Below, in pieces: positions 1 to 64,000 of a DNA stretch of 64,000 nucleotides. Numbering within the stretch: position 1 is the stretch's first letter; every line of letters begins with the position of its first letter. Origin of the DNA: Lobosporangium transversale (taxonomy: Eukaryota). The translations under genes and the position numbers were made by a program. Location of the stretch: positions 806,001 through 870,000 of the forward strand of contig NW_019028989.1 in NCBI RefSeq assembly GCF_002105155.1, written 5' to 3'. A model generated the notes under the pieces. The model ran no database searches, was not told the DNA's origin, and worked only from the letters and a program-made list of their open reading frames with translations.

Positions 1-282
1 GGTATGAATGCGAGAAGAGAAAGAAAAGAAAAAGAAAGGAAAAAAAAAAAAAAAGGAAAAAGGGCTTTTCTCTACTGTATATACTTCTGTTGGTTGGCTA
101 AAACAAAATAACCTGCATATACAAAACATGCAAAGGATTGGCTGTAGGCTGTGATAAGTTTGAATGAATGAATTAGAGCGATCTATGAACAGCCAATGTT
201 GATGTATAAACACGCATGGGATCAGTTATCTTCTGGAACATGTATTTCTTACCATCCGTTCAACTACAATGCTCCTTTCAAG

Positions 283-319
<37 letters not shown>

Positions 320-2412
320 CCCTCGCCTTGTGCTTTTGTTAAAGTCGATCGTGTAAAAATACGATAAACAGGTTTTTGTTCATGATGCGAGTATGTTTTA
401 AGCAATGCTTGTGTTTTATTATACCCAATCCCTTTGTCTATTCCCTCTACTCTTCTACTCTTCTACTCTTCTACTCTTCTCCATTGCTCCACTGGTCAGG
501 GTATGTCCCCGTCCAATTTCCGCGGAAGTGCTTCCAGAGATGGCAAAAGGAGGAGAGAGGGGAGAGAGAGATCAACAAGAATTCGGATCACAAACCGAAG
601 CTATCACACGCTCTTCAAAGATAGCCTATAATTGATTGGACAAGAGCAAATGACCATCAGACCACCAGATGTCGCTTTGGTCTTTCTTTTTTAATGCTTT
701 CGTTCATTGCCTGTTGCTTCGTCCTTTCATTACAACTATGATTTGCTTTGGGTTCGTAAAGCCCCATATATACTTTGTAGTACAAATGAACAGAAAGTTG
801 CCTCTTCTATAATCGAATCAACTGAATGAATGAAATGAAATACATTAGGTTTTGACCCGTACAACAGTAACCCGTGGGAAGCTCAGGGAGAGGTCCTTGC
901 CTTCTGATTTGATGATGGTAATGTCGGTATGTATTGACAAACATAATCATGCATCGCATCCAGTCACTCCTTGTCTTTCTCTCTCTGCATTGACCAGATT
1001 TTGACGCTTGACACGATGGGACACATGTGTACACATATTTATACAACCAATGCGTTCGCTCCAGTCATCATTGCTCAACACAGCCCTGTTCTTCTGAATT
1101 GTCTTTTTTTAAGATTTCGGACATGCTCCCGGTGTTTGTGTATCTATTCATTCTTTTTTTTAAAAAAAAAAAAACTATCCATCTTTGCTTACTATTCTCG
1201 ATTGTGATCAGTAACAGAAGTTTTTTAACTCTAAAGAAAAATAGAAAGAAAAGATTCCAATAATACATTATATAATATATACTTCTTCAAAGGTCCAGAA
1301 CATCTGTCCTCCTTCCATACAACAAAATAAGATCGCTTATGCTTAATCTGCTACTGAATCCTTTCACTTGGGAAAGAAGGCAATCAATCCACATGATCCA
1401 CATGGCAATAGTATTCAAGCCACAGCCGCCATTTAAGACGAGCAAAAAATAAAAGTACCCCATTATCATTGGTCCTACTTTATCTTTAAGTATATCTGGC
1501 ACCCGTTTTTATCAATGAGAGGAGTAGCGTCTTTTGGATATGGCGTGTCAGATAACCATAGAGTTAGCAGAGAAAGAAGTGTGCTCAGCTCGGCTTTTAC
1601 TGCCTTATCAGCATTTATGTACAAACGTGTACATGTGTGTAGTGTGTACTGAAAAAGTGATGCACTGGATCAGCCAATCAACGAATCGAGGAAAATGAAG
1701 GACTAACAGCTTTTTTTTTTTCCTCCTGGGAATCTGGGGGTTTAACTTTTTTAGGGATGTTTCTTCTGTCTGTTGCTTCTGACTTGCTTCTGTTTGTTCT
1801 ATACTTCTGTCTGTTATTGCTACAACCACAAGGGAAGGTTGATCAACTGAGCACTACTCACATGTATATACAAGTGGATGTATATCAGGGCTACAATGCA
1901 GTGCTCTTGTGCGATGTTTTAGCGTAATGCTGAAACATGATGAAGTATTGGGATTAATAGATTTGATCAGGAAGATACTCATAATCATAATAAAATGGTG
2001 CAAGGTGTAGCTGCAGTTGATGCAATTGTTCAATTACAAGAACTTTTTTTTTTTTTTTCCTCTTTCCTTTACTCATTCTCCACTTCTCTCCTTGTCTCAT
2101 GGGTCAATGAACAATTCGCAATTCCATTTGCCTTGTGTTTTTTCTCTCTCATTGACTCTCACCTCCTCTTTTTCTTCTTTACGCTCCCTTTCACATTTTT
2201 ATTCCATCTGTTTGAGTCCTGTATTTCTATTGTATTTCTATTCTATTGTTGTTTGACCTGTATCTCTATCCTCTTTCAGTACACGTTCATTCTTCTCTCC
2301 ACACCCTCTTGAGGGCTCAGCAATCTCTCTTTGATCTGATCTCGAAAGTGTCCAACATCATTCATTGACATTAGCATATCCCATATAACACAATCAAAAA
2401 CCAAAAACCAAG

Positions 2413-2443
<31 letters not shown>

Positions 2444-2450
2444 GAAAAGC

Positions 2451-3738
2451 ATGGCCCCTTCTTTTATACCAGAAGACAACATTCAATTGTCATCAGATGT
2501 ATCAGTGAAGGCCTTTACCTCATCCTTAGCCTTCAACTCTGGAATTGGTATCGCCATCTTTGTTGCTTTCTGTATTGTCAGGCACTGGAGCAAGAAAATC
2601 TATCAACCTCGAACATATCTTGTTAACAAAGAGTAAGGAAAATAATTTCATTACATATCCCTCCAAGCCAAGAAAGAATAGTTTCAACTTATTCCTCCGT
2701 ACGATCTGATCAGCTCTTTACAACTTTTGTGCTCAAAAAAAAAAAAAAAAAAAAAAAAAAAGAGAGAAAAGGGAGTTAAAGTTGTTCCTTTTGTGCTACT
2801 GCAGTTGAACGTCATGGATTACAAAAAAAAAAGAGCCCTTTACTATATCCTGTAGATGCTGATCCCCCATTTAAATATTCCGTACTCATGCTGTCTTATT
2901 CTTTTGCTTATTTAGTCTTCGGCCGCCTGAACTGCCGCCTGGTATCTTCACCTTTGTTACAGCCTCGTTCAAGGTCAAGGATACAGAACTGTTGGACAAA
3001 GTGGGTTTGGACGCCTATATGTTTCTGAGGTTTCTCCGCATGAGCGCGTAAGTAAAAGCTGCTGTTCTACTGTTCCAGTACAAGGTCAACTATGATGTAA
3101 AAAGAAAAAAAGGAAAAAGGAAAAAGGAAAAAAAAGAGCTTGTTACGCAAGAAGTAAAAAGATAATCCGAAAACAGGTCTAATACCCAGGATTGTCGATT
3201 GTCGCAGTCAGTAATGTTATGATGTCACTCGTGATGAATGTTGGAGATACAGATGTATATTGACAAGTCGAACAATCTCATGACTAGAGACAAAAAGGAT
3301 AATTATGTCCATTGGACAGCTAAATCGGGACATCTTGCATCTAGAGTGGAAAAAAAAACAACAACAACAGCAAGTGAATGTTGGAACTAACTTTGAAACA
3401 ATTGCTTAATCTCAACTAGGATGTTTTTTGCTGGATGCACCCTTCTATCTATTCCTATTCTCATCCCAATCAACATGAAAGGCGGTATCAACGGAAAAGG
3501 TCTTCAACTTTTTAATATCGGTAACGTCAACACGCAATGGCGTCTCTGGTTCCATCTGACCTTGACGTATATCTTTACTGGTAAGTTTATTTTATTTTAT
3601 TTTTATTTTTAATAAATAATTCTTGATCTGAAATATTAGAAGGCCACATATCTTTTGAAAAAGGAAAAAACTTAAAAAAAAATAGTCAAAGGGCATCCCT
3701 GTTCAAAACTAGTCTAGTTGGCCTAACTCATTACCTTT

Positions 3739-3769
<31 letters not shown>

Positions 3770-4099
3770 CTCATCCTGGGGTAGCTAGTGCAATTGGTTT
3801 GTTATGGCGAGAGATGCATGAGTACACTCGCCGTCGCCATGCCTTTCTTTTGAGTGAAAAGCATGGCAAGACACCCCAAGCGACCACTATTCTTGTCACT
3901 GCCATCCCCAAGGGACTCAATTCTGAGATAGCCCTTTACAACATTTTCAATCGATTCCCTGGTGGAGTGGCAAAAATCTGGATAAACAGGTAAGAAACAG
4001 TATTTTTTTTTTTTTTAATAATCGATGATTAGAATTTATTTTTTCATGGATCAATCCAAAACTATTATTGTTTATGTATAACATACTTTCTTAACGGCA

Positions 4100-4140
<41 letters not shown>

Positions 4141-4165
4141 CATAAAATAACAATCATTCTCACTG

Positions 4166-4197
<32 letters not shown>

Positions 4198-6710
4198 CCA
4201 AGAACTTGATGAACCTTTGCAAGGAACGGAATAATGTTGTTAAGGAACTGGAGATGGCAGAGTACAAATACATTCGGTCCGCTTACAAAAAACGATCCAA
4301 AAACGATCCACCAATCAAGGAGCCTCAGCGACCCATCGGAAAAACCTCCCGTATTCCCTGCAGGGGTGAAAGAGTGGACTTGGTGGAGTACAACATTGTG
4401 CGGTTGTGCCGACTTAACCAGCAAATCGAGGAGGCTCAGCGTACCGGATCACTAGAGTCGCTCAATTCGGCATTTATCCAATTTCGTAGCCAGTTTGCAG
4501 CGCACAGTGCTGTCCAAACAGTTGTCCACCCCAAACCGTTCATGATGGCACCTATATACGCAGAAATCTCTCCATTAAATGTTGTGTGGGACAATATGAG
4601 TCTGGATAGTTTGGCCAGGAAGGGACGCTACACCACGATCCTCGTCGCGTCCACTGCCATGATCTTGTTATGGACGATCCCCACCATCTTCATCTCTTCA
4701 CTTGCAACCATCTCGGATATCGTTTCAAAGGTTTCGTTCCTGGCCTTCCTGGAAAAACTCCCTACAGGGATACTGGGTATTATCCAGGGTATCTTGCCTC
4801 CATTGCTGCTTGCAGGACTGATGGCGTTACTTCCCGTTCTGTTGACTATGATGGCGACTTATGAGGGTCATGTCCGCTACAGTGATATTTCCCTCTCTGT
4901 CATGTCCAAATACTTTTTCTTTCTTGTGACTAATGTCTTGCTTATCTCTACTCTTTCTGGTGGGATCATCAAGACATGGGAAAAGCTCACGGAAGACAGC
5001 TTCAGATTCGACACCATCATCAGACGGTTTTCAGAGAACCTTCCTAATGCTTCCACCTTCTTTATCACCTACGTCCTACTTCGCGCTTTAACAGGACCAG
5101 CGCTGGAACTTTTGCAGATCATACCCCTGTTGCTCAACTTATTCTTCACTCGTATATTGGCCAAGAGTCCTCGCCAGATCTGGAGTGTCCAAGGCCGCTT
5201 GGAATCGGTCAACTATGGCATTCTCTTCCCACCCCAAACGCTCATGTTCTGTATCGGCATCGTATACGCTACCATGGCACCTCTAATCCTGCCTTTTGTG
5301 ACTTTATATTTCACATTGCATTACTTTGTTTTCCGTCATCAGTTCCTTTACGTCTACCTCCAACCTTTCGAAACTGGTGGTCTAGCCTTCCCTAAAGCGG
5401 TCAAGCAAGTGTTTACGGGGATTTTTATTTCACAAATTACGCTATTTGGTATCTTTTTGATGAAACAAGCCGATGCCAATTTCGGGCCGGCTGTTCCACA
5501 GTTGGTCCTACTGGGGATTTTATTTGTCTGCACAGCGTTGGCGCTTAGTAATATGAACGAGGCATTTAATCCGCTGGTGGAATTCTTACCTGTAGCGTTA
5601 TTTTCGGATGACCTTCATGTGGATCAGGATGGAGTTGTAACGGATAGTACTGAGAGAGCAACCAAGGCATCTCGACATCTCCACGATGAGGAGGCTGTTA
5701 GACCCAATGATGACAATAATGGGGCAATCATGCGTCTGGATAATCTTTCGAGAGACAACCTTACTTCAGAACGATTTCCTCTCCCTGAAGACAATGCTCA
5801 GCCTCGAATCCAGACGAATAAACAGGAACAGGATGATAACAATGAGCTTGAAGACGGCTACTCTATGAGACCAGTTATACATGAAGATACAATGCTTGAC
5901 TATTCAACACAATCTTTCAGACATCGTCATCCATACACGAATCATTTAACAACGCTTTCTACCGATCATGAGCGGCGACGTTCGCTGTACAAGTCAATGA
6001 GTGCACCTGACGATGGATTCAAGCACTCTTTGCATCCGTCCAGTCCTGAGACGTCCAAGCTTTCGTTGTCTCAATCAGCACATCAGTTATCACCACAGCT
6101 GAAATACATGCCTATGCCGATGCCAACGCAACAGGAGGATTCGAAGAGACCAAGTTTACGATCTCATTACTTCAATGACGGCAGCCCAAGGTCACTGGCC
6201 CGACCAATGTCGTTCCTAGATCGACCTCCATCCTTTATGATGCACCGTAGGAGGCAGGGATCTTTTGTCGATAGACCTGGATCCATTTGGGTCGATGGTT
6301 CATCACCACCATCACAATCACGATACCGCTTCCCACCTCAAGAGCAACAATACCAACAACAACAATGCCAAGAACAACAACAGCGCCAAGAACAACAACA
6401 GCAACAGCAACAACAACAGCAATCAGTGGATGGTGTGCCTATAGCTCGCGGTCCAGAAGATATTGAGTTGGAACGCCTACAAGATCAAGCCTACTGTCAT
6501 CCTGCCATTTACAACGTACAAAAGCCAGTATGGTTACCCATGGATCAGAGAGGGATTGTACAGGGAGAAATTGACAGATTGACGAGTCTGGGGATCGTTG
6601 TTGCGACGGATGGCGCTATACTAAACGGAGCCACTGCTAAAGCACAAGTTGGAGGAATCATTTATGCACCAGGCGAAGAGATTCAGTATCGATTAGAGCG
6701 CGGTGAATAA
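2451..6710 (+). CDS. CSC1/OSCA (RSN1/PHM7, DUF221) calcium-permeable stress-gated channel; exons 2451-2632, 2916-3047, 3420-3580, 3785-3989, 4193-6710
   Basis: Family motifs IYQPRTY, GLDAYMFLRFL, TILVTAIPK, SAFIQF, P..VVWDNM, YQFLYVY-like and ETGG; multiple TM segments; four GT-AG introns keep the frame; polyQ C-terminal tail. Confidence 0.93.
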
Positions 6711-7280
6711 ATGAATAAAAGAAAGAAAGAAAAATCTTGGTTTTTTCAACTGAATTTGTAATTTTTTTTTTTTTTTTTTTTTTTTTTCACCATTTTCAAA
6801 TAAAAACAAAGCGTGGCTGTGTGCTGAAAGAAGTAAGCAACAATGATGATAATTAATTTTTATTTATTAAGCAACAATATGTTGAATACTTTTCGGTTTT
6901 CTTTTGTACAATCAAATAGACACAGAGTACATGTACATGATATTAGGAGGGGGAGGGGTATACATTCACCCAGTGAGTGACTTTTTCCAAGATCGTTGGA
7001 ATGAATAAATGTACATTGTACATAGTCCAACCGAACTGAAAAAAGTCAAGTATAAGATATACATGTGAAAAGTGTTACATGTATTGGTTGTTATACAAAT
7101 GAAGAAGACAGAAAAAAAAAATAAAAAAAAAAAAAAAAAAATTACAAACACTAGAACTACAGATACGTGTGAAGTCAAAGACCAATCAGGCAATATGCCA
7201 GAAAGAAAGGGAGAAAGGAAAAAAGGAAAAAGAGAAAGAAAAAGAAGAGATAATAAGAAGAAAAAAAAAAAAAAGATTTC

Positions 7281-9473
7281 TCATAGACGTCGCGATTGAG
7301 ATGTGAGAGGAGAGTTCAAGAGTCGCCGTTCTCTGAAATCATAACGATCCTTAAGTCGAGCTTGTCGATCTGCAGCTCGATGACTCGGACTTGGTGGAAG
7401 CTGTGCTTCTTCCTCCTCCTCTTGCCCCCCATCATGTTGGTCCGGCGTTGGATCGGATTCTGGGCAACCCCCACTGAGGGACTCACGGTGGATCCGAGCT
7501 CTTTTTGAAGATGGACCACTAAGCTGACGTTCTGTCAACTTACCCTTGCCTTTGTAAGGAACGGGCGCAGATGCAACGCTAAAGCTGTCTGATAGAGGAA
7601 AGGCATGACTGGCACTGGCACTGCTTCCTTCACCAAAATTTGTGGGTGAATTTGGCGATTCTGGGTCCTGATAGACCTCAAACTTCCACTCTCCTGGCCA
7701 TTGCTGCCTGTCCTGTTCACTAAGCAGTTGAGTGCTTCCGTGCTTCCAATAAGAAATCCGTCCTGCTAATCGTTGTGCACGCCGGTTAAATGCCACCGAG
7801 TTGGGTTGAATCACCGTCTCAGTCACTTTTGCAACAAAGGCTGCTGAAGGTCCACTCCTGCGCTCTGCAGATTCCATAGAGTTAGGATGGTCAGCTGGGA
7901 GCTTTTTAGATTCAGTTGCAGTCGTAGAAGAGTTGGGCGCTGTATTCGTGCTCCTGCCAGGGAGTAAAGGCCCAAATAATGTTGATGATGAAGGTATGGA
8001 GCTAGAGGCGACGGTTTCTCGGTTTTTAGCATTAGAAGATGATGAGCCGGGTCCAGAAGATGATGAAGCACCGGATAGATCGTTGGGAATCATGACAGAG
8101 GCACCACCTTTTTGCTGCGATATAGACTCTACCCATTCAGACATTCCTTTACAACCTGCGACATCTCCAAGTCCCTTGGATCCTTTGACTTGAAGTAAAG
8201 ATGCAAGGACCGCTGGGTCCGCAAACGTATTCCATCGCCATGGTGAGATGGACCCCAAGGCAAGTCGTTTGGAACGAGTAATTGTCCCTGAACTTGCTGT
8301 TAAAGGTCCAGTAGGTGTCGTGCACCCATCCGTTTTGGAATATGAGGAGCGTGTTTGGCGTCGAGAAGGCCCAACATAAAAGGGGTTTGTAGAATCATCG
8401 GACATCTTTGGTGTAATGTTTTCCTTCTCCAAGTCAACAGAGCCTTGGATAGACTCGGTTTCAACTGGTTCCTCCTCTGTGAAATCTAGACCAATATGGG
8501 ATATAGTGCCGTCATCCTGCCAGAAGGTAATAGCGGCATCAGAGTTGGCACTGACACAGTCTTCGAATTCAGGTGCTACAGCAGATGTAGCTGCGCTAGT
8601 GCTCGTTGAAGAGCTAGCCGCTGTTATCGCTCCTGCAGTGGATGGACTAGCATTGGCTTGACCTTGCAGGCGACGTGGTGTTCGGATGGCTCGTGGTGAC
8701 TGTGTCAAAAATAAATTGTTGGCCTCATCGGTCATAAACTGATTTTGCTGCGAACGTGTCTGGCTCCGAGGTGGACTGAGCAAGGTCGAGCGCTGTGAAT
8801 TAGGTGGTGTTGCCAATTTATTCTTGAAGGATGATCGAGCCTTGACAGGCGTAGTCTGAATCTTATTCGAGCCACCATTTGATGATGGTAGTAGCTGTAA
8901 TGGCGATGATTGTTGTTGAGTGGATGTCCGAGCAGCGTACCCGTGGGCAGACTCTGAGACAGCTGAGATGGCATCCTCATCTCTGAGATTACTGTTGCTC
9001 TTGACGGGGGTTGTTTTGCGCGGAGACAACAAAGTACGGGGAGACTGACGTATCTGCTCGAAGGGCAGACTAAGGCTCATGTGTTCAATTCCTTGATCTG
9101 ATAGCTTAGCAGAAGGTGTTGATAAATCACGCGCGCCGACACCGCTATCTCTACGGCTACTACTACTGCTACCATTATTAGGGCCAATAATATGGTGTAA
9201 AGCCAAGGTATGCATGTCCAAGGATAACATTTCAGACGGTGTTGGGTTGGCGTTAGGTAGGCTTGCCAGTCTATGTGTGTCGGTAAAGTCGGCGTCGATA
9301 TCGATGTCATCATCATGGCTACGCTTTAACGCTGTCCGTGTGGATAACGTTGGTGAAAGCAAACGGGAACGATGGAGATGTGGCGAGCGAGGTGTACGAG
9401 GTGTGAGTGGTGTTTCTGGTACTTCTTTGCTGGCTCTATAGGCCGTGATTGAGTTGGCGCGCTGACGTACCAT
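7281..9473 (-). CDS. Disordered Ser/Thr/Pro-rich protein (~730 aa) with KEN box, D-box-like and ABBA-like motifs
   Basis: Single long ORF; likely start is the ATG at 9473 (MVRQRANS). Contains KENITP, RLALGSI, FEVYQD and many SP/TP sites. Confidence 0.8.
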   Translation of the reverse strand: MVRQRANSITAYRASKEVPETPLTPRTPRSPHLHRSRLLSPTLSTRTALKRSHDDDIDIDADFTDTHRLASLPNANPTPSEMLSLDMHTLALHHIIGPNNGSSSSSRRDSGVGARDLSTPSAKLSDQGIEHMSLSLPFEQIRQSPRTLLSPRKTTPVKSNSNLRDEDAISAVSESAHGYAARTSTQQQSSPLQLLPSSNGGSNKIQTTPVKARSSFKNKLATPPNSQRSTLLSPPRSQTRSQQNQFMTDEANNLFLTQSPRAIRTPRRLQGQANASPSTAGAITAASSSTSTSAATSAVAPEFEDCVSANSDAAITFWQDDGTISHIGLDFTEEEPVETESIQGSVDLEKENITPKMSDDSTNPFYVGPSRRQTRSSYSKTDGCTTPTGPLTASSGTITRSKRLALGSISPWRWNTFADPAVLASLLQVKGSKGLGDVAGCKGMSEWVESISQQKGGASVMIPNDLSGASSSSGPGSSSSNAKNRETVASSSIPSSSTLFGPLLPGRSTNTAPNSSTTATESKKLPADHPNSMESAERRSGPSAAFVAKVTETVIQPNSVAFNRRAQRLAGRISYWKHGSTQLLSEQDRQQWPGEWKFEVYQDPESPNSPTNFGEGSSASASHAFPLSDSFSVASAPVPYKGKGKLTERQLSGPSSKRARIHRESLSGGCPESDPTPDQHDGGQEEEEEAQLPPSPSHRAADRQARLKDRYDFRERRLLNSPLTSQSRRL

Positions 9474-11231
9474 GACAAGGGAAGGTGTTACAGATAGAAA
9501 CGTAGAAATAGGATATCGAAATAGAGCAGTGTATAAGGAGCTGTGTGGTTGTTTTGTGTTGACTGGATTGAAAGATATTAGGTGTGCTGTGGTCCAAAAG
9601 GGTGCTGCAACAAATAAAAAGGTAAGAGGCTCCAACAAGTAAATGAGGCGATACAACTCGGACTTTGCCAAGTTTATATGTTGGGGTTCTAAATTCAGCA
9701 AATAAACAGTTCACAGTTAGCAGCACAATATATCAGTCGTATCTGTGGATGAGAGCTAAAGTTGTTGAGAGGGAGATGCATGCCCCCATGGGGTAAATGA
9801 TGCTCTTTTGTGATGTCACACTTTTTTTTTCTTGTCACAGGACTTTGTGTCAAATGAACTCACCTCTAAAGTCAGATGTAGTTCACTGACTTGTCTTTTC
9901 TCCTTTTTTTGTATTTTTTTTTTTTATTTTTTAATTTTTTCAGGGACAAAATCGGTTATGTTTCTGCCTTCATGTGAATGAGGCGATCGTGGTGACAGAA
10001 CGACAATGATGAAGGGATGTTTGATCAACAAGATTAAGATGAGCGGGATGATGGAGCCCTTACTTTTTTCGTCTCTGCCGCGTCAATTTTGGCCAAGGAC
10101 ATCGCACGTGATGTTTACATGCCTGTAATTCGACATTAAGAAATACTCCAGAGTTCCCTTCCTTAGTAGAATATATCTGCATAATGATTTGCTAGTGTGA
10201 ATTAAGGTAGATGGGAAATAGACAGAGGGTCAAGCTTGTCGCTCTTTTTGGTTAGTCCTTTTCAATTATAAGAGTTTTGTTAAGTAAACCATTTATATTT
10301 GAAAAGGGGCTAATCCAAAAAGAGCGACAAGGGGAAATAGAGACATAATAGTCACATGATTTGTAAGGACGCGGAGCAGTTTGGTCATATCATAAAGCAT
10401 ACGAGTCCCTTTACTAAGACTATTCCACAGAAATGTAGCCCTCTCTTGACTCCATACCGGCCGAAACTCCTGAAAGATATTTTTACAAGGATTGGGCGTG
10501 CTGAGTCGTTTTGAAGTGAACCACGACCTGAGTGACACTTTTCGTGAAATAATGTAAAGCTTTGATGGCAAGGCTGCATGATATCGCAAAAAAAAAAAAA
10601 AAGAGGCGGAAAAGCCTAAAGAACGAGAAAAAAAAAGTAGAGAAGGGTCTGAAAAGACGACTCTAATCCTAGAGTTTTAACTGTATATAAACTCGTCCAC
10701 AAATAATATCGGCTTACGAAAACATTCTACTCCCATAATTAATAAAAGACAATGCAACGATATTTATGCAAAGAGTAAAGCAGATATTGTAAATACAACA
10801 TTAATGGGCATTCAGTATATAAACTAGATGGGCTTTAAGTGAGCGTTGCTAAACAATGATGAAAGTGCGAATACTTACCACCACATATCATAGTCCAAGC
10901 TTCCTAATTCAGTTCAGTCATGCTTCCCATGGTTACAACAATCGTGAATATCATGAGCAGGGCTTTACGAAAGAGAAAGTTACAAATAGGAAGACAGGTT
11001 GGTCGATAGACTTCTTTCTATAGATATTGTCATCCTTCTTTCGTTTTAAAAAAACAGCAGACTTCAACATTTGCGATTTAGCACCCATTTTATGTGCTTT
11101 CATTTCACACCAGCAATCGTTTTCTTTATATGATATGTCATAGCTATCCTTTATAGACTAATAGGTTTGCATGGTTTCCGATTGTTTTTATTGCTAGTTC
11201 AGTGTGTTACTGAGGATGGAGCATTCCTCAA

Positions 11232-12591
11232 TTAGACCTTCTGCTTCTTGGACGAGTCATCTGCGGCCTGTAAATAATATACAAAGTACCAAAAAAAAAA
11301 AAAAAAAAAAAAAAAAAGTCAAGAATAAATAACATTAAAAACAAATATTATATCTACGCCAATCATGCCAATCAAGTTAGAAAGACTCCGATCTACTGTG
11401 TCCAACTTACTGGTGTAAGACCAAACTTCAATGCACGCTTGCGCTTCTTTTCCTCTTCGGCAGCATCCACGCCAGCGATCACTTTCTTGCCTGTTGCAGA
11501 GGCACTGGGAGAAGCCTGGATTCCAAAACGCTCCCGCCGTTTGTTCAACACATCCTCGGGAATCTACGCAATGACATTTTTTTAAGCAATGAATATATTA
11601 AAAAATGAGATTATGAACCATAAACGCGTTTTTCTTTCTTCTTATGACTCATTATATTAAAATGTACGAGTGCACAAGATATGACATATTGATTGTTGAA
11701 AAAATGAATAAAGTCCTTGAGCAGGCTTTCCTCACCTGAACAGAAACAGCTCCTGGTTTGTTAGGGAGCCCTTTTGAGCCAGGTGTCGCAGCTTTGGTGG
11801 AAGTACCAGCGGCTTTGGCCAATGAAGCGGTGGCTGCGGCTGTAACGGGTACACCAAAACGGGCAGCTCTCTCAATAGCTTTATCCTGCTCTGTCAATGG
11901 GATGCCGAAGCGAGCTGCCCTGTTCTTGCGTTTCTCCCATTCTGCTTTCAAAGCCTCTTTGTCACCAACATTGCCCTGAAATTCGACTGATTCAGTGGTC
12001 GATGGTTTTGAGGCTGAATTAGTGGATGATGGTGCTGGTGTAGTAGCAGCCTTTGTGTTGGCTGAAGTTGATTTATTTGATTCGCTGCTGGGTGAAGCAG
12101 CAGGTTTCGTTGAGGGCGCAGGCGCTACAGCTGCTGTGTTTGTTGAGGGCGCTGCTTTGGTTGAGGATACTGGATCTGCGGGAGGAGCCAGATCACTAAA
12201 TGATACGGATCAGAGAGAGAGAAAAAAAAAAAAAAAAACGATTAATTTGTTGAGCAAGCAACCTATTCTGATATAAGTTCCAGATTGGCGTACAATACGC
12301 TGTATTGGAAGGATTCAGCAGGATTGCCTAAATATTTTTGTGGTTGCAAGATCTTTCAAGTTGATTGACTGCCATGTAAATCTAAACATACTCAACATCA
12401 AACTTGTTTTCATCCCATTCAAAGCTTTCTCCTGATCCTGTAGGTGGGCCTACTGCTGAAACAACGTCCTCGTCAGCCTTTTGATGCTCTAGAAGACGAG
12501 CCACGAGTTCTTCTTTCTTTCCGTTGACGGATAAACCAGCAAGCTGGAGTTGTTCCTTCAGCTCATTAACTTTGAGTTTGCGGGGATCCAT
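11232..12591 (-). CDS. THO1: SAP-domain ribonucleoprotein (THO1/SARNP-like); exons 12591-12392, 12195-11736, 11563-11411, 11267-11232
   Basis: N-terminal SAP motif (LKVNELKEQL..GLSVNGKKEELVARL) and repeated R(A/R)xRFG motifs; GT-AG introns join in frame. Confidence 0.88.
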
Positions 12592-13379
12592 TTAATAAAA
12601 AATTGGGTTCTTCCTTGATGTACTGTTGCACTATGATGTGCTTTCGAATATGAGCTGATGCAATGTGAAATGTGAGTCAAATATTGTAAATGAACGACTA
12701 CGGAAAAAAGCAATAAGTGAAATATAAGAAAATTAATTGTGGATCAAGTCTGGATGATCAATCTACTTTGTCTGTAACAGGCATTACACGTCCAAATTTA
12801 GTGGCGCAGCTCTTTGATCTTTTTTGGTGTGCCTCTTTGATCCAACATGAAAACCATGTGCTTCTCTAGAAAATGGCATGTAGAGAAGAAATGGCCTGAA
12901 AGCATTCGGTCGGCTAAAGAAGACTGGTTCCGACATTCCTACCGGCTTTTTGCTGTACTCCACGTCCAACTTTTGTCCAAGAGACGCCTTGGTATCATAT
13001 TGGATAAGTAGCAGGCAATTTTCGAATTTTTTTTTTTTTTTTTTTTTTGCTCATACTTTCAAGCAATTGAGCTAATTCAGAAATGTTCAATAGTTGAATA
13101 TGCATGTTGCGATGGATTTGTCGGAATGGAGGCACTCATTCAGTGACTTTGGGATAAAAAAACATTGAACAAGACTGAAGATGCTATTGAGTGTACATGT
13201 TTCAATCTGGTGGCGCACCTGCCAAGGCAAGACTCGAGCTCAAGAGCAAGAACAATAAAAGCTCTGTCTTCTCATTATGAAAGATATAACCATGGTAGTC
13301 CCAGAAAGGTTTATTTTGATTCCCAAGATGAACGATATGGTGTTGATGAGTAGTTGTGATAATATAATGAGTAAATAAT

Positions 13380-13667
13380 AAAAAGGCACCAGACTCTTCG
13401 CCTGTCTGCCGCGAAGCAGACAGCCCAAGGCGCACCACGTGGAGGTGGGCTAGTTGCGCGCCCCCTGGCCCAGGAACCTAGGGCAGTCTATCAACACGCA
13501 CCATCGTCGGGTCCAACCCGCCATTCTCAGCCCGCAGCGTCCTGCAGGCCGACGATGGAACTCGTTGGACAAAGGGTAGCACTCTCTACCGTGCTAACAC
13601 ACCGCTTTAGAGACCGTTAGAGAGGGGAAAGAGAGGTCTTTCTATACGTTATCAGGACCTAGTGGCT
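13380..13667 (-). ncRNA. Unassigned structured element, copy A (GC-rich, multi-hairpin, ends in T5 on minus strand)
   Basis: Perfect stems CCATCGTCGG/CCGACGATGG (13501-13510/13549-13558) and CTGTCTGC/GCAGACAG (13402-13409/13416-13423); possible pseudoknot GTCCAAC/GTTGGAC; shares several blocks with 25881-26058. Strand inferred from G-U pairs. Confidence 0.45.
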
Positions 13668-14643
13668 TCATTTGTCATCAATCTTTGACATCGATTGTGG
13701 GATCTTTTTTTTCCGTACGAAAAGCGCTTCGCAATTTGGAGGTTTTTTCATCTTTTCTTTCAAGAAGATGCAGCCCCCTTTCCCTGTAATGCTATTGAAT
13801 GAAAATGCATTAAATTTCTCTTCATACTGTGAGATATCGAATAAGCATCCATATGGCTATAATCCTGTCTGCTTTTGTTCCTCTCTTGACAATCAAGAAG
13901 ATCGCCATTCTTTTTAATTTTATTTTATTTGCAGCTAGCTTGGTAAGGCTGAAAGACAATAAAGCGAAGTGCATTTTTGCATTTTCAGGATAGTAGGATT
14001 GGCGTTATAAATTTTATTAGATGTTCCACACCATTAAGGCACAGTCGACAGCAATCTGAATGAAAAAAGCAAACCACTGACCTACTTTTCGCTCAGCGCT
14101 GGTGGCAAAAAGGACAAAGGCAAAAAGAAGGCAAGGCTCTAAGCTCAGACTGACGTACATAAGCACCTCTTTCTTCTCCTTTTCTCGAGTTCCTCGCCGC
14201 ATTTTTTACAGGATGGTATTAGTACGAACTAGCTGCTTCTGGTGGTCTGTTCATGATGTTGTTCATGATGTTCCTATGTTATATGGGATGATGCTAAAGC
14301 TCAATAGTGCAACCAGTCCTGATGGACTTGCTCTACACCATGGGGTGCCCCAGATCACTTCCACATGGCACGTCCTGAGCTGTCTGCTTAGCTGCAGGCG
14401 GGCGAAGGGTCTGGTAGCTCTTTATTGGTATGGTTTATATTCTGTTTTTCATAAAACAATATCATCTCTTCTATTTATGGTTGCTCAATACATTTGTAAG
14501 GTATGGTGTCATTATCTACCGTAACTCAATGGAACAAAAGGAATGAAAAGCATGCTCATTACAATTTTTTTTAGTAGATCATCCGCCACCTTATATAAAC
14601 ATTGAGTGAAGAGCACAGTATGCACCATATAGACTCATACATA

Positions 14644-15486
14644 TCACTCTTAGTGTGCTTGTATGTCTATTAAGTTTTCTGTCTGGTTGTATAACACTAG
14701 GGACCCCCTACGCCGGAAAAAATACCTCGCATGGTTGGTGCCAGGTCTGAAAACAATAATAATGCACATACCATGCATGAAAGATAGGGTCTTTAATACT
14801 ATGACTATTGTTATGTTCAACTCATGCGGACTCTCCGGAATCAACTTGCGATCACAACTGCCACTCATGCTCTGTTGCCAAGGTCTTGAAAAGGGATACA
14901 AACCCCTTCTTCCTTACTCTCATAATCGCTCACATCCTTTCAATACTTTCTTTCGCCGTAAATGTCCATTACATCTAAATCACGCACAGGCATTTCACCA
15001 TTCACTTCAACATAGATATATGTATCACCTTGGGTATGATATGTTGGTGTAGTTCCCTCTGGTTTCCACAGGGCCAACAAACTCTATTAGCGGTGGTTAC
15101 CAACCCAGATATATCAAGGGAACGCAAGAAGACGAGGAAGCAAACGATGTGACAAACCAAGTCTTGCCGAGCTGTACAAGAAAAGATCAAGTTAGTCAAG
15201 CTCCATGGCGCGGTAGAATGAATCAACTCAGATTGCCCTCCTTTCAAGTCGAGGCTACGGCGGCGAATATTATCACTGCTATTAGACCAGTCAATAAATA
15301 GACAATACAATGGGCTCCCAAGAGGATGCTAGGGTCACGCGAAAGTCTTCATGAGTTTTTTATTTGCACAAATAAAGAAGCCAGGATAGCTCCATGACAG
15401 TTTAGTTTTCGGTCATTTATTTCGACATTAAAATGAAATTTCAAGACAATGCCCATGGATTGCTGGATTTTAGCCCATTTATAATG
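14644..15486. repeat. Left arm of ~840-bp inverted repeat (pairs with 20325-21168)
   Basis: Reverse complement of the right arm; three spurious ORFs translate identically in both arms; the few mismatches I found are in the inner ~150 bp. Confidence 0.97.
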
Positions 15487-15639
15487 AAGGGAAACTATTA
15501 ATCAGCTGATGTGCCCGTATTTAGCCTTTGCCATGGTATGCTAATTTCTAGGACATGGTTGACCAATAGGAACGAGCATGTGGAGTATGTATTGATGGGC
15601 AATGCGCGTCTTTCTTTAGAAGCATAATGAAATTTTTTT

Positions 15640-16150
15640 GAGAACTTGGCCATAAAAGATAAACCTGTTATCGTACACCAGATTTATATCGCTTCCAGCA
15701 CAGGGCCTCCCCTTGCCTCTGGCACTACTGCGCTTGGTTTGTACACTATCGTCCTTACAAATGGGTCTCATTACCGGACGAGACTATTGATCTAACAGCT
15801 GTAGACTTGTTCATAAACTTACCATCAGTTGAGGCCATATACTTGTCATCATATACAGTAGAAACACTTATCAATATCCCCTATATGGCTATCATATGTA
15901 GCCACTCGCTCATTATCGTCCTTAATCACAATGGCCTCTTTTTACATCTTGGGTTTATTATGCCCCAATTTCACATCCAAAACCTCATCGAATCCCGTCA
16001 CCGCCATTCGCATCCCTGCATCAAAAAAGAAAAAGTGGAGGAGTAATTGGGCTCACCGTACTGTACCAACCGGGTCTTGCAAAGGCGGATTTAAGCCCTC
16101 AAGGAGGTCAGGACTTGGTCATTTGTCACGGAACTTTCCACCTTTGCGAG
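15640..16150 (+). pseudogene. Degenerate Mutator/MULE-like transposase C-terminal remnant (SWIM-like plus zinc-knuckle-like)
   Basis: Broken frames read YTIVLTNGSHY.T.LLI, IICSHSLIIVL..FLHLGFIMPQF and GLGHLSRNFP, resembling the SWIM finger and C-terminal knuckle of fungal MULE proteins; several Cys are lost. Confidence 0.45.
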
Positions 16151-16199
16151 AAGCTCGGCCTCCCACATGGCACCTCGTTGGCACACGGACCATCCACTA

Positions 16200-16392
16200 G
16201 TGATATCACCTTGAGCTACAAAAACTTTGCAGGGGGGTTTGATTTAGCTCATCAGACCGTGGAGCACTTGACTGGGTAGGAAGGTTTCCTAGGGACTCAC
16301 CAATGGAAAGGCTTATCCGTAGCTTTAAAAGGAAACCATTGTCTACGGCCCCCTATTGTACACTACAACCTGCACCGCAAAGCTGCGGAGGG

Positions 16393-16423
<31 letters not shown>

Positions 16424-16617
16424 TCTATGTTATGTCTATTGACTTCTCTAGGATGGTAATTTCAATAAGAAAGACGTAGATTTGTTGTGCTTCCCATAGG
16501 ACTTGAGGTTTGCCATAAAGCCGACTTACTGTGGTTACAAGCCTTGGAAGTATTCTGTTCTGTTTGCACCCTAATATCATTTTTCTATCCGGACATAACA
16601 GAAAGTGACTAGCCACA

Positions 16618-16650
<33 letters not shown>

Positions 16651-17320
16651 CGTGCCTGCTTTAATCAGTGGATCCCAAGTGCGATTGTGCAAATTATAAG
16701 AAGTAAGTCGTATTAATCGCACTTGGCCATCTATACCGACTATTTCCAGCCTTCCTTTGTCCAATATAGGCGGGTTTCAGTGAAGTGGCACCTCGCAGTG
16801 GATAATCTCCCTCGTAATGCTCTGCTTTAGCTGGAGGACAGACTTCTTGAAGCCATCGATACCAACTTTTCTTGATAATTGGAGTAGAGATGTATGCCTT
16901 CTCCGTCGGCCCCACAAGCTGATGGCCAGTATTTAGAGTTGCGGGTTTCTCGGGCCCAAAGTGGCAGGTAAAATGCAGCTTTATTCCTCTAGAGATCATC
17001 ACGAATCAACCCCGTCTTTGGTAGTGAAACACCTCAATCCATTCCCTGGGCCCTCGACTGACCTAATTGAAGTCTCTGTCCTAAGGGAGAACAACTACCG
17101 TCTTTGCATTTTGCAATTATGCTTTACGTAGCTTAGAATTGCAGAAAGCTGTGTACGAATCTTTACCAAACTGATATTGATGCCCCGTCTTATTAAAAAT
17201 AATGAGCTTTCACCAACACTGGCATGCGAAAAGTGCCTTGCAAGGAGAGGAGGAGCTGGCATCGAATGATTAAAAACCGGCACTGTCATGGCCGCTTGGC
17301 TGTTACAAGCAAGCTTTTTA
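16200..17320 (+). other. Hairpin-dense non-coding tract inside the inverted-repeat cassette
   Basis: Stems at 16212-16218/16245-16251, 16317-16322/16343-16348, 16453-16465/16503-16516, 16530-16537/16610-16617, 16675-16686/16715-16726 (12 bp perfect) and 16724-16731/16921-16928; contains CCTTTGTCCAA. Confidence 0.4.
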
Positions 17321-17464
17321 TTTAAACCGAGCTATTTCTTTTTTACCTACTCCAGAGCTATTTCAACCATCAAATCAGTCAAGCATCCCAAAAAACGATA
17401 CAAAATTGGTCAATCAGTCCTGAGTGTGTCTAACGCCCTTATTTAGCGCTTAAGGTACTTTTAT

Positions 17465-20097
17465 TTATTGAGTTATAACCGCGTTTTCCTTGAGTGCTTC
17501 TAAAATTGCCAAAGCTGTTTCATCCCCAACTGAGTTGGATCCCAAGTCCAAATTCGTTAAAGTTGCATTGGTCTTGAGCGCTTCTGACAATGCCAGAGCT
17601 CCTTCTTTTCCAATTGAGTTGTCCCACAAGTCCAAATTCGTTAAAGTTGCATTAGTCTTGAGCGCTTCTGACAATGCCAGAGCTCCTTCTTTTCCAATTG
17701 AATTGTCCCGCAAGTTCAAAGTTGTTAAAGTTGCATTGGTCTTGAGCGCTTCTGACAATGCCAGAGCTCCTTCTTTTCCAATTGAGTTGCGCCCCAAGTT
17801 CAAAGTTGTTAAAGTTACATTGGTCTTGAGCGCTTCTGACAATGCCAGAGCTCCTTCTTCTCCAATTGAGTTGTCCCACAAGTCCAAATTCGTTAAAGTT
17901 GCATTGGCCTTGAGCGCTTCTGACAATGCCAGAGCTCCTTCTTCTCCAATTGAGTTGCCCCACAAGTTCAAAGTCGTTAAAGTTGCATTGGTCTTGAGCG
18001 CTTCCGACAATGCCTGAGCTCCTTCTTTTTCAATTGAGTTGCTCCCCAAGTTCAAATTCGTTAAAGTTGCATTGGTTTTGAGTGCTTCTAACAATGCCAG
18101 AGCTGCCAGAGCTCCTTCTTTTCCAATTGAGTTCCACTCCAAGTTCAAAGCCGTCAATGCCGTGCTAGCCTTGAGTGAATTTACGAGTCCTTGTAATCCA
18201 ATGGCTCCAGCCGATTTAGCGTTCACCTCATAGGTTAGCTTATGAAGGTGTGATGATCTTCTGGGCTGTAAACTGAGAAGCTTTATGAGATCCAGAGATA
18301 GAGTAATATGGATTGTTTTCATATTACCGAGCTCTATGATGCGAATAAGTCTTTCATATCGCGCGGATGTTAAAGGTACTTTTATGTCGGTGTTTCCTTG
18401 AGTCCGTATAAGCCCAAGTCGAAGATTCGATACATTCGACATCGCCAAAGCATTCTCAAATACTTCAAGATCGATCTCTGTCCAATCCCAACCGAATGTG
18501 ATATCCAAGTCGTAAATACATCTTGCAGTGGTTAGGGCATCGAAAAACCCTCTAGCTCTGTCTCTGGATGCCAATGTGATAACCACTTTACCAAGATGCG
18601 CGTTATATTTACCACTATTCATCTCCACTGCATTTACAAATGCTTTTTGTTCTTTTTCCTCATATATTGAACGACAGTGGGCGAGACAAACCCATTTGGC
18701 ACGGCCTGTTTCGGTCATGATCCTGTACAAATCCCCAAATTGCTTGTCTTCATCATTAGTTCGAAGGTATGTGCCAACGTTTTGAAAATCAGATCCTTCC
18801 AGTCCATCAGAGTCGTCGATTGTAGTAATATTGCTCAAGGTTGAGTCCTCCTTAGAGAGTGCTTCCATATAGTCGATTGAACAATCAATGTCGGCATCTA
18901 TCAAATCTGGGGATGGTGCCAGAGATGCAGACGAGGACATTCCTAGCTTGAGCCACTGTAAAAGGATGAACATGTGCTTTCCATACTTGCAGAAGAATTC
19001 TGTGCCGCTTGGGATCTCATACCCACCATGTTTGATGATATGGAATGGGCTCTGACTATTCTTGCTTATCATTTCAGTGTGGTCTCCACATTCACATAGA
19101 AAATGAAGACGGAACTTGTTCTTCAAGACATTCATTTGGTCCCACTTGGTGTGATCGACAGGTATAATGATAAATAGTCGGGGAGTTGAATATCCGTGAA
19201 GCTCGATATTCTGGGTGAGAATACCATCAACATGCTGTTGAAGCAAGGCAAGTTTGTCGAGGCTTTGATGCTGCACTTTGTCATCCTTCTCCTTAGCTTC
19301 CAATTGCATCCTAGCCATATTATATTGCAGTTTAAGCATCTCAATGTCTTTCTCTTTAGCCTCCAATGTCAGGTTAAGCATTTTATCTTTCAGTTTAAGC
19401 AGCTCGCTGTCCTTTTCTTTGGTTTCCAGTAGTAGATTAATCATCTTATCGTCCTTCTCTTTGGCCTCCAAGAGTAAATCCGCAACTTTCTCAAGGTTAG
19501 AGTTGACCACCTCGATTTGTGCATTGCCATGGGTAATAAGGAATGAATTGAAAGATTGAATCAAGTCTGATAATGGTAAAAGAGTATCCTGAGAGGCCTG
19601 CTTTGCCGACTTTCTCAATGTAGGCAAGTGGATGACGGTGTTATGATTGCTGTTGCTATTGCGGCTGCAGTTGGTATTGATGCTGCTGATATTGCTGGTA
19701 TTGCTGGTGTTGTTGGTGCTGATGTTGTCGCTGTTGCCTAACTGCGGCGCTTCTGTAATGACATCCAGGATCTTGTAAGGATAGAATGCAATGCATGGAG
19801 GCTCTACCCTAATAAAGTAAATCGCGTCAGATTGAATTTTTTTCGTTCGCTTTCCAAAGATAACTGATAGAGCGCACCATAATCAGTTACATACCTGTTC
19901 CCATTAGGGTCTATGAGGAATGGGATGGGAAGTTCCTCCAGCTCGAATCGCTGTGCATCTGGAAACATGTCTCGAATGTCTTGCAGACTCACATGGCAGG
20001 ATGAGTCGGCATTGCTTGCGAAGGTAGAAGCAATCCTGACACAAACTTTTTTAATAATGCCAGCCCTTCGGAATTGTTGGTATTGATGCTCCGTCAT
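17465..20097 (-). CDS. Coiled-coil plus 'LHFLCECG' domain plus RI-type LRR protein (848 aa); exons 20097-19895, 19808-17465
   Basis: One GT-AG intron joins MTEHQYQQFRR... in frame to the 720-aa ORF; EAKEKD coiled-coil repeats; eight 28-aa LRR units; no P-loop seen. Confidence 0.9.
17500..18170. repeat. 84-bp tandem repeat array (8 units) encoding the LRRs
   Basis: Near-identical 84-nt units such as GCGCTTCTGACAATGCCAGAGCTCCTTCTT; one unit has a 9-bp duplication. Confidence 0.95.
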
Positions 20098-20324
20098 GTC
20101 GGTAGAAATTCGATGGATGAGGACAGAATGAAAGGTTTCATTTCTCTTTTGTGCACCCTTTTTCTTAAAGCCCTACTGTTACTTTCTAACCACAACAATA
20201 AATGACGTGTTCCTTCTCTGGGCAAAATTGGTGAGCCACCTCCTTGTGTGCATTTTGTGGATATCACACCTTTTCCCATTCAGTTGTCGCTTTATCCCTT
20301 CGTCCGTAACAAGGGCAAATTTGC

Positions 20325-21168
20325 CATTATAAATGGGCTTAAAATTCAGCAATCCATTGGCATTGTCTTGAAATTTCATTTTAATGTCGAAATAAATGAC
20401 CGAAAACTAAATTGTCATGGAGCTATCCTGGCTTCTTTATTTGTGCAAATAAAAAACTCATGAAAACTTTCGCGTGACCCTAGCATCCTCTTGGGAGCCC
20501 ATTGTATTGTCTATTTATTGACTGGTCTAATAGCAGTGATAATATTCGCCGCCGTAGCCTCGACTTGAAAGGAGGGCAATCTGAGTTGATTCATTCTACC
20601 GCGCCATGGAGCTTGACTAACTTGATCTTTTCTTGTACAGCTCGGCAAGACTTGGTTTGTCACATCGTTTGCTTCCTCGTCTTCTTGCGTTCCCTTGATA
20701 TATCTGGGTTGGTAACCACCGCTAATAGAGTTTGTTGGCCCTGTGGAAACCAGAGGGAACTACACCAACATATCATACCCAAGGTGATACATATATCTAT
20801 GTTGAAGTGAATGGTGAAATGCCTGTGCGTGATTTAGATGTAATGGACATTTACGGCGAAAGAAAGTATTGAAAGGATGTGAGCGATTATGAGAGTAAGG
20901 AAGAAGGGGTTTGTATCCCTTTTCAAGACCTTGGCAACAGAGCATGAGTGGCAGTTGTGATCGCAAGTTGATTCCGGAGAGTCCGCATGAGTTGAACATA
21001 ACAATAGTCATAGTATTAAAGACCCTATCTTTCATGCATGGTATGTGCATTATTATTGTTTTCAGACCTGGCACCAACCATGCGAGGTATTTTTTCCGGC
21101 GTAGGGGGTCCCTAGTGTTATACAACCAGACAGAAAACTTAATAGACATACAAGCACACTAAGAGTGA
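20325..21168. repeat. Right arm of ~840-bp inverted repeat (pairs with 14644-15486)
   Basis: Ends ...CTAAGAGTGA, the reverse complement of TCACTCTTAG... at 14644. Confidence 0.97.
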
Positions 21169-21539
21169 CAAATAATTTTTTTTTTCTACGTGAGTAAACT
21201 GGAGGATACTGATCAAACAATCAAACAGCTGACGTGCTTCTTTTTTGTCTGCACATGCCTTCTTGCATCGCGAGTTTTTTTTATTGTTTCGAGAATATTT
21301 GGCGGTACATGCATGGAATGGGGCGTGGATTCCTTTTTTGTTCATCAATCACTATCAGTTGTGTGTACACGAACATGCACCAGGCTATTGAATAAATAGC
21401 TGAAGCAACTCTTTGGTTTCTGCACACGTAGAATGCATTTTGCATCGCGGCGTTTTTTTTCGTCTTCTAGGCTATTTCATTTTACTCCAAGCAATAAGCG
21501 CATGCAACTACATCACTCCTATCTCCGCCATTGATGCCG

Positions 21540-21828
21540 GGACCTGAGAGCCAACGAATATCTCTGCTATAATGCAATAGTACTTAAGCTGTTGGAGCAA
21601 AGAGCGACATCTGAACCCATTCTCTCATACAAAAGACTTTTTTTTTCTTTTGTTGTTAGTTTTGACAAGGGTGTAATCACCTGTTTCAAAACCAGCTCCT
21701 ACACACCGAGTCAAATCTGTCAATGTATTGTATTATTCATTACCCCTGTTCAAAATTATAAATCTTCTTTTATTCATTAAATTCCTCACAAAGCACAAAG
21801 CAAGGGCCAGTGCAAACAAAAGAAACTG

Positions 21829-21861
<33 letters not shown>

Positions 21862-22230
21862 TGTAACAAAGGATCGACATCGACACTGTATGCTGTATCT
21901 GGAGATGATTTTCGAATGCTCACTTTGGTATCTCAATGCTATTGTTTCTGCTATTGACTGGGACAAAACCCCAATCCAAACAAAGGAACTGAATAAAGAT
22001 TGATGTGGCCTGTGAAGCAAAGGATCGACATCACAACTATATGAGACAATGTTAAAATTCATCATCAATCCAGGATATAAAAAGGGATCATTGTCTTCCT
22101 CCTTTCCCGCTCGCTCACTCCAAAGTCCCATTCCTTTTACCACTGCCACTTGTTCCTGTATCTTCTCCTCAATATCCTTTATCTATTCACTTTGGATCTT
22201 TAAGCCATAAAAAAGCTCATCCACTTATAC
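21540..22230 (-). pseudogene. Degenerate hAT-like transposase remnant
   Basis: Broken frames give GLWSERAG...FISWIDDEF (compare hAT D.WS..., HWID..F), SIAETI and SDVALCSNSL (compare DV.TRWNS); many stops. Confidence 0.45.
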
Positions 22231-22309
22231 ATTTGCCGCTCTTTTTTTTATTTTTCATCTCTTTCATCATTTTTTCCTTTTTTCTTTCTCTTTCGCTTAG
22301 ATATTGACC

Positions 22310-24185
22310 ATGGGGCTGAAGTCCTTCTTCAAACTGGTTGCGGATCGCGGGGTTTTACCTTCGGAAACTGACGTGGGCGGTTTCTTGGCGGCAAATCCTG
22401 ACCATCCTGCCCATGTAGATCTCTTCGGTACGTTCTATTACGACATTCATCGTAGAGTCGTCCATGCAAATATGAAAAAAAAAATCCATCATTGATGTAG
22501 GAATGTCCCTGGCTATCGAGATAAAGGATCTTTTCAAAACGGACAATCTGGCTATACATATTGATGGGAGACCTTGTACTGAGATAGAAAAAGCAAGAGC
22601 AGAACGGCAAGCCATAAGACAAAAAAATATGGACGCTTTGGAGAACGATATGAGCACCTTCGAGAGAAATTCCCGGAGTGGGGTATGGACTTGTCCTCAA
22701 GTCATGAGGCGCATCCAGAAGGGTCTTTGAGAGTGTCCAGGGAAAGAATCAGCTGTCAACAGACCTTGGCTCTGTCTTCGATGGCTGTCTGTGTGCATAT
22801 GAAGCGGACCCATGCATAGAGTGCCCTAATGAGAAGAATGATAGGATCGTAATATCCCAAAATTCTGATTTTTTTGCGTACGAACGAGTCTGCATCCTAG
22901 TGCGACTCCTTCCACATCGTAGACGGAAGTTTGGGGTTTACGATGTAGACAACATTATCCAAGCACTAAGCCTGTCATCACATGTTTGAGTGTGTACAGG
23001 GAACAAAAGGGGTTTTGATACAGGCTCTCTTTTGTGACATTGGAAGTGATCGCATGGTTCATGGATATCGAGACAAAGTATCCTTGCAGTCACAAGGCAA
23101 AGATATAACTCAGTTGAAACTCAAAGGAACGATTTCTACCAAAAATCTTGTTCTGAATCTACTTGCCTATGATACAACCCAGACGAAGAGACAGCAGCAG
23201 TCTGACGTAGATGAAGAAGACGCCAGCCAAGAACTGGAGCTTTCTCAGGGATTTCTCAACACGACGTGTTCAGAGGCGGCCGGTGAAGACCTAACAGATG
23301 AAGACTACGCAAACATAAACTGGAAGAGGAGCTCCAAACTGCTTGAAAACGTTGAGCTCACATTCAACGAACCAGGGCGATGCCCATCCGCAAACACCAC
23401 AACTATTGTCGGATGTGATCCTGGTATTGTTAACGCCCTTACGTTTTCCTCACTGGACCCTCACAACCCTAACTTGCGGCAAACGGTGAAGGTGAGAAGC
23501 AGGTTCTTGTACCTTCCCGTCCTCTGGTTCAATCACCTGTTGAATAAAAGGAAGCGTGAAAAAGGAATGATTGAGGTTGAGAGCGCCATCCCTGTGTTTG
23601 GAAGGGATACAGACAGGATCAACGAATTTGGATGTGCTTCAAGAGTTCTACGAATCCAGATGGCATCTGAAAAAAAAATGGGACCTACGAAAGGCTCAAC
23701 GAGCTACGTTCGACTACGTGGTACAGCGAGTGTTGAAGATGCTTGGGATAAAGGAGTACTTGTCGTCGGCCTAGGGTCCTTTGAAAGTAGTAAAGGAGTT
23801 CCCAGCAAGCACACTGCTATAACGAGACATCTTGTCACACAGGTATGGCTTTTTTTAAAAAAGTAAGCAAAGCTGGAAAGCCATAGAATCCTTGCTAATA
23901 AACGACTGCCATTTGAAACGCTTAGGTCAAAGCACGAGGACACTTCGCTGTAGGGGCGCACGAATTTTACACCAGCGCCCGACTCTTTGCGATAGCTTTT
24001 TAGAGACGGTGTACCCTCGCTCTAAATATTGCCGGGCATGTAAGGTATTCTTCGACCGTGACGCAGTAGGGGCGGAAAACATCGCAAGAATCGGTCTTGC
24101 TCAAATTGAGAGGCAAGAGAGGCCTGCAAAGTACAAGCCCACGGAAGAGTCGCCTGCTCCGGCTGCAAAGCGCGCACGACGCTAG
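22310..24185 (+). pseudogene. PIN (XPG/FEN1-like) nuclease fused to Fanzor/TnpB RuvC; frameshifted and probably internally deleted
   Basis: PIN motifs MGLKSFF, HVDLFG, IHIDG, EAD, VISQNSD. Fanzor motifs GTIST..L.L, IVGCDPG (RuvC-I D, 23417), KKWD.RKA, VVGLGSF, HEFYTS (RuvC-II E, 23962), C..C zinc finger, DRD..GAENIA (RuvC-III). Intron 23843-23925. Confidence 0.85.
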
Positions 24186-24376
24186 ACACAAGTATTTGGG
24201 TGCCGGCACACCCACAAAAAACTTGTAAGTTCTGTTTATTTTCGTCTCCTGTATCCTCTCTACCTAATTTTTTGCCCCTGAATTTCTGGACTAACTTTAA
24301 AAACCGTACAGATCAACAGATAATTGAGTCCAATCTTTGTTGAGACGCGTTTCTAGACTATGTGGCTGAGGCCGAG
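24182..24376 (+). ncRNA. Candidate Fanzor omegaRNA (scaffold plus putative guide) with internal intron 24225-24311
   Basis: Starts at the Fanzor stop codon; closing stem CTAGACAC/GTTTCTAG with two internal hairpins; GTAAGT...GACTAAC...CAG intron signals. Confidence 0.45.
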
Positions 24377-24518
24377 TTCAAATTCCGATGGCAACTTTAA
24401 AAAGGGACGTGTCGATGCTGACTGGTTCGCTTGATATTGGTGAATTGGGTTACTGTACCACTCTGTTTGCTTTCATCATCTCATTTCACCTCCATCTTCA
24501 TCTGCTCTACTCTTCATC

Positions 24519-24591
<73 letters not shown>

Positions 24592-24644
24592 CTTTCTTTC
24601 TTTGCCCATCTTTTCTTGCTGTTTCGTACAACCTCATCTCAGCC

Positions 24645-25184
24645 ATGCCTCGTTCAACTTTTGTCAACCACGACTTTGTCCTCACTGTGCTTGCTATTTA
24701 CGGTGCAACAGTCGCTTTCACTCGTTGGTTCCCTGAAGCTGACCTTGTTGCAGTCGAGGCCCATCCTTCGACCTATGTCAAGACTTTTGAGGCTGCGTCT
24801 CAGTCCCAATTGACACTTTATGCCGCCCATCTTGCTATCGATATCATCCGTGTCTTATCTCTTGCTGTCCTCGAGTCTGCCGCCTTTTCGTTTGCGTTCA
24901 TCGATGATGTCTTTGAGCCCTTCTCGTATGCGTTCATCCTCTTCTCTATGGTCATAGTAACTAAGGATATCTTGATGCTTGGATGCCTCCACGCCTTCCC
25001 TGCATCCAACGACCTTGCCGCTGCCAAAGTTGCAGAGTTGATGCCTCTCTCTGCGACGGTGGAGTACGGTCTTTTGCTTTGCGGAGCCTTGTCCTTGGCC
25101 AAGGGACTTTACCAGTGGACTTATGCCATTGGACGTGACAAGCGTCAGGTCATTGACAAGGAGGAAATCAAGAAGACTCAGTAA
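24645..25184 (+). CDS. Small multi-pass membrane protein (179 aa), function unknown, C-terminal KKxx
   Basis: Intronless ORF with host-like codon usage, about four hydrophobic segments, ends KKTQ. Confidence 0.8.
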   Translation: MPRSTFVNHDFVLTVLAIYGATVAFTRWFPEADLVAVEAHPSTYVKTFEAASQSQLTLYAAHLAIDIIRVLSLAVLESAAFSFAFIDDVFEPFSYAFILFSMVIVTKDILMLGCLHAFPASNDLAAAKVAELMPLSATVEYGLLLCGALSLAKGLYQWTYAIGRDKRQVIDKEEIKKTQ

Positions 25185-25768
25185 AAAAAAAAAAAAAAAA
25201 AAAAGAAAACAGTTATCACGGGCAAAGGCGATCGGATGGAGTATATAACGACAACCAAAAGATACTAAAGAGAGGAGATCTACCAACTGACAGAAGGCAG
25301 ATGGAATTGATCCCTGTTCCTGCATGTTTATTCTATTGACTTTTTTTTTTTTCCGTTCTTTCCTTGTTTTTTGATTTTTGATTTTTTTGTTTAGATTTTT
25401 CTGTTTTTGTCACCCCTAAAAGAGATCGAAGCCACCATCATCTATTACTCACCTTAGTTCCCAGTTGGGATTGCAATGCACCGCACTCTTTTTTTTTTTT
25501 TTTTTTTTTTTGTCTTACTTTTGTCTTACCTGTGTTGATCGACCCATGTAGTTTCTTAATCCTTTTTTAGCAAACTGCACTTTTACACACTGTACATCAT
25601 TAAAGTCCATATCCACACGAAAATTACAAAAAAAAATTTAGAATGTGTATAAATAATGTATAATGTTTGTAATATATATAAATATTTATTGATGTTTTGT
25701 GAAACAACGCCCCATCCTCAAGAGACATGCATTTCAAACCACGAGGAACACAAGGAACACAAGCACTA

Positions 25769-25804
<36 letters not shown>

Positions 25805-25880
25805 CCCTTCCTTTAGTTGATTAATGCTTTATTTCCCAATATGAACCTCAGGAGGAAGAGGATTCTTTACTTTTTTTCTT

Positions 25881-26058
25881 TTGAGCCGTGTCTTTAGAGA
25901 CTTGGATTTTGCGCTTATTTCCCAACTTCCACGTCTCAGTCTCTGTCAACGAGGACACTGGGGCTACAGAGATGACAGCGCGCGTAGTATTCCGACGCGT
26001 TTCTATACCAGTATAAAAAAGGTTAGCACTCTAACGTTGGACAAAGGATAGCCGCTAA
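25881..26058 (-). ncRNA. Unassigned structured element, copy B (rearranged relative of 13380-13667)
   Basis: Shares CTTTAGAGAC, CCAAC..CCA..TCTCAG, TTTCTATAC, TAGCACTCT and CGTTGGACAAAGGRTAGC with copy A; stems TCTCTGT/ACAGAGA and CGCGT/ACGCG; the two ends can pair. Confidence 0.4.
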
Positions 26059-26230
26059 TATAAAACAAAAAAAAAAAAAAAAAAAAAAAAAAAACACTCC
26101 GGCGATACGATGACATGTGCTTACCTGCATGCATTGCAACTGCGCGGCAATGTGAACTCAGACAGTCTTTTGCTGTAGCTTGGTTTAGACCCAGTAATGT
26201 ACCACTGGTATTTGAAAATCAATAAACATT

Positions 26231-26265
<35 letters not shown>

Positions 26266-28190
26266 AGAGAGAGAGAGAAGAGGGCCTTCAGCGTTAATGA
26301 AAACGAATGATCAGACTTTTGACTGAGAGATGAATTCTCGTTATGCATAGAGGAAAACCCTGGCTCCTTACAAATTCACGATATCGTATGGTCCACGCAA
26401 TTCCATAGCTCTCATTGCTTGCGAGCTTAATATGATATTTTTGCCTCTTGTTACTCGAATCAAACTTTGTGCATTGCTGATTAAATTCCTTCTCGCGCTT
26501 GCATCTAACCGTTAAAAAAAAAAAAAAAAAAAAAAAAAAAGTGTTTGTCAATGTTGGACTACAGATAGAGCAAAAAAAAAAAAAAAAAAAAAAAAGAAAG
26601 AAAGAAAAAGAAAATTGGAACATATTCACTTTTTGTTCCTTTAGTATTATTATTTACCTCTGATGGCAGCGCTATAACAGAGCTCGAAATAGATACCTCG
26701 TTCGATAGCCAATCCAACTGTAGAATGCTTAAGATAAAAGGGCAACCTTGCAGACATATCCAACGAGATAATATCGACTTCAAATGTCCCACACGCTGCC
26801 TGAAAAAGCTTTTCATTAGTGGGCTGCACTGCAATGATGTCGTATGATGATATAGTGGGGTTACCGGTATTCTAGTGGTCATTCAGTAATAAGACGTGTC
26901 CAAGATGAGAAAAGCTTTCATTTTCTTTATTTTTTCTTTTCTTTTTTTTTTTTTGAGCTAAAATATCTTTAAAGATACTCTTACCAGACCATAATTTTGT
27001 GAGACATCGTCAACTACCAATGTCAGCCTCGAATATTGCTTAAGATTGATTCCTGGAAGGTTGAGTTTTGTAATTGGGTTGATCTACAAAAGACCAGTTA
27101 TTATCGTTTTCAGATAAGAAAGAGAGGGTAAGAACAAGTCAAACAACCCCATTCGACTTTCTTTATACGAGCCCATATACTAGAGTTTGCTGATTGCACA
27201 AAATGCGTTGATCATACGTACATGATTGTTGCCTATTTTGCCTGTGACTTCGTGATTATAAGCTACGGCTTGATATCCTACTGTCGGGAGAGAGCTGTTC
27301 GTGAGCCATTGTGAGATTATAATGTACTTCTGGTATTCCAGCTCCTCATGGATTCTGTCCTAGATAAACTAATCGACACCTACAATGATTCAATAGCTCC
27401 ACTCTCTTCCTTGTTTCGAGCTGTTCCTGTGCAGCTTGGGCTGATCCGGGTGTGGCAGAGACCGGTAAATTGAGATCATAAAACATTGTAATTATTAAAT
27501 TCCTCCTTTCTGATGTTATTGGTCCTTCTGTACAATACTTGATACTATTGAGTTATAGTGTGAGCCCTCTTTTGTCTTTTCTTTTTTTGTTGTTGTTGTT
27601 GTTGTTGCTCCTATGCAGGTTTGATAGTTTGTTTGAAGTAAGCACATGCAGCCATGTATTAACCCTCCATTGCAATCTGCTACGCATTTATTTATTTTCG
27701 CTTTGGGCTTTATGGGACTGTGAACTTGGACATGCCTTAAAATGGACACATGAGAAAGTTGCTCCGTCGTAAAGTGCTGCGTACATTTTTCGCGTGCTCT
27801 CAAAGAAAATCAGACGCGCTTATTTGCAAGCATTCACATCATTTTTTTTTGTGTTCCCATCATCTCAATTGTAGTAGGCATTCATCCGACTTAACACCTT
27901 TCATCCACTACTTTTCTAGACTTGCTTTTCGTCTGTATAAAAGGCTTACAGCTCTTCCTCTTTTTTTCTTCAGTTTTCTTTTCGGGTCGTCCCTTTTATC
28001 AACTCTTACTCTTTCCTCGACCCTTCTTACCCATACACCTCTATACTTCACATTCCTCAGACAAAAATATACACAAAACAAACAACAATCTGTAGTCGGC
28101 GGCTATCATCCAGTTTGCTTTATACTACTTTTCACTGCAAGGTCAATCTTCATCTCTCTTTCTTTCGAACCCTCTTTCGTTACTCCAGCC

Positions 28191-33446
<5,256 letters not shown>

Positions 33447-33512
33447 ATACATAAATAAATAACAAATATACAGAAGTAAAAAATAAAAATAAAAAAAAAA
33501 AGCTTACATCCT

Positions 33513-33543
<31 letters not shown>

Positions 33544-33829
33544 GGTTTTGCTCTGTATTGGCTCCTTTCGTCAAAAAACCTTTACTTTCAAAACACAATG
33601 TTCTGATTTGACAAAAAAAGAGAAGTGCGTATTAATAAAACTAGAAAAAAAAAAGGGGGGGGGGGGTCCTCCTTTCCCTCTCTCTGTTGGTATATAATAA
33701 AAAGATTCCATAGCGGAATTGTCATGGTATTTTTTTCCTCTCTTTGTTTCAACCTGTCTGCAACAGATTTTTCATTGAACAGAGCCTTAAAAAAGAAGGA
33801 GGGCTTTCTTTTTTTTTTTTTTTTTTTTT

Positions 33830-36800
33830 TTAAGACTCATAATAATAGCATTGAGTCTTTTCCAGAATGGCCTCTCGGATCTCGCCCCAACGTTCCCATG
33901 GCTTGCGCGTAGTTTCCCAATTTGACCCTGCATACATAATAATCGTCTGGAACTGTCGCTCGCTCAACAGTCCCTCATGATCCAAAAACCGTAGGATCAT
34001 CTCTTTGATCTCCCATGGCAGTCCCGCAAGAGTCCCTCGAGGGCTTGGACTATTGATCTCCAAAGGGTACTGAAGCAGCAATTGGGACGGTTCTACTGTC
34101 TCAGCCTTGTCTATTGTGCTCATTTTTTCTTCTTGGTTACCTTCTACTCCTGACCCATTGTTCAAAGGATCCTGCAACTCATGTTCTGTGTCCAGGGTTG
34201 CAGGGGGGGTGGGCAATCCTGTTTGGATAGGTATCATTGCTGAAGATGATTCTTGATGAAGGGTCTCACTATCTTCAGTGTCAGTCAGGGTGCAAGTACT
34301 CGTAGCAGCAGTAGGGATCATGTAATCACCAGCATCTTTGGCAAACATCAGGATCCTGGCCTTCACTAGTATTTCAAAACATAATCTGTGAAGCCGGCTC
34401 GCTCGCTTGAAATTGAGACGAACATAGGTCTTGAGTGTTTTCAACGCCACTTTCATTTGAGCTCGTTCTTCCTCAATATCCCGTGCATTTCTGCCATTGC
34501 CTACTTCTGCTTGCCCTGCCCCTCCCCCTCCTAGTCCCTGCGCAAAAAAGCCTTGAGGCTGAGGATGCAAATAGCTCTGCAAAACTGGCATAGGAATGAC
34601 TGGCGAAAACAATGGCTGATGTGCAGGAAAGATTGAGGAAGCATGTGTCGATCCCAATACTTCACCGACCTGTGCCTCTGTCGGGACCATGAATTCCAAG
34701 GGGTTGATATTAGCCAATGTCTCGGCTGTATTTTCGATGATATTGGATGACCCCTGAATCTGGTCTGGGAAATAGCCCTGAGCCTGAGGCTGAAGGTGCT
34801 GTTGCTGCTGATATTGACGTGAAGGAGGTGGTGACAGGTACTGCTGATGGTGGGTATCAGCTTCACTTGATTGAAAGAGCTCAGGATACAGTCCTCCACC
34901 TCCGCTGTGACTTGAAAGACCTGCATTCGGGTTGCCGTCCACATCTAGTCTCAAGACCAGTAATGTGGTATTCGTCCGCATGGCAGAAATCAAGGCTTCT
35001 AGTCCTGCACGGCTCAGTGCAACGTCGTTCTCGCTCAAATCAAGCTCTTCCAGGTGGTTGTTGAGACACAGACCCTGGCTAAGGGCCAAGATCCCCATAT
35101 CACCAATGCAGTTACAGCCAAGATTCAAAACGCGCAAAGATACGTTGACACTCAGCTTGATGGCGAGTTTCAGAATACCTCCATCTGTCAGCTGACAGTC
35201 ATAAAGATTGAGTGAAACAACAGGGCATTGATGTGACTTGAGAGCCTCTGCCAAGTACGGAACACCTACATCAGTGACTTTGGCGCCTCGAAGGTCTAGA
35301 TGAGTGATCCTAGATTGAGGCAGGACCAAAATCTTACAAATATCAACACCTCCCGCAAACGACAAAGGATTGGCTTCCATGTTGATGTCTTTGAGAGGCA
35401 GATCACTTGACTCGAAAGCGGCCAAAATCGTGGAGGCTCCCCAATCCGAGATCTTGTTGAAGGATAAGTTGATATGAGTGATCTTTGTACTATGAATGAT
35501 TTTCGCAATGGAAATACAGCCGACATCGTTGATATCGTTATTGCATAGATCGAGCCGCCGAATATTGCAAGGTTTGTCCTTCTCGAGCCTAACCATGATC
35601 TATATGGGTTTAAGAGACCGGAATCATAACCAAAAAAAAAAAAAAAAAAAAAAAAAGAGAGAGGGCAATTAATACATAAGAAAAACAACTGAGGCTAAAG
35701 AAACAGGATGACATTCAAAATCCTGCGCCGACACGATGAGTTATACAAATGCATATGCGTATATGTGTGTGTATGTCCATGTGTCTGTACGGGTATATCT
35801 AGCCATAGCCTCTCCATCGCACAAATTTTCTTACCTGCTGTAAAGAGTGGACAGCCTTGGGCCCGAGATGATTCTCGCTTAGATCCAACTCCACTAAAGA
35901 CTGATTTTTATACAGTCCCGAAAGTTGAACAATCCCCTCAAAACCAAGCCGATTTCGGCCCAGATTTAGATACTGGATTCGACAGGCTCTATCTGCCATC
36001 AAGCCACCTACAGCCTGTGCACCCCATGTGCCCAGGTTAGTATCCCACAAATTCAGGTACACAATCCTGGAATAATAACGACTAAAGAAGATGTCATGAA
36101 TACTAATGGGCGAAACCATGTTTCCAGCCAGATTCAGCGAAATATCCTCTCCATTTGGATGAGTAGATCGTCCCAGTAATGGATCATCCGCCTCAAAATT
36201 CCCCAATAGATTGCCCGTGCTCGTAGGTGGCGATAGGAACTGCTCTTCCTGTGTCTGTGCTTGATCTACCATGTTCTCATAATCCAGCTGTGATCCCATG
36301 TCGTTATGGTTGTTGTTATTCTTGTTAAAAGTCAACTCATCCTCATTGCTGATATTGTTTTTGGTATATTTGTTCATTTGGTTTCTAAAAAGTATAGTGC
36401 CTTTGCTGTCCATTTCAAGCCTCATTGCCTCCAATGCACTCGCATCGTTATCTCCATCAAACATGCTATCTCCCTCCTCTCGATTGTGCGTATGAGCACT
36501 CATTATGGTCGGCGTTGAGGAATGGACACTATAAATAGGACAATCCCCGTTGTGATCATGATGGGAAGTGCCTCGACAGCGTTTGGGGTTGTTGCTGTCG
36601 CAGAGAGGATCGTCCATGGTAATAGCTACATCCACTAGGTCTCCATATAGACTACCGTTGAGGATAATGAGAGCATCTGAGATACTAATGGGTGAGACAT
36701 GATCGTCATACAGAATATATTTGGTCTCACTCGGAGGGAGGCACTCTTCGTCGTCGTCATCCATTTCGTCCTGCAAGGCATGTAGAGCCTCTTCATGTCC

Positions 36801-37433
36801 GTGTAGATCTAGGCCATCTTGCTCCAGTGTCAGCGAAATAGGTTGAGGAGCGGTCGCTGCTGCTGCCAGCGCAGTCGATTCAAGTGACAACATTTGTTCT
36901 TGAAAATACTGTGAAAACTGTGTAGAGTTCTCAATCGGGTTCGCCTCCATATTAGATGATGGGGTTGAATAGTCATGTAGTGGGTTTAATTCATCAGGGG
37001 GTTGTAGTGTTGCTGCAAGGACTGCCTCGATTTGTACTTCAGCTTCAGTGTCGACCTCCCCAAGGTCCTCGAGGTATAGCTGGAGCTGTAATTGTGTATG
37101 AAGTGCAAGGTCTTCATTGTATTGCCCAACCGAATTCTCGTCACATGATGGTATGATAGTAGCATCCTCCATCATATATTGCTGATGTTGCTGTTGTTGT
37201 GGTTGTGGTTGTGGTTGTGGTTGTGGTTGTGGTTGTGGTTGTGGTTGTGGCCCTAAGTTATAGTCTGGTTGTGATGATGAGGATGTAGCGGATGGCCAAA
37301 GGGGTAGGGTAAGCGTGGGCTTTGTTCCTGAGGTATTGCTGTTGAGAGTCGAGGATAGATTAGAATCATTACTATTGGATATGCTGGCTGTGTCTGTTAC
37401 TGGTTCTGCTACCAAGGGTGAGGAGATATGCAT
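33830..37433 (-). CDS. RNI-like leucine-rich repeat protein with C-terminal F-box-like motif; exons 37433-35835, 35599-33830
   Basis: About ten LxLxxNxI repeats across both ORFs; phase-0 GT-AG intron; acidic and PQ-repeat N-terminus; LAGLPWEIKEMILRFL near the C-terminus. Confidence 0.88.
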
Positions 37434-40269
37434 CGTGATGATTGTAAGATAGTACGGGAAGAAGACCGAAAAGAAAAGAAAATGTGTGAGAAAAAATTAC
37501 TAACCACTCAGGGATTGACAAAGACGCCGAGAAGAGCACTAAGGCGTCTTTATCTCTAACCAAATATGTCTTTGAAAAAGGGTTTAATATTTTATATATT
37601 TACCTCGCAAAGGGTCCTTTTCAGGCCCTAGTTCTGAAAGTGGGGAAGCGGCAATGTCAAGTGGCTCCATTGTGACATTCCCATCAACAGAATAACTTTT
37701 TAGTGAGATTCAAATGAGAAAAAGGAAGGTGAATGCTTTTTTTCTTTTTTTTTTTTCTATATATTTTTTACTTTTATTTATTGGTAGGATAAGCAAATGT
37801 TTATGAAGCTGAAGAGTAGAGGAGGAAAGAGGAAAAAATGGAGTGTGTTTGGTTTTGGTGAACGGTGCAGAAATGCTCCAGTAAATATGTGAGAAGAGAG
37901 GAATACATGTACTATACCGAAGAGAAACGTTGCAATGGAATATAGGAAAAAAAAAAAAGAAAAGAAAAGAAAAAAAAAAAGGGTTGCATCGACAATACAA
38001 CGAATGCAGTTCTTGAGCCTTGAGCCCGTGTTTGTTTGTTTGTTTGTCTGACAGGTTGAGGTTGGCGTGTCTGGATATGAAAAGAGAAGATGGAAGATGG
38101 CACAGGGACAGAAGGGACAGAAGGGACAGAAGGGACAGAAATGAAATCGAGACACAAGCGGGACAAGACTGGGAAAGAGACCAAATAGAGGAAGTGAATG
38201 AGCCATTTTTGGACCCGTCTCGAATTGTCTTTTTCTCATCCTGCAATCTCGGTATAATTTTATGCGTGGGTCCCCAAATCAATCACATCATGTCCATGAG
38301 ACCAATGACCCAATGACCCAAATGAGCCGAATGACAAATGGACTTTATTTTTATTTGTCTAGGCGCAGACAGATACTACATAGGGGGATGAGCATTGGAG
38401 AGATAGCGAGATAGCGATATAGGGTAAGGAAGTCAGAAAAGCAGGGGGTGAGGTGGTTAGCTTAGTCTAACAAAAAGGAAAAACACCAAGAAGAACAGAA
38501 CAGAGCATGGAGGTCAAAGGAGTAAAAAAGAGTAAGGAGAAGTAGATAAGGAAGTAAAAGGTGTCAAGAGAAGTATATAAACGCGTCGATCAAGACGTTT
38601 GACATGCAAAAATTGAACATCACTTTTATACATTTCACAAATAAAGAGATTGCGAGGTGTATCAGGAGGACTAAAAAACGACTTTTGGACTTGGCCATTA
38701 CAAACATCCAGTCGATCGGGTAAATAAATGCAGAGAATCAATCCCTCAGGGTTGAGCATACATACACCTGTACACGCGAAGGTGTGAGCACTGTCCCTAT
38801 CTAAAAAAAACACGCACACACAGGGTGCAGGTCTTGCATTGGGGGCATCGACACACGTGGCGAAAATGGTCTAGTCCTAACAGGTTTATATTTATACATA
38901 TTACAAATGAAGCGCACATTGGTGGCACCAGAATGCCGGTATTGTGGATTAGTGTGAGGCTTGTGTTTGTGGCTTGGAACAAAAACCGTTGCTAGTGAAA
39001 ACCGTTACTAATTGCACATGGGTAAACCTGCCAGGGGAAAAACTAAAAAAAAAAAAAAAAAAAAAAAATTGGGCGTAGAGTGTTGTATTATGCATGATGA
39101 CAGGGATAAAAACACTTGGCAACTTTTTTAGAAGGGAATGCGTAGTAGGAGCTAAAAAAAAAGGTGAACGAGGATCGATGAGAGGACGAGAGAATGATAG
39201 ATACACCATAGCATTCGTGATTGACGTGAAGGTCAAATAACCTTGCAGAGATATTAAGAAATGAATGGGCTATGATCAAGGGAATAAAAAAAATGTGTAG
39301 TACTATGTAAAGAGGGGGAAAAGAATATGAAAGTGAGCTGAAAGGAATGTAAGAAGTTGAAAAGATAAAAAAAAGAGAGAGAGAAAGAAAAAAAAAGGTT
39401 ACCAAATGGGGAATCCATTTTGCTGTGTTAAAAAAAAAAAAAAAAAAAAAAAGAACCATAGGTATGGGATATAGGAACATGGGGCATGGGGACATGGGGC
39501 ATTGATGAGGGGGGAAACAATTATACACTGTGCATTTGTGCAAATGCAGGACTTGTGTGTGATCCAAATTGCGTAAAAAATGTTATCAGATTTTGTCTTT
39601 CTCTTCTTTTACCTTATCAGATGGGCATACATTCATTTATACGGGAAAGAGATTGTGAGAGATGGGCAGTAAAAAAGATAAAGATACTATACCCAGTTGG
39701 TACATGTTTACTATGAAAACAACAACAACAATAACAACCGCCAATTTCTTTTTAATACCAAGCTGGTCTAGCATATTGCCATGATCATGATCATGATCAT
39801 GATAACAGGAAAAACTTCGTTTTGTGCTCAATTGACCTTCCATAACAAAGAGCACTTTTTTTTTTACTGTGGGAAATAAAAAGGATTGCCCAATGATGAC
39901 ACCTTTTTTCTAACCCATAAAATGAAAGCATCGTGGGATTATTTTTTTCCCTTTCACTTCTCTCCACCATTTCATTCCTTTCTCTGTATTCTCTCTGTTC
40001 TCTCCTTCAAACCTCGGCTTCCTTTCTTCTCATTGCCATTCCTTTTTATTCCATTCGTCTTTGCAAGCACATCTGTTCTCTTGGTAAAGAACCCCAACAA
40101 CATAAAGTCACTGACCATCTCTTGGTTGCACAAACAGCTGTTTGACTGCACACAAGACCGAGAATAGGGAGGGCAGAAGAATGTTGTTCTTCTTCTCAAA
40201 AGGATATACAAGCAAAACAGCCATACTAACCTTTTTTTTTTTTTCCTTCATTTCAGGAATTGAGAAAGA

Positions 40270-41772
40270 ATGATCATCACCGCTGCCATTGCCTTGAATA
40301 TTGTCAAGGGCCTCGTCTTAAGACAATCGCCTGTCGTTGTAATACCTACGAACCTGGCCACACCAACTTCCGATCAACAGCAACAGCAACAGCAATCACA
40401 GCAGCCATCATCAGCAATATTATCAACACCGCCAGCACCAGCGCCACCATCACCACCACCACCACCACCACAAGAGTATGACCCCAACACACCATACATT
40501 ACTCTCTCAGATTGTCATGCATGTCCAACTCCCTGCCCAGACCAGGATCACCTTCATTATCCTCCTTATCTCAAGATCGATCAAGAACTCCCCCTACTCA
40601 ACTCTACGAAACCCTACAGCCGACATGTCCTCATCTCTACTGGCAAAGATGATTGGGAAGCCAGTATTGACGACGATAAGGATTCCCTTGCCCCTTATAT
40701 GCAACAGGCTATCAATGAGGGACAACAACGTTTGAAAGAGGCCAATGGAGATCAAGACCTTCCTCGAATCGTCCTCACAAACTCCTCAAGAGTGTGTGAA
40801 GATTGGGAGGGACCGGGCTGGCAAGTCATTGTCTTGCCGGATCAGATCGTCGTCAACAATGTCACCCAAGATCAATGTCATGACTTTTTTGAGGCCTTCT
40901 TGAAGCCTCCAGTCGGATCTGTGGCTCTCAGTCGCCCACAACAGCAGCAACATCTGCATCAGAATGGCAGTGGCAATGGCAATGGCAATGGCAATAGCTC
41001 AAATGTTGTAGTCGATAAGGACTATGGTATAAATCGAGTCAGCAGTCTCAATGGGGTCAAAGGCGCCAATGGTGCTTATGCTATGAATGGTAACGATTAT
41101 CAGAATGGAGGGGACAAGTCATCTTCTACCACTAAGACCGAACAGCGCAAAGAAGGATCACGTATAATCACAACCACTACGACCATCACCAAAACTTCAT
41201 CCTCGACTGAGAACGGTCATGGTCATCAGAACATCAATGGTAACGGTAATGGTTATACGAATGGCAATAGCTATAGTAATGGTAATGCTCATCACTACCG
41301 TCACCAGAATGGCAATGGTCATCATCACTTCCATCACCACGCAGAAGAGACTGAAGAAGATAGGCGGGAAGTCACTGCGGGTAAGACGACATTCATCGCT
41401 CACAAATGGAAACCTAAAGCCGCATTGATGATTTGTTCACACCGTAAACGAGACAAGCGCTGTGGCGTTACTGCCCAGATCCTCAAGAAGGAGTTCACCC
41501 GTATCTTGAGATCTAGGGATATCTATGGCGATTGCGAAGATGATGTGGAGATCTGGCTCATCAGTCATATTGGAGGACACAAGTTCGCAGGCAATGTGAT
41601 TGTGCATCGACGTGAAGGGGGGGGCATGGCTGTCTGGTACGGCCGTGTGGAGCCATGCCATGCTGAAGCCATTGTTGAAAGGACAATCATCAATGGCGAA
41701 GTTATCAAGGAGCTCCATCGTGGAAGCATGATTGGAAGCTTCAATTCATCTTGTAAAAAAATGGCTTGGTGA
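40270..41772 (+). CDS. Sucrase/ferredoxin-like [2Fe-2S] protein (Apd1/Aim32 family)
   Basis: HVLISTG..DW, ICSHRKRDKRCG, SHIGGHKFAGN and WYGRV motifs. Confidence 0.9.
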   Translation: MIITAAIALNIVKGLVLRQSPVVVIPTNLATPTSDQQQQQQQSQQPSSAILSTPPAPAPPSPPPPPPQEYDPNTPYITLSDCHACPTPCPDQDHLHYPPYLKIDQELPLLNSTKPYSRHVLISTGKDDWEASIDDDKDSLAPYMQQAINEGQQRLKEANGDQDLPRIVLTNSSRVCEDWEGPGWQVIVLPDQIVVNNVTQDQCHDFFEAFLKPPVGSVALSRPQQQQHLHQNGSGNGNGNGNSSNVVVDKDYGINRVSSLNGVKGANGAYAMNGNDYQNGGDKSSSTTKTEQRKEGSRIITTTTTITKTSSSTENGHGHQNINGNGNGYTNGNSYSNGNAHHYRHQNGNGHHHFHHHAEETEEDRREVTAGKTTFIAHKWKPKAALMICSHRKRDKRCGVTAQILKKEFTRILRSRDIYGDCEDDVEIWLISHIGGHKFAGNVIVHRREGGGMAVWYGRVEPCHAEAIVERTIINGEVIKELHRGSMIGSFNSSCKKMAW

Positions 41773-41990
41773 AGTAAAAGCAAAAAAAAAAAAAAAAAAA
41801 AAAAGCGCAGGGCGCACTCACGAAATTTTATCTTTTTTCGTCTTTCAACCTTCCTCCCATCATTATTTCTCATCCATGTAAAAGGGATCTCATAACCAAA
41901 TAGTAGCATCAGTAATAATATCAATAATATAATCAAAAACAAATATTCATTTTATTGAATTTTAATATGCTTTTCTTTTTTTTTTTTTTT

Positions 41991-43480
41991 TTATGCTTCC
42001 AATGCTTTGACGGCCATCTCCAAGGCACCTTCTTTCGTCCTATTACCTCCAATGAAACCTCCCATGTGAACAAAGACAGAGTTTGGAATACCACTACGCT
42101 CACTCAATTCCTCATCCCTAAAACCTCTCCATTCTTGAGGCAATGCCTTACGGCATTCAAAGCTTTCGGGTGCAGTTGGCACACACTGAACGCGCCATTG
42201 ACCATTATCGTCCGGATAAAGCACATACAGGGCCTTTTCCTCAATACAAAGTTCTTGTTCCAATAAGAACAAATGTTCTTTCCATGGACAAGGTTGTTCA
42301 AACACCAAGATCTTGCCCGAGGGATGAATATCCATCCGAGTGTCCAAAGCCTTCACTACCAGATCCCGAGCCGGTAACCAGGACAGACCCAAATAGCGAA
42401 CTGCATCCGTAAAGTCTTGACCTGTCATCGCCACTGCCTTCATAAATTGTCCATCCTGATCCACATCCTTCTGATTCCACCAAGGATTCAGTCCTGCAAC
42501 CCGTTGAGGTAAAGCTGTACCGACTCGATATTTGGGCTTGATCTCCTCTGGGTATTGCGAAATCCCATTATCACCTGCATCCAATGCTTCAATAAAGTTC
42601 TCATAGACTTTATTATATAACAGCTCTACTCTCGAGTCTGGCTCTTCAAGATTCAACAACGAGGCGATGATCTCTTTTCCAAAATGCCTTGATGCAACAA
42701 CAGTAACGATGATGAAGTTGATAACAAAGGCAAACATGTGTTAGTCAATTGCAACGTTCCAGTCTGTTTGCTATTGGTACTGGTATTATTATTCATATTA
42801 CTACTATTATTCATTATATATAACTCACTTGTATACGAGACCAGCACTGCTGAGCTTGGTATTAAATTTGCCGCCAAAGACCTCAGTGAATCCACGTTGA
42901 TGATGATCGTATCGGTGTGTGCTAGGGTCATACACTCCACCTACATCCACAACAATATCGCAGGTGGCAAGCTTCGCTGGATCACGCGTGCGGATGAGTT
43001 CTAAAAAAAATAAAATAAAGTAAAATAAAATACAAAGAGAAAGAAAGCGGTGAAAATAAAAAGGAGGACATTAATTCCATATCTCTTGAAAGTTCATACG
43101 GGTGTTTTGAAGGAGAATGCTGAAAAAAAAAAAAAAAAAAAAAAAAAAGTCTAGTACCAGCTCCTCTAAATTGCTTAGTCTTCTGAAGCATATGAACAGC
43201 AAGCGCTTCATCGCAGTGAAAGTGTCCATTGTGAGTTCCAATAATCTGACGAAAAGATATTTAGGTGTGGATTCATGAATGGAGAAAATGATAATTAATA
43301 AATGGAACCTTTGGACCTAGACTCAGCAACACTTGAATACCTTGGTCTTTTTAGTCTTCACTGTTTTAAATCAATACAACGACACACTACCTTAGCCATT
43401 ATGCCGGGGCGTTTGTACCTGAAGATGAAATGAGTTTTTAGAATGGATGAACGAAAAGAATGCTGAAAAAACGCAAGCAT
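41991..43480 (-). CDS. MYG1: MYG1 exonuclease; exons 43480(or 43399)-43391, 43245-43158, 43000-42829, 42687-41991
   Basis: IGTHNGHFHCDEA, RTRDP, DHHQRGF, KLSSAGLVYKHFG, PWKEHL, WRG.RD, FVH.GGFIGG. Confidence 0.95.
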
Positions 43481-43586
43481 AGGAAAGTTTTTCTGTTGTC
43501 TAAGCACCGAACCACCAACATTAAAAAAAAAAAAAATCCGAGTTGTCCAAATTAAAAGCAGTCCTTTTTATTATTTTTTTTTTTTT

Positions 43587-46500
43587 TCAACTTGAATTTT
43601 TTAAGGCATGATGCTCGTTAATACGCAGCTCTGTCGCTAGTGCCTCGGGTCCCATAGTCTCCTCCAGTGGTTCAGTGAACGGACTCATCTTGCTTGTATC
43701 ATCCATACGCACTGGGTGATACTTTACTTTCAATCCCGCACTTCCATATCCCCCTCCACTCTCTGTATTTGCCACCTTCACGTTGGGTGTGCCAGCTGCA
43801 GTTACCATACCTCCTTGGGCGTACAATGGAGATGTTTCTCTTCCTTGTCCCTGCCGGGCCTGATTTGGCTGTTCACTGGTATTTAAACTGCCTCTATTCA
43901 TCCTTGGACTTGTTCCAGGAGAAACCATAGCTGATTGCCCATGCTCAACCTCCCCATTCTGTATCTGCCCTTGATGTCCTTGGTCACGCGTTGAATATTG
44001 ACTTGACTCAGGCGTAGGTGAAGACATCACGAGGTCTGACATTCCTTCAGATTGCGACTGTGCTCCATGTCGATCACTCATGTATTGTTGCTGACTGATC
44101 GCCCGATTATCATCCCGTGGCGACATGGAGACTGTTCTCGGCTGAGATGACGTGTGGAGCCCAGACTGCGATACTTGCTGATGTTGTTGCTGGTGATGCT
44201 GTTGTGGTGATATTGGTAGTTGGTTATAGCGATAATGTTGAGAAGAATGGCTTGGGTGCTCTTGATGGCTTTGTGAACCATGACTTTGAGAGCCCTGACT
44301 CTGATGTTGAGAAATGCGATCATGACTTGACCTACTCGATGCCATAGAATTGTACGAGTTCTATATGTAAATCCAAGATGCAAAAACCCAGTAGAACGAA
44401 TAGATTTATTAGAATGTCCGTACACAATACAACAGATGATAGAAAAGAAGATACTAAATGTTGTATTCCATTAACCTTGGCTTACATTATCTGCCCGCGA
44501 AAAATCTTGTTGGCCTCGAGACAAATCTTCTGCGCGTCCTTCATGATGAAGGTATGCTCGCTCTCGTTCTACATGTACTTCATGCCTTGGCCCATCCATC
44601 CGTCCATAACTTGAACGCTCATGATCTCGCTCACGGCCATAATGAGCGTCGCTGGTATGCGGCTCCATACCATAGTCCTGGCCGCCACGACTGCCAGTGC
44701 CTGTGTGGCTCGAGGAAGGCGTAAATCCACCACCACGTGTAGGAGCAACAGCCGGGCCATCGTCCCCTCTATAGCTGGGTTTGCGGGGCTGATAATTGCT
44801 GCTCTCTCGTGCACCGCTTGTCATCTGTCCTGAGGGTCCATGTTGCTGAGGCGCTCCCCGAGGATGATACCCCGCACCACCATAATCACGCTGTCTCTGG
44901 TTGTCTGGACGCCCGCCCGCTGGTCCTGAGCTAGCCATTGACCCAAGTTGTTGCTCCTTGGGCCTAGAGCTCATAAATTGTGGAGGAATCTGCGTTGTAT
45001 ATGCCTGGTGCTGATTATGACTATGGAGACTGTGGCCCGGCCGCCCGGAGCCTGCGTGCTTAGATGAAGCGTTTAGCTGTCCACTACCAGCCTGTACGTT
45101 AGTGTGGGCTGCAATTGGTCCCGGGGGGGCTCGCAGCGGCATATGAGTAGAAGACGATGTTGCAGGTCCGGGTGCAGCGTTCGCAGATGCTCCCCAGTGA
45201 CTGTGGCGCCGTGAACTAGGCATGGCAGTAGCAGGCGGAGGATTCGTTCTCGGTGACTCTTTGGATATCAATGTTTTAATTGTTGAAACATACTCCTGCT
45301 TCTTCGCATCAGAGATGGTGGGGTCAAGTGTGATGGACCGACACCGTTCCTGCATGAACTGAACATTTCTTGACTCATGGCATTTGAAAGGTAAGTGATA
45401 TGGCATCTGATTGCAAACAATGCATGCTCCAGGTGTAATGGTAGGAACAAACGCTTTACCAATGGACATGGAGCGAAGACTCTCTTGATACGCTGCACTA
45501 CCAAGCCGTGCTGCTGCTGCGGTAAGGCTCTTTGCCGCCTTACCCTTGGGTAACTCTGAAGGTGTGATCTGTTTGTCGAGTAGAAACCTATCCAAAGTCG
45601 CCAGTGCAAGAGCCTTATAATTATCTGGATAGTTGCTGGTAGCGATTTGTTGTCTACGTTCCAACACTAGGGGTATATCTTGGCTCTCTGGACACCGGTC
45701 TCGATGGCTTCGATGGCACACCAAGCATGGCTGAGGCTTCCGTCCTGTCTTCTTATTGCTAGCGTCCAATGCAGAGATAGTTCGTGTTCCGGGCATTCCA
45801 CCTACTCCAGAGTTCATCTGATAGGGTGACGAAGCTTGCATGCGCACTTTTTTAATCTTTCCGATTTGACTGGAAGCAGGACTGCCATCATGAGGACCAA
45901 AACCCTCTCGCCTGCCATCTTCATCCACGACTTCCATATCTCCAGGCTGCATAGGTGACTGACTCACGTCAACGGCTGCTTTACTTTTCTTGGCTCGTTT
46001 GGTCAGATCCAGTTCTCCCATAATGACAGTAGGATCCTCTTCAACCTCGGATTCAGCAGATTCCAAGTCAGTTCCGTCCATCTGTTGGTCAACATAATCC
46101 TCCTCCTCCTTAGATGGGATCTCCTTCCCTGCTTTGCGCTTCTTATTGGGCGGGCTCTCGTTGTTATTGCCGTTCTCGGCGTAGGACAGAACGGTTTTCC
46201 TTCGCGCTCCACGACCCAATAGCTCTTCTTCTTGAGCATAGGCCATAGCAAGGCGATCACGCAGTAAAGTCGACCAGAAGCCTTCCTCTTCATTCTCCGG
46301 TGGAGCATCAATGGGTATTTCTTCGTCCACAAGACCCTTGGTTTCCGTCCATACTTTTGCAAAGCCGAATCCGCTCACCTTAGTATCGCCATTGTCGTTC
46401 TCATTATGACTATGCTCAATCTTACTGCGGTCAAGCAATGCATCAAGAGCAGCGTCATCATACTTGACATCCTCGTTAGTCGAAGAATCCTCCTCAAAAA

Positions 46501-49500
46501 GCGCCTTAGCGCCAAATTTGAGAATACTCTCTACATCAACCGGGTCTAAATTGTCGTCTTCCATTCGCTCCACAATTAAATGATCCAGGATCATTTTTTT
46601 CTTCCCGATCTGCACAATTCGCTCTTCGGCAGAGTTGCGGGTCATGAACTTTAGGACCAAAACCTTATTCTTTTGCCCAATACGATGAGCGCGACTGAGA
46701 GCTTGCATATCTGCCTTAGGATTGAAATCAACGTCGTATATAATGATAGTATCGGCCGTTGCCAGGTTCACCCCCACACCTCCTGCACGAGTAGACAACA
46801 AAAAGACAAACACGTCCGATCCTGGAGCGTTAAATTTATCAATTCGTGCCTGACGATCAGCGCTACTTGTCCCTCCATCCAATCTGACAAAGTTGTAGTG
46901 TTCTCCATTGAGATAGTCTTCCAAGATGTCTAAAAGCCTTGTCATAGTTGAGAAAATTAGGACACGATGGCCATTCTGCTTCAATTTAGGCAGCATATTG
47001 TGAAGAAGCTCCAGCTTGCCTCCCGCTTCAATCAAACTCTTATGGACCAGCTCCGCAGTATCGAGATATCTTGGTTCAACGCCTTCAATCAGATATGGGT
47101 GATTTAAGCACTTGCGTAGCTCCATCAGGATGTTGTGCAATGATGCTTTGCGATTGCTAGCTGTTCCGCCTCGATTAGTGATGGACTGGAGTAATTTGTG
47201 GTTGCGCGCCAAGATCCCTTTGTAAATCTCCTTTTGAAGGGCAGACATACCCACAGGCACAATAACTTCACTCTAAATATTGAGTCAAACATAAGCGGAA
47301 AACCCCGATTAGAAAAGAGGTGTAGTAGTGTTAACGATAAAGATAAAATCTGCAGCCGAAAGAGGTACCTTTGGAGGAAGATCTTTAAGGACTTCATCTT
47401 TGGTACGGCGCAGGAAGAAGGGTTTCAATAGCTAGCGAGAGTAATAATACCAAATAAAGAAAAAGGTTATTCATTTGATATATTATGTACTGTTAGTCTC
47501 ATCACAATCGATCAAAAAAGAGATTAACTTACACCATGCAGTTCTTCTACAGCGTTTTTGTCCAAGTTTTCATATTTCTTCTCCAGCTCGGTAACATCAG
47601 AGAATTTGACTGGGTCCAAGAAATTCATCAAACTGAACAACTCGCGGATATTGTTCTGCAAAGGCGTTCCTGTCAACAAAACTCGATTCTCAACAACTAG
47701 TTCATTGAGCTTGATAAACAGCATGCTGTTTTCATTCTTTAGACGCTGTCCCTCATCCACCACAAGACACTCCCAAGAGTTCTTCCGAAACCATATGCTA
47801 TCAACGGGGTTCACAATCATCTCATATGTGGTGACCACCACATGGCACTTGAGATCGTGCGTTCCTCGGTGAAAGAGCTCGTATTCACGGACAACTGTAC
47901 GAGAGGTCTGTGGGCCATAATAGGCAACCACACGCAGATCTGGCGACCATTTTGCAAACTCTCGCACCCAGTTGGTCAATGTCGAATTGGGAACTACGAT
48001 CAAACATGGAAACGCTCGAAGTTCGTGAAATAGCGTTGTCACAAATGCCACCATTTGAATGGTTTTACCCAAACCCATTTCATCAGCCAGGATACTATTA
48101 ACATTTTTCCAGTGATTGTAACGCAACCAGCTAGAGACATCATTTGAGACATTAAAAAAAAAAAAAAAAAAAAAAAAAAGTAAGTGATGGTTCGTCAATA
48201 AAAGATCATACTGCAAAATAGAGTTTGCTATAAAGCTTACTTGAGTCCATCCATTTGATAGTCCTTCAATGTGCCACCACTGATGTAAGCAGGCTGCTCC
48301 TTCAATTCTTCAAATGGTGCTTGATTTGATGGCCTAGGCTGAGGGCCTGAACGTCCCTTCTTCGCACGTGCAGGGATATCAATCTTCTGAGCTGCAACCC
48401 ATTCCTTGAAAGCTTGCTTGAAAGTAGCATAGTGCGGACTATCTGGTTCATCTGGTTCATCCCAAGTAGCTATGGAAGATATTTAATAGTTTAAATAATA
48501 ATAATAATAATAAAATTAGTATTGACTGATCAGGATCATTTTCTTACCATCGTCTTTCTAGCTCACTATCAAGTTATACCTCACCTTGATCATAATCCAA
48601 TCCCCTCCATTTTACAAATACACTTTGAATATGATCAAGTGCATCCATATTATCGCCTCTACCATTATAGTCAGCGTCAAATACTACGTCCAGAACCTTT
48701 TCTACTTGTGTCCATTCTGGCTGTACTACATCTGAGATCTCTGATGGACCCTGAACCTTTTTCCAAAAAGACTTCATCTTCGCCGGTGCTACAACTTGAC
48801 TGACCCAGTAGCTTGGAACCCAAGCTACTTTTCGATAAGACATGTTTTTCCATTTGACGAGAAGTTCACGTGTCGTGTTCGGCGGTTGGGGGAAAATGTT
48901 TCCATCCTTTGTGCTGATTTCAGTCGTTGTTGTGGTCTCAGGTTTGGTGGAACTAGCTGAAGCCATCTCTGCGTCACTACCTTGAGTTGTTGAGTCTGCT
49001 CTGCGAATCGGAACGTCCCTAAAGGCAAGAATCAAGTCTAGCTCTCTATCCCATTCAATACATTGGTGACACTTCCATTCTTTCCTGTAATACTTCACAA
49101 TTTGTGCTCGGTCCGTGCTACTGGACATGGCTGACGGCACCCGAAGACATTTTTCATGTGCAGTATATGTGCATCGAAAACATCTAAATAGGATAGAATC
49201 CGTTACTGGAGCTGTGTCTGTAGAATCATCTGCTTTTGACGTTGAGCCATCAACTGTCGTGCCCGCCTCAGCGGCCTTTTCCTTTGTAGCGTCAGAATTT
49301 GAGATAATGATAGTGCTCTCTCTGGTATCTTTAGGCTCACTGGATGTATCCACTGTTGTCGTTGTCAACTCTGTACTAAGTGGTAAATTCTCTGTATCAG
49401 GTTTTAATTGGGTAGGCTCTCCCGGCTCTGTTACCTTTACGGGAGAAGGCGTTCGTCCAACCCACCCATGGCATTCTAAACACTCTGCACCCTTATTCTT

Positions 49501-51155
49501 GATACATGCCTCACATCGGAAGCCAGTCCCAATCAAGCTATCTGTATAAGACTTTCTCAAACAGAGCCGATGGTAGCCTGCAGAGCAACATTCACAAAGT
49601 AGAAGTGACCCTAATGGTTCGTCATCATCCTCATCATCGCTCTTCTTTTTGGATTTGCGCTTGGTGATCTCGCCACGCTGGCCACATCGAGTGCAGAATG
49701 GATGGTGTGCCAGAACAAAGTTGGACTCTGTGGAAGTGGGCACTAAAACCTTTTTTTGCTTTGGAACCGCCAATGTCTTTCTTTCGACTTTAGCTTTTAA
49801 AGGAGTCACTTCATCTGAAGAGCCATCAGAAGAATCCAAGACAGGCTGAGGCTTGATGGTCGCCTGGGCCCTCCGTGGGTAGCCTCGTGCTGAAAGCGTT
49901 GTTGCAGGAGGTGTATCTTGTTCCTGTTCCACACCATCATCACCGCTTGAGTTAACTTTTTTTGATCTACCAGCGCTCTTTTTGCTCCGGGATCCTGAAT
50001 ACTCTGTACCTTCATCAGAATCCTCTCCTTCATAATATTGCACATTGGTTCTAGCCTTTGTTCTCGTAGGACGAGGTGTCGCTGAAGGTCTCCGCTTTGA
50101 AGCATCGATGTCATTTTTGATAGCGGATTGCTGAGATTTACGTGATGGTGGTGGCGATGGGGTATGAGACTTGATATCCGATTTCGAAAATTGACTATGC
50201 TCATATTCTTGTACGAGGTCATCCCATTTGCCTAACGCTTCGACAGATTCCTGTTGAACAAAAGTCAAAATTTTAGATCAGTAATGCGAGCAAGCGACGT
50301 GTCCCAGAAAAATGATCTCCAAAGAGAGATTGAAACAAAGCAAAAGCTTATTCATAGGAGAAGTAACAAACTTGTCCATACAAATCAGCAAATCGCTTAG
50401 TAGAACTGTTCTAATATGCTTTTTTTTTTTTTTTTTTTTTTTTTTTTTGGTCAGTTGTTGCACAGTTAGATCGATCCTTCTCCACTTCCCCTTTTCCTAG
50501 TTCTCCACCTCCCTTGATGTTCTTTGCGTTGTACGGCTGGTTTCCTCCCCTTTCATTCCTATCTGGGCTATTTTTTCTCTATCCAGTCCTTTTTCAATTA
50601 ACACCATACTCTCCACTCCTTTTTTTTTTTTATAGATGTAAAAATTGTCAATTTCTTTCTCCTATTTTTGCTCTTATGCTTTAGTATGCTCAATGCATAT
50701 AGCACACGATTCTCTCCTTGATATCGTGGCCTCGTAGAATTACTGTAAGCATTGTTCCTGACCACGTTACTTCAACTACAAATCTGCTAATTGATATATT
50801 GGAGCTGCATGGGTTGAATATAGATCTCTCTTTCTTAAAGTAAGAGCAATCATCCACATACAGCCATGTAGGATGATCCCGACCGGCTATGTGAAAACAG
50901 AGGCGTATCGAATATGAAAACATTTTTGCGTCGTTGATTTATCAACTGTCTTACCTCAGTGGTTTCACCATTCGTCCATAACACTGTATACTTAACAGCA
51001 CCGCCTTCCTGGATGGTCTGATCAAGAATCTTACGAACTTCCCCCTTTGATGACACGGTAGGGTCCGTCATTGTAGTGTCAATAGCATCCGTTTCCATTT
51101 GACTGTTACTGCTCATTGACAGATCATTTTGTTGTTCCTGAGGATCAATGTCCAT
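43587..51155 (-). CDS. CHD-family SNF2 chromatin remodeler (PHD plus chromo; Mit1/CHD3-4-like); exons 51155-50955, 50250-48585, 48469-48241, 48130-47533, 47431-47369, 47272-44486, 44360-43587
   Basis: Two PHD-like fingers, chromodomains (LVKWK, FVKWRGL), ILADEMGLGKT, DEGQ, LTGTPLQN, STRAGGVG, QALSRAHRIGQ, C-terminal Cys/His knuckles; all introns GT-AG in frame. Confidence 0.93.
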
Positions 51156-53800
51156 CGTCGCAAGAAATGAAAATCAAATAAATGCTCTGAAGGCGATGAA
51201 CGCGTTACAAGTGCTTAAGAATGAGTGGCTATGCCTTGATATTGCGTCAATGTTGGAAGATAATGATGGTACCGAAGGCCGCGTTGGACAGCTCTATTGT
51301 TGAAACCAAACGGTGATGAACAAAGCAAAAACCAGGTCAGACAACAAACAGTAGTCAGAATGAGTACTGCATGGAGCGATGCGTTAACAGCTAAGTTTGT
51401 TGTTCTGTGCCTGTATTTGTGTATAAACTAATATATATCAGTGTATTTGAACACATGCAAAAAGTCCTCCCAGGAACAGAGAAATGTATAATGCGATTGA
51501 ACCCCACAGCGCACGGTTCAGCTGAAAGATAGACGCGTCTTTTTTGTTGTTTTTGTTTTAACGCTTTTTATGAATGCTTTCTCTTCTTTTTTTAAAGTTG
51601 TAAAGTGGTGATTGCCATGACGAGTCCAAGATGAAGGAAAAAAAAAAAAAAAAAAAAATCTGGAAAGGTGAAATGCCGCGAAAGATAGACAAACAAAATT
51701 AAAGCTGGGGAGGAGAAAGAGGGGGCACGCTGACGTCTTCCAGTACCCGGAATGATGCTGGCTAGTTGGAACAGTGAAAAATATGTGGTGTTGTAATCGT
51801 TGATGGAAGCGCTGAACAGGAGTTCAAGCGTTGGCTATTTACTAACCTATAGCAAAAGTGTAGGAGTAACAAAAAGATACCCATGGCTACAACTAGCACA
51901 CAGAAAACAGATGCCAGAAGGGACTCGATCTGATTATTAAATAAAGAAAAAAAAAATAGCTGGTCTACAAAATTTCCGTCACCCGTCTATTCCCATGCCA
52001 AATGATATGGAACAAGGACCCCTGCCAGCAGCTAGTTGATCACGGACATGGTGATAATAATTAAAAGCTGTCAAAATAACCAAGGCTCGTGGAGCACTGA
52101 AATGACCTTGAACCCAGTAGGGGCCAACACCGCAATCAGGGGAACGAAGACCTGTATATGTGCTCTATCCATCTACATACTACCGTAACACCCGAATGCG
52201 TTGAAACTAGTTGCAGTGCAATGACAGACACCAATTGGCGCTACAGTTTGAAATGGATGGATGTGTTCCAAAGAATAAAAAAATGAAGTTGGTGGCAAAG
52301 GGCTTCCATACGCTATGTAATATGATTATTGCACTTTGTCGAAAAGTAATATGACGTGCAAACGAGCCAGGGATGAATTGACAAGAATAGAGGGACAAGA
52401 GCACAAAAGAGGGGAGTAAAGGTATTCAATAAAGAAGAATTCGAATATCATGTTTGAACGCTGCGGAAAGATGATGGGATTTATGAAAGAGCACAAAAGG
52501 AAAGAAAGGCGAGTATGTCTTTCGTCAGTCTTTTTTTTTTTTTTTTTTTTTTTGACCCTTACCTCGGGTTTAATTCGGTTTTAAAGACAAACAATAAGCT
52601 GATCTCTAGTGACAGGTTTCCAAATGAGAAGGAAATGCACAAAGGAACAATAGAAGGAGAGAGGAAGAAAGAGAGAAAGAGAGAGGTATGTCGAATGAAG
52701 TAAAATGACAAGAGAGACCAAGTTGCTGGTTGGAATGAATTGACCCGTGTGCACTGGCGAGGTAATGTTTGTATGTCTGTGTGTTCGTATGAGTGAGTGT
52801 TCTGGCGTCCAAGAGGGAGAGCAATAGGATGGAGGGCTGGTGGAAATAATAATAAAAAAAAGTGATGGCGATTAACCAAGTGGTGATGGTGGGAGAGAGG
52901 GGAAGGGAAGAAAAGAGAGGGAGGGGGTGTCAGAGGGAGAAAAAGAAAGGGAAAAGAGGGAAAAGAAGGGGCGAGTGAGTCTGTTTGACTGCGAACGAGT
53001 AAGAGTGAGAGCAAAAAGACGGGATCCCATCTCGCATTTTCCCTCTTAGATATGATGATGATGATGATTACTTTTTGCAGTGCACACGCATCACATTTAT
53101 TCACATACAATTCAACATATTAAAATGGACTTGTATCACATAAACTCTTATGCTCAATCCCTATTTTTTGGTGTGTTCTTATTAATTCAAACACTTCATT
53201 GTCTCGTTTCCCTCCTACAACTAATCCTATCACACAATATACAATACATTCTTAAAAAAAAATCATTAATAGATCAATTGATCCATATACCCATCTACGT
53301 GGACTCGTCTCGAAAATCCTTCAGGTACCTATCACTATCGCATATGGAACGACAAGGAAAAAAAAAAGCATTTTCAACCCATGCTGTCATTATCTGGTCT
53401 CCTCTTTATTAGAAACAGTCGGATATGGGCTCGGACCATCTGTATATGCATTGAGAGGATCACTCTGCACTGAGTAGAGTAAATGTTCAAGCTGCAGACC
53501 AAGCTAGACCAGACTAGACCAGATGGTTCCCGCCTTGACAGTAGCGCAACAAATATGAGAAACAACTTTCGAATAAGGAACCTTTGTCTCGCCTCTCGTC
53601 CAATGCATATTCCTCCGAAAAAAAAAAAAAAAAAAAAAAAAAAAAAGCCAGCCAATTTAAGCTCAACGGTGCCACTTAAAATGAAAAAGGGCGCTCATTA
53701 TCACATGATTTATTTGTTAAATAAGTAGTAAAATAGTAAAAATGCAATGCAATGAAAGTTAGGTGTATCAATTGCTACTTGAAAAAGACTAATGCCTACT

Positions 53801-56411
53801 TCATGGCTTCGACTTGACGCTCGACTTGAGGTAAAAGTTCAGCGAGATAGCTGTTAAAATACATACACACATCAACGTGGGCATCACAGGCTCATCTAAA
53901 GGAGAACAAAGCGCCAAACCCGTAAACAGTGCAAAAATCATGAGTAACAAAATCGTTTACCCCGTTTTTTTTCAGTATTAAAACTATTTTTCATCTCAAC
54001 TTACCATAAGGACCTGGGTCCTTATTACGTAGCATTGTTAGACGCCTCTCATACAACCAGATCGAGTACACTAGCGTTAGCAGTGCAGTGATGGACAACA
54101 GTATACCAGCGAATCGTCCAATGTTATCACCAGCATTGTAAAGACTGACCCCAAGAGTGCCGATAAGAATAGCGATATGCATCCACTTGAGGAAAGTACG
54201 TTCATTAGCAAAGAAAACCTTTGCCTCGACCTTAAGAGGACCCACAACCTTCTTCGGTTTGGGTGGAATGATCTTGATCTGAGGGACAAGATCTTGTTGG
54301 CTATCATTAGGACCAAGCAGTGGACTGGTCTCGTGTGCATCTTTGCCTTTACCAGACTTCTTGAAGACACCCCCGAGACCCTTAAAACCAAAAGGCCTCT
54401 TGTTAATGCTGGAAGGTCTGGAGGAGGCCCTTGAGGATGAACCATATTGCCCGTTCCCGTTCTGGCCGTATTGTGAGTCGACCACAATATCCATTGACTT
54501 GTTCTTTCCTTTGGAAAGAGATCGTGTGCTGGCTCCATTTTCAGATTCCGATCTGGACACAACGGAGGACCGACGGCTGTTGATACTATGAATTTCTGCC
54601 ATGGATCCTGACCTGCTAATCGGAAATGTATCTGTTGCCAACTGACCACGCATGGACTCTGAAGTGCGAACGGACTCCTTTTCAAGTTGGGCGAGCCAGA
54701 ATGGTAAGAGAGCCACGTGGCTTTCGAGTAGCACAGCAACACCGTGAACATACTTTGAAAATGACTCGGCTGACTCAACTAAATGACTGTTCATAAGTTC
54801 ATCGACCCACCCTGGCGTAGATTTGCCAATAGGCAGCTCCAATTTGACTTCCAGGATAGCATAATTGAAGCGAGTGATATCATTCTCATAGGCCGTCTTG
54901 GTTCCTAAAGGATAATCAATATCCATTCGACGCCAGTGATTGCCGGAACGCGTGGTGTTGTCCAGGTTATCCTCACGAATCATGCAAAGATCAGTGTCCA
55001 GAGATAGACGAACACGCTTGTCTCCAGGGATCTGAAATGCGGTTCTGTTATAAACAGTTCTCAAAACTGGTACAGCACAAAGTCAAAAAAAAAAAAAAAA
55101 AAAAAAAAAAAAGATTAGTTCTTTAGTTTGAATGCGTAGTTGATCCTATCTTCTCTGTATTTAGCTTACCTGGCTTGAGTTTCATATCAACAATAGTCTT
55201 TTGAACATCCTTGACCATTTCCTCAAACTTCTCAATTTCTGTAGGAGATTTGGCTCCTTGGTCCCTCAGTTTAGCAATCTGTCGGTCCATGGTGTACTCT
55301 CCCTTCAAGAAAGCATCGACGTACTTTTCTTTAATAGTGAAGCGGTCATGATATTCGCCGAACTTATTGATCTCATGGTGGATCTTGCGCTCAACATAGA
55401 TTTCATTGTTGGAGGGACTGCCATACCAGCGCAAACGAATGGCTTGTGCGCCTTCCTTGCGCTCCAGTTTATTGTTGTAGAGATCAAATGCAGAGTTATC
55501 CAGATAGACAGATGAAAGCGAGGGATCCAAAGACTCTGCTGTATTAGGCCCACGAGGAGTATAAAGAACTACAGGCAGGTGTTTGAGTACGGTGGTTTTG
55601 ACCTCCATCACATTGTCAGGGTGCACCCAGAACTTGAATGACTTGCGATCCAGTCCTTCGATGTTAGCCCTTCCTGTGAAAGTAGAGGGTGTGATAGGTG
55701 TTCCGAATGCAAAGGAGTCTGCGCCAAGAGTATGATAAAGCTTCGAGAGACGCACGACAAGCGAGTCAAAGTTGACGTTGTAGAAAGTGCGCGACTTCAA
55801 CTGAACCATGAAGACGGGTCTTAATTTATAAGGCACATTTTTCTATATCACCATCCAAACATCAGAATAGTAGAAAATAAGCTTTACTGAACATGTCTCA
55901 AGATGGTCCAGCAAGCATAAAAAAAAAAACTTACGTCGTGCTTCTTAACGATCTTGAGAAAACCAGCATAATTGGTTCTACAATATTTTGAGAGCTGATT
56001 AACTTCATCTGTGATCTCAGTGATGGTTGATGTCAACGACTCCAATTCCTTTTGGTTATAAGACTGCTGGAAGGTGGCAACACGCAATTCGGCTTTAGAG
56101 GTCCTCTCCTGGAGCTCCTCAAACTTTTCGGTAACGAAATTAAAGACCTAAAAGGAAGGAAGAGTTTTTATTAAGTTGGGGATTCAATGATATGTCAGAT
56201 TGACCCACAGCTATTAAGAAGCTTGCCAACCAAAGCATACCTTTGTCAAGTCACCATCAATGGTCTCACCAAAGATGCCCTCGTCACGCTCTGTCCAGCC
56301 TGCAGGCTTGGACAGGCCCTGTTCGAGTTGCTCCTTGAGTTCATTATATTGGACATAATTGTCCTTCCATGGAGGGTAAATGGAATCTTGCAAATTATCG
56401 CCAAACTTCAT
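53801..56411 (-). CDS. Vacuolar transporter chaperone (polyphosphate polymerase complex) subunit, VTC2/3-like; exons 56411-56241, 56147-55935, 55842-55170, 55066-54005, 53895-53801
   Basis: SPX domain (MKFG..., NY.GFLKIVKKHDK), VTC domain (SFKFWVHPDN, IRLRWYG, YNRTAFQ, FSKY.HG), DUF202 TM region (ANERTFL.W). Confidence 0.92.
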
Positions 56412-57334
56412 TGTGGATAAAGCACGAATTAAGTGTTACTGTGGCAATGAGAGAGGATTATGAATTGTGAGAAATATTCAATAATGAGCACATACACGAG
56501 TTAAAACTAAAAGGAATATAAGAGAATGAGAGGAGTGGAAAGGAAGGAAGGGAAAGAAGAAATAAAAAGGGAAGGAGAGAGTAGAGAAGCAGAGAGAATG
56601 AGAGTGAATGCAAATGAAAGAAATAATAATGAAAAACAATGAAATAAAGAAAGAAAGGAAAGAGTGAGAGAGGTGAGAAAATTAGATCATATTTTTTTAT
56701 TTATTTGATCTTGCAGTCCAGAGGATTGACTATGAAAACCTTTTAGACCAAGAAACTGTGAATAATCGAATTGCTTACTGATGGTATCCGACGTACTGTA
56801 GTCCATCGTTCATTTCTTTCCAATCATTGTCATCCTCACTTGTTTTCTGATAATATCGCATACACACAATAATACAGCTTCGAAGCATGTAAGCTTATAC
56901 GAGCTGTCTAGGCTTGATGGATTACATTTTTCATTTTTATGTTCGTGAAAATATCTGGGAAACGGTGACCTTTCTTTCGTACTCAGTATCAAACTTGCTT
57001 ATAGTTTATTTTTTTGTACAAAACCAGGTCGGTTTATCTAAATTCTCTATTAGAACCAAGCAATTCAAGCACTTCAGCAATTTCGCTCCATAGATTCAAG
57101 CTCCTCTCAAATGACTTGTCTGTGTGTCCAAATCTTTGTTGTCATATTGAACTTACATTGAGCGCGTCGCGCAGAGAGGGAAGTGAGTGGATGATGATCA
57201 AGCCTCGCATCAGCTCCATTCAACCTATCATTTTCGAAAATCTCTGATTTGAAAAATATTTCGGCCAGTCCCAATGCACAATTAAGCAACGTGCTCAGCG
57301 TGCTCAATTAGAGCAAAAGATCCGATGCTGCTAC

Positions 57335-57370
<36 letters not shown>

Positions 57371-58215
57371 CAAACGCCCAACTACGATATGTGCCACCTA
57401 TATTCATCTCTCACTAAAGGATTCTGTTGGTGCAATTATGACTGTACCAGATGGATCTATTACTTCACTCTTCTTTAGGCAAATTGTCAGCAATTTCCGT
57501 CAAAAATTAATGTCTACTTTTGCTCACGGACCATTATCAACTGAACATTTTCTATCTTTCTTATTGAACGTAGTGACTTTTAGCATTTTTCTTTGGCCAA
57601 AGGCAGCAAACCGAAACTAGAAAAAAGAAAAAAGATCTCCTTTTTAGTGGAGGAGATCATCTTGCAGGCCCTTTGTCTCTTTTTTAATTTCCCAGGTTGC
57701 TGATCTAATGCAGCACAATAATAGATCATCAATAATCAAAATCTTTTTTGTTTATCCTCAGCCTTTGGTTTTTGCAATCATAGCCACTATTATTCTATTT
57801 TATTTGTATACTAACCAGTGTAGTGCACATGACCTTTACAGAAATTACAAATGAATAAATTTATTTGGTATCACGTGCACTGGCCATCGATTATATTGCA
57901 CTACCACTTACGTATCATGCATTCAGCGTCCCAAAAAATGCACTGTATACCTAGGCTATTTTTATGAAGTTTTCTAGGTACTCAGGCACCTTTTTTTTCA
58001 CCTTTAATGCTGATTGGCGCAAATGAGATCACGCCATGCAAGAAAAGGTTGATTTGTAATGTCAGGAATGAATGAGGATGAAGCTGACAAAAGGAAAGGT
58101 GAGAACAATAAATTGAAGTCCATTTTGCTTCTCATTCTTTCATTCCTCTTTAACTAATCTATCTCACAAAACCACGTCATTATATCTATCTACCCGCTTT
58201 CATATTACTTAAATT

Positions 58216-58878
58216 ATGTCTTCCTCTAACAACACTGCTTCCTCTTCCACCAGCCAAGTTGCTGGCAAAAAACGCGCTCGTGAGGAATTGGAAAACGACA
58301 AGAGCGCAAGTCGCCAGACCTCACCTTCCCTAGAAGGTCCACCTGCTGCCCTAGCGTTCCACTATGTGCCATGGGAACGTCCCACCAAAAATATACACGA
58401 AATCCAGAAGCTCTTTCTTGAGGGTCCATTCTGTACTTTTAGGGAGCGGGAAGACAGTGAGCTTTATCAGGATGGCGATGAAGGGAGTCCTCGCAAGATC
58501 CTCTTTCTAGAGGGAGTGCTAAAACGCGATTTGTCCAGCAAACCCGTGACGCGTGGCAAATTTGAGATTTTCGGGCTTCATGAACCATCGCTGATCAAGC
58601 AGCTGAAGCGTCGTGACCTCAGGCTGATCAAAAACACGGAATTGCAACGGTTAGAAGCGTTAGCTAGGGCCTCGCAACGTGCACCGGCTGCTGTCGTTTC
58701 AGTTGCAACAGAGACTGACCGTCCAGAGTCGACGCTAGAGATGTCAGAACGACAGCTCCGAACGGTTCTCACTGAACTGGAATCAGTTAATGTGGACTCG
58801 CCTCGTAACAAGCTTTTGCAAGAAAAAGCAGCACTGTTGTTAGATGTGTATAGAACCTTTAAACCAGTTGCGGAATAA
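58216..58878 (+). CDS. Hypothetical 220-aa protein convergent with the Crypton ORF
   Basis: Intronless ORF with ATG in an AT-rich context, KKRAR NLS-like motif, helical C-terminus; no recognised domain. Confidence 0.6.
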   Translation: MSSSNNTASSSTSQVAGKKRAREELENDKSASRQTSPSLEGPPAALAFHYVPWERPTKNIHEIQKLFLEGPFCTFREREDSELYQDGDEGSPRKILFLEGVLKRDLSSKPVTRGKFEIFGLHEPSLIKQLKRRDLRLIKNTELQRLEALARASQRAPAAVVSVATETDRPESTLEMSERQLRTVLTELESVNVDSPRNKLLQEKAALLLDVYRTFKPVAE

Positions 58879-58966
58879 AGTGTTGTTTTCAAAAATATAT
58901 ATTATCATGAGTATAAAAAATTCGTACGGCGGTGCACTTTGGAGAGTACATCAAAACCATAGCTTT

Positions 58967-61280
58967 TTATTTGCCCTTCTTCTTTTGGATAGACTTAAAG
59001 TACGCGTTTGAGGACCCAGCTTGCCTGATTGCAGTATCCATTGTCGTTTTTGCCTTTATAACTCTGTCGTTCAGTGTTGGTCCTTCAGTCTTCAGGACCT
59101 CAGCCAGAGTAGCAAAGATAATTCTTCGCTTGAGCATATACTGGTTCCTAAGATTAGGATTCCAGCCTTTGCGCCAGTCCTTTTGGAACCTATTCAAACT
59201 CCAAATCGATGGCTTTGCCCCCTGGGCCGTAAACCATTCATCCCAAAGAGGAAAAAGAGGGGTGACCCTTGACAACATAGAGAAATTTGGGGCTGCAGCT
59301 CTGACCTGGTCAATTGGGAGCTGCAAGTAAGTCTCTGCAATCTTATCCGCTAAACATTCCAACTTCATTGTTTCCATGGCTTCATTTATCCCTCCATCTT
59401 CCTCTTGTTCCTGCACCTCGGGGTCTACTTGGTCTAGTTGCTCATTTTGGCCTGGTTGCTCGTCTTGGCCTGGTCGCTCATCCTGCTCTGGTTGCTGCTC
59501 CAAAGCATCCATCCCCCTTTGTTCAAATCCCCGCGGCTGCTCCTGGAGATGCTGCCTTGGAGGTATATGATGTATAAGGTCATTCAACTGTTGTTCTTGC
59601 TCTTTCGCTTGACGCTGCTCTTGTTGCGTCAGAATGCGATGCTCGTTCTCCATATCACTAGCTAAATGCCCAAAAGACCTGGCGGTTGTCTTCGTAAGGT
59701 TCGACATTACAGTTTGAAGCCCTTGTACGATGGTTATCATCTCACGATGCATATGACTGCATGTTCTAGACCAGCCAGCATTACTATTCTCCGCTGTAGC
59801 TTGGAGTGCGCCCATAAAATCATCACGTACGTAATGATCCAAAGATGACACGCTCGATTTGATGGCTTGAAGCTCTTGATGGATGACTGGAGCATTGAAA
59901 CGGAGACTGTCGTTTGTTGGTGATTGTGTCTTCTGCATGGCATCGTGAAGTCGCAAAGAAAACTCTTGGAACAGTTGCGACGAAAACACAGGGTTACTAG
60001 TGAAAACGTGGTGCTGGCTGTAGATACACAATGGATCGCCATTGCACGCCATCAGAGCAACTGCATCTTGTAAAATAACCTTGCGCAAGTGGGCTAGGAT
60101 AAGCATGATTCGCATGGCTGGAATGTACTCAGCTGGATAAGGTACTGACTCATTGTCAGGACGATTCAGATCTTCGGGACGATCCATCATAACGTTCTCC
60201 ATCCATCTGGCCCAATCGACATTGTCTGGAAACAGCTCCTCAATGAATGGAAAGATTTGCTTCTGTAATTCAACAGGCGGTATAACGGTGTTCCGCGGAA
60301 GCCAGAAATCCTCATTCTCGTGGAGAAATCCGGCCATTTTAAATGGTACAGTCTGCGCTACCGGACTAAGGTAATGCGTTACCAAGCGGCGATGGTTCCA
60401 ATTACCATGTTGGGCAATATCTTCGATGCTAGCCCCATTGGCTTGCGCATGTTGCGCCCCAGCCTTACGGCCACTATGAGTAACCTTGGATGATGTGTAA
60501 TGCGCTAGCTTCATCACCTCGCTTAGAGATCTGAGTATGGCTATGCTATTGGTTAGGAAACAGAGTACAAAAACTTCATGTAATGGCGTATTTGCATTTC
60601 TGATAATTTCACTTGCCTGTAGAGAGTCGCAGCATCCATCGCTTTGTATTTGTCAGAGGCATGTACAAGGTACTGGGATTTCCAGTCATGCATGCGGAAA
60701 TTTGGAGTAGATTCTTTCGTCTGTTGTGTAAGGTAAAGGGGTATTTTAATCATGGATGAATATTAATAGACAGCTTATATGCTGAGTTAATCTTCAACAG
60801 CAACCCATAGAAGCAGCCAATACGTACCATCCACTGCTCGAATAGATAAAAAGCGAGGCATCCAACAGGGCAAATCTCTACGTCCTTGTTACGAATAAAT
60901 ACAGAATGGAGCGTATGATCATTGTTCATTTTTCCTTGAGGGATTGCTATTACAATCCCAAGTGCGAACTGGTGTCCATTTCCAGCAGTCGCAAAGTGGT
61001 GGGGAAATAAGTGGCTCACTAAGGCATCTCGTATACTTTGTCCCCGAGTGATCATAAAATGATTAAATGCAAAACACAGACGATTACGCGCGCCAACTAG
61101 CTTCTGTGTCCTGGAGACAGCACTCAGATGCTTATAGCTCCTGCTCCACGAGATCTTCATAAATTTCTTGAACATAGATAGAGGATATCCCGCACCAACT
61201 GTCAGTTGCAGAACGTCCTGGGACGACGTTCTTTTGTTCTGGTTCAAAAGTAACGTTCATAATCTGTTTCTAGCTCTGCT
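58967..61280 (-). mobile_element. Crypton-type tyrosine recombinase with GCR1_C-like domain; exons ~61247-60828, 60720-60617, 60530-58967; 5' end frameshifted or truncated
   Basis: YR residues TRG (R), GKMN (K), HSGR, GNW, HYL (Y); RNKDVEICPVG.LAFYL; C-terminal LWDEW..PSI..L...W. Confidence 0.88.
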
Positions 61281-61878
61281 GATATAAAAAAAAAAAATAA
61301 ATAAATAAAGAAAGAAGGCGTGAGACTGAGGCCATAGAGGGTCGGCGTACGGCTCTAAGCAAATGGGATACATAATGGGTCCTTTGCTCAGAAGCACTCC
61401 TACTCTCTTAGAGGGTGTTGGTATTGCGTTTTATTGAATCCATCTTTTTTTTTTTTCTAAAGGGGTTACGGGGACAAGAGACAGGAACGCCGAGAAAGTA
61501 AATGAGTGAGTGGGAAGGAGAGCTTACTCGGTTTAGAAGGGTTTGGAAAGGTGTTGGGTGTAGCAATGAAGAAGGAAGAAAAGGAATGCATGAATGCATG
61601 AGACATTTTTTTTTTTTTTTTTTTTTCCCAGTATAGCCTGGGAGGTATTTGCAGAGGTTACAAGCAGGATTACAATTGGTGCGAAAACACAGTCACATAT
61701 ATACTTATTGAATACAAATTTTGTAATTTAAATTGTTAAGATTTCATTTTGTAATCCGATTACAGCAAACTACCGTTTCAGTAATAAAAAGATTTGCTGA
61801 TTTAGATCATTTAAGCTTTGACACGGAAAAAATACACATTCCCTTGTGTCAGGGAGACACATAAAACAAGAAGAATCG

Positions 61879-61959
61879 CGACAACAGCAGGATTTGAACC
61901 TGCGCGGGAGAACCCATGAGATTTCTAGTCTCACGCCTTAACCGCTCGGCCATGTTGTC
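61879..61959 (-). tRNA. tRNA-Ser (anticodon AGA)
   Basis: Reverse complement GACAACATGGCCGAGCGGTTAAGGCG-TGAGA-CTAGAAA-TCTCA-long variable arm-GCAGGTTCAAATCCTGC-TGTTGTCG. Confidence 0.97.
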
Positions 61960-62305
61960 TCAGTTATAAATGTGTCGTAGAGCATCTACTAGTGATCTCT
62001 GAAAACTAGTAGGTAATGATGAAAAATGAAGAATTGGGCAAGAGCCTCGTGGTTTTGGGATACGATAGTGATCCTAAGTAATGCTTTGAATGATTTTGAG
62101 GATGCTGCAAAAGGGCATCGATAATAAGAAGAGAGATGCCGTTTTTGCAGTGAAGGAAAAAGCTACTTAAATACTATTTAAAAATGGTAGAAAATAGGAT
62201 GATAGGAAATAAATAAATTGAAAGGAAATACATATTTAGGTAAATGAATAGGCGTCATTTACGACATAAAGAGTGGTCTCTTAATAATATATATATAGAA
62301 AAAAT

Positions 62306-62839
62306 ATGATAGCCACACATCAAGGATTACAAGTTTATAAGCCACTGACCTTTGTTATTTGAAAAAATAATAATAAAAGAATAAAATAAAAGTGTCGTGT
62401 CTAATTTAGAGACTCATACCAGCGATATCTCTTTTAGAGAGGTTACATGACCTCGTGTTATCAAAAAAATCTCTTTTAGAGAGGTTTTGTCAATTATAAG
62501 CTCATCTATCAAATAAACCATTTGTAATTGATAACGGACAAACCAAAAATGACATCGGTATAAGTCTCACTAGATTCTTTATGCATTTATGGAACTAACA
62601 TCCAAATAAACATGGTTCCCGTTATCAAAAAAATAAATAAATAAATAAATAAAAGTGTCACCAAGTTCTTTAAAACAATCTTTTGCAAGCACGACCCAAG
62701 GGAGCTCAATGCACTCTATGTCTTCAATGAAGACGAGAAATTAAAACAACCTTAGGACTTCAATAATGTTGGTATGAAAATAAAGCCTGTAACACTTGAC
62801 ACTTTTATTTGCCATTTTCATTAGTAGTGTGGCTATCAT
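62306..62839. mobile_element. MITE/foldback-like non-coding element
   Basis: Nested inverted repeats ATGATAGCCACAC (62306-62318)/62827-62839 and AAATAAAAGTGTC (62384-62396)/62798-62810; internal direct repeats. Confidence 0.5.
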
Positions 62840-62936
62840 TACGTCAATGATCTTGGGTCGAGCATCAAGGAAGGGCTTCCGCAAAGTATATCTGATAGGA
62901 ACATTCCCCACATTGGACGAAGTGTTCGCTGTCCTC

Positions 62937-64000
62937 TTACCACAGGTTGTACTTTGAGTCTAAATCGCCCTCAGCTGGGGCATCCAGATCCACATATGAT
63001 TTAACCTTGCGAGGATCAGACATCCTACTGTGTAAGCATTGTTGATCAAATGGGTAGATACGTTCATCAGTCATGCGAACTGATATGAACCATTTTCACT
63101 ATTATACAATGCCATATGCTTGAATGTATGCATGTCCTTACCTTCTGGGGTCGAGCATCATTGATGGTGGACGGGCGGGGATAAGATCCGGCCCTCTAAG
63201 CTTTGATTTGTCGCCTGCATCATCCTTCGAGCCGCCACGCTTGGGTAAGTCAAAGCCAATGCGAGGAATCTGATCCATAGGCGACCCTGCCATTGCTCCA
63301 GCAGTTGCAAAAGAGGGTGGCATGAAGCCGGGAGGGAATCCTGGCATAGGTGATACTCCTGGGTTCATGAAGGGCATGCCCATAGGATGACCACCCGACA
63401 TGAAGCCCATTTGCATAGGCGGTCCACCATACATGGGACCTGGCATATTGAATCCGAATCCAGCTGATGGTTGGGGCTGTTGTTGTTGTGCAGATGGGTT
63501 GATATGATTGGGGTCCAATATGTAGTTGTTGAAAAGTTGAATCTATAGAATCAAAGTAATATGATAATATAAGAATGCCCATTCAGCTCAGTGCTTTTGA
63601 ATCAATACACCAGAGATAGACAACGAATCCAACTATGCTATTTGACTATTTTCATCACTCAACATACGTTGTTTTCAACCGATTTGATTTCCTCTGGATG
63701 TTTAGTGCGAATGTGCTTGTGTACAAATTCTTCACCACGGAACGGCTTCGTGCAAATTTTGCAGCGCCATTTTGTGGGTTCATCCTGCTGTGTCTTGCCC
63801 TGCAAAAACTTCAGAACACCCCTGCACAAATTCAAATGAAGGAGTAAAAAACATTAGAGCCATGTCATTAAGCCTATATTCATAACAGCTTTTTTAAACT
63901 TTTGTTGCTTCGAAACCAAAGTCATACTTCTCGAGTGATTTTCCTCCAAGTTTAACAATCTCCTCATCCGTGGGAGGTTTAAGCTTCAGGTTAAGCTTCT
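62937..64000 (-). CDS. SRRT: ARS2/SERRATE homolog, 3' part; exons ...-63928, 63821-63668, 63542-63142, 63024-62937
   Basis: KWRCKICTKPFRGEEFVHKHIRTKH zinc finger, FNNYILDP, Pro/Met-rich linker, C-terminal DPRKVKSYVDLDAP; runs off the window. Confidence 0.88.

Follow-up and report, generated by a model that had tools for sequence, protein, structure and literature searches.

A decayed gene copy in Lobosporangium transversale belongs to a multi-copy Mortierellaceae family that fuses an EXO1/FEN1-like nuclease to a Fanzor1

The window analyzed in this work, 64 kb of Lobosporangium transversale DNA, carries on its + strand a dead and internally deleted copy of a multi-copy gene of the Mortierellaceae, whose intact members join an EXO1/FEN1-like nuclease and a Fanzor1 in a single protein. 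Taken as a whole, and including the idea that the Fanzor1 part would cut and the fused nuclease would then resect the ends, this reading appears to us reasonably probable. Fanzors are eukaryotic RNA-guided nucleases that are now engineered as compact genome editors, and artificial exonuclease fusions are under test; provided that the intact proteins of the Mortierellaceae have activity, they would be a natural, evolution-shaped version of this design, and their linker and domain geometry could be taken up in editors biased towards resection and homology-directed repair. They would also raise the testable question of how a homing strategy of the TnpB type copes with eukaryotic end joining. A literature search, in which the matches were judged mostly by title, returned no published description of a fusion between a flap nuclease or exonuclease and a Fanzor; sequences of the family are already in the published Fanzor catalogue (PMC10432273), where the fused nuclease seems to go unremarked.

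Results

Intact relatives encode both nucleases in one gene

Intact relatives of about 1120–1190 residues were found in Mortierellaceae fungi. In these proteins an N-terminal EXO1/FEN1-like 5' nuclease (residues ~20–310) is followed by a basic linker, which is probably nuclear-targeting, and by a complete Fanzor1 (~435–1183) that includes WED, REC, a RuvC domain whose Glu is relocated as in Fanzors, and a TNB zinc finger. An earlier note, made from the letters of the window alone, had anticipated that intact relatives would be two-nuclease enzymes, and this was borne out, given that both nucleases lie in one gene and not in separate ones. Two such loci, P0005 and P0007, are from Mortierella alpina. 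P0005 is an uninterrupted open reading frame of 1183 residues on a single contig of 4910 nt. P0007 (KAF9574392.1, 1186 residues; coordinates 3026–6657) has a span of 3632 nt against 3561 coding nt, which leaves only about 71 nt for an intron; therefore this gene also encodes both nucleases, and its 71 non-coding nt agree with the one conserved intron of the family, which lies towards the 3' end. P0010 and P0099 are further full-length forms, and the FEN-like head was checked in both. In Linnemannia gamsii six members form one cluster at ≥90%: P0064 (1281 residues), in which the FEN-like head was seen and the C-terminus is truncated in the gene model, and P0103–P0107, known from their lengths and names alone, with four of them at 1095–1508 residues. 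The order and spacing of the two halves recur across several species.

The FEN part is absent from the gene models of P0002 (720 residues), P0003 and XP_021884711.1 (834 residues), which may be FEN-less forms or truncated models. Pseudogenes are common in the family: next to the window copy there are L002, whose reading frame holds a stop, and P0012, P0017 and P0036; the gene model of P0012, like that of the window locus (P0014), joins out-of-frame pieces. Regarding the range of the family, a word-indexed protein search with the N-terminal region gave three matches, all from M. alpina, and another with the A5 profile gave nine, all from Mortierella; both are weak evidence on range, since only about 8000 candidates were scored. 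No relatives appeared in viral contigs in a pattern scan with 135 matching stretches.

The C-terminal half is a Fanzor1

The Pfam family PF07282 (Cas12f1-like TNB, formerly OrfB_Zn_ribbon) scored above its cut-off of 26.3 bits in four of six relatives (P0005, 30.4; P0007, 29.2; P0010, 31.2; P0004, 32.0), with 25.7 bits in P0002 and no match in P0012. When the A4 profile was compared with the PDB sequences, the sole match at E ≤ 1 was SpuFz1 (8gkh, E 0.0054). For the structure comparison we used an AlphaFold model of a full-length relative with a mean pLDDT of 74.4. Foldseek placed SpuFz, GtFz and PpFz at ranks 1–7 (E 1.8e-10 to 5e-7, TM by target 0.37–0.59), and in the VIA comparison the top matches to Fanzor1 structures had Z 14.6–16.9 and rmsd 3.5–5.0 over 466–481 aligned residues, the match covering residues 435–1181 of the model against residues 18–633 of the SpuFz chain. 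In Supplementary file 3 of Saito et al. 2023 (PMC10432273) the label FZ1 is given to KAF9574392.1, that is P0007, and to two Lobosporangium paralogues, XP_021884711.1 and ORZ22893.1; our placement of the family in the Fz1 clade is this published label, not a tree of our own. Together, these results agree with the assignment of the C-terminal part to TnpB/Fanzor in the earlier note.

The catalytic residues of this half are conserved. The motif described by Bao and Jurka, D-X(125,275)-[TS][TS]-X-X-C4 zinc finger-X(5,50)-RD (PMC3627910), is present in P0007 as D948, T1124-S1125, C1128/C1133/C1148/C1151 and R1157-D1158. In Fanzors a Gly or Pro reportedly takes the place of the canonical RuvC-II Glu, and a conserved Glu some 45 residues further on is the alternative (PMC10530073). 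The family has the pattern VGLGSF followed about 37 residues later by HEYFTS, which is consistent with a relocated RuvC-II Glu, with the Gly being the presumed equivalent of the replaced position as judged from the pattern. The alternative Glu is found in 18 of the 27 sequences that cover it in the family alignment, and the remainder are largely read-throughs of the intron.

The N-terminal half is related to EXO1 and FEN1 in fold and active site

The same structure check gave an EXO1/FEN1 fold at the N-terminus. For this region Foldseek matched EXO1 (5v0a, E 4e-5, TM by target 0.46–0.51) and FEN1 (E 5e-5), and in the VIA comparison human EXO1 was aligned over 244–255 residues (Z 10.4–10.8, rmsd 4.7–5.3) with residues 2/22–308 of the model; the identity to EXO1/FEN1 is only 12–17%. 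The N-terminal 22 residues and residues 187–212 of the model have pLDDT <50. Its long helices at 85–117 and 124–137 would sit where the helical arch lies, according to the predicted structure. In the PDB sequence search all 16 matches at E ≤ 1 were RAD2/FEN1 proteins, and these were weak (best E 0.13); HMMER aligned the segment ..LLAIV..NDYG.NI.GLG.. to the H3TH segment of RAD2/FEN1, also weakly (E 0.13). A protein atlas, which gave no alignment, returned the XPG_I/XPG_N family set in 23 of 30 matches, with a best score of 0.95.

The active-site carboxylates of human FEN1 are D34, D86, E158, E160, D179, D181 and D233. In the A2 alignment the acidic columns of the FEN half are, in P0007 numbering and among the sequences that cover each position, D34 (8/8), D85 (6/6), E171 (7/7), D173 (7/7), D191 (8/8), D193 (7/8) and D243 (10/10); each column is covered by 6–10 sequences and two cells deviate in all. 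The Pfam families XPG_N (PF00752) and XPG_I (PF00867) had no match in the six relatives or in six fragments of the window, thus the FEN half is a relative at the level of fold and active site and not a Pfam-defined member. XPG_I_2 (PF12813) was seen in one of the six relatives, P0010, below threshold (18.3 bits against a cut-off of 24.2).

The window copy retains motifs of both halves

P0007, P0005, P0010 and P0002 each match the window colinearly in tblastn. The pieces of P0007 have E values of 2.6e-18, 1e-31 and 1e-20, a likeness that at the sequence level is far beyond chance, and with this query no second copy was found elsewhere in the 64 kb. Along 22310–24185 of the + strand there are four acidic FEN/XPG motifs, followed by RuvC-I, the Fanzor-type alternative RuvC-II Glu, a zinc finger and RuvC-III, in the order in which the earlier note had listed the acidic and RuvC positions. 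The start codon and the first FEN/XPG-like block (MGLKSFF...HVDLFGT) occupy 22310–22432 in frame 2 and correspond to residues 1–38 of P0007; the Asp codon of HVDLFG is at 22418–20. The second FEN-like block, with IHIDG (Asp 22563–65) and the start of the helical-arch region, extends over 22485–22727 in frame 3 (residues 57–139), and the third over 22756–22980 in frame 1 (residues 147–229), with YEADP (Glu 22801–03, Asp 22807–09) and SQNSD (Asn 22861–63, Asp 22867–69). The latter was listed by the earlier note as an acidic NSD motif; it is indeed there, but it is a decayed form of the family consensus GDSD in which a catalytic Asp has become Asn. The Fanzor part starts at 22982 and reaches 23842, comprising the end of REC/WED, an acidic linker and RuvC-I (GCDPG, Asp 23417–19).

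A spliceosomal intron of 83 nt (GTATGG...TTAG, GT..AG) follows at 23843–23925. It is the sole supported intron, as the earlier note had it, and its position is shared by three of the three loci, L001, L002 and L003, obtained from a metagenome scan with alignment A3; P0001 is a read-through of this intron. The splice joint 23842→23926 is not among the joints listed for the X5 contigs, which cross the intron, and that X5 is RNA is a guess. Another candidate intron, 22433–22499 (GTACGT...TAG), was rejected, given that the homology of the relatives passes through it and the frame change falls within a run of ten A. Exon 2 begins at 23926–23979 in frame 1 with VKARGHFAVGAHEFYTSA, which carries the alternative RuvC-II Glu and the TS motif (HEFYTS, Glu 23962–64), and the rest of the zinc finger (Cys codons 23988–90, 24030–32 and 24039–41), RuvC-III (FDRD, Asp 24060–62), the C-terminal tail and the stop codon (24183–85) lie in 23988–24185. 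In terms of the Bao-Jurka motif, the window copy retains D, TS, three of the four Cys and RD. No significant Pfam match was obtained with its six fragments, one of which scores 14.3 bits on TNB (PF07282), below the cut-off of 26.3.

The window copy is dead

Compared with P0007 in tblastn, the window copy has at least four frame changes, so the frameshifts that the earlier note had suspected are real, together with an internal deletion of 1.2–1.5 kb and two smaller deletions; one zinc-finger Cys and one catalytic Asp, replaced by Asn, are also lost. It is a relic only. The lesions were located with tblastn and with contigs from the public sequencing runs X1, X2, X4 and X5, which were compared with the window. 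The first frame shift is in the A10 run at 22476–22485, which is not an intron since homology to the relatives continues across it; part of the contig depth has one base fewer at 22475 (46.3 of 153.8 in X2, 46.5 of 133 in X4, and 13.5 of 27.6 in X5). Another frame change lies between 22727 and 22756.

The large deletion, which the earlier note had put near 22980, is placed exactly at 22981|22982 by the loose ends of the contigs of the four runs, which depart from the window on both sides of 22982 and continue into the missing coding sequence. Residues 230–721 of P0007 are gone at this point, which takes away the H3TH end of the FEN domain along with the basic linker and, from the Fanzor part, its WED/REC half. 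Of the FEN carboxylates five are kept, one Asp is now Asn, and the last one was lost within the deletion. A second deletion is at 23609|23610, where contigs also have loose ends, and a base is missing after 23744, where other copies have an additional G (2270.8 of 4562.7 depth in X1, and all of the depth in X2 and X5); these two lesions put 23610–23744 out of frame. A deletion of about 10 nt, located at 23977–23988 from the other copies and the family alignment, removed the first zinc-finger Cys and shifted the frame, hence the zinc finger reported in the earlier note is present but incomplete. At this site the other copies have CCCGCTGTC after 23977 and one more C (159.5 of 448.7 in X2, 31.2 of 31.2 in X5).

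The gene lies in a multi-copy repeat

The coding part is flanked by non-coding DNA that belongs to the same repeated unit. The upstream region, 21869–22309, is covered by contigs of other copies at high summed depth; to its left 21817–21868 is masked (poly-A), and repeated DNA extends to about 21480. Downstream, a 3' tail at 24186–24322 reaches the right end of the unit, at about 24322, where the depth drops from hundreds or thousands to near zero; the loose ends behind 24322/24323 differ among contigs and represent divergent right flanks. Over the repeat unit the summed contig depth is 10–100 times that of the right flank. The other public contigs thus show many copies that are 90–99% alike and differ in their right flanks, and among them several internal deletions of independent origin, including a form with the joint 23277→24196; copies without the lesions of the window copy, which retain the sequence deleted there, are also present. 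The gene is in consequence part of a multi-copy repeat with deletion derivatives. Terminal inverted repeats, direct terminal repeats and a target-site duplication were not found at the window, where only low-complexity A/T and CTTT runs were seen, and the repeat unit includes no transposase. The genes around the unit in the window are ordinary host genes.

The 3' tail is among the most deeply covered parts of the unit, and any omega RNA would be expected here. The predicted RNA fold of 24100–24322 has a z of 0.17, with 112 of 200 shuffles folding at least as well, and no Rfam match was obtained over 15000–32000 of the window. In the comparison of the window with L001–L003 there was no conservation of downstream nucleotides, only matches of 11–24 nt past the stop codons; longer shared stretches are in or beside the coding 3' ends.

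Discussion

EXO1 acts in 5'→3' resection. In the mechanism that we propose for the intact proteins, the Fanzor part would be led to its target by an omega RNA encoded at the 3' end of the element, and RuvC would cut there; the EXO1/FEN1-like domain, being tethered, would then probably thread the 5' ends and carry out 5'→3' resection. Once resected, the break would be bound to undergo homologous recombination with an element-bearing copy, and hence homing or retention, instead of end joining. We infer both RNA guidance for this family and a link between cutting and end processing or homing; the window copy itself is incapable of any of these steps. For TnpB a role as homing endonuclease has been described, in which it drives recombination stimulated by the break (PMC10690162). 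A tethered exonuclease is not automatically helpful, given that one Fanzor2 editor performed worse when exonucleases were artificially fused to it (PMC12923547). It is conceivable, if rather doubtful, that the intact family forms a self-sufficient homing element, guided by RNA, which combines the Fanzor1 cut with its own EXO1-like resection, is copied by recombination without a transposase, and has spread through the Mortierellaceae; were this true, a natural "cut-and-resect" editor would have spread through the genomes of these fungi.

The same architecture could serve another purpose, in which the FEN-like domain cuts the displaced non-target strand of the R-loop, a flap-like substrate, or trims the precursor of the guide RNA. 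Enzymes of the FEN superfamily recognise flaps and junctions and some of its members, XRN and PIN relatives, act on RNA (PMC5499597), and the Foldseek match of our model to FEN1 is about equal to that to EXO1. However, solved Fanzor1 enzymes are described as cutting both strands by RuvC alone, most of them having 600–700 residues and no such domain (PMC11423790); as the RuvC residues are conserved in the family, no second cutter is needed, and the linker of about 100 residues predicted to be disordered (pLDDT <50 at 380–418) suggests a loosely tethered module. We consider a role of this kind unlikely. The abundance of copies 90–99% alike, the variety of their right flanks and the several deletions that arose independently within them, along with the frequent pseudogenes and the six members in one L. 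gamsii cluster, form the pattern of a proliferating element and make it quite improbable that we are dealing with a domesticated host gene family, devoted for example to repair or defence, whose copies are ordinary gene duplicates and no mobile element; this is so even though the intron position is conserved across the family, ordinary host genes surround the window copy, and neither inverted terminal repeats, a target-site duplication nor a transposase was found at the window.

Finally, the fusion could be an artefact in which gene prediction or ORF calling has run together two neighbouring genes, one FEN-like and the other a Fanzor, an explanation that is extremely hard to sustain. Gene models of this family are often wrong, as those of P0014 and P0012 illustrate; nonetheless, P0005 is one uninterrupted product on one contig, the non-coding remainder of P0007, 71 nt, fits the single conserved 3' intron, order and spacing are the same in several species, and in the window the deletion joins both halves on one strand within one repeat unit.

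With the fusion of an EXO1/FEN1-like nuclease and a Fanzor1 as the preferred reading, the family can be compared with known systems. Like SpuFz1, PpFz1 and GtFz1, it has the RuvC-I Asp, the relocated RuvC-II Glu before the TS motif, the C4 zinc finger and the RD motif, as well as a eukaryotic intron, and the C-terminal ~750 residues of the relatives align with the whole of the solved Fz1 chains. In contrast with these Fanzors, it adds an N-terminal nuclease of ~310 residues, a basic linker and an acidic disordered insert of ~100 residues, which brings the protein to ~1180 residues versus the 600–700 reported as usual (PMC11423790). With the TnpB of IS200/IS605 it would share the proposed logic of a guided cut at the empty site and then copying by recombination (PMC10690162); the bacterial protein, however, has no resection domain and travels with the transposase TnpA, whereas no transposase was found in the unit of this family. 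Engineered fusions of T5 exonuclease, TREX1 or TREX2 to Cas, TnpB or Fanzor proteins likewise tether a 5' or 3' exonuclease to an RNA-guided cutter, and include T5 exonuclease on SpuFz1-v3 and TREX1, TREX2 and T5 on MmeFz2, where activity was lowered (PMC12923547). These are laboratory constructs, whereas the Mortierellaceae fusion occurs in nature, is present in multiple copies and has been conserved within a family of fungi.

The N-terminal domain resembles EXO1 and FEN1 (Rad2/XPG family, in the FEN-like division of the PIN-like superfamily) in its fold over residues 2/22–308, its acidic active site and an H3TH-type segment. It differs from them in that no PCNA-type C-terminal tail was identified and in that it is joined to a Fanzor and is not a stand-alone enzyme. 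The best Pfam hint for this domain, the match of P0010 below the cut-off, is to the Asteroid-type XPG_I_2, and its nearest protein-language-model clusters, scored at 0.95 and with no alignment given, are Nucleocytoviricota XPG_I/XPG_N and Pox_G5, i.e. the XPG-like nucleases of giant viruses and the poxvirus G5 nuclease. Asteroid-type, giant-virus XPG-like and poxvirus G5 nucleases have all been assigned to the FEN-like group (PMC5499597).

Results

Intact relatives carry both nucleases in one gene

With the 298-aa fragment as query, 13 longer proteins were found among 7982 scored candidates, and a HMMER pass over 1.84 billion representatives returned 91 matches at E ≤ 1e-3, of which 53 were at or below 1e-10 and 16 at or below 1e-30. 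Three of these relatives, P0005 (1183 aa), P0007 (1186 aa, the reference for residue numbers) and P0010 (1121 aa), join a FEN-like head (MGL..FF) to a tail with RuvC and a zinc finger; P0099 (1502 aa) also has both ends, with an extra N-terminal extension in the model, and P0064 (1281 aa) has the head (MGL..FF) in a model without the C-terminal zinc finger and RuvC-III. The earlier note had supposed that intact relatives would encode the two nucleases together, and this is the case: P0005 is a single product from a single 4910-nt contig, and P0007, which the consulted part of supplementary file 3 of Saito et al. 2023 (PMC10432273) gives as KAF9574392.1 (1186 aa, coordinates 3026-6657), spans 3632 nt vs 3561 coding nt and has room for only about 71 nt of intron. 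This spare length agrees with the single conserved intron near the 3' end, and therefore both halves of P0007 lie in one exon. All named members returned by the searches are Mortierellaceae: Mortierella alpina, M. claussenii, M. antarctica and Mortierella spp., Benniella sp., Podila epigama, Lobosporangium transversale, and Linnemannia gamsii with six members within one cluster at ≥90%.

The C-terminal half is Fanzor1

The assignment of the C-terminal part to TnpB/Fanzor was upheld at several levels. PF07282 was above its cut-off in four of the six relatives scanned (a fifth scored 25.7 vs 26.3), and a 17-member family profile had one match at E ≤ 1 among solved proteins, the Spizellomyces punctatus Fanzor 8gkh (E 0.0054), in whose second aligned piece the family's HEYFTSAKCPR is paired with the corresponding SpuFz1 segment. 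Full-length P0005 was modelled with AlphaFold2 from 58 aligned sequences (mean pLDDT 74.4, pTM 0.62; disordered at 1-22, 187-212, 380-418 and 787-902). Foldseek returned 36 matches to this model at E ≤ 1e-3, the first seven being SpuFz, GtFz and PpFz (E 1.8e-10 to 5e-7). With VIA-align, the Fz1 chains gave Z of 14.6-16.9 and rmsd of 3.5-5.0 over 466-481 residues, model residues 435-1181 covering almost the whole SpuFz chain (18-633), whereas Cas12 and TnpB relatives scored lower (Z 10-14). The family also conforms to the Bao-Jurka motif as worded in the consulted part of PMC3627910, and has the relocated RuvC-II Glu that the consulted part of PMC10530073 describes as Fanzor-specific. Among the family sequences that cover each position, 53 of 56 keep the RuvC-I Asp, 18 of 27 the alternative RuvC-II Glu and 16 of 21 the RD Asp; those that deviate are mostly ORF calls reading through the intron.

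The N-terminal half is a predicted EXO1/FEN1-like nuclease

The N-terminal half is predicted to be a divergent EXO1/FEN1-like 5' nuclease, which may be of the EXO1, FEN1, Asteroid-like or giant-virus-like subfamily. Neither XPG_N nor XPG_I of Pfam matched at threshold in the relatives scanned, the sole Pfam hint being XPG_I_2 in P0010 (18.3 bits vs a cut-off of 24.2). Matches in a sequence search of solved structures were weak (best E 0.13), and 16 of 16 were to RAD2 or FEN1 over the XPG-I/H3TH region. Foldseek matched the P0005 model to human EXO1 (E 4e-5, TM by target 0.46-0.51) and to FEN1 (E 5e-5); VIA gave Z of 10.4-10.8 against EXO1 (rmsd 4.7-5.3, 244-255 residues, model range 2/22-308), middling values that the tool warns are common, in a match that spans the whole domain and is consistent with the conserved carboxylates. 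In a protein atlas, 23 of 30 matches belonged to the XPG_I/XPG_N set (score 0.95), plus Pox_G5, in agreement with the structure match.

Residues from about 340 to 420 are poorly ordered and abundant in Lys/Arg runs, a composition from which a nuclear-localisation signal is likely. Between the FEN-like domain and this basic linker, at about 345-370 of P0005 and P0007, there is a nearly invariant FYVA..S..NQFR.IF (key residues Y352, N360, R363 and F366 in P0007), modelled with low confidence and deleted in the window.

The copy in the window is a deleted pseudogene

The first reading of 22310-24185 (+) as a nuclease-Fanzor fusion was essentially right and the finding is real; the acidic PIN/FEN motifs, the RuvC motifs and the zinc finger that it named are all present. 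By blastp and tblastn, six successive stop-to-stop fragments in three frames of the + strand are colinear with the intact Mortierellaceae proteins: 22310-22432 (frame 2, P0007 residues 1-38), 22485-22727 (frame 3, 57-139), 22756-22980 (frame 1, 147-229), 22988-23845 (frame 2, 722-1109) with an out-of-frame middle at 23571-23774 (frame 3, 1001-1068), and about 23988-24146 (frame 3, 1133-1186). The tblastn pieces of P0007 had E values of 2.6e-18, 1e-31 and 1e-20, and no second match to the family was found by tblastn elsewhere in the 64-kb window.

To check the lesions, contigs from four public runs (four studies, one organism) were aligned to the window, so that all statements are at the level of assembled contigs rather than reads. 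They represent many related copies, 90-99% alike, which differ from the window at most sites of inferred damage and confirm the several frameshifts and the deletion near 22980 that had been proposed. The A10 run at 22476-85 has one A fewer in some other copies, at least 42 extra nt are found at 23609|23610, between half and all of the aligned contig depth has an extra G after 23744, and 9+1 nt after 23977 restore the first zinc-finger Cys. The reading frame changes once more between 22727 and 22756, where no indel is listed among the contigs, and the family's GDSD reads QNSD. At 22981|22982 the contigs diverge from the window on both sides, and because the divergent ends encode the family's missing sequence, the breakpoint is fixed there. 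The deletion corresponds to P0007 residues 230-721 (about 1.2-1.5 kb) and takes out the end of the FEN domain, the basic linker and the WED/REC half of Fanzor. In Benniella sp., the 643-aa protein P0054 joins a complete FEN-like domain straight to the RuvC half without WED/REC. It is much like the deleted form in the window, although its junction is different, and may be either a copy with a deletion or an incorrect gene model.

The one spliceosomal intron that had been proposed is supported as the sole one, at 23843-23925 (GTATGG..TTAG, 83 nt); the metagenome loci L001, L002 and L003 share an interruption at this position, and the relative P0001 reads through it. A GT..AG pair at 22433-22499 was rejected as an intron because homology to the relatives continues across it in tblastn. 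The public gene model of the locus, P0014 (429 aa, an L. transversale hypothetical protein), joins exact pieces of the window, takes in the out-of-frame stretch 22643-22786 and omits the exon with HEFYTS. The model is an artefact of annotating a pseudogene, and the locus itself is a relic. Another decayed copy, in a metagenome (L002:8-568), has an in-frame stop within the zinc finger.

The copy lies in a repeated unit

Summed contig depth, which is not a copy number according to the tool, is 10-100 times higher over 21897-24321 than just right of 24322 (47-934 in most bins of the unit vs 11 in run X2; 1900-21000 vs 146 in X1). Beyond 24322 it is about zero and the contigs leave the window with differing sequences, which places the right end of the repeat about 137 nt past the stop codon. 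On the left, where a poly-A run (21817-21868) is masked and repeated DNA goes on to about 21480, no comparably clear boundary was found. The deepest coverage in X2 and X4 is over the 3' 200 nt of the unit, and the contigs include other internal-deletion forms, such as a joint 23277->24196, a pattern consistent with an element that loses its middle and keeps its 3' end.

Discussion

That the family is Fanzor is already on record: the consulted part of the supplement of Saito et al. (PMC10432273) gives the label FZ1 to P0007 and to two paralogues from L. transversale. Searches of the openly accessible full-text literature turned up no account of the fused FEN/EXO1-like nuclease. Fusion, PIN or exonuclease, in the sense of a fused nuclease, are absent from the consulted parts of PMC10432273, PMC10530073, PMC10711439, PMC3627910 and PMC11423790, the consulted part of the PIN-superfamily catalogue (PMC5499597) makes no mention of TnpB, OrfB or RuvC, and two supplement files of PMC10530073 have no Mortierella or Lobosporangium entry. 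The worth of the relic is that it points to a natural variant of Fanzor1 with two nucleases, as yet undescribed. We hold the fused architecture, and the reading of the window copy as a pseudogene, with high confidence; that the fusion is an annotation artefact is very improbable beside the single contig of P0005 and the span of P0007.

In eukaryotes, 5'->3' resection decides between recombination and end joining, and EXO1 is among the nucleases that carry it out. In intact copies, the Fanzor part would cut the target site and the flexibly linked EXO1/FEN1-like domain would start resection at the same cut, favouring copying of the element. TnpB-type nucleases are guide-RNA-directed homing endonucleases whose break is repaired by recombination from an element-bearing copy, as described in the consulted part of PMC10690162. 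We give this cut-then-resect role of the N-domain a little under an even chance. It is unlikely that the N-domain acts instead inside the cleavage reaction or in the processing of a guide RNA. No omega RNA was found by Rfam, by folding of the 3' tail or by comparison of the DNA downstream. Still less probable is a domesticated, non-mobile gene family, although the unit has ordinary host genes as neighbours and searches for terminal inverted repeats, a target-site duplication or a transposase found none; against this reading stand the many related copies. Cutting followed by resection is the role we would favour, tentatively, for the intact proteins.

Other features around the unit

Just upstream of the unit, 21480-21868 is a separate multi-copy stretch, closed by about 30 A in a row (21828-21858), that may be a retroposed repeat tail; at 21480/21482 the diverging ends of other contigs are similar to each other. 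A 33-nt direct repeat (21860-21892 and 22011-22043, 82% alike, 151 nt apart) precedes the start codon. Its number varies between copies, since back-joints 22043->21915/21920 and additional sequence at 21947|21948 occur in others. Between the right flank of the unit and the next gene, 24511-24608 consists of a (CTTT)n microsatellite and then about 26 T in a row, and the ORF at 24646-25184 is without a Pfam match and deeply covered in run X5. A long ORF at 58967-60649 (-) matches NDC10_II (E 4.5e-11), a type of domain that occurs in proteins of Crypton-type or related mobile elements of fungi.

Follow-up and report, generated by a model that had tools for sequence, protein, structure and literature searches.

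In Lobosporangium transversale, a broken copy of a multi-copy Fanzor1 element likely carries at its right end an omegaRNA gene that is split by an intron-like stretch, which the spliceosome would remove; reading the DNA, we give this interpretation a probability of about 0.6. The element lies in a 64,000-nucleotide stretch of contig NW_019028989.1 (assembly GCF_002105155.1, positions 806,001 to 870,000, forward strand), called the window here, to which all coordinates refer. The presence of an intron-like stretch within the probable omegaRNA region, as the initial annotation had proposed, is supported because its position, donor, branch site and upstream hairpin are conserved in two distant homologues (L001 and L002), and also because its interior is more variable than its surroundings among sister copies of the element. 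The features concerned are as follows.

21896..21906, + strand: weak candidate for the element's left end, TA plus a short stretch that matches the right end in inverted orientation
22310..24185, + strand: broken Fanzor1 gene with a FEN1/XPG-like N-terminus; the RuvC residues D 23417, E 23962 and D 24060 are present
23843..23925, + strand: phase-0 coding intron, at the same position in L001 and L002
24197..24214, + strand: 6-bp hairpin GGGTG/CACCC with a C-Y-G-G loop, likely stem-loop 1 (SL1) of the omegaRNA
24215..24224, + strand: A-rich linker and end of exon 1, exactly 10 nt in 3/3 loci
24225..24311, + strand: intron-like GT-AG stretch of 87 nt, with donor 24225-24230, branch motif 24289-24295 and acceptor 24309-24311
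24312..24322, + strand: putative exon 2, the right end of the element, 11 nt, ending in TA (likely target duplication); placed from loose ends behind 24322-24324 and from the scaffold fold
24323..24338, + strand: predicted guide, the host flank behind the right end; placed from position only, on the rule for Fanzors that flanking sequence serves as guide (PMC10432273)

The gene displays the RuvC D-E-D pattern of Fanzor1, with the E shifted beside the zinc finger; this residue sits in HEFYTS, and in homologues it stands six residues ahead of the first zinc-finger C. Stops, frameshifts, the loss of the first CxxC (the first zinc-finger pair) and a gap of ~460 residues in the middle of the gene relative to homologue P0002 show that this is a dead copy and not an intact nuclease gene. 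Its full-length relatives measure 1000-1180 aa, its homologues are of Mortierellaceae origin, and the family numbers 882 representatives at E<=0.001. A structural model of homologue P0008 (pLDDT 66) matched four SpuFz1 chains at E<=7e-5 (best E 5e-6) and matched Fanzor2 and TnpB at E 0.02 only, so that the modeled fold places the family nearest Fanzor1, rather than Fanzor2 or TnpB. The PpFz1 protein is a distant match to the family (E 0.04), and a near-identical L. transversale protein is labelled FZ1 in the table of Saito et al. 2023 (PMC10432273). No relatives were found in the viral and prokaryote collections searched, a single-sequence PDB search was uninformative, and the window contains no second copy of the element. 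A FEN1/XPG-like (PIN) nuclease domain was additionally observed at the N-terminus, spanning 22310-22980 in the window, 288-1055 in L002 and 453-1451 in L004; the matches are weak (FEN1, E 9e-4 by profile; XPG_I, E 9e-4), and the literature searched held no mention of such an N-terminus on Fanzor1.

Downstream of the stop codon (TAG, 24183-24185), the sequence reads GTAAGT at 24225, GACTAAC at 24289-24295 and CAG at 24309-24311, in agreement with the positions and the 87-nt length in the initial annotation. The donor begins 39 nt behind the stop, and the first AG after the branch motif, at a distance of 16 nt, is that of the acceptor CAG. Together with a plausible length, a conserved position and a divergent interior, the GT donor consensus, branch motif and YAG give this stretch the properties of a U2 spliceosomal intron. 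On both strands together (128 kb) there are 20 GTAAGT sites, and a full hairpin stands ahead of 1/20 of these. A search of 23500-25000 against Rfam returned five weak matches, none near threshold; a group I intron or IStron was rejected, as no Rfam family came near threshold and the signals are spliceosomal.

One metagenome scan yielded four loci, two of which (L003 and L004) end inside the gene and were left out of the 3' comparison. The remaining two, L001 and L002, have readable 3' ends and share 33% and 38% identity with the query protein. Both repeat the window's layout of a stop, a 6-bp hairpin, a 10-nt linker, GTAAGT, an unrelated interior, a branch site and AG; in each, TTGTAAGT lies 26-29 nt behind the stop and is followed by a branch motif and TAG. 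This layout comparison comprises three independent loci only, L001 and L002 without mapped right ends. An alignment of the 3' halves by MAFFT was misaligned and left out, and the comparison was instead anchored at the donor, which gave an ungapped alignment of the three loci. The chance of finding GTAAGT in both homologues within the 26-nt slot behind the stop is ~2e-5. A branch site and AG at intron distance arise in 4-7% of shuffles per locus, and the layout with an exact ACTAAC, present in the window and L001, in 0.6-1.1%; L002 has a weak branch site, GCTGAT, which stands 25 nt from the AG taken as acceptor, with another AG 4 nt behind. The intron-like stretches of the two homologues are 78 and 96 nt long, and the interiors of the three loci show no similarity beyond that of shuffled sequence (61, 128 and 225 of 300 shuffles score equally high).

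The hairpin ahead of the donor is predicted to form with pair probabilities of 0.8-1.0, whether the RNA is spliced or unspliced. Across the three loci, 17/18 cells pair, five of the six pairs have changed on both sides, and one pair is G-U. This degree of covariation was reached by 1-4 of 500 shuffles and was lower in all six slid registers, in a test that uses three sequences only and a register read from the window; the two homologues alone give p values of 0.05 and 0.007. Within the species, changes to the hairpin are single-copy and non-compensatory. Judged by its position, the covarying 6-bp hairpin is likely SL1, which is known as a stem of ~7 bp near the stop codon.

Conserved words at such a place might also act as DNA signals close to the end of a transposon, as transposase sites for instance, with a chance likeness to splice signals and no splicing at all. 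The near-palindromic character of ACTTGTAAGT fits this explanation, as do the few sister-copy differences listed in 24285-24322, which would equally be expected of conserved subterminal DNA. However, donor, branch site and AG keep their order and strand in 3/3 loci while their spacing varies and the interiors are unrelated; this pattern is also that of the family's coding intron, and the hairpin covaries as RNA, the G-U pair included. We therefore regard purely DNA-level signals as quite improbable.

Sister copies of the element were read from assembled contigs of public runs, four of eight in one comparison and two of eight (X2 and X4) in another; X2 is RNA by our guess, and X4 and X5 are DNA. 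At least 14 contigs (4 of X2, 10 of X4) leave the window sequence behind 24313-24324, and each continues for ~250 or more letters unrelated to the window (pooled agreement 0.48-0.6); these counts refer to the contigs listed from X2 and X4, and a comparison of four runs gave the same picture. The element is thus multi-copy and mobile, with a sharp right end and a variable flank. Since the flanks of the sister copies begin to differ at 24322-24324, we place the right end at CAGATA (24322), 137 nt behind the stop, and TGTTGA (24338) and GTTTCTAG (24349) are therefore host flank of one copy. Contig cover ends at 24329 in the runs compared, to which we give no weight.

This end point changes the RNA that had been drawn at first, a three-way junction of ~90 nt with a closing stem. 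Its building blocks exist as described: GGGTG/CACCC forms the first hairpin, TCAACA/TGTTGA is present, 7/8 positions of the closing stem are complementary, and the joined 88-mer does fold as drawn (z -2.3), but with other bounds the signal is lost (z -1.2 to +0.1). The second arm and closing stem (24338-24356), however, fall in the flank, leaving a scaffold of ~50 nt, and the predicted guide begins at 24323 instead of occupying 24357-24376. The expectations set for the paralogs fared similarly: the intron interior is variable and the hairpin and signals are conserved, as foreseen, while the drop in conservation lies at 24322-24324 and not near 24356. Sister copies also bear on the possibility, raised at the outset, that the intron belongs to the 5' UTR of a host gene starting at 24645, whose ATG lies 334 nt downstream on the same strand. 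We reject this reading as hardly credible because the intron lies inside the element, is found with it in front of many different flanks, and recurs in L001 and L002.

The left end of the element may lie at 21896-21898, where 9/11 letters agree with the right end when this is read as its reverse complement, the best TA-starting match in 19500-22310. Comparable inverted matches arise at 0.13 per kb, so this candidate could be due to chance, and it is made weaker by direct repeats that straddle 21896-21906. These repeats are imperfect, occupy 21813-21892 and 21976-22043 and stand 151-163 nt apart. No transposase for the element was found.

Differences among sister copies concentrate within the intron-like stretch. 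Its 54-nt interior holds 19 substitution places and 10/12 listed indel rows, whereas exons and signals, 83 nt in all, hold 10 substitution places (Fisher p 0.002, or 0.013 if the three remaining rows lie outside the interior; the count covers 40 of 43 rows). Variation at the 3' end of the element, where two contigs differ, is understated because variants near contig ends are unlisted. The family's coding intron displays the same pattern as the intron-like stretch. In one X2 contig the 83 nt of this coding intron are skipped, with GT..AG ends, and the skip is listed in 0/3 DNA runs compared.

An X2 contig of depth 33 carries 24195-24313 unspliced, with only 30 letters ahead of the donor, and a contig of similar depth retains the coding intron too. 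The 24224^24312 joint is unlisted among the contigs compared, to which we attach no weight: contigs report presence only, and the overlap of a spliced contig with the region compared would be just 30 + 11 letters. X2 is broken at the donor, one contig stopping at 24221 plus three unplaced letters and the next beginning at 24195; we give this break no weight because an X4 DNA contig also starts at 24195 and the depths (28, 33) fit an extra predecessor.

The unspliced contig, with the proviso that X2 is RNA by guess, would suit an ordinary, though real, intron in the 3' UTR of the Fanzor mRNA. The working omegaRNA would then be an unspliced scaffold of ~140 nt plus flank, and splicing would either compete with it, as in IStrons, or be irrelevant. 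In the unspliced window RNA, moreover, the donor GU is predicted to pair with the leader (0.9-1.0), and masking of this kind could hinder splicing; the GtFz1 omegaRNA, 150 nt long, is reported to be under little constraint behind SL1 (PMC11423790). Against a long unspliced scaffold, the region yields no folding signal (z +0.8), its interior is unrelated across homologues and indel-rich among sister copies, and in five published families (see below), as in the window, acceptors lie 2-12 nt away from the end of the element. We consider this alternative unlikely.

With the intron removed, the joined scaffold is predicted to begin with the 6-bp hairpin and, after a linker that stays single-stranded, to end in a 4-bp stem, the outer pair of which would span the junction, linking the last base of exon 1 to the last base of the element. 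The distance from hairpin to flank is 21 nt in the spliced form versus 108 in the unspliced form, and only after the inferred splice does the scaffold continue to the element end with the flank as guide. The TA at 24321-24322 and a guide from 24323 fit a review according to which the scaffold includes the 3' target duplication (PMC13565253).

We propose that a Pol II transcript would pass through the gene, the right end and the flank, and that excision of 24225-24311 would join the hairpin and linker to the final 11 nt of the element. The product would contain, in order, the hairpin, linker, 4-bp stem and flank as guide. An intact Fanzor encoded by another copy would bind the hairpin, and after trimming of the RNA ends the complex would cleave the empty site, so that repair of the cut would favor renewed insertion; restorative homing of this kind is known for OMEGA systems (PMC13565253). 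The window copy would make no working protein, and its RNA could at most act in trans. With such an intron, the RNA scaffold and the DNA close to the end of the element would additionally be free to evolve separately.

One of the closest known Fanzor1 omegaRNAs is that of PpFz1 from Parasitella parasitica (PMC11423790; PDB 9CF0-9CF3; IDs 58 and 59 in the table of Saito et al.). Its small scaffold consists of a 7-bp SL1, which is the shared protein-bound part, a short linker and a 4-bp SL2 (Xu et al. 2024, PMC11423790); the joined window scaffold is likewise predicted to fold into 6-bp and 4-bp stems. The two differ in loop sequence, in the FEN1/XPG-like N-terminus of the window family, and in that the PpFz1 RNA was mapped in yeast and published as unspliced. 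By our count from the published table and target oligo, its guide begins ~18 nt behind SL1 (PMC11423790). Both yeast-mapped P. parasitica RNAs contain a hairpin, a linker and CAG|GTAAGC, followed further on by CTAAT and a T-rich tract, and the PpFz1 target oligo matches from 6 nt behind the donor-like GTAAGC toward the branch-like motif. These published RNAs possibly represent the same intron retained, with intron sequence serving as guide. The word 'intron' is absent from the main texts of PMC11423790 and PMC10432273.

PpFz1 cuts DNA in vitro with RNA that retains GTAAGC (PMC11423790); unspliced RNA can therefore load, which speaks against splicing being strictly required; in GtFz1, too, a long insert behind SL1 is tolerated (PMC11423790). 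The activity of PpFz1 with a guide from within this region also lends some weight to the idea that GTAAG(T/C) is simply the scaffold end, with the guide just behind it. A variant holds that the first splicing step alone sets the RNA end, as in fungal telomerase RNAs, and first-step-only cleavage is indeed known in fungi (PMC4299874). A guide just behind GTAAGT would be internal to the element, though, and would mismatch the empty site, the first step by itself would leave the hairpin plus 10 nt and zero guide, and a canonical CAG follows the window's branch motif as its first AG. We deem both versions improbable and favor full removal of the intron.

SpuFz1 (Spu-1) of Spizellomyces punctatus (PMC10432273; PDB 8GKH) is the best fold match to the C-terminal half of the family. 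Its omegaRNA lies between the stop and the right end and uses the flank as guide (PMC10432273), but its scaffold is a contiguous 75 nt without intron signals, and the element has 30-nt inverted repeats. In the window, by comparison, 137 nt separate the stop from the end, and the inverted match is at most 9-11 nt. The SPu-1 end, as read by eye, has no such intron layout.

For 16 Mucorales families (Bao and Jurka 2013, PMC3627910, file S2), the final 330-400 letters were also inspected by eye. Five of these (ROr-1, ROr-3, MCi-4, PBl-1 and MCi-1) carry a donor and a branch motif, and their AG lies 2-12 nt short of the annotated end; among the other 11, five have a donor and an unclear acceptor, two have another layout, and none was seen in four. 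These elements differ from that of the window in their loops and ends, and their publication included no study of RNA; the main text of PMC3627910 does not contain 'intron'. The ROr-1 3' end, also read by eye, has two abutting intron-like stretches (AG|GT, zero exon between) before an 8-nt last exon, an arrangement that suggests recursive splicing.

IStrons, which combine a group I intron with an IS605/IS607 TnpB, likewise place splicing and an omegaRNA on one transposon-end transcript, and they already couple self-splicing to the omegaRNA (PMC13565253). There, however, the whole element is a self-splicing intron and splicing excludes guide use, whereas the window has a small, putatively spliceosomal intron inside the guide gene, the removal of which would create the guide. 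Introns in Fanzor coding regions are already known (bioRxiv 2023.06.13.544871). In the literature searched, which left subscription papers, figures and some supplements outside, we found no description of a spliceosomal intron inside an omegaRNA.

A broader proposal, to which we assign even odds, is that Mucoromycota Fanzor1 systems (Mortierellaceae and Mucorales) assemble their guide RNA via the host spliceosome, that the intron must go before the flank guides, and that the published PpFz1 complex is an unspliced precursor with the intron as guide. If true, this would be an RNA-guided nuclease with a spliceosome-built guide, which would connect an OMEGA system of bacterial descent with mRNA processing in the host and offer the host a means of influencing nuclease activity. 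That the same DNA can serve both as a short scaffold and as a long transposon end would then be explained, and the spliced form would predict a very small scaffold (~40-50 nt) across a large family. The prediction and reconstitution of fungal omegaRNAs would change as well, since expression in yeast may retain the intron and misassign the guide.

Other sister copies carry large internal deletions (23044-23859 and 23277-24196, in three DNA runs), and one internally deleted copy retains little beyond the 3' end; these could possibly be ghost-like elements. Another deleted copy lacks 24197-24273, and with it the hairpin and donor, and reaches a depth of 214 in X2 and ~8 in X4 and X5. Elsewhere in the window, 17465-19444 on the minus strand encodes a 659-aa leucine-rich-repeat protein, and 24645-25184 a 179-aa hydrophobic open reading frame without a Pfam match.
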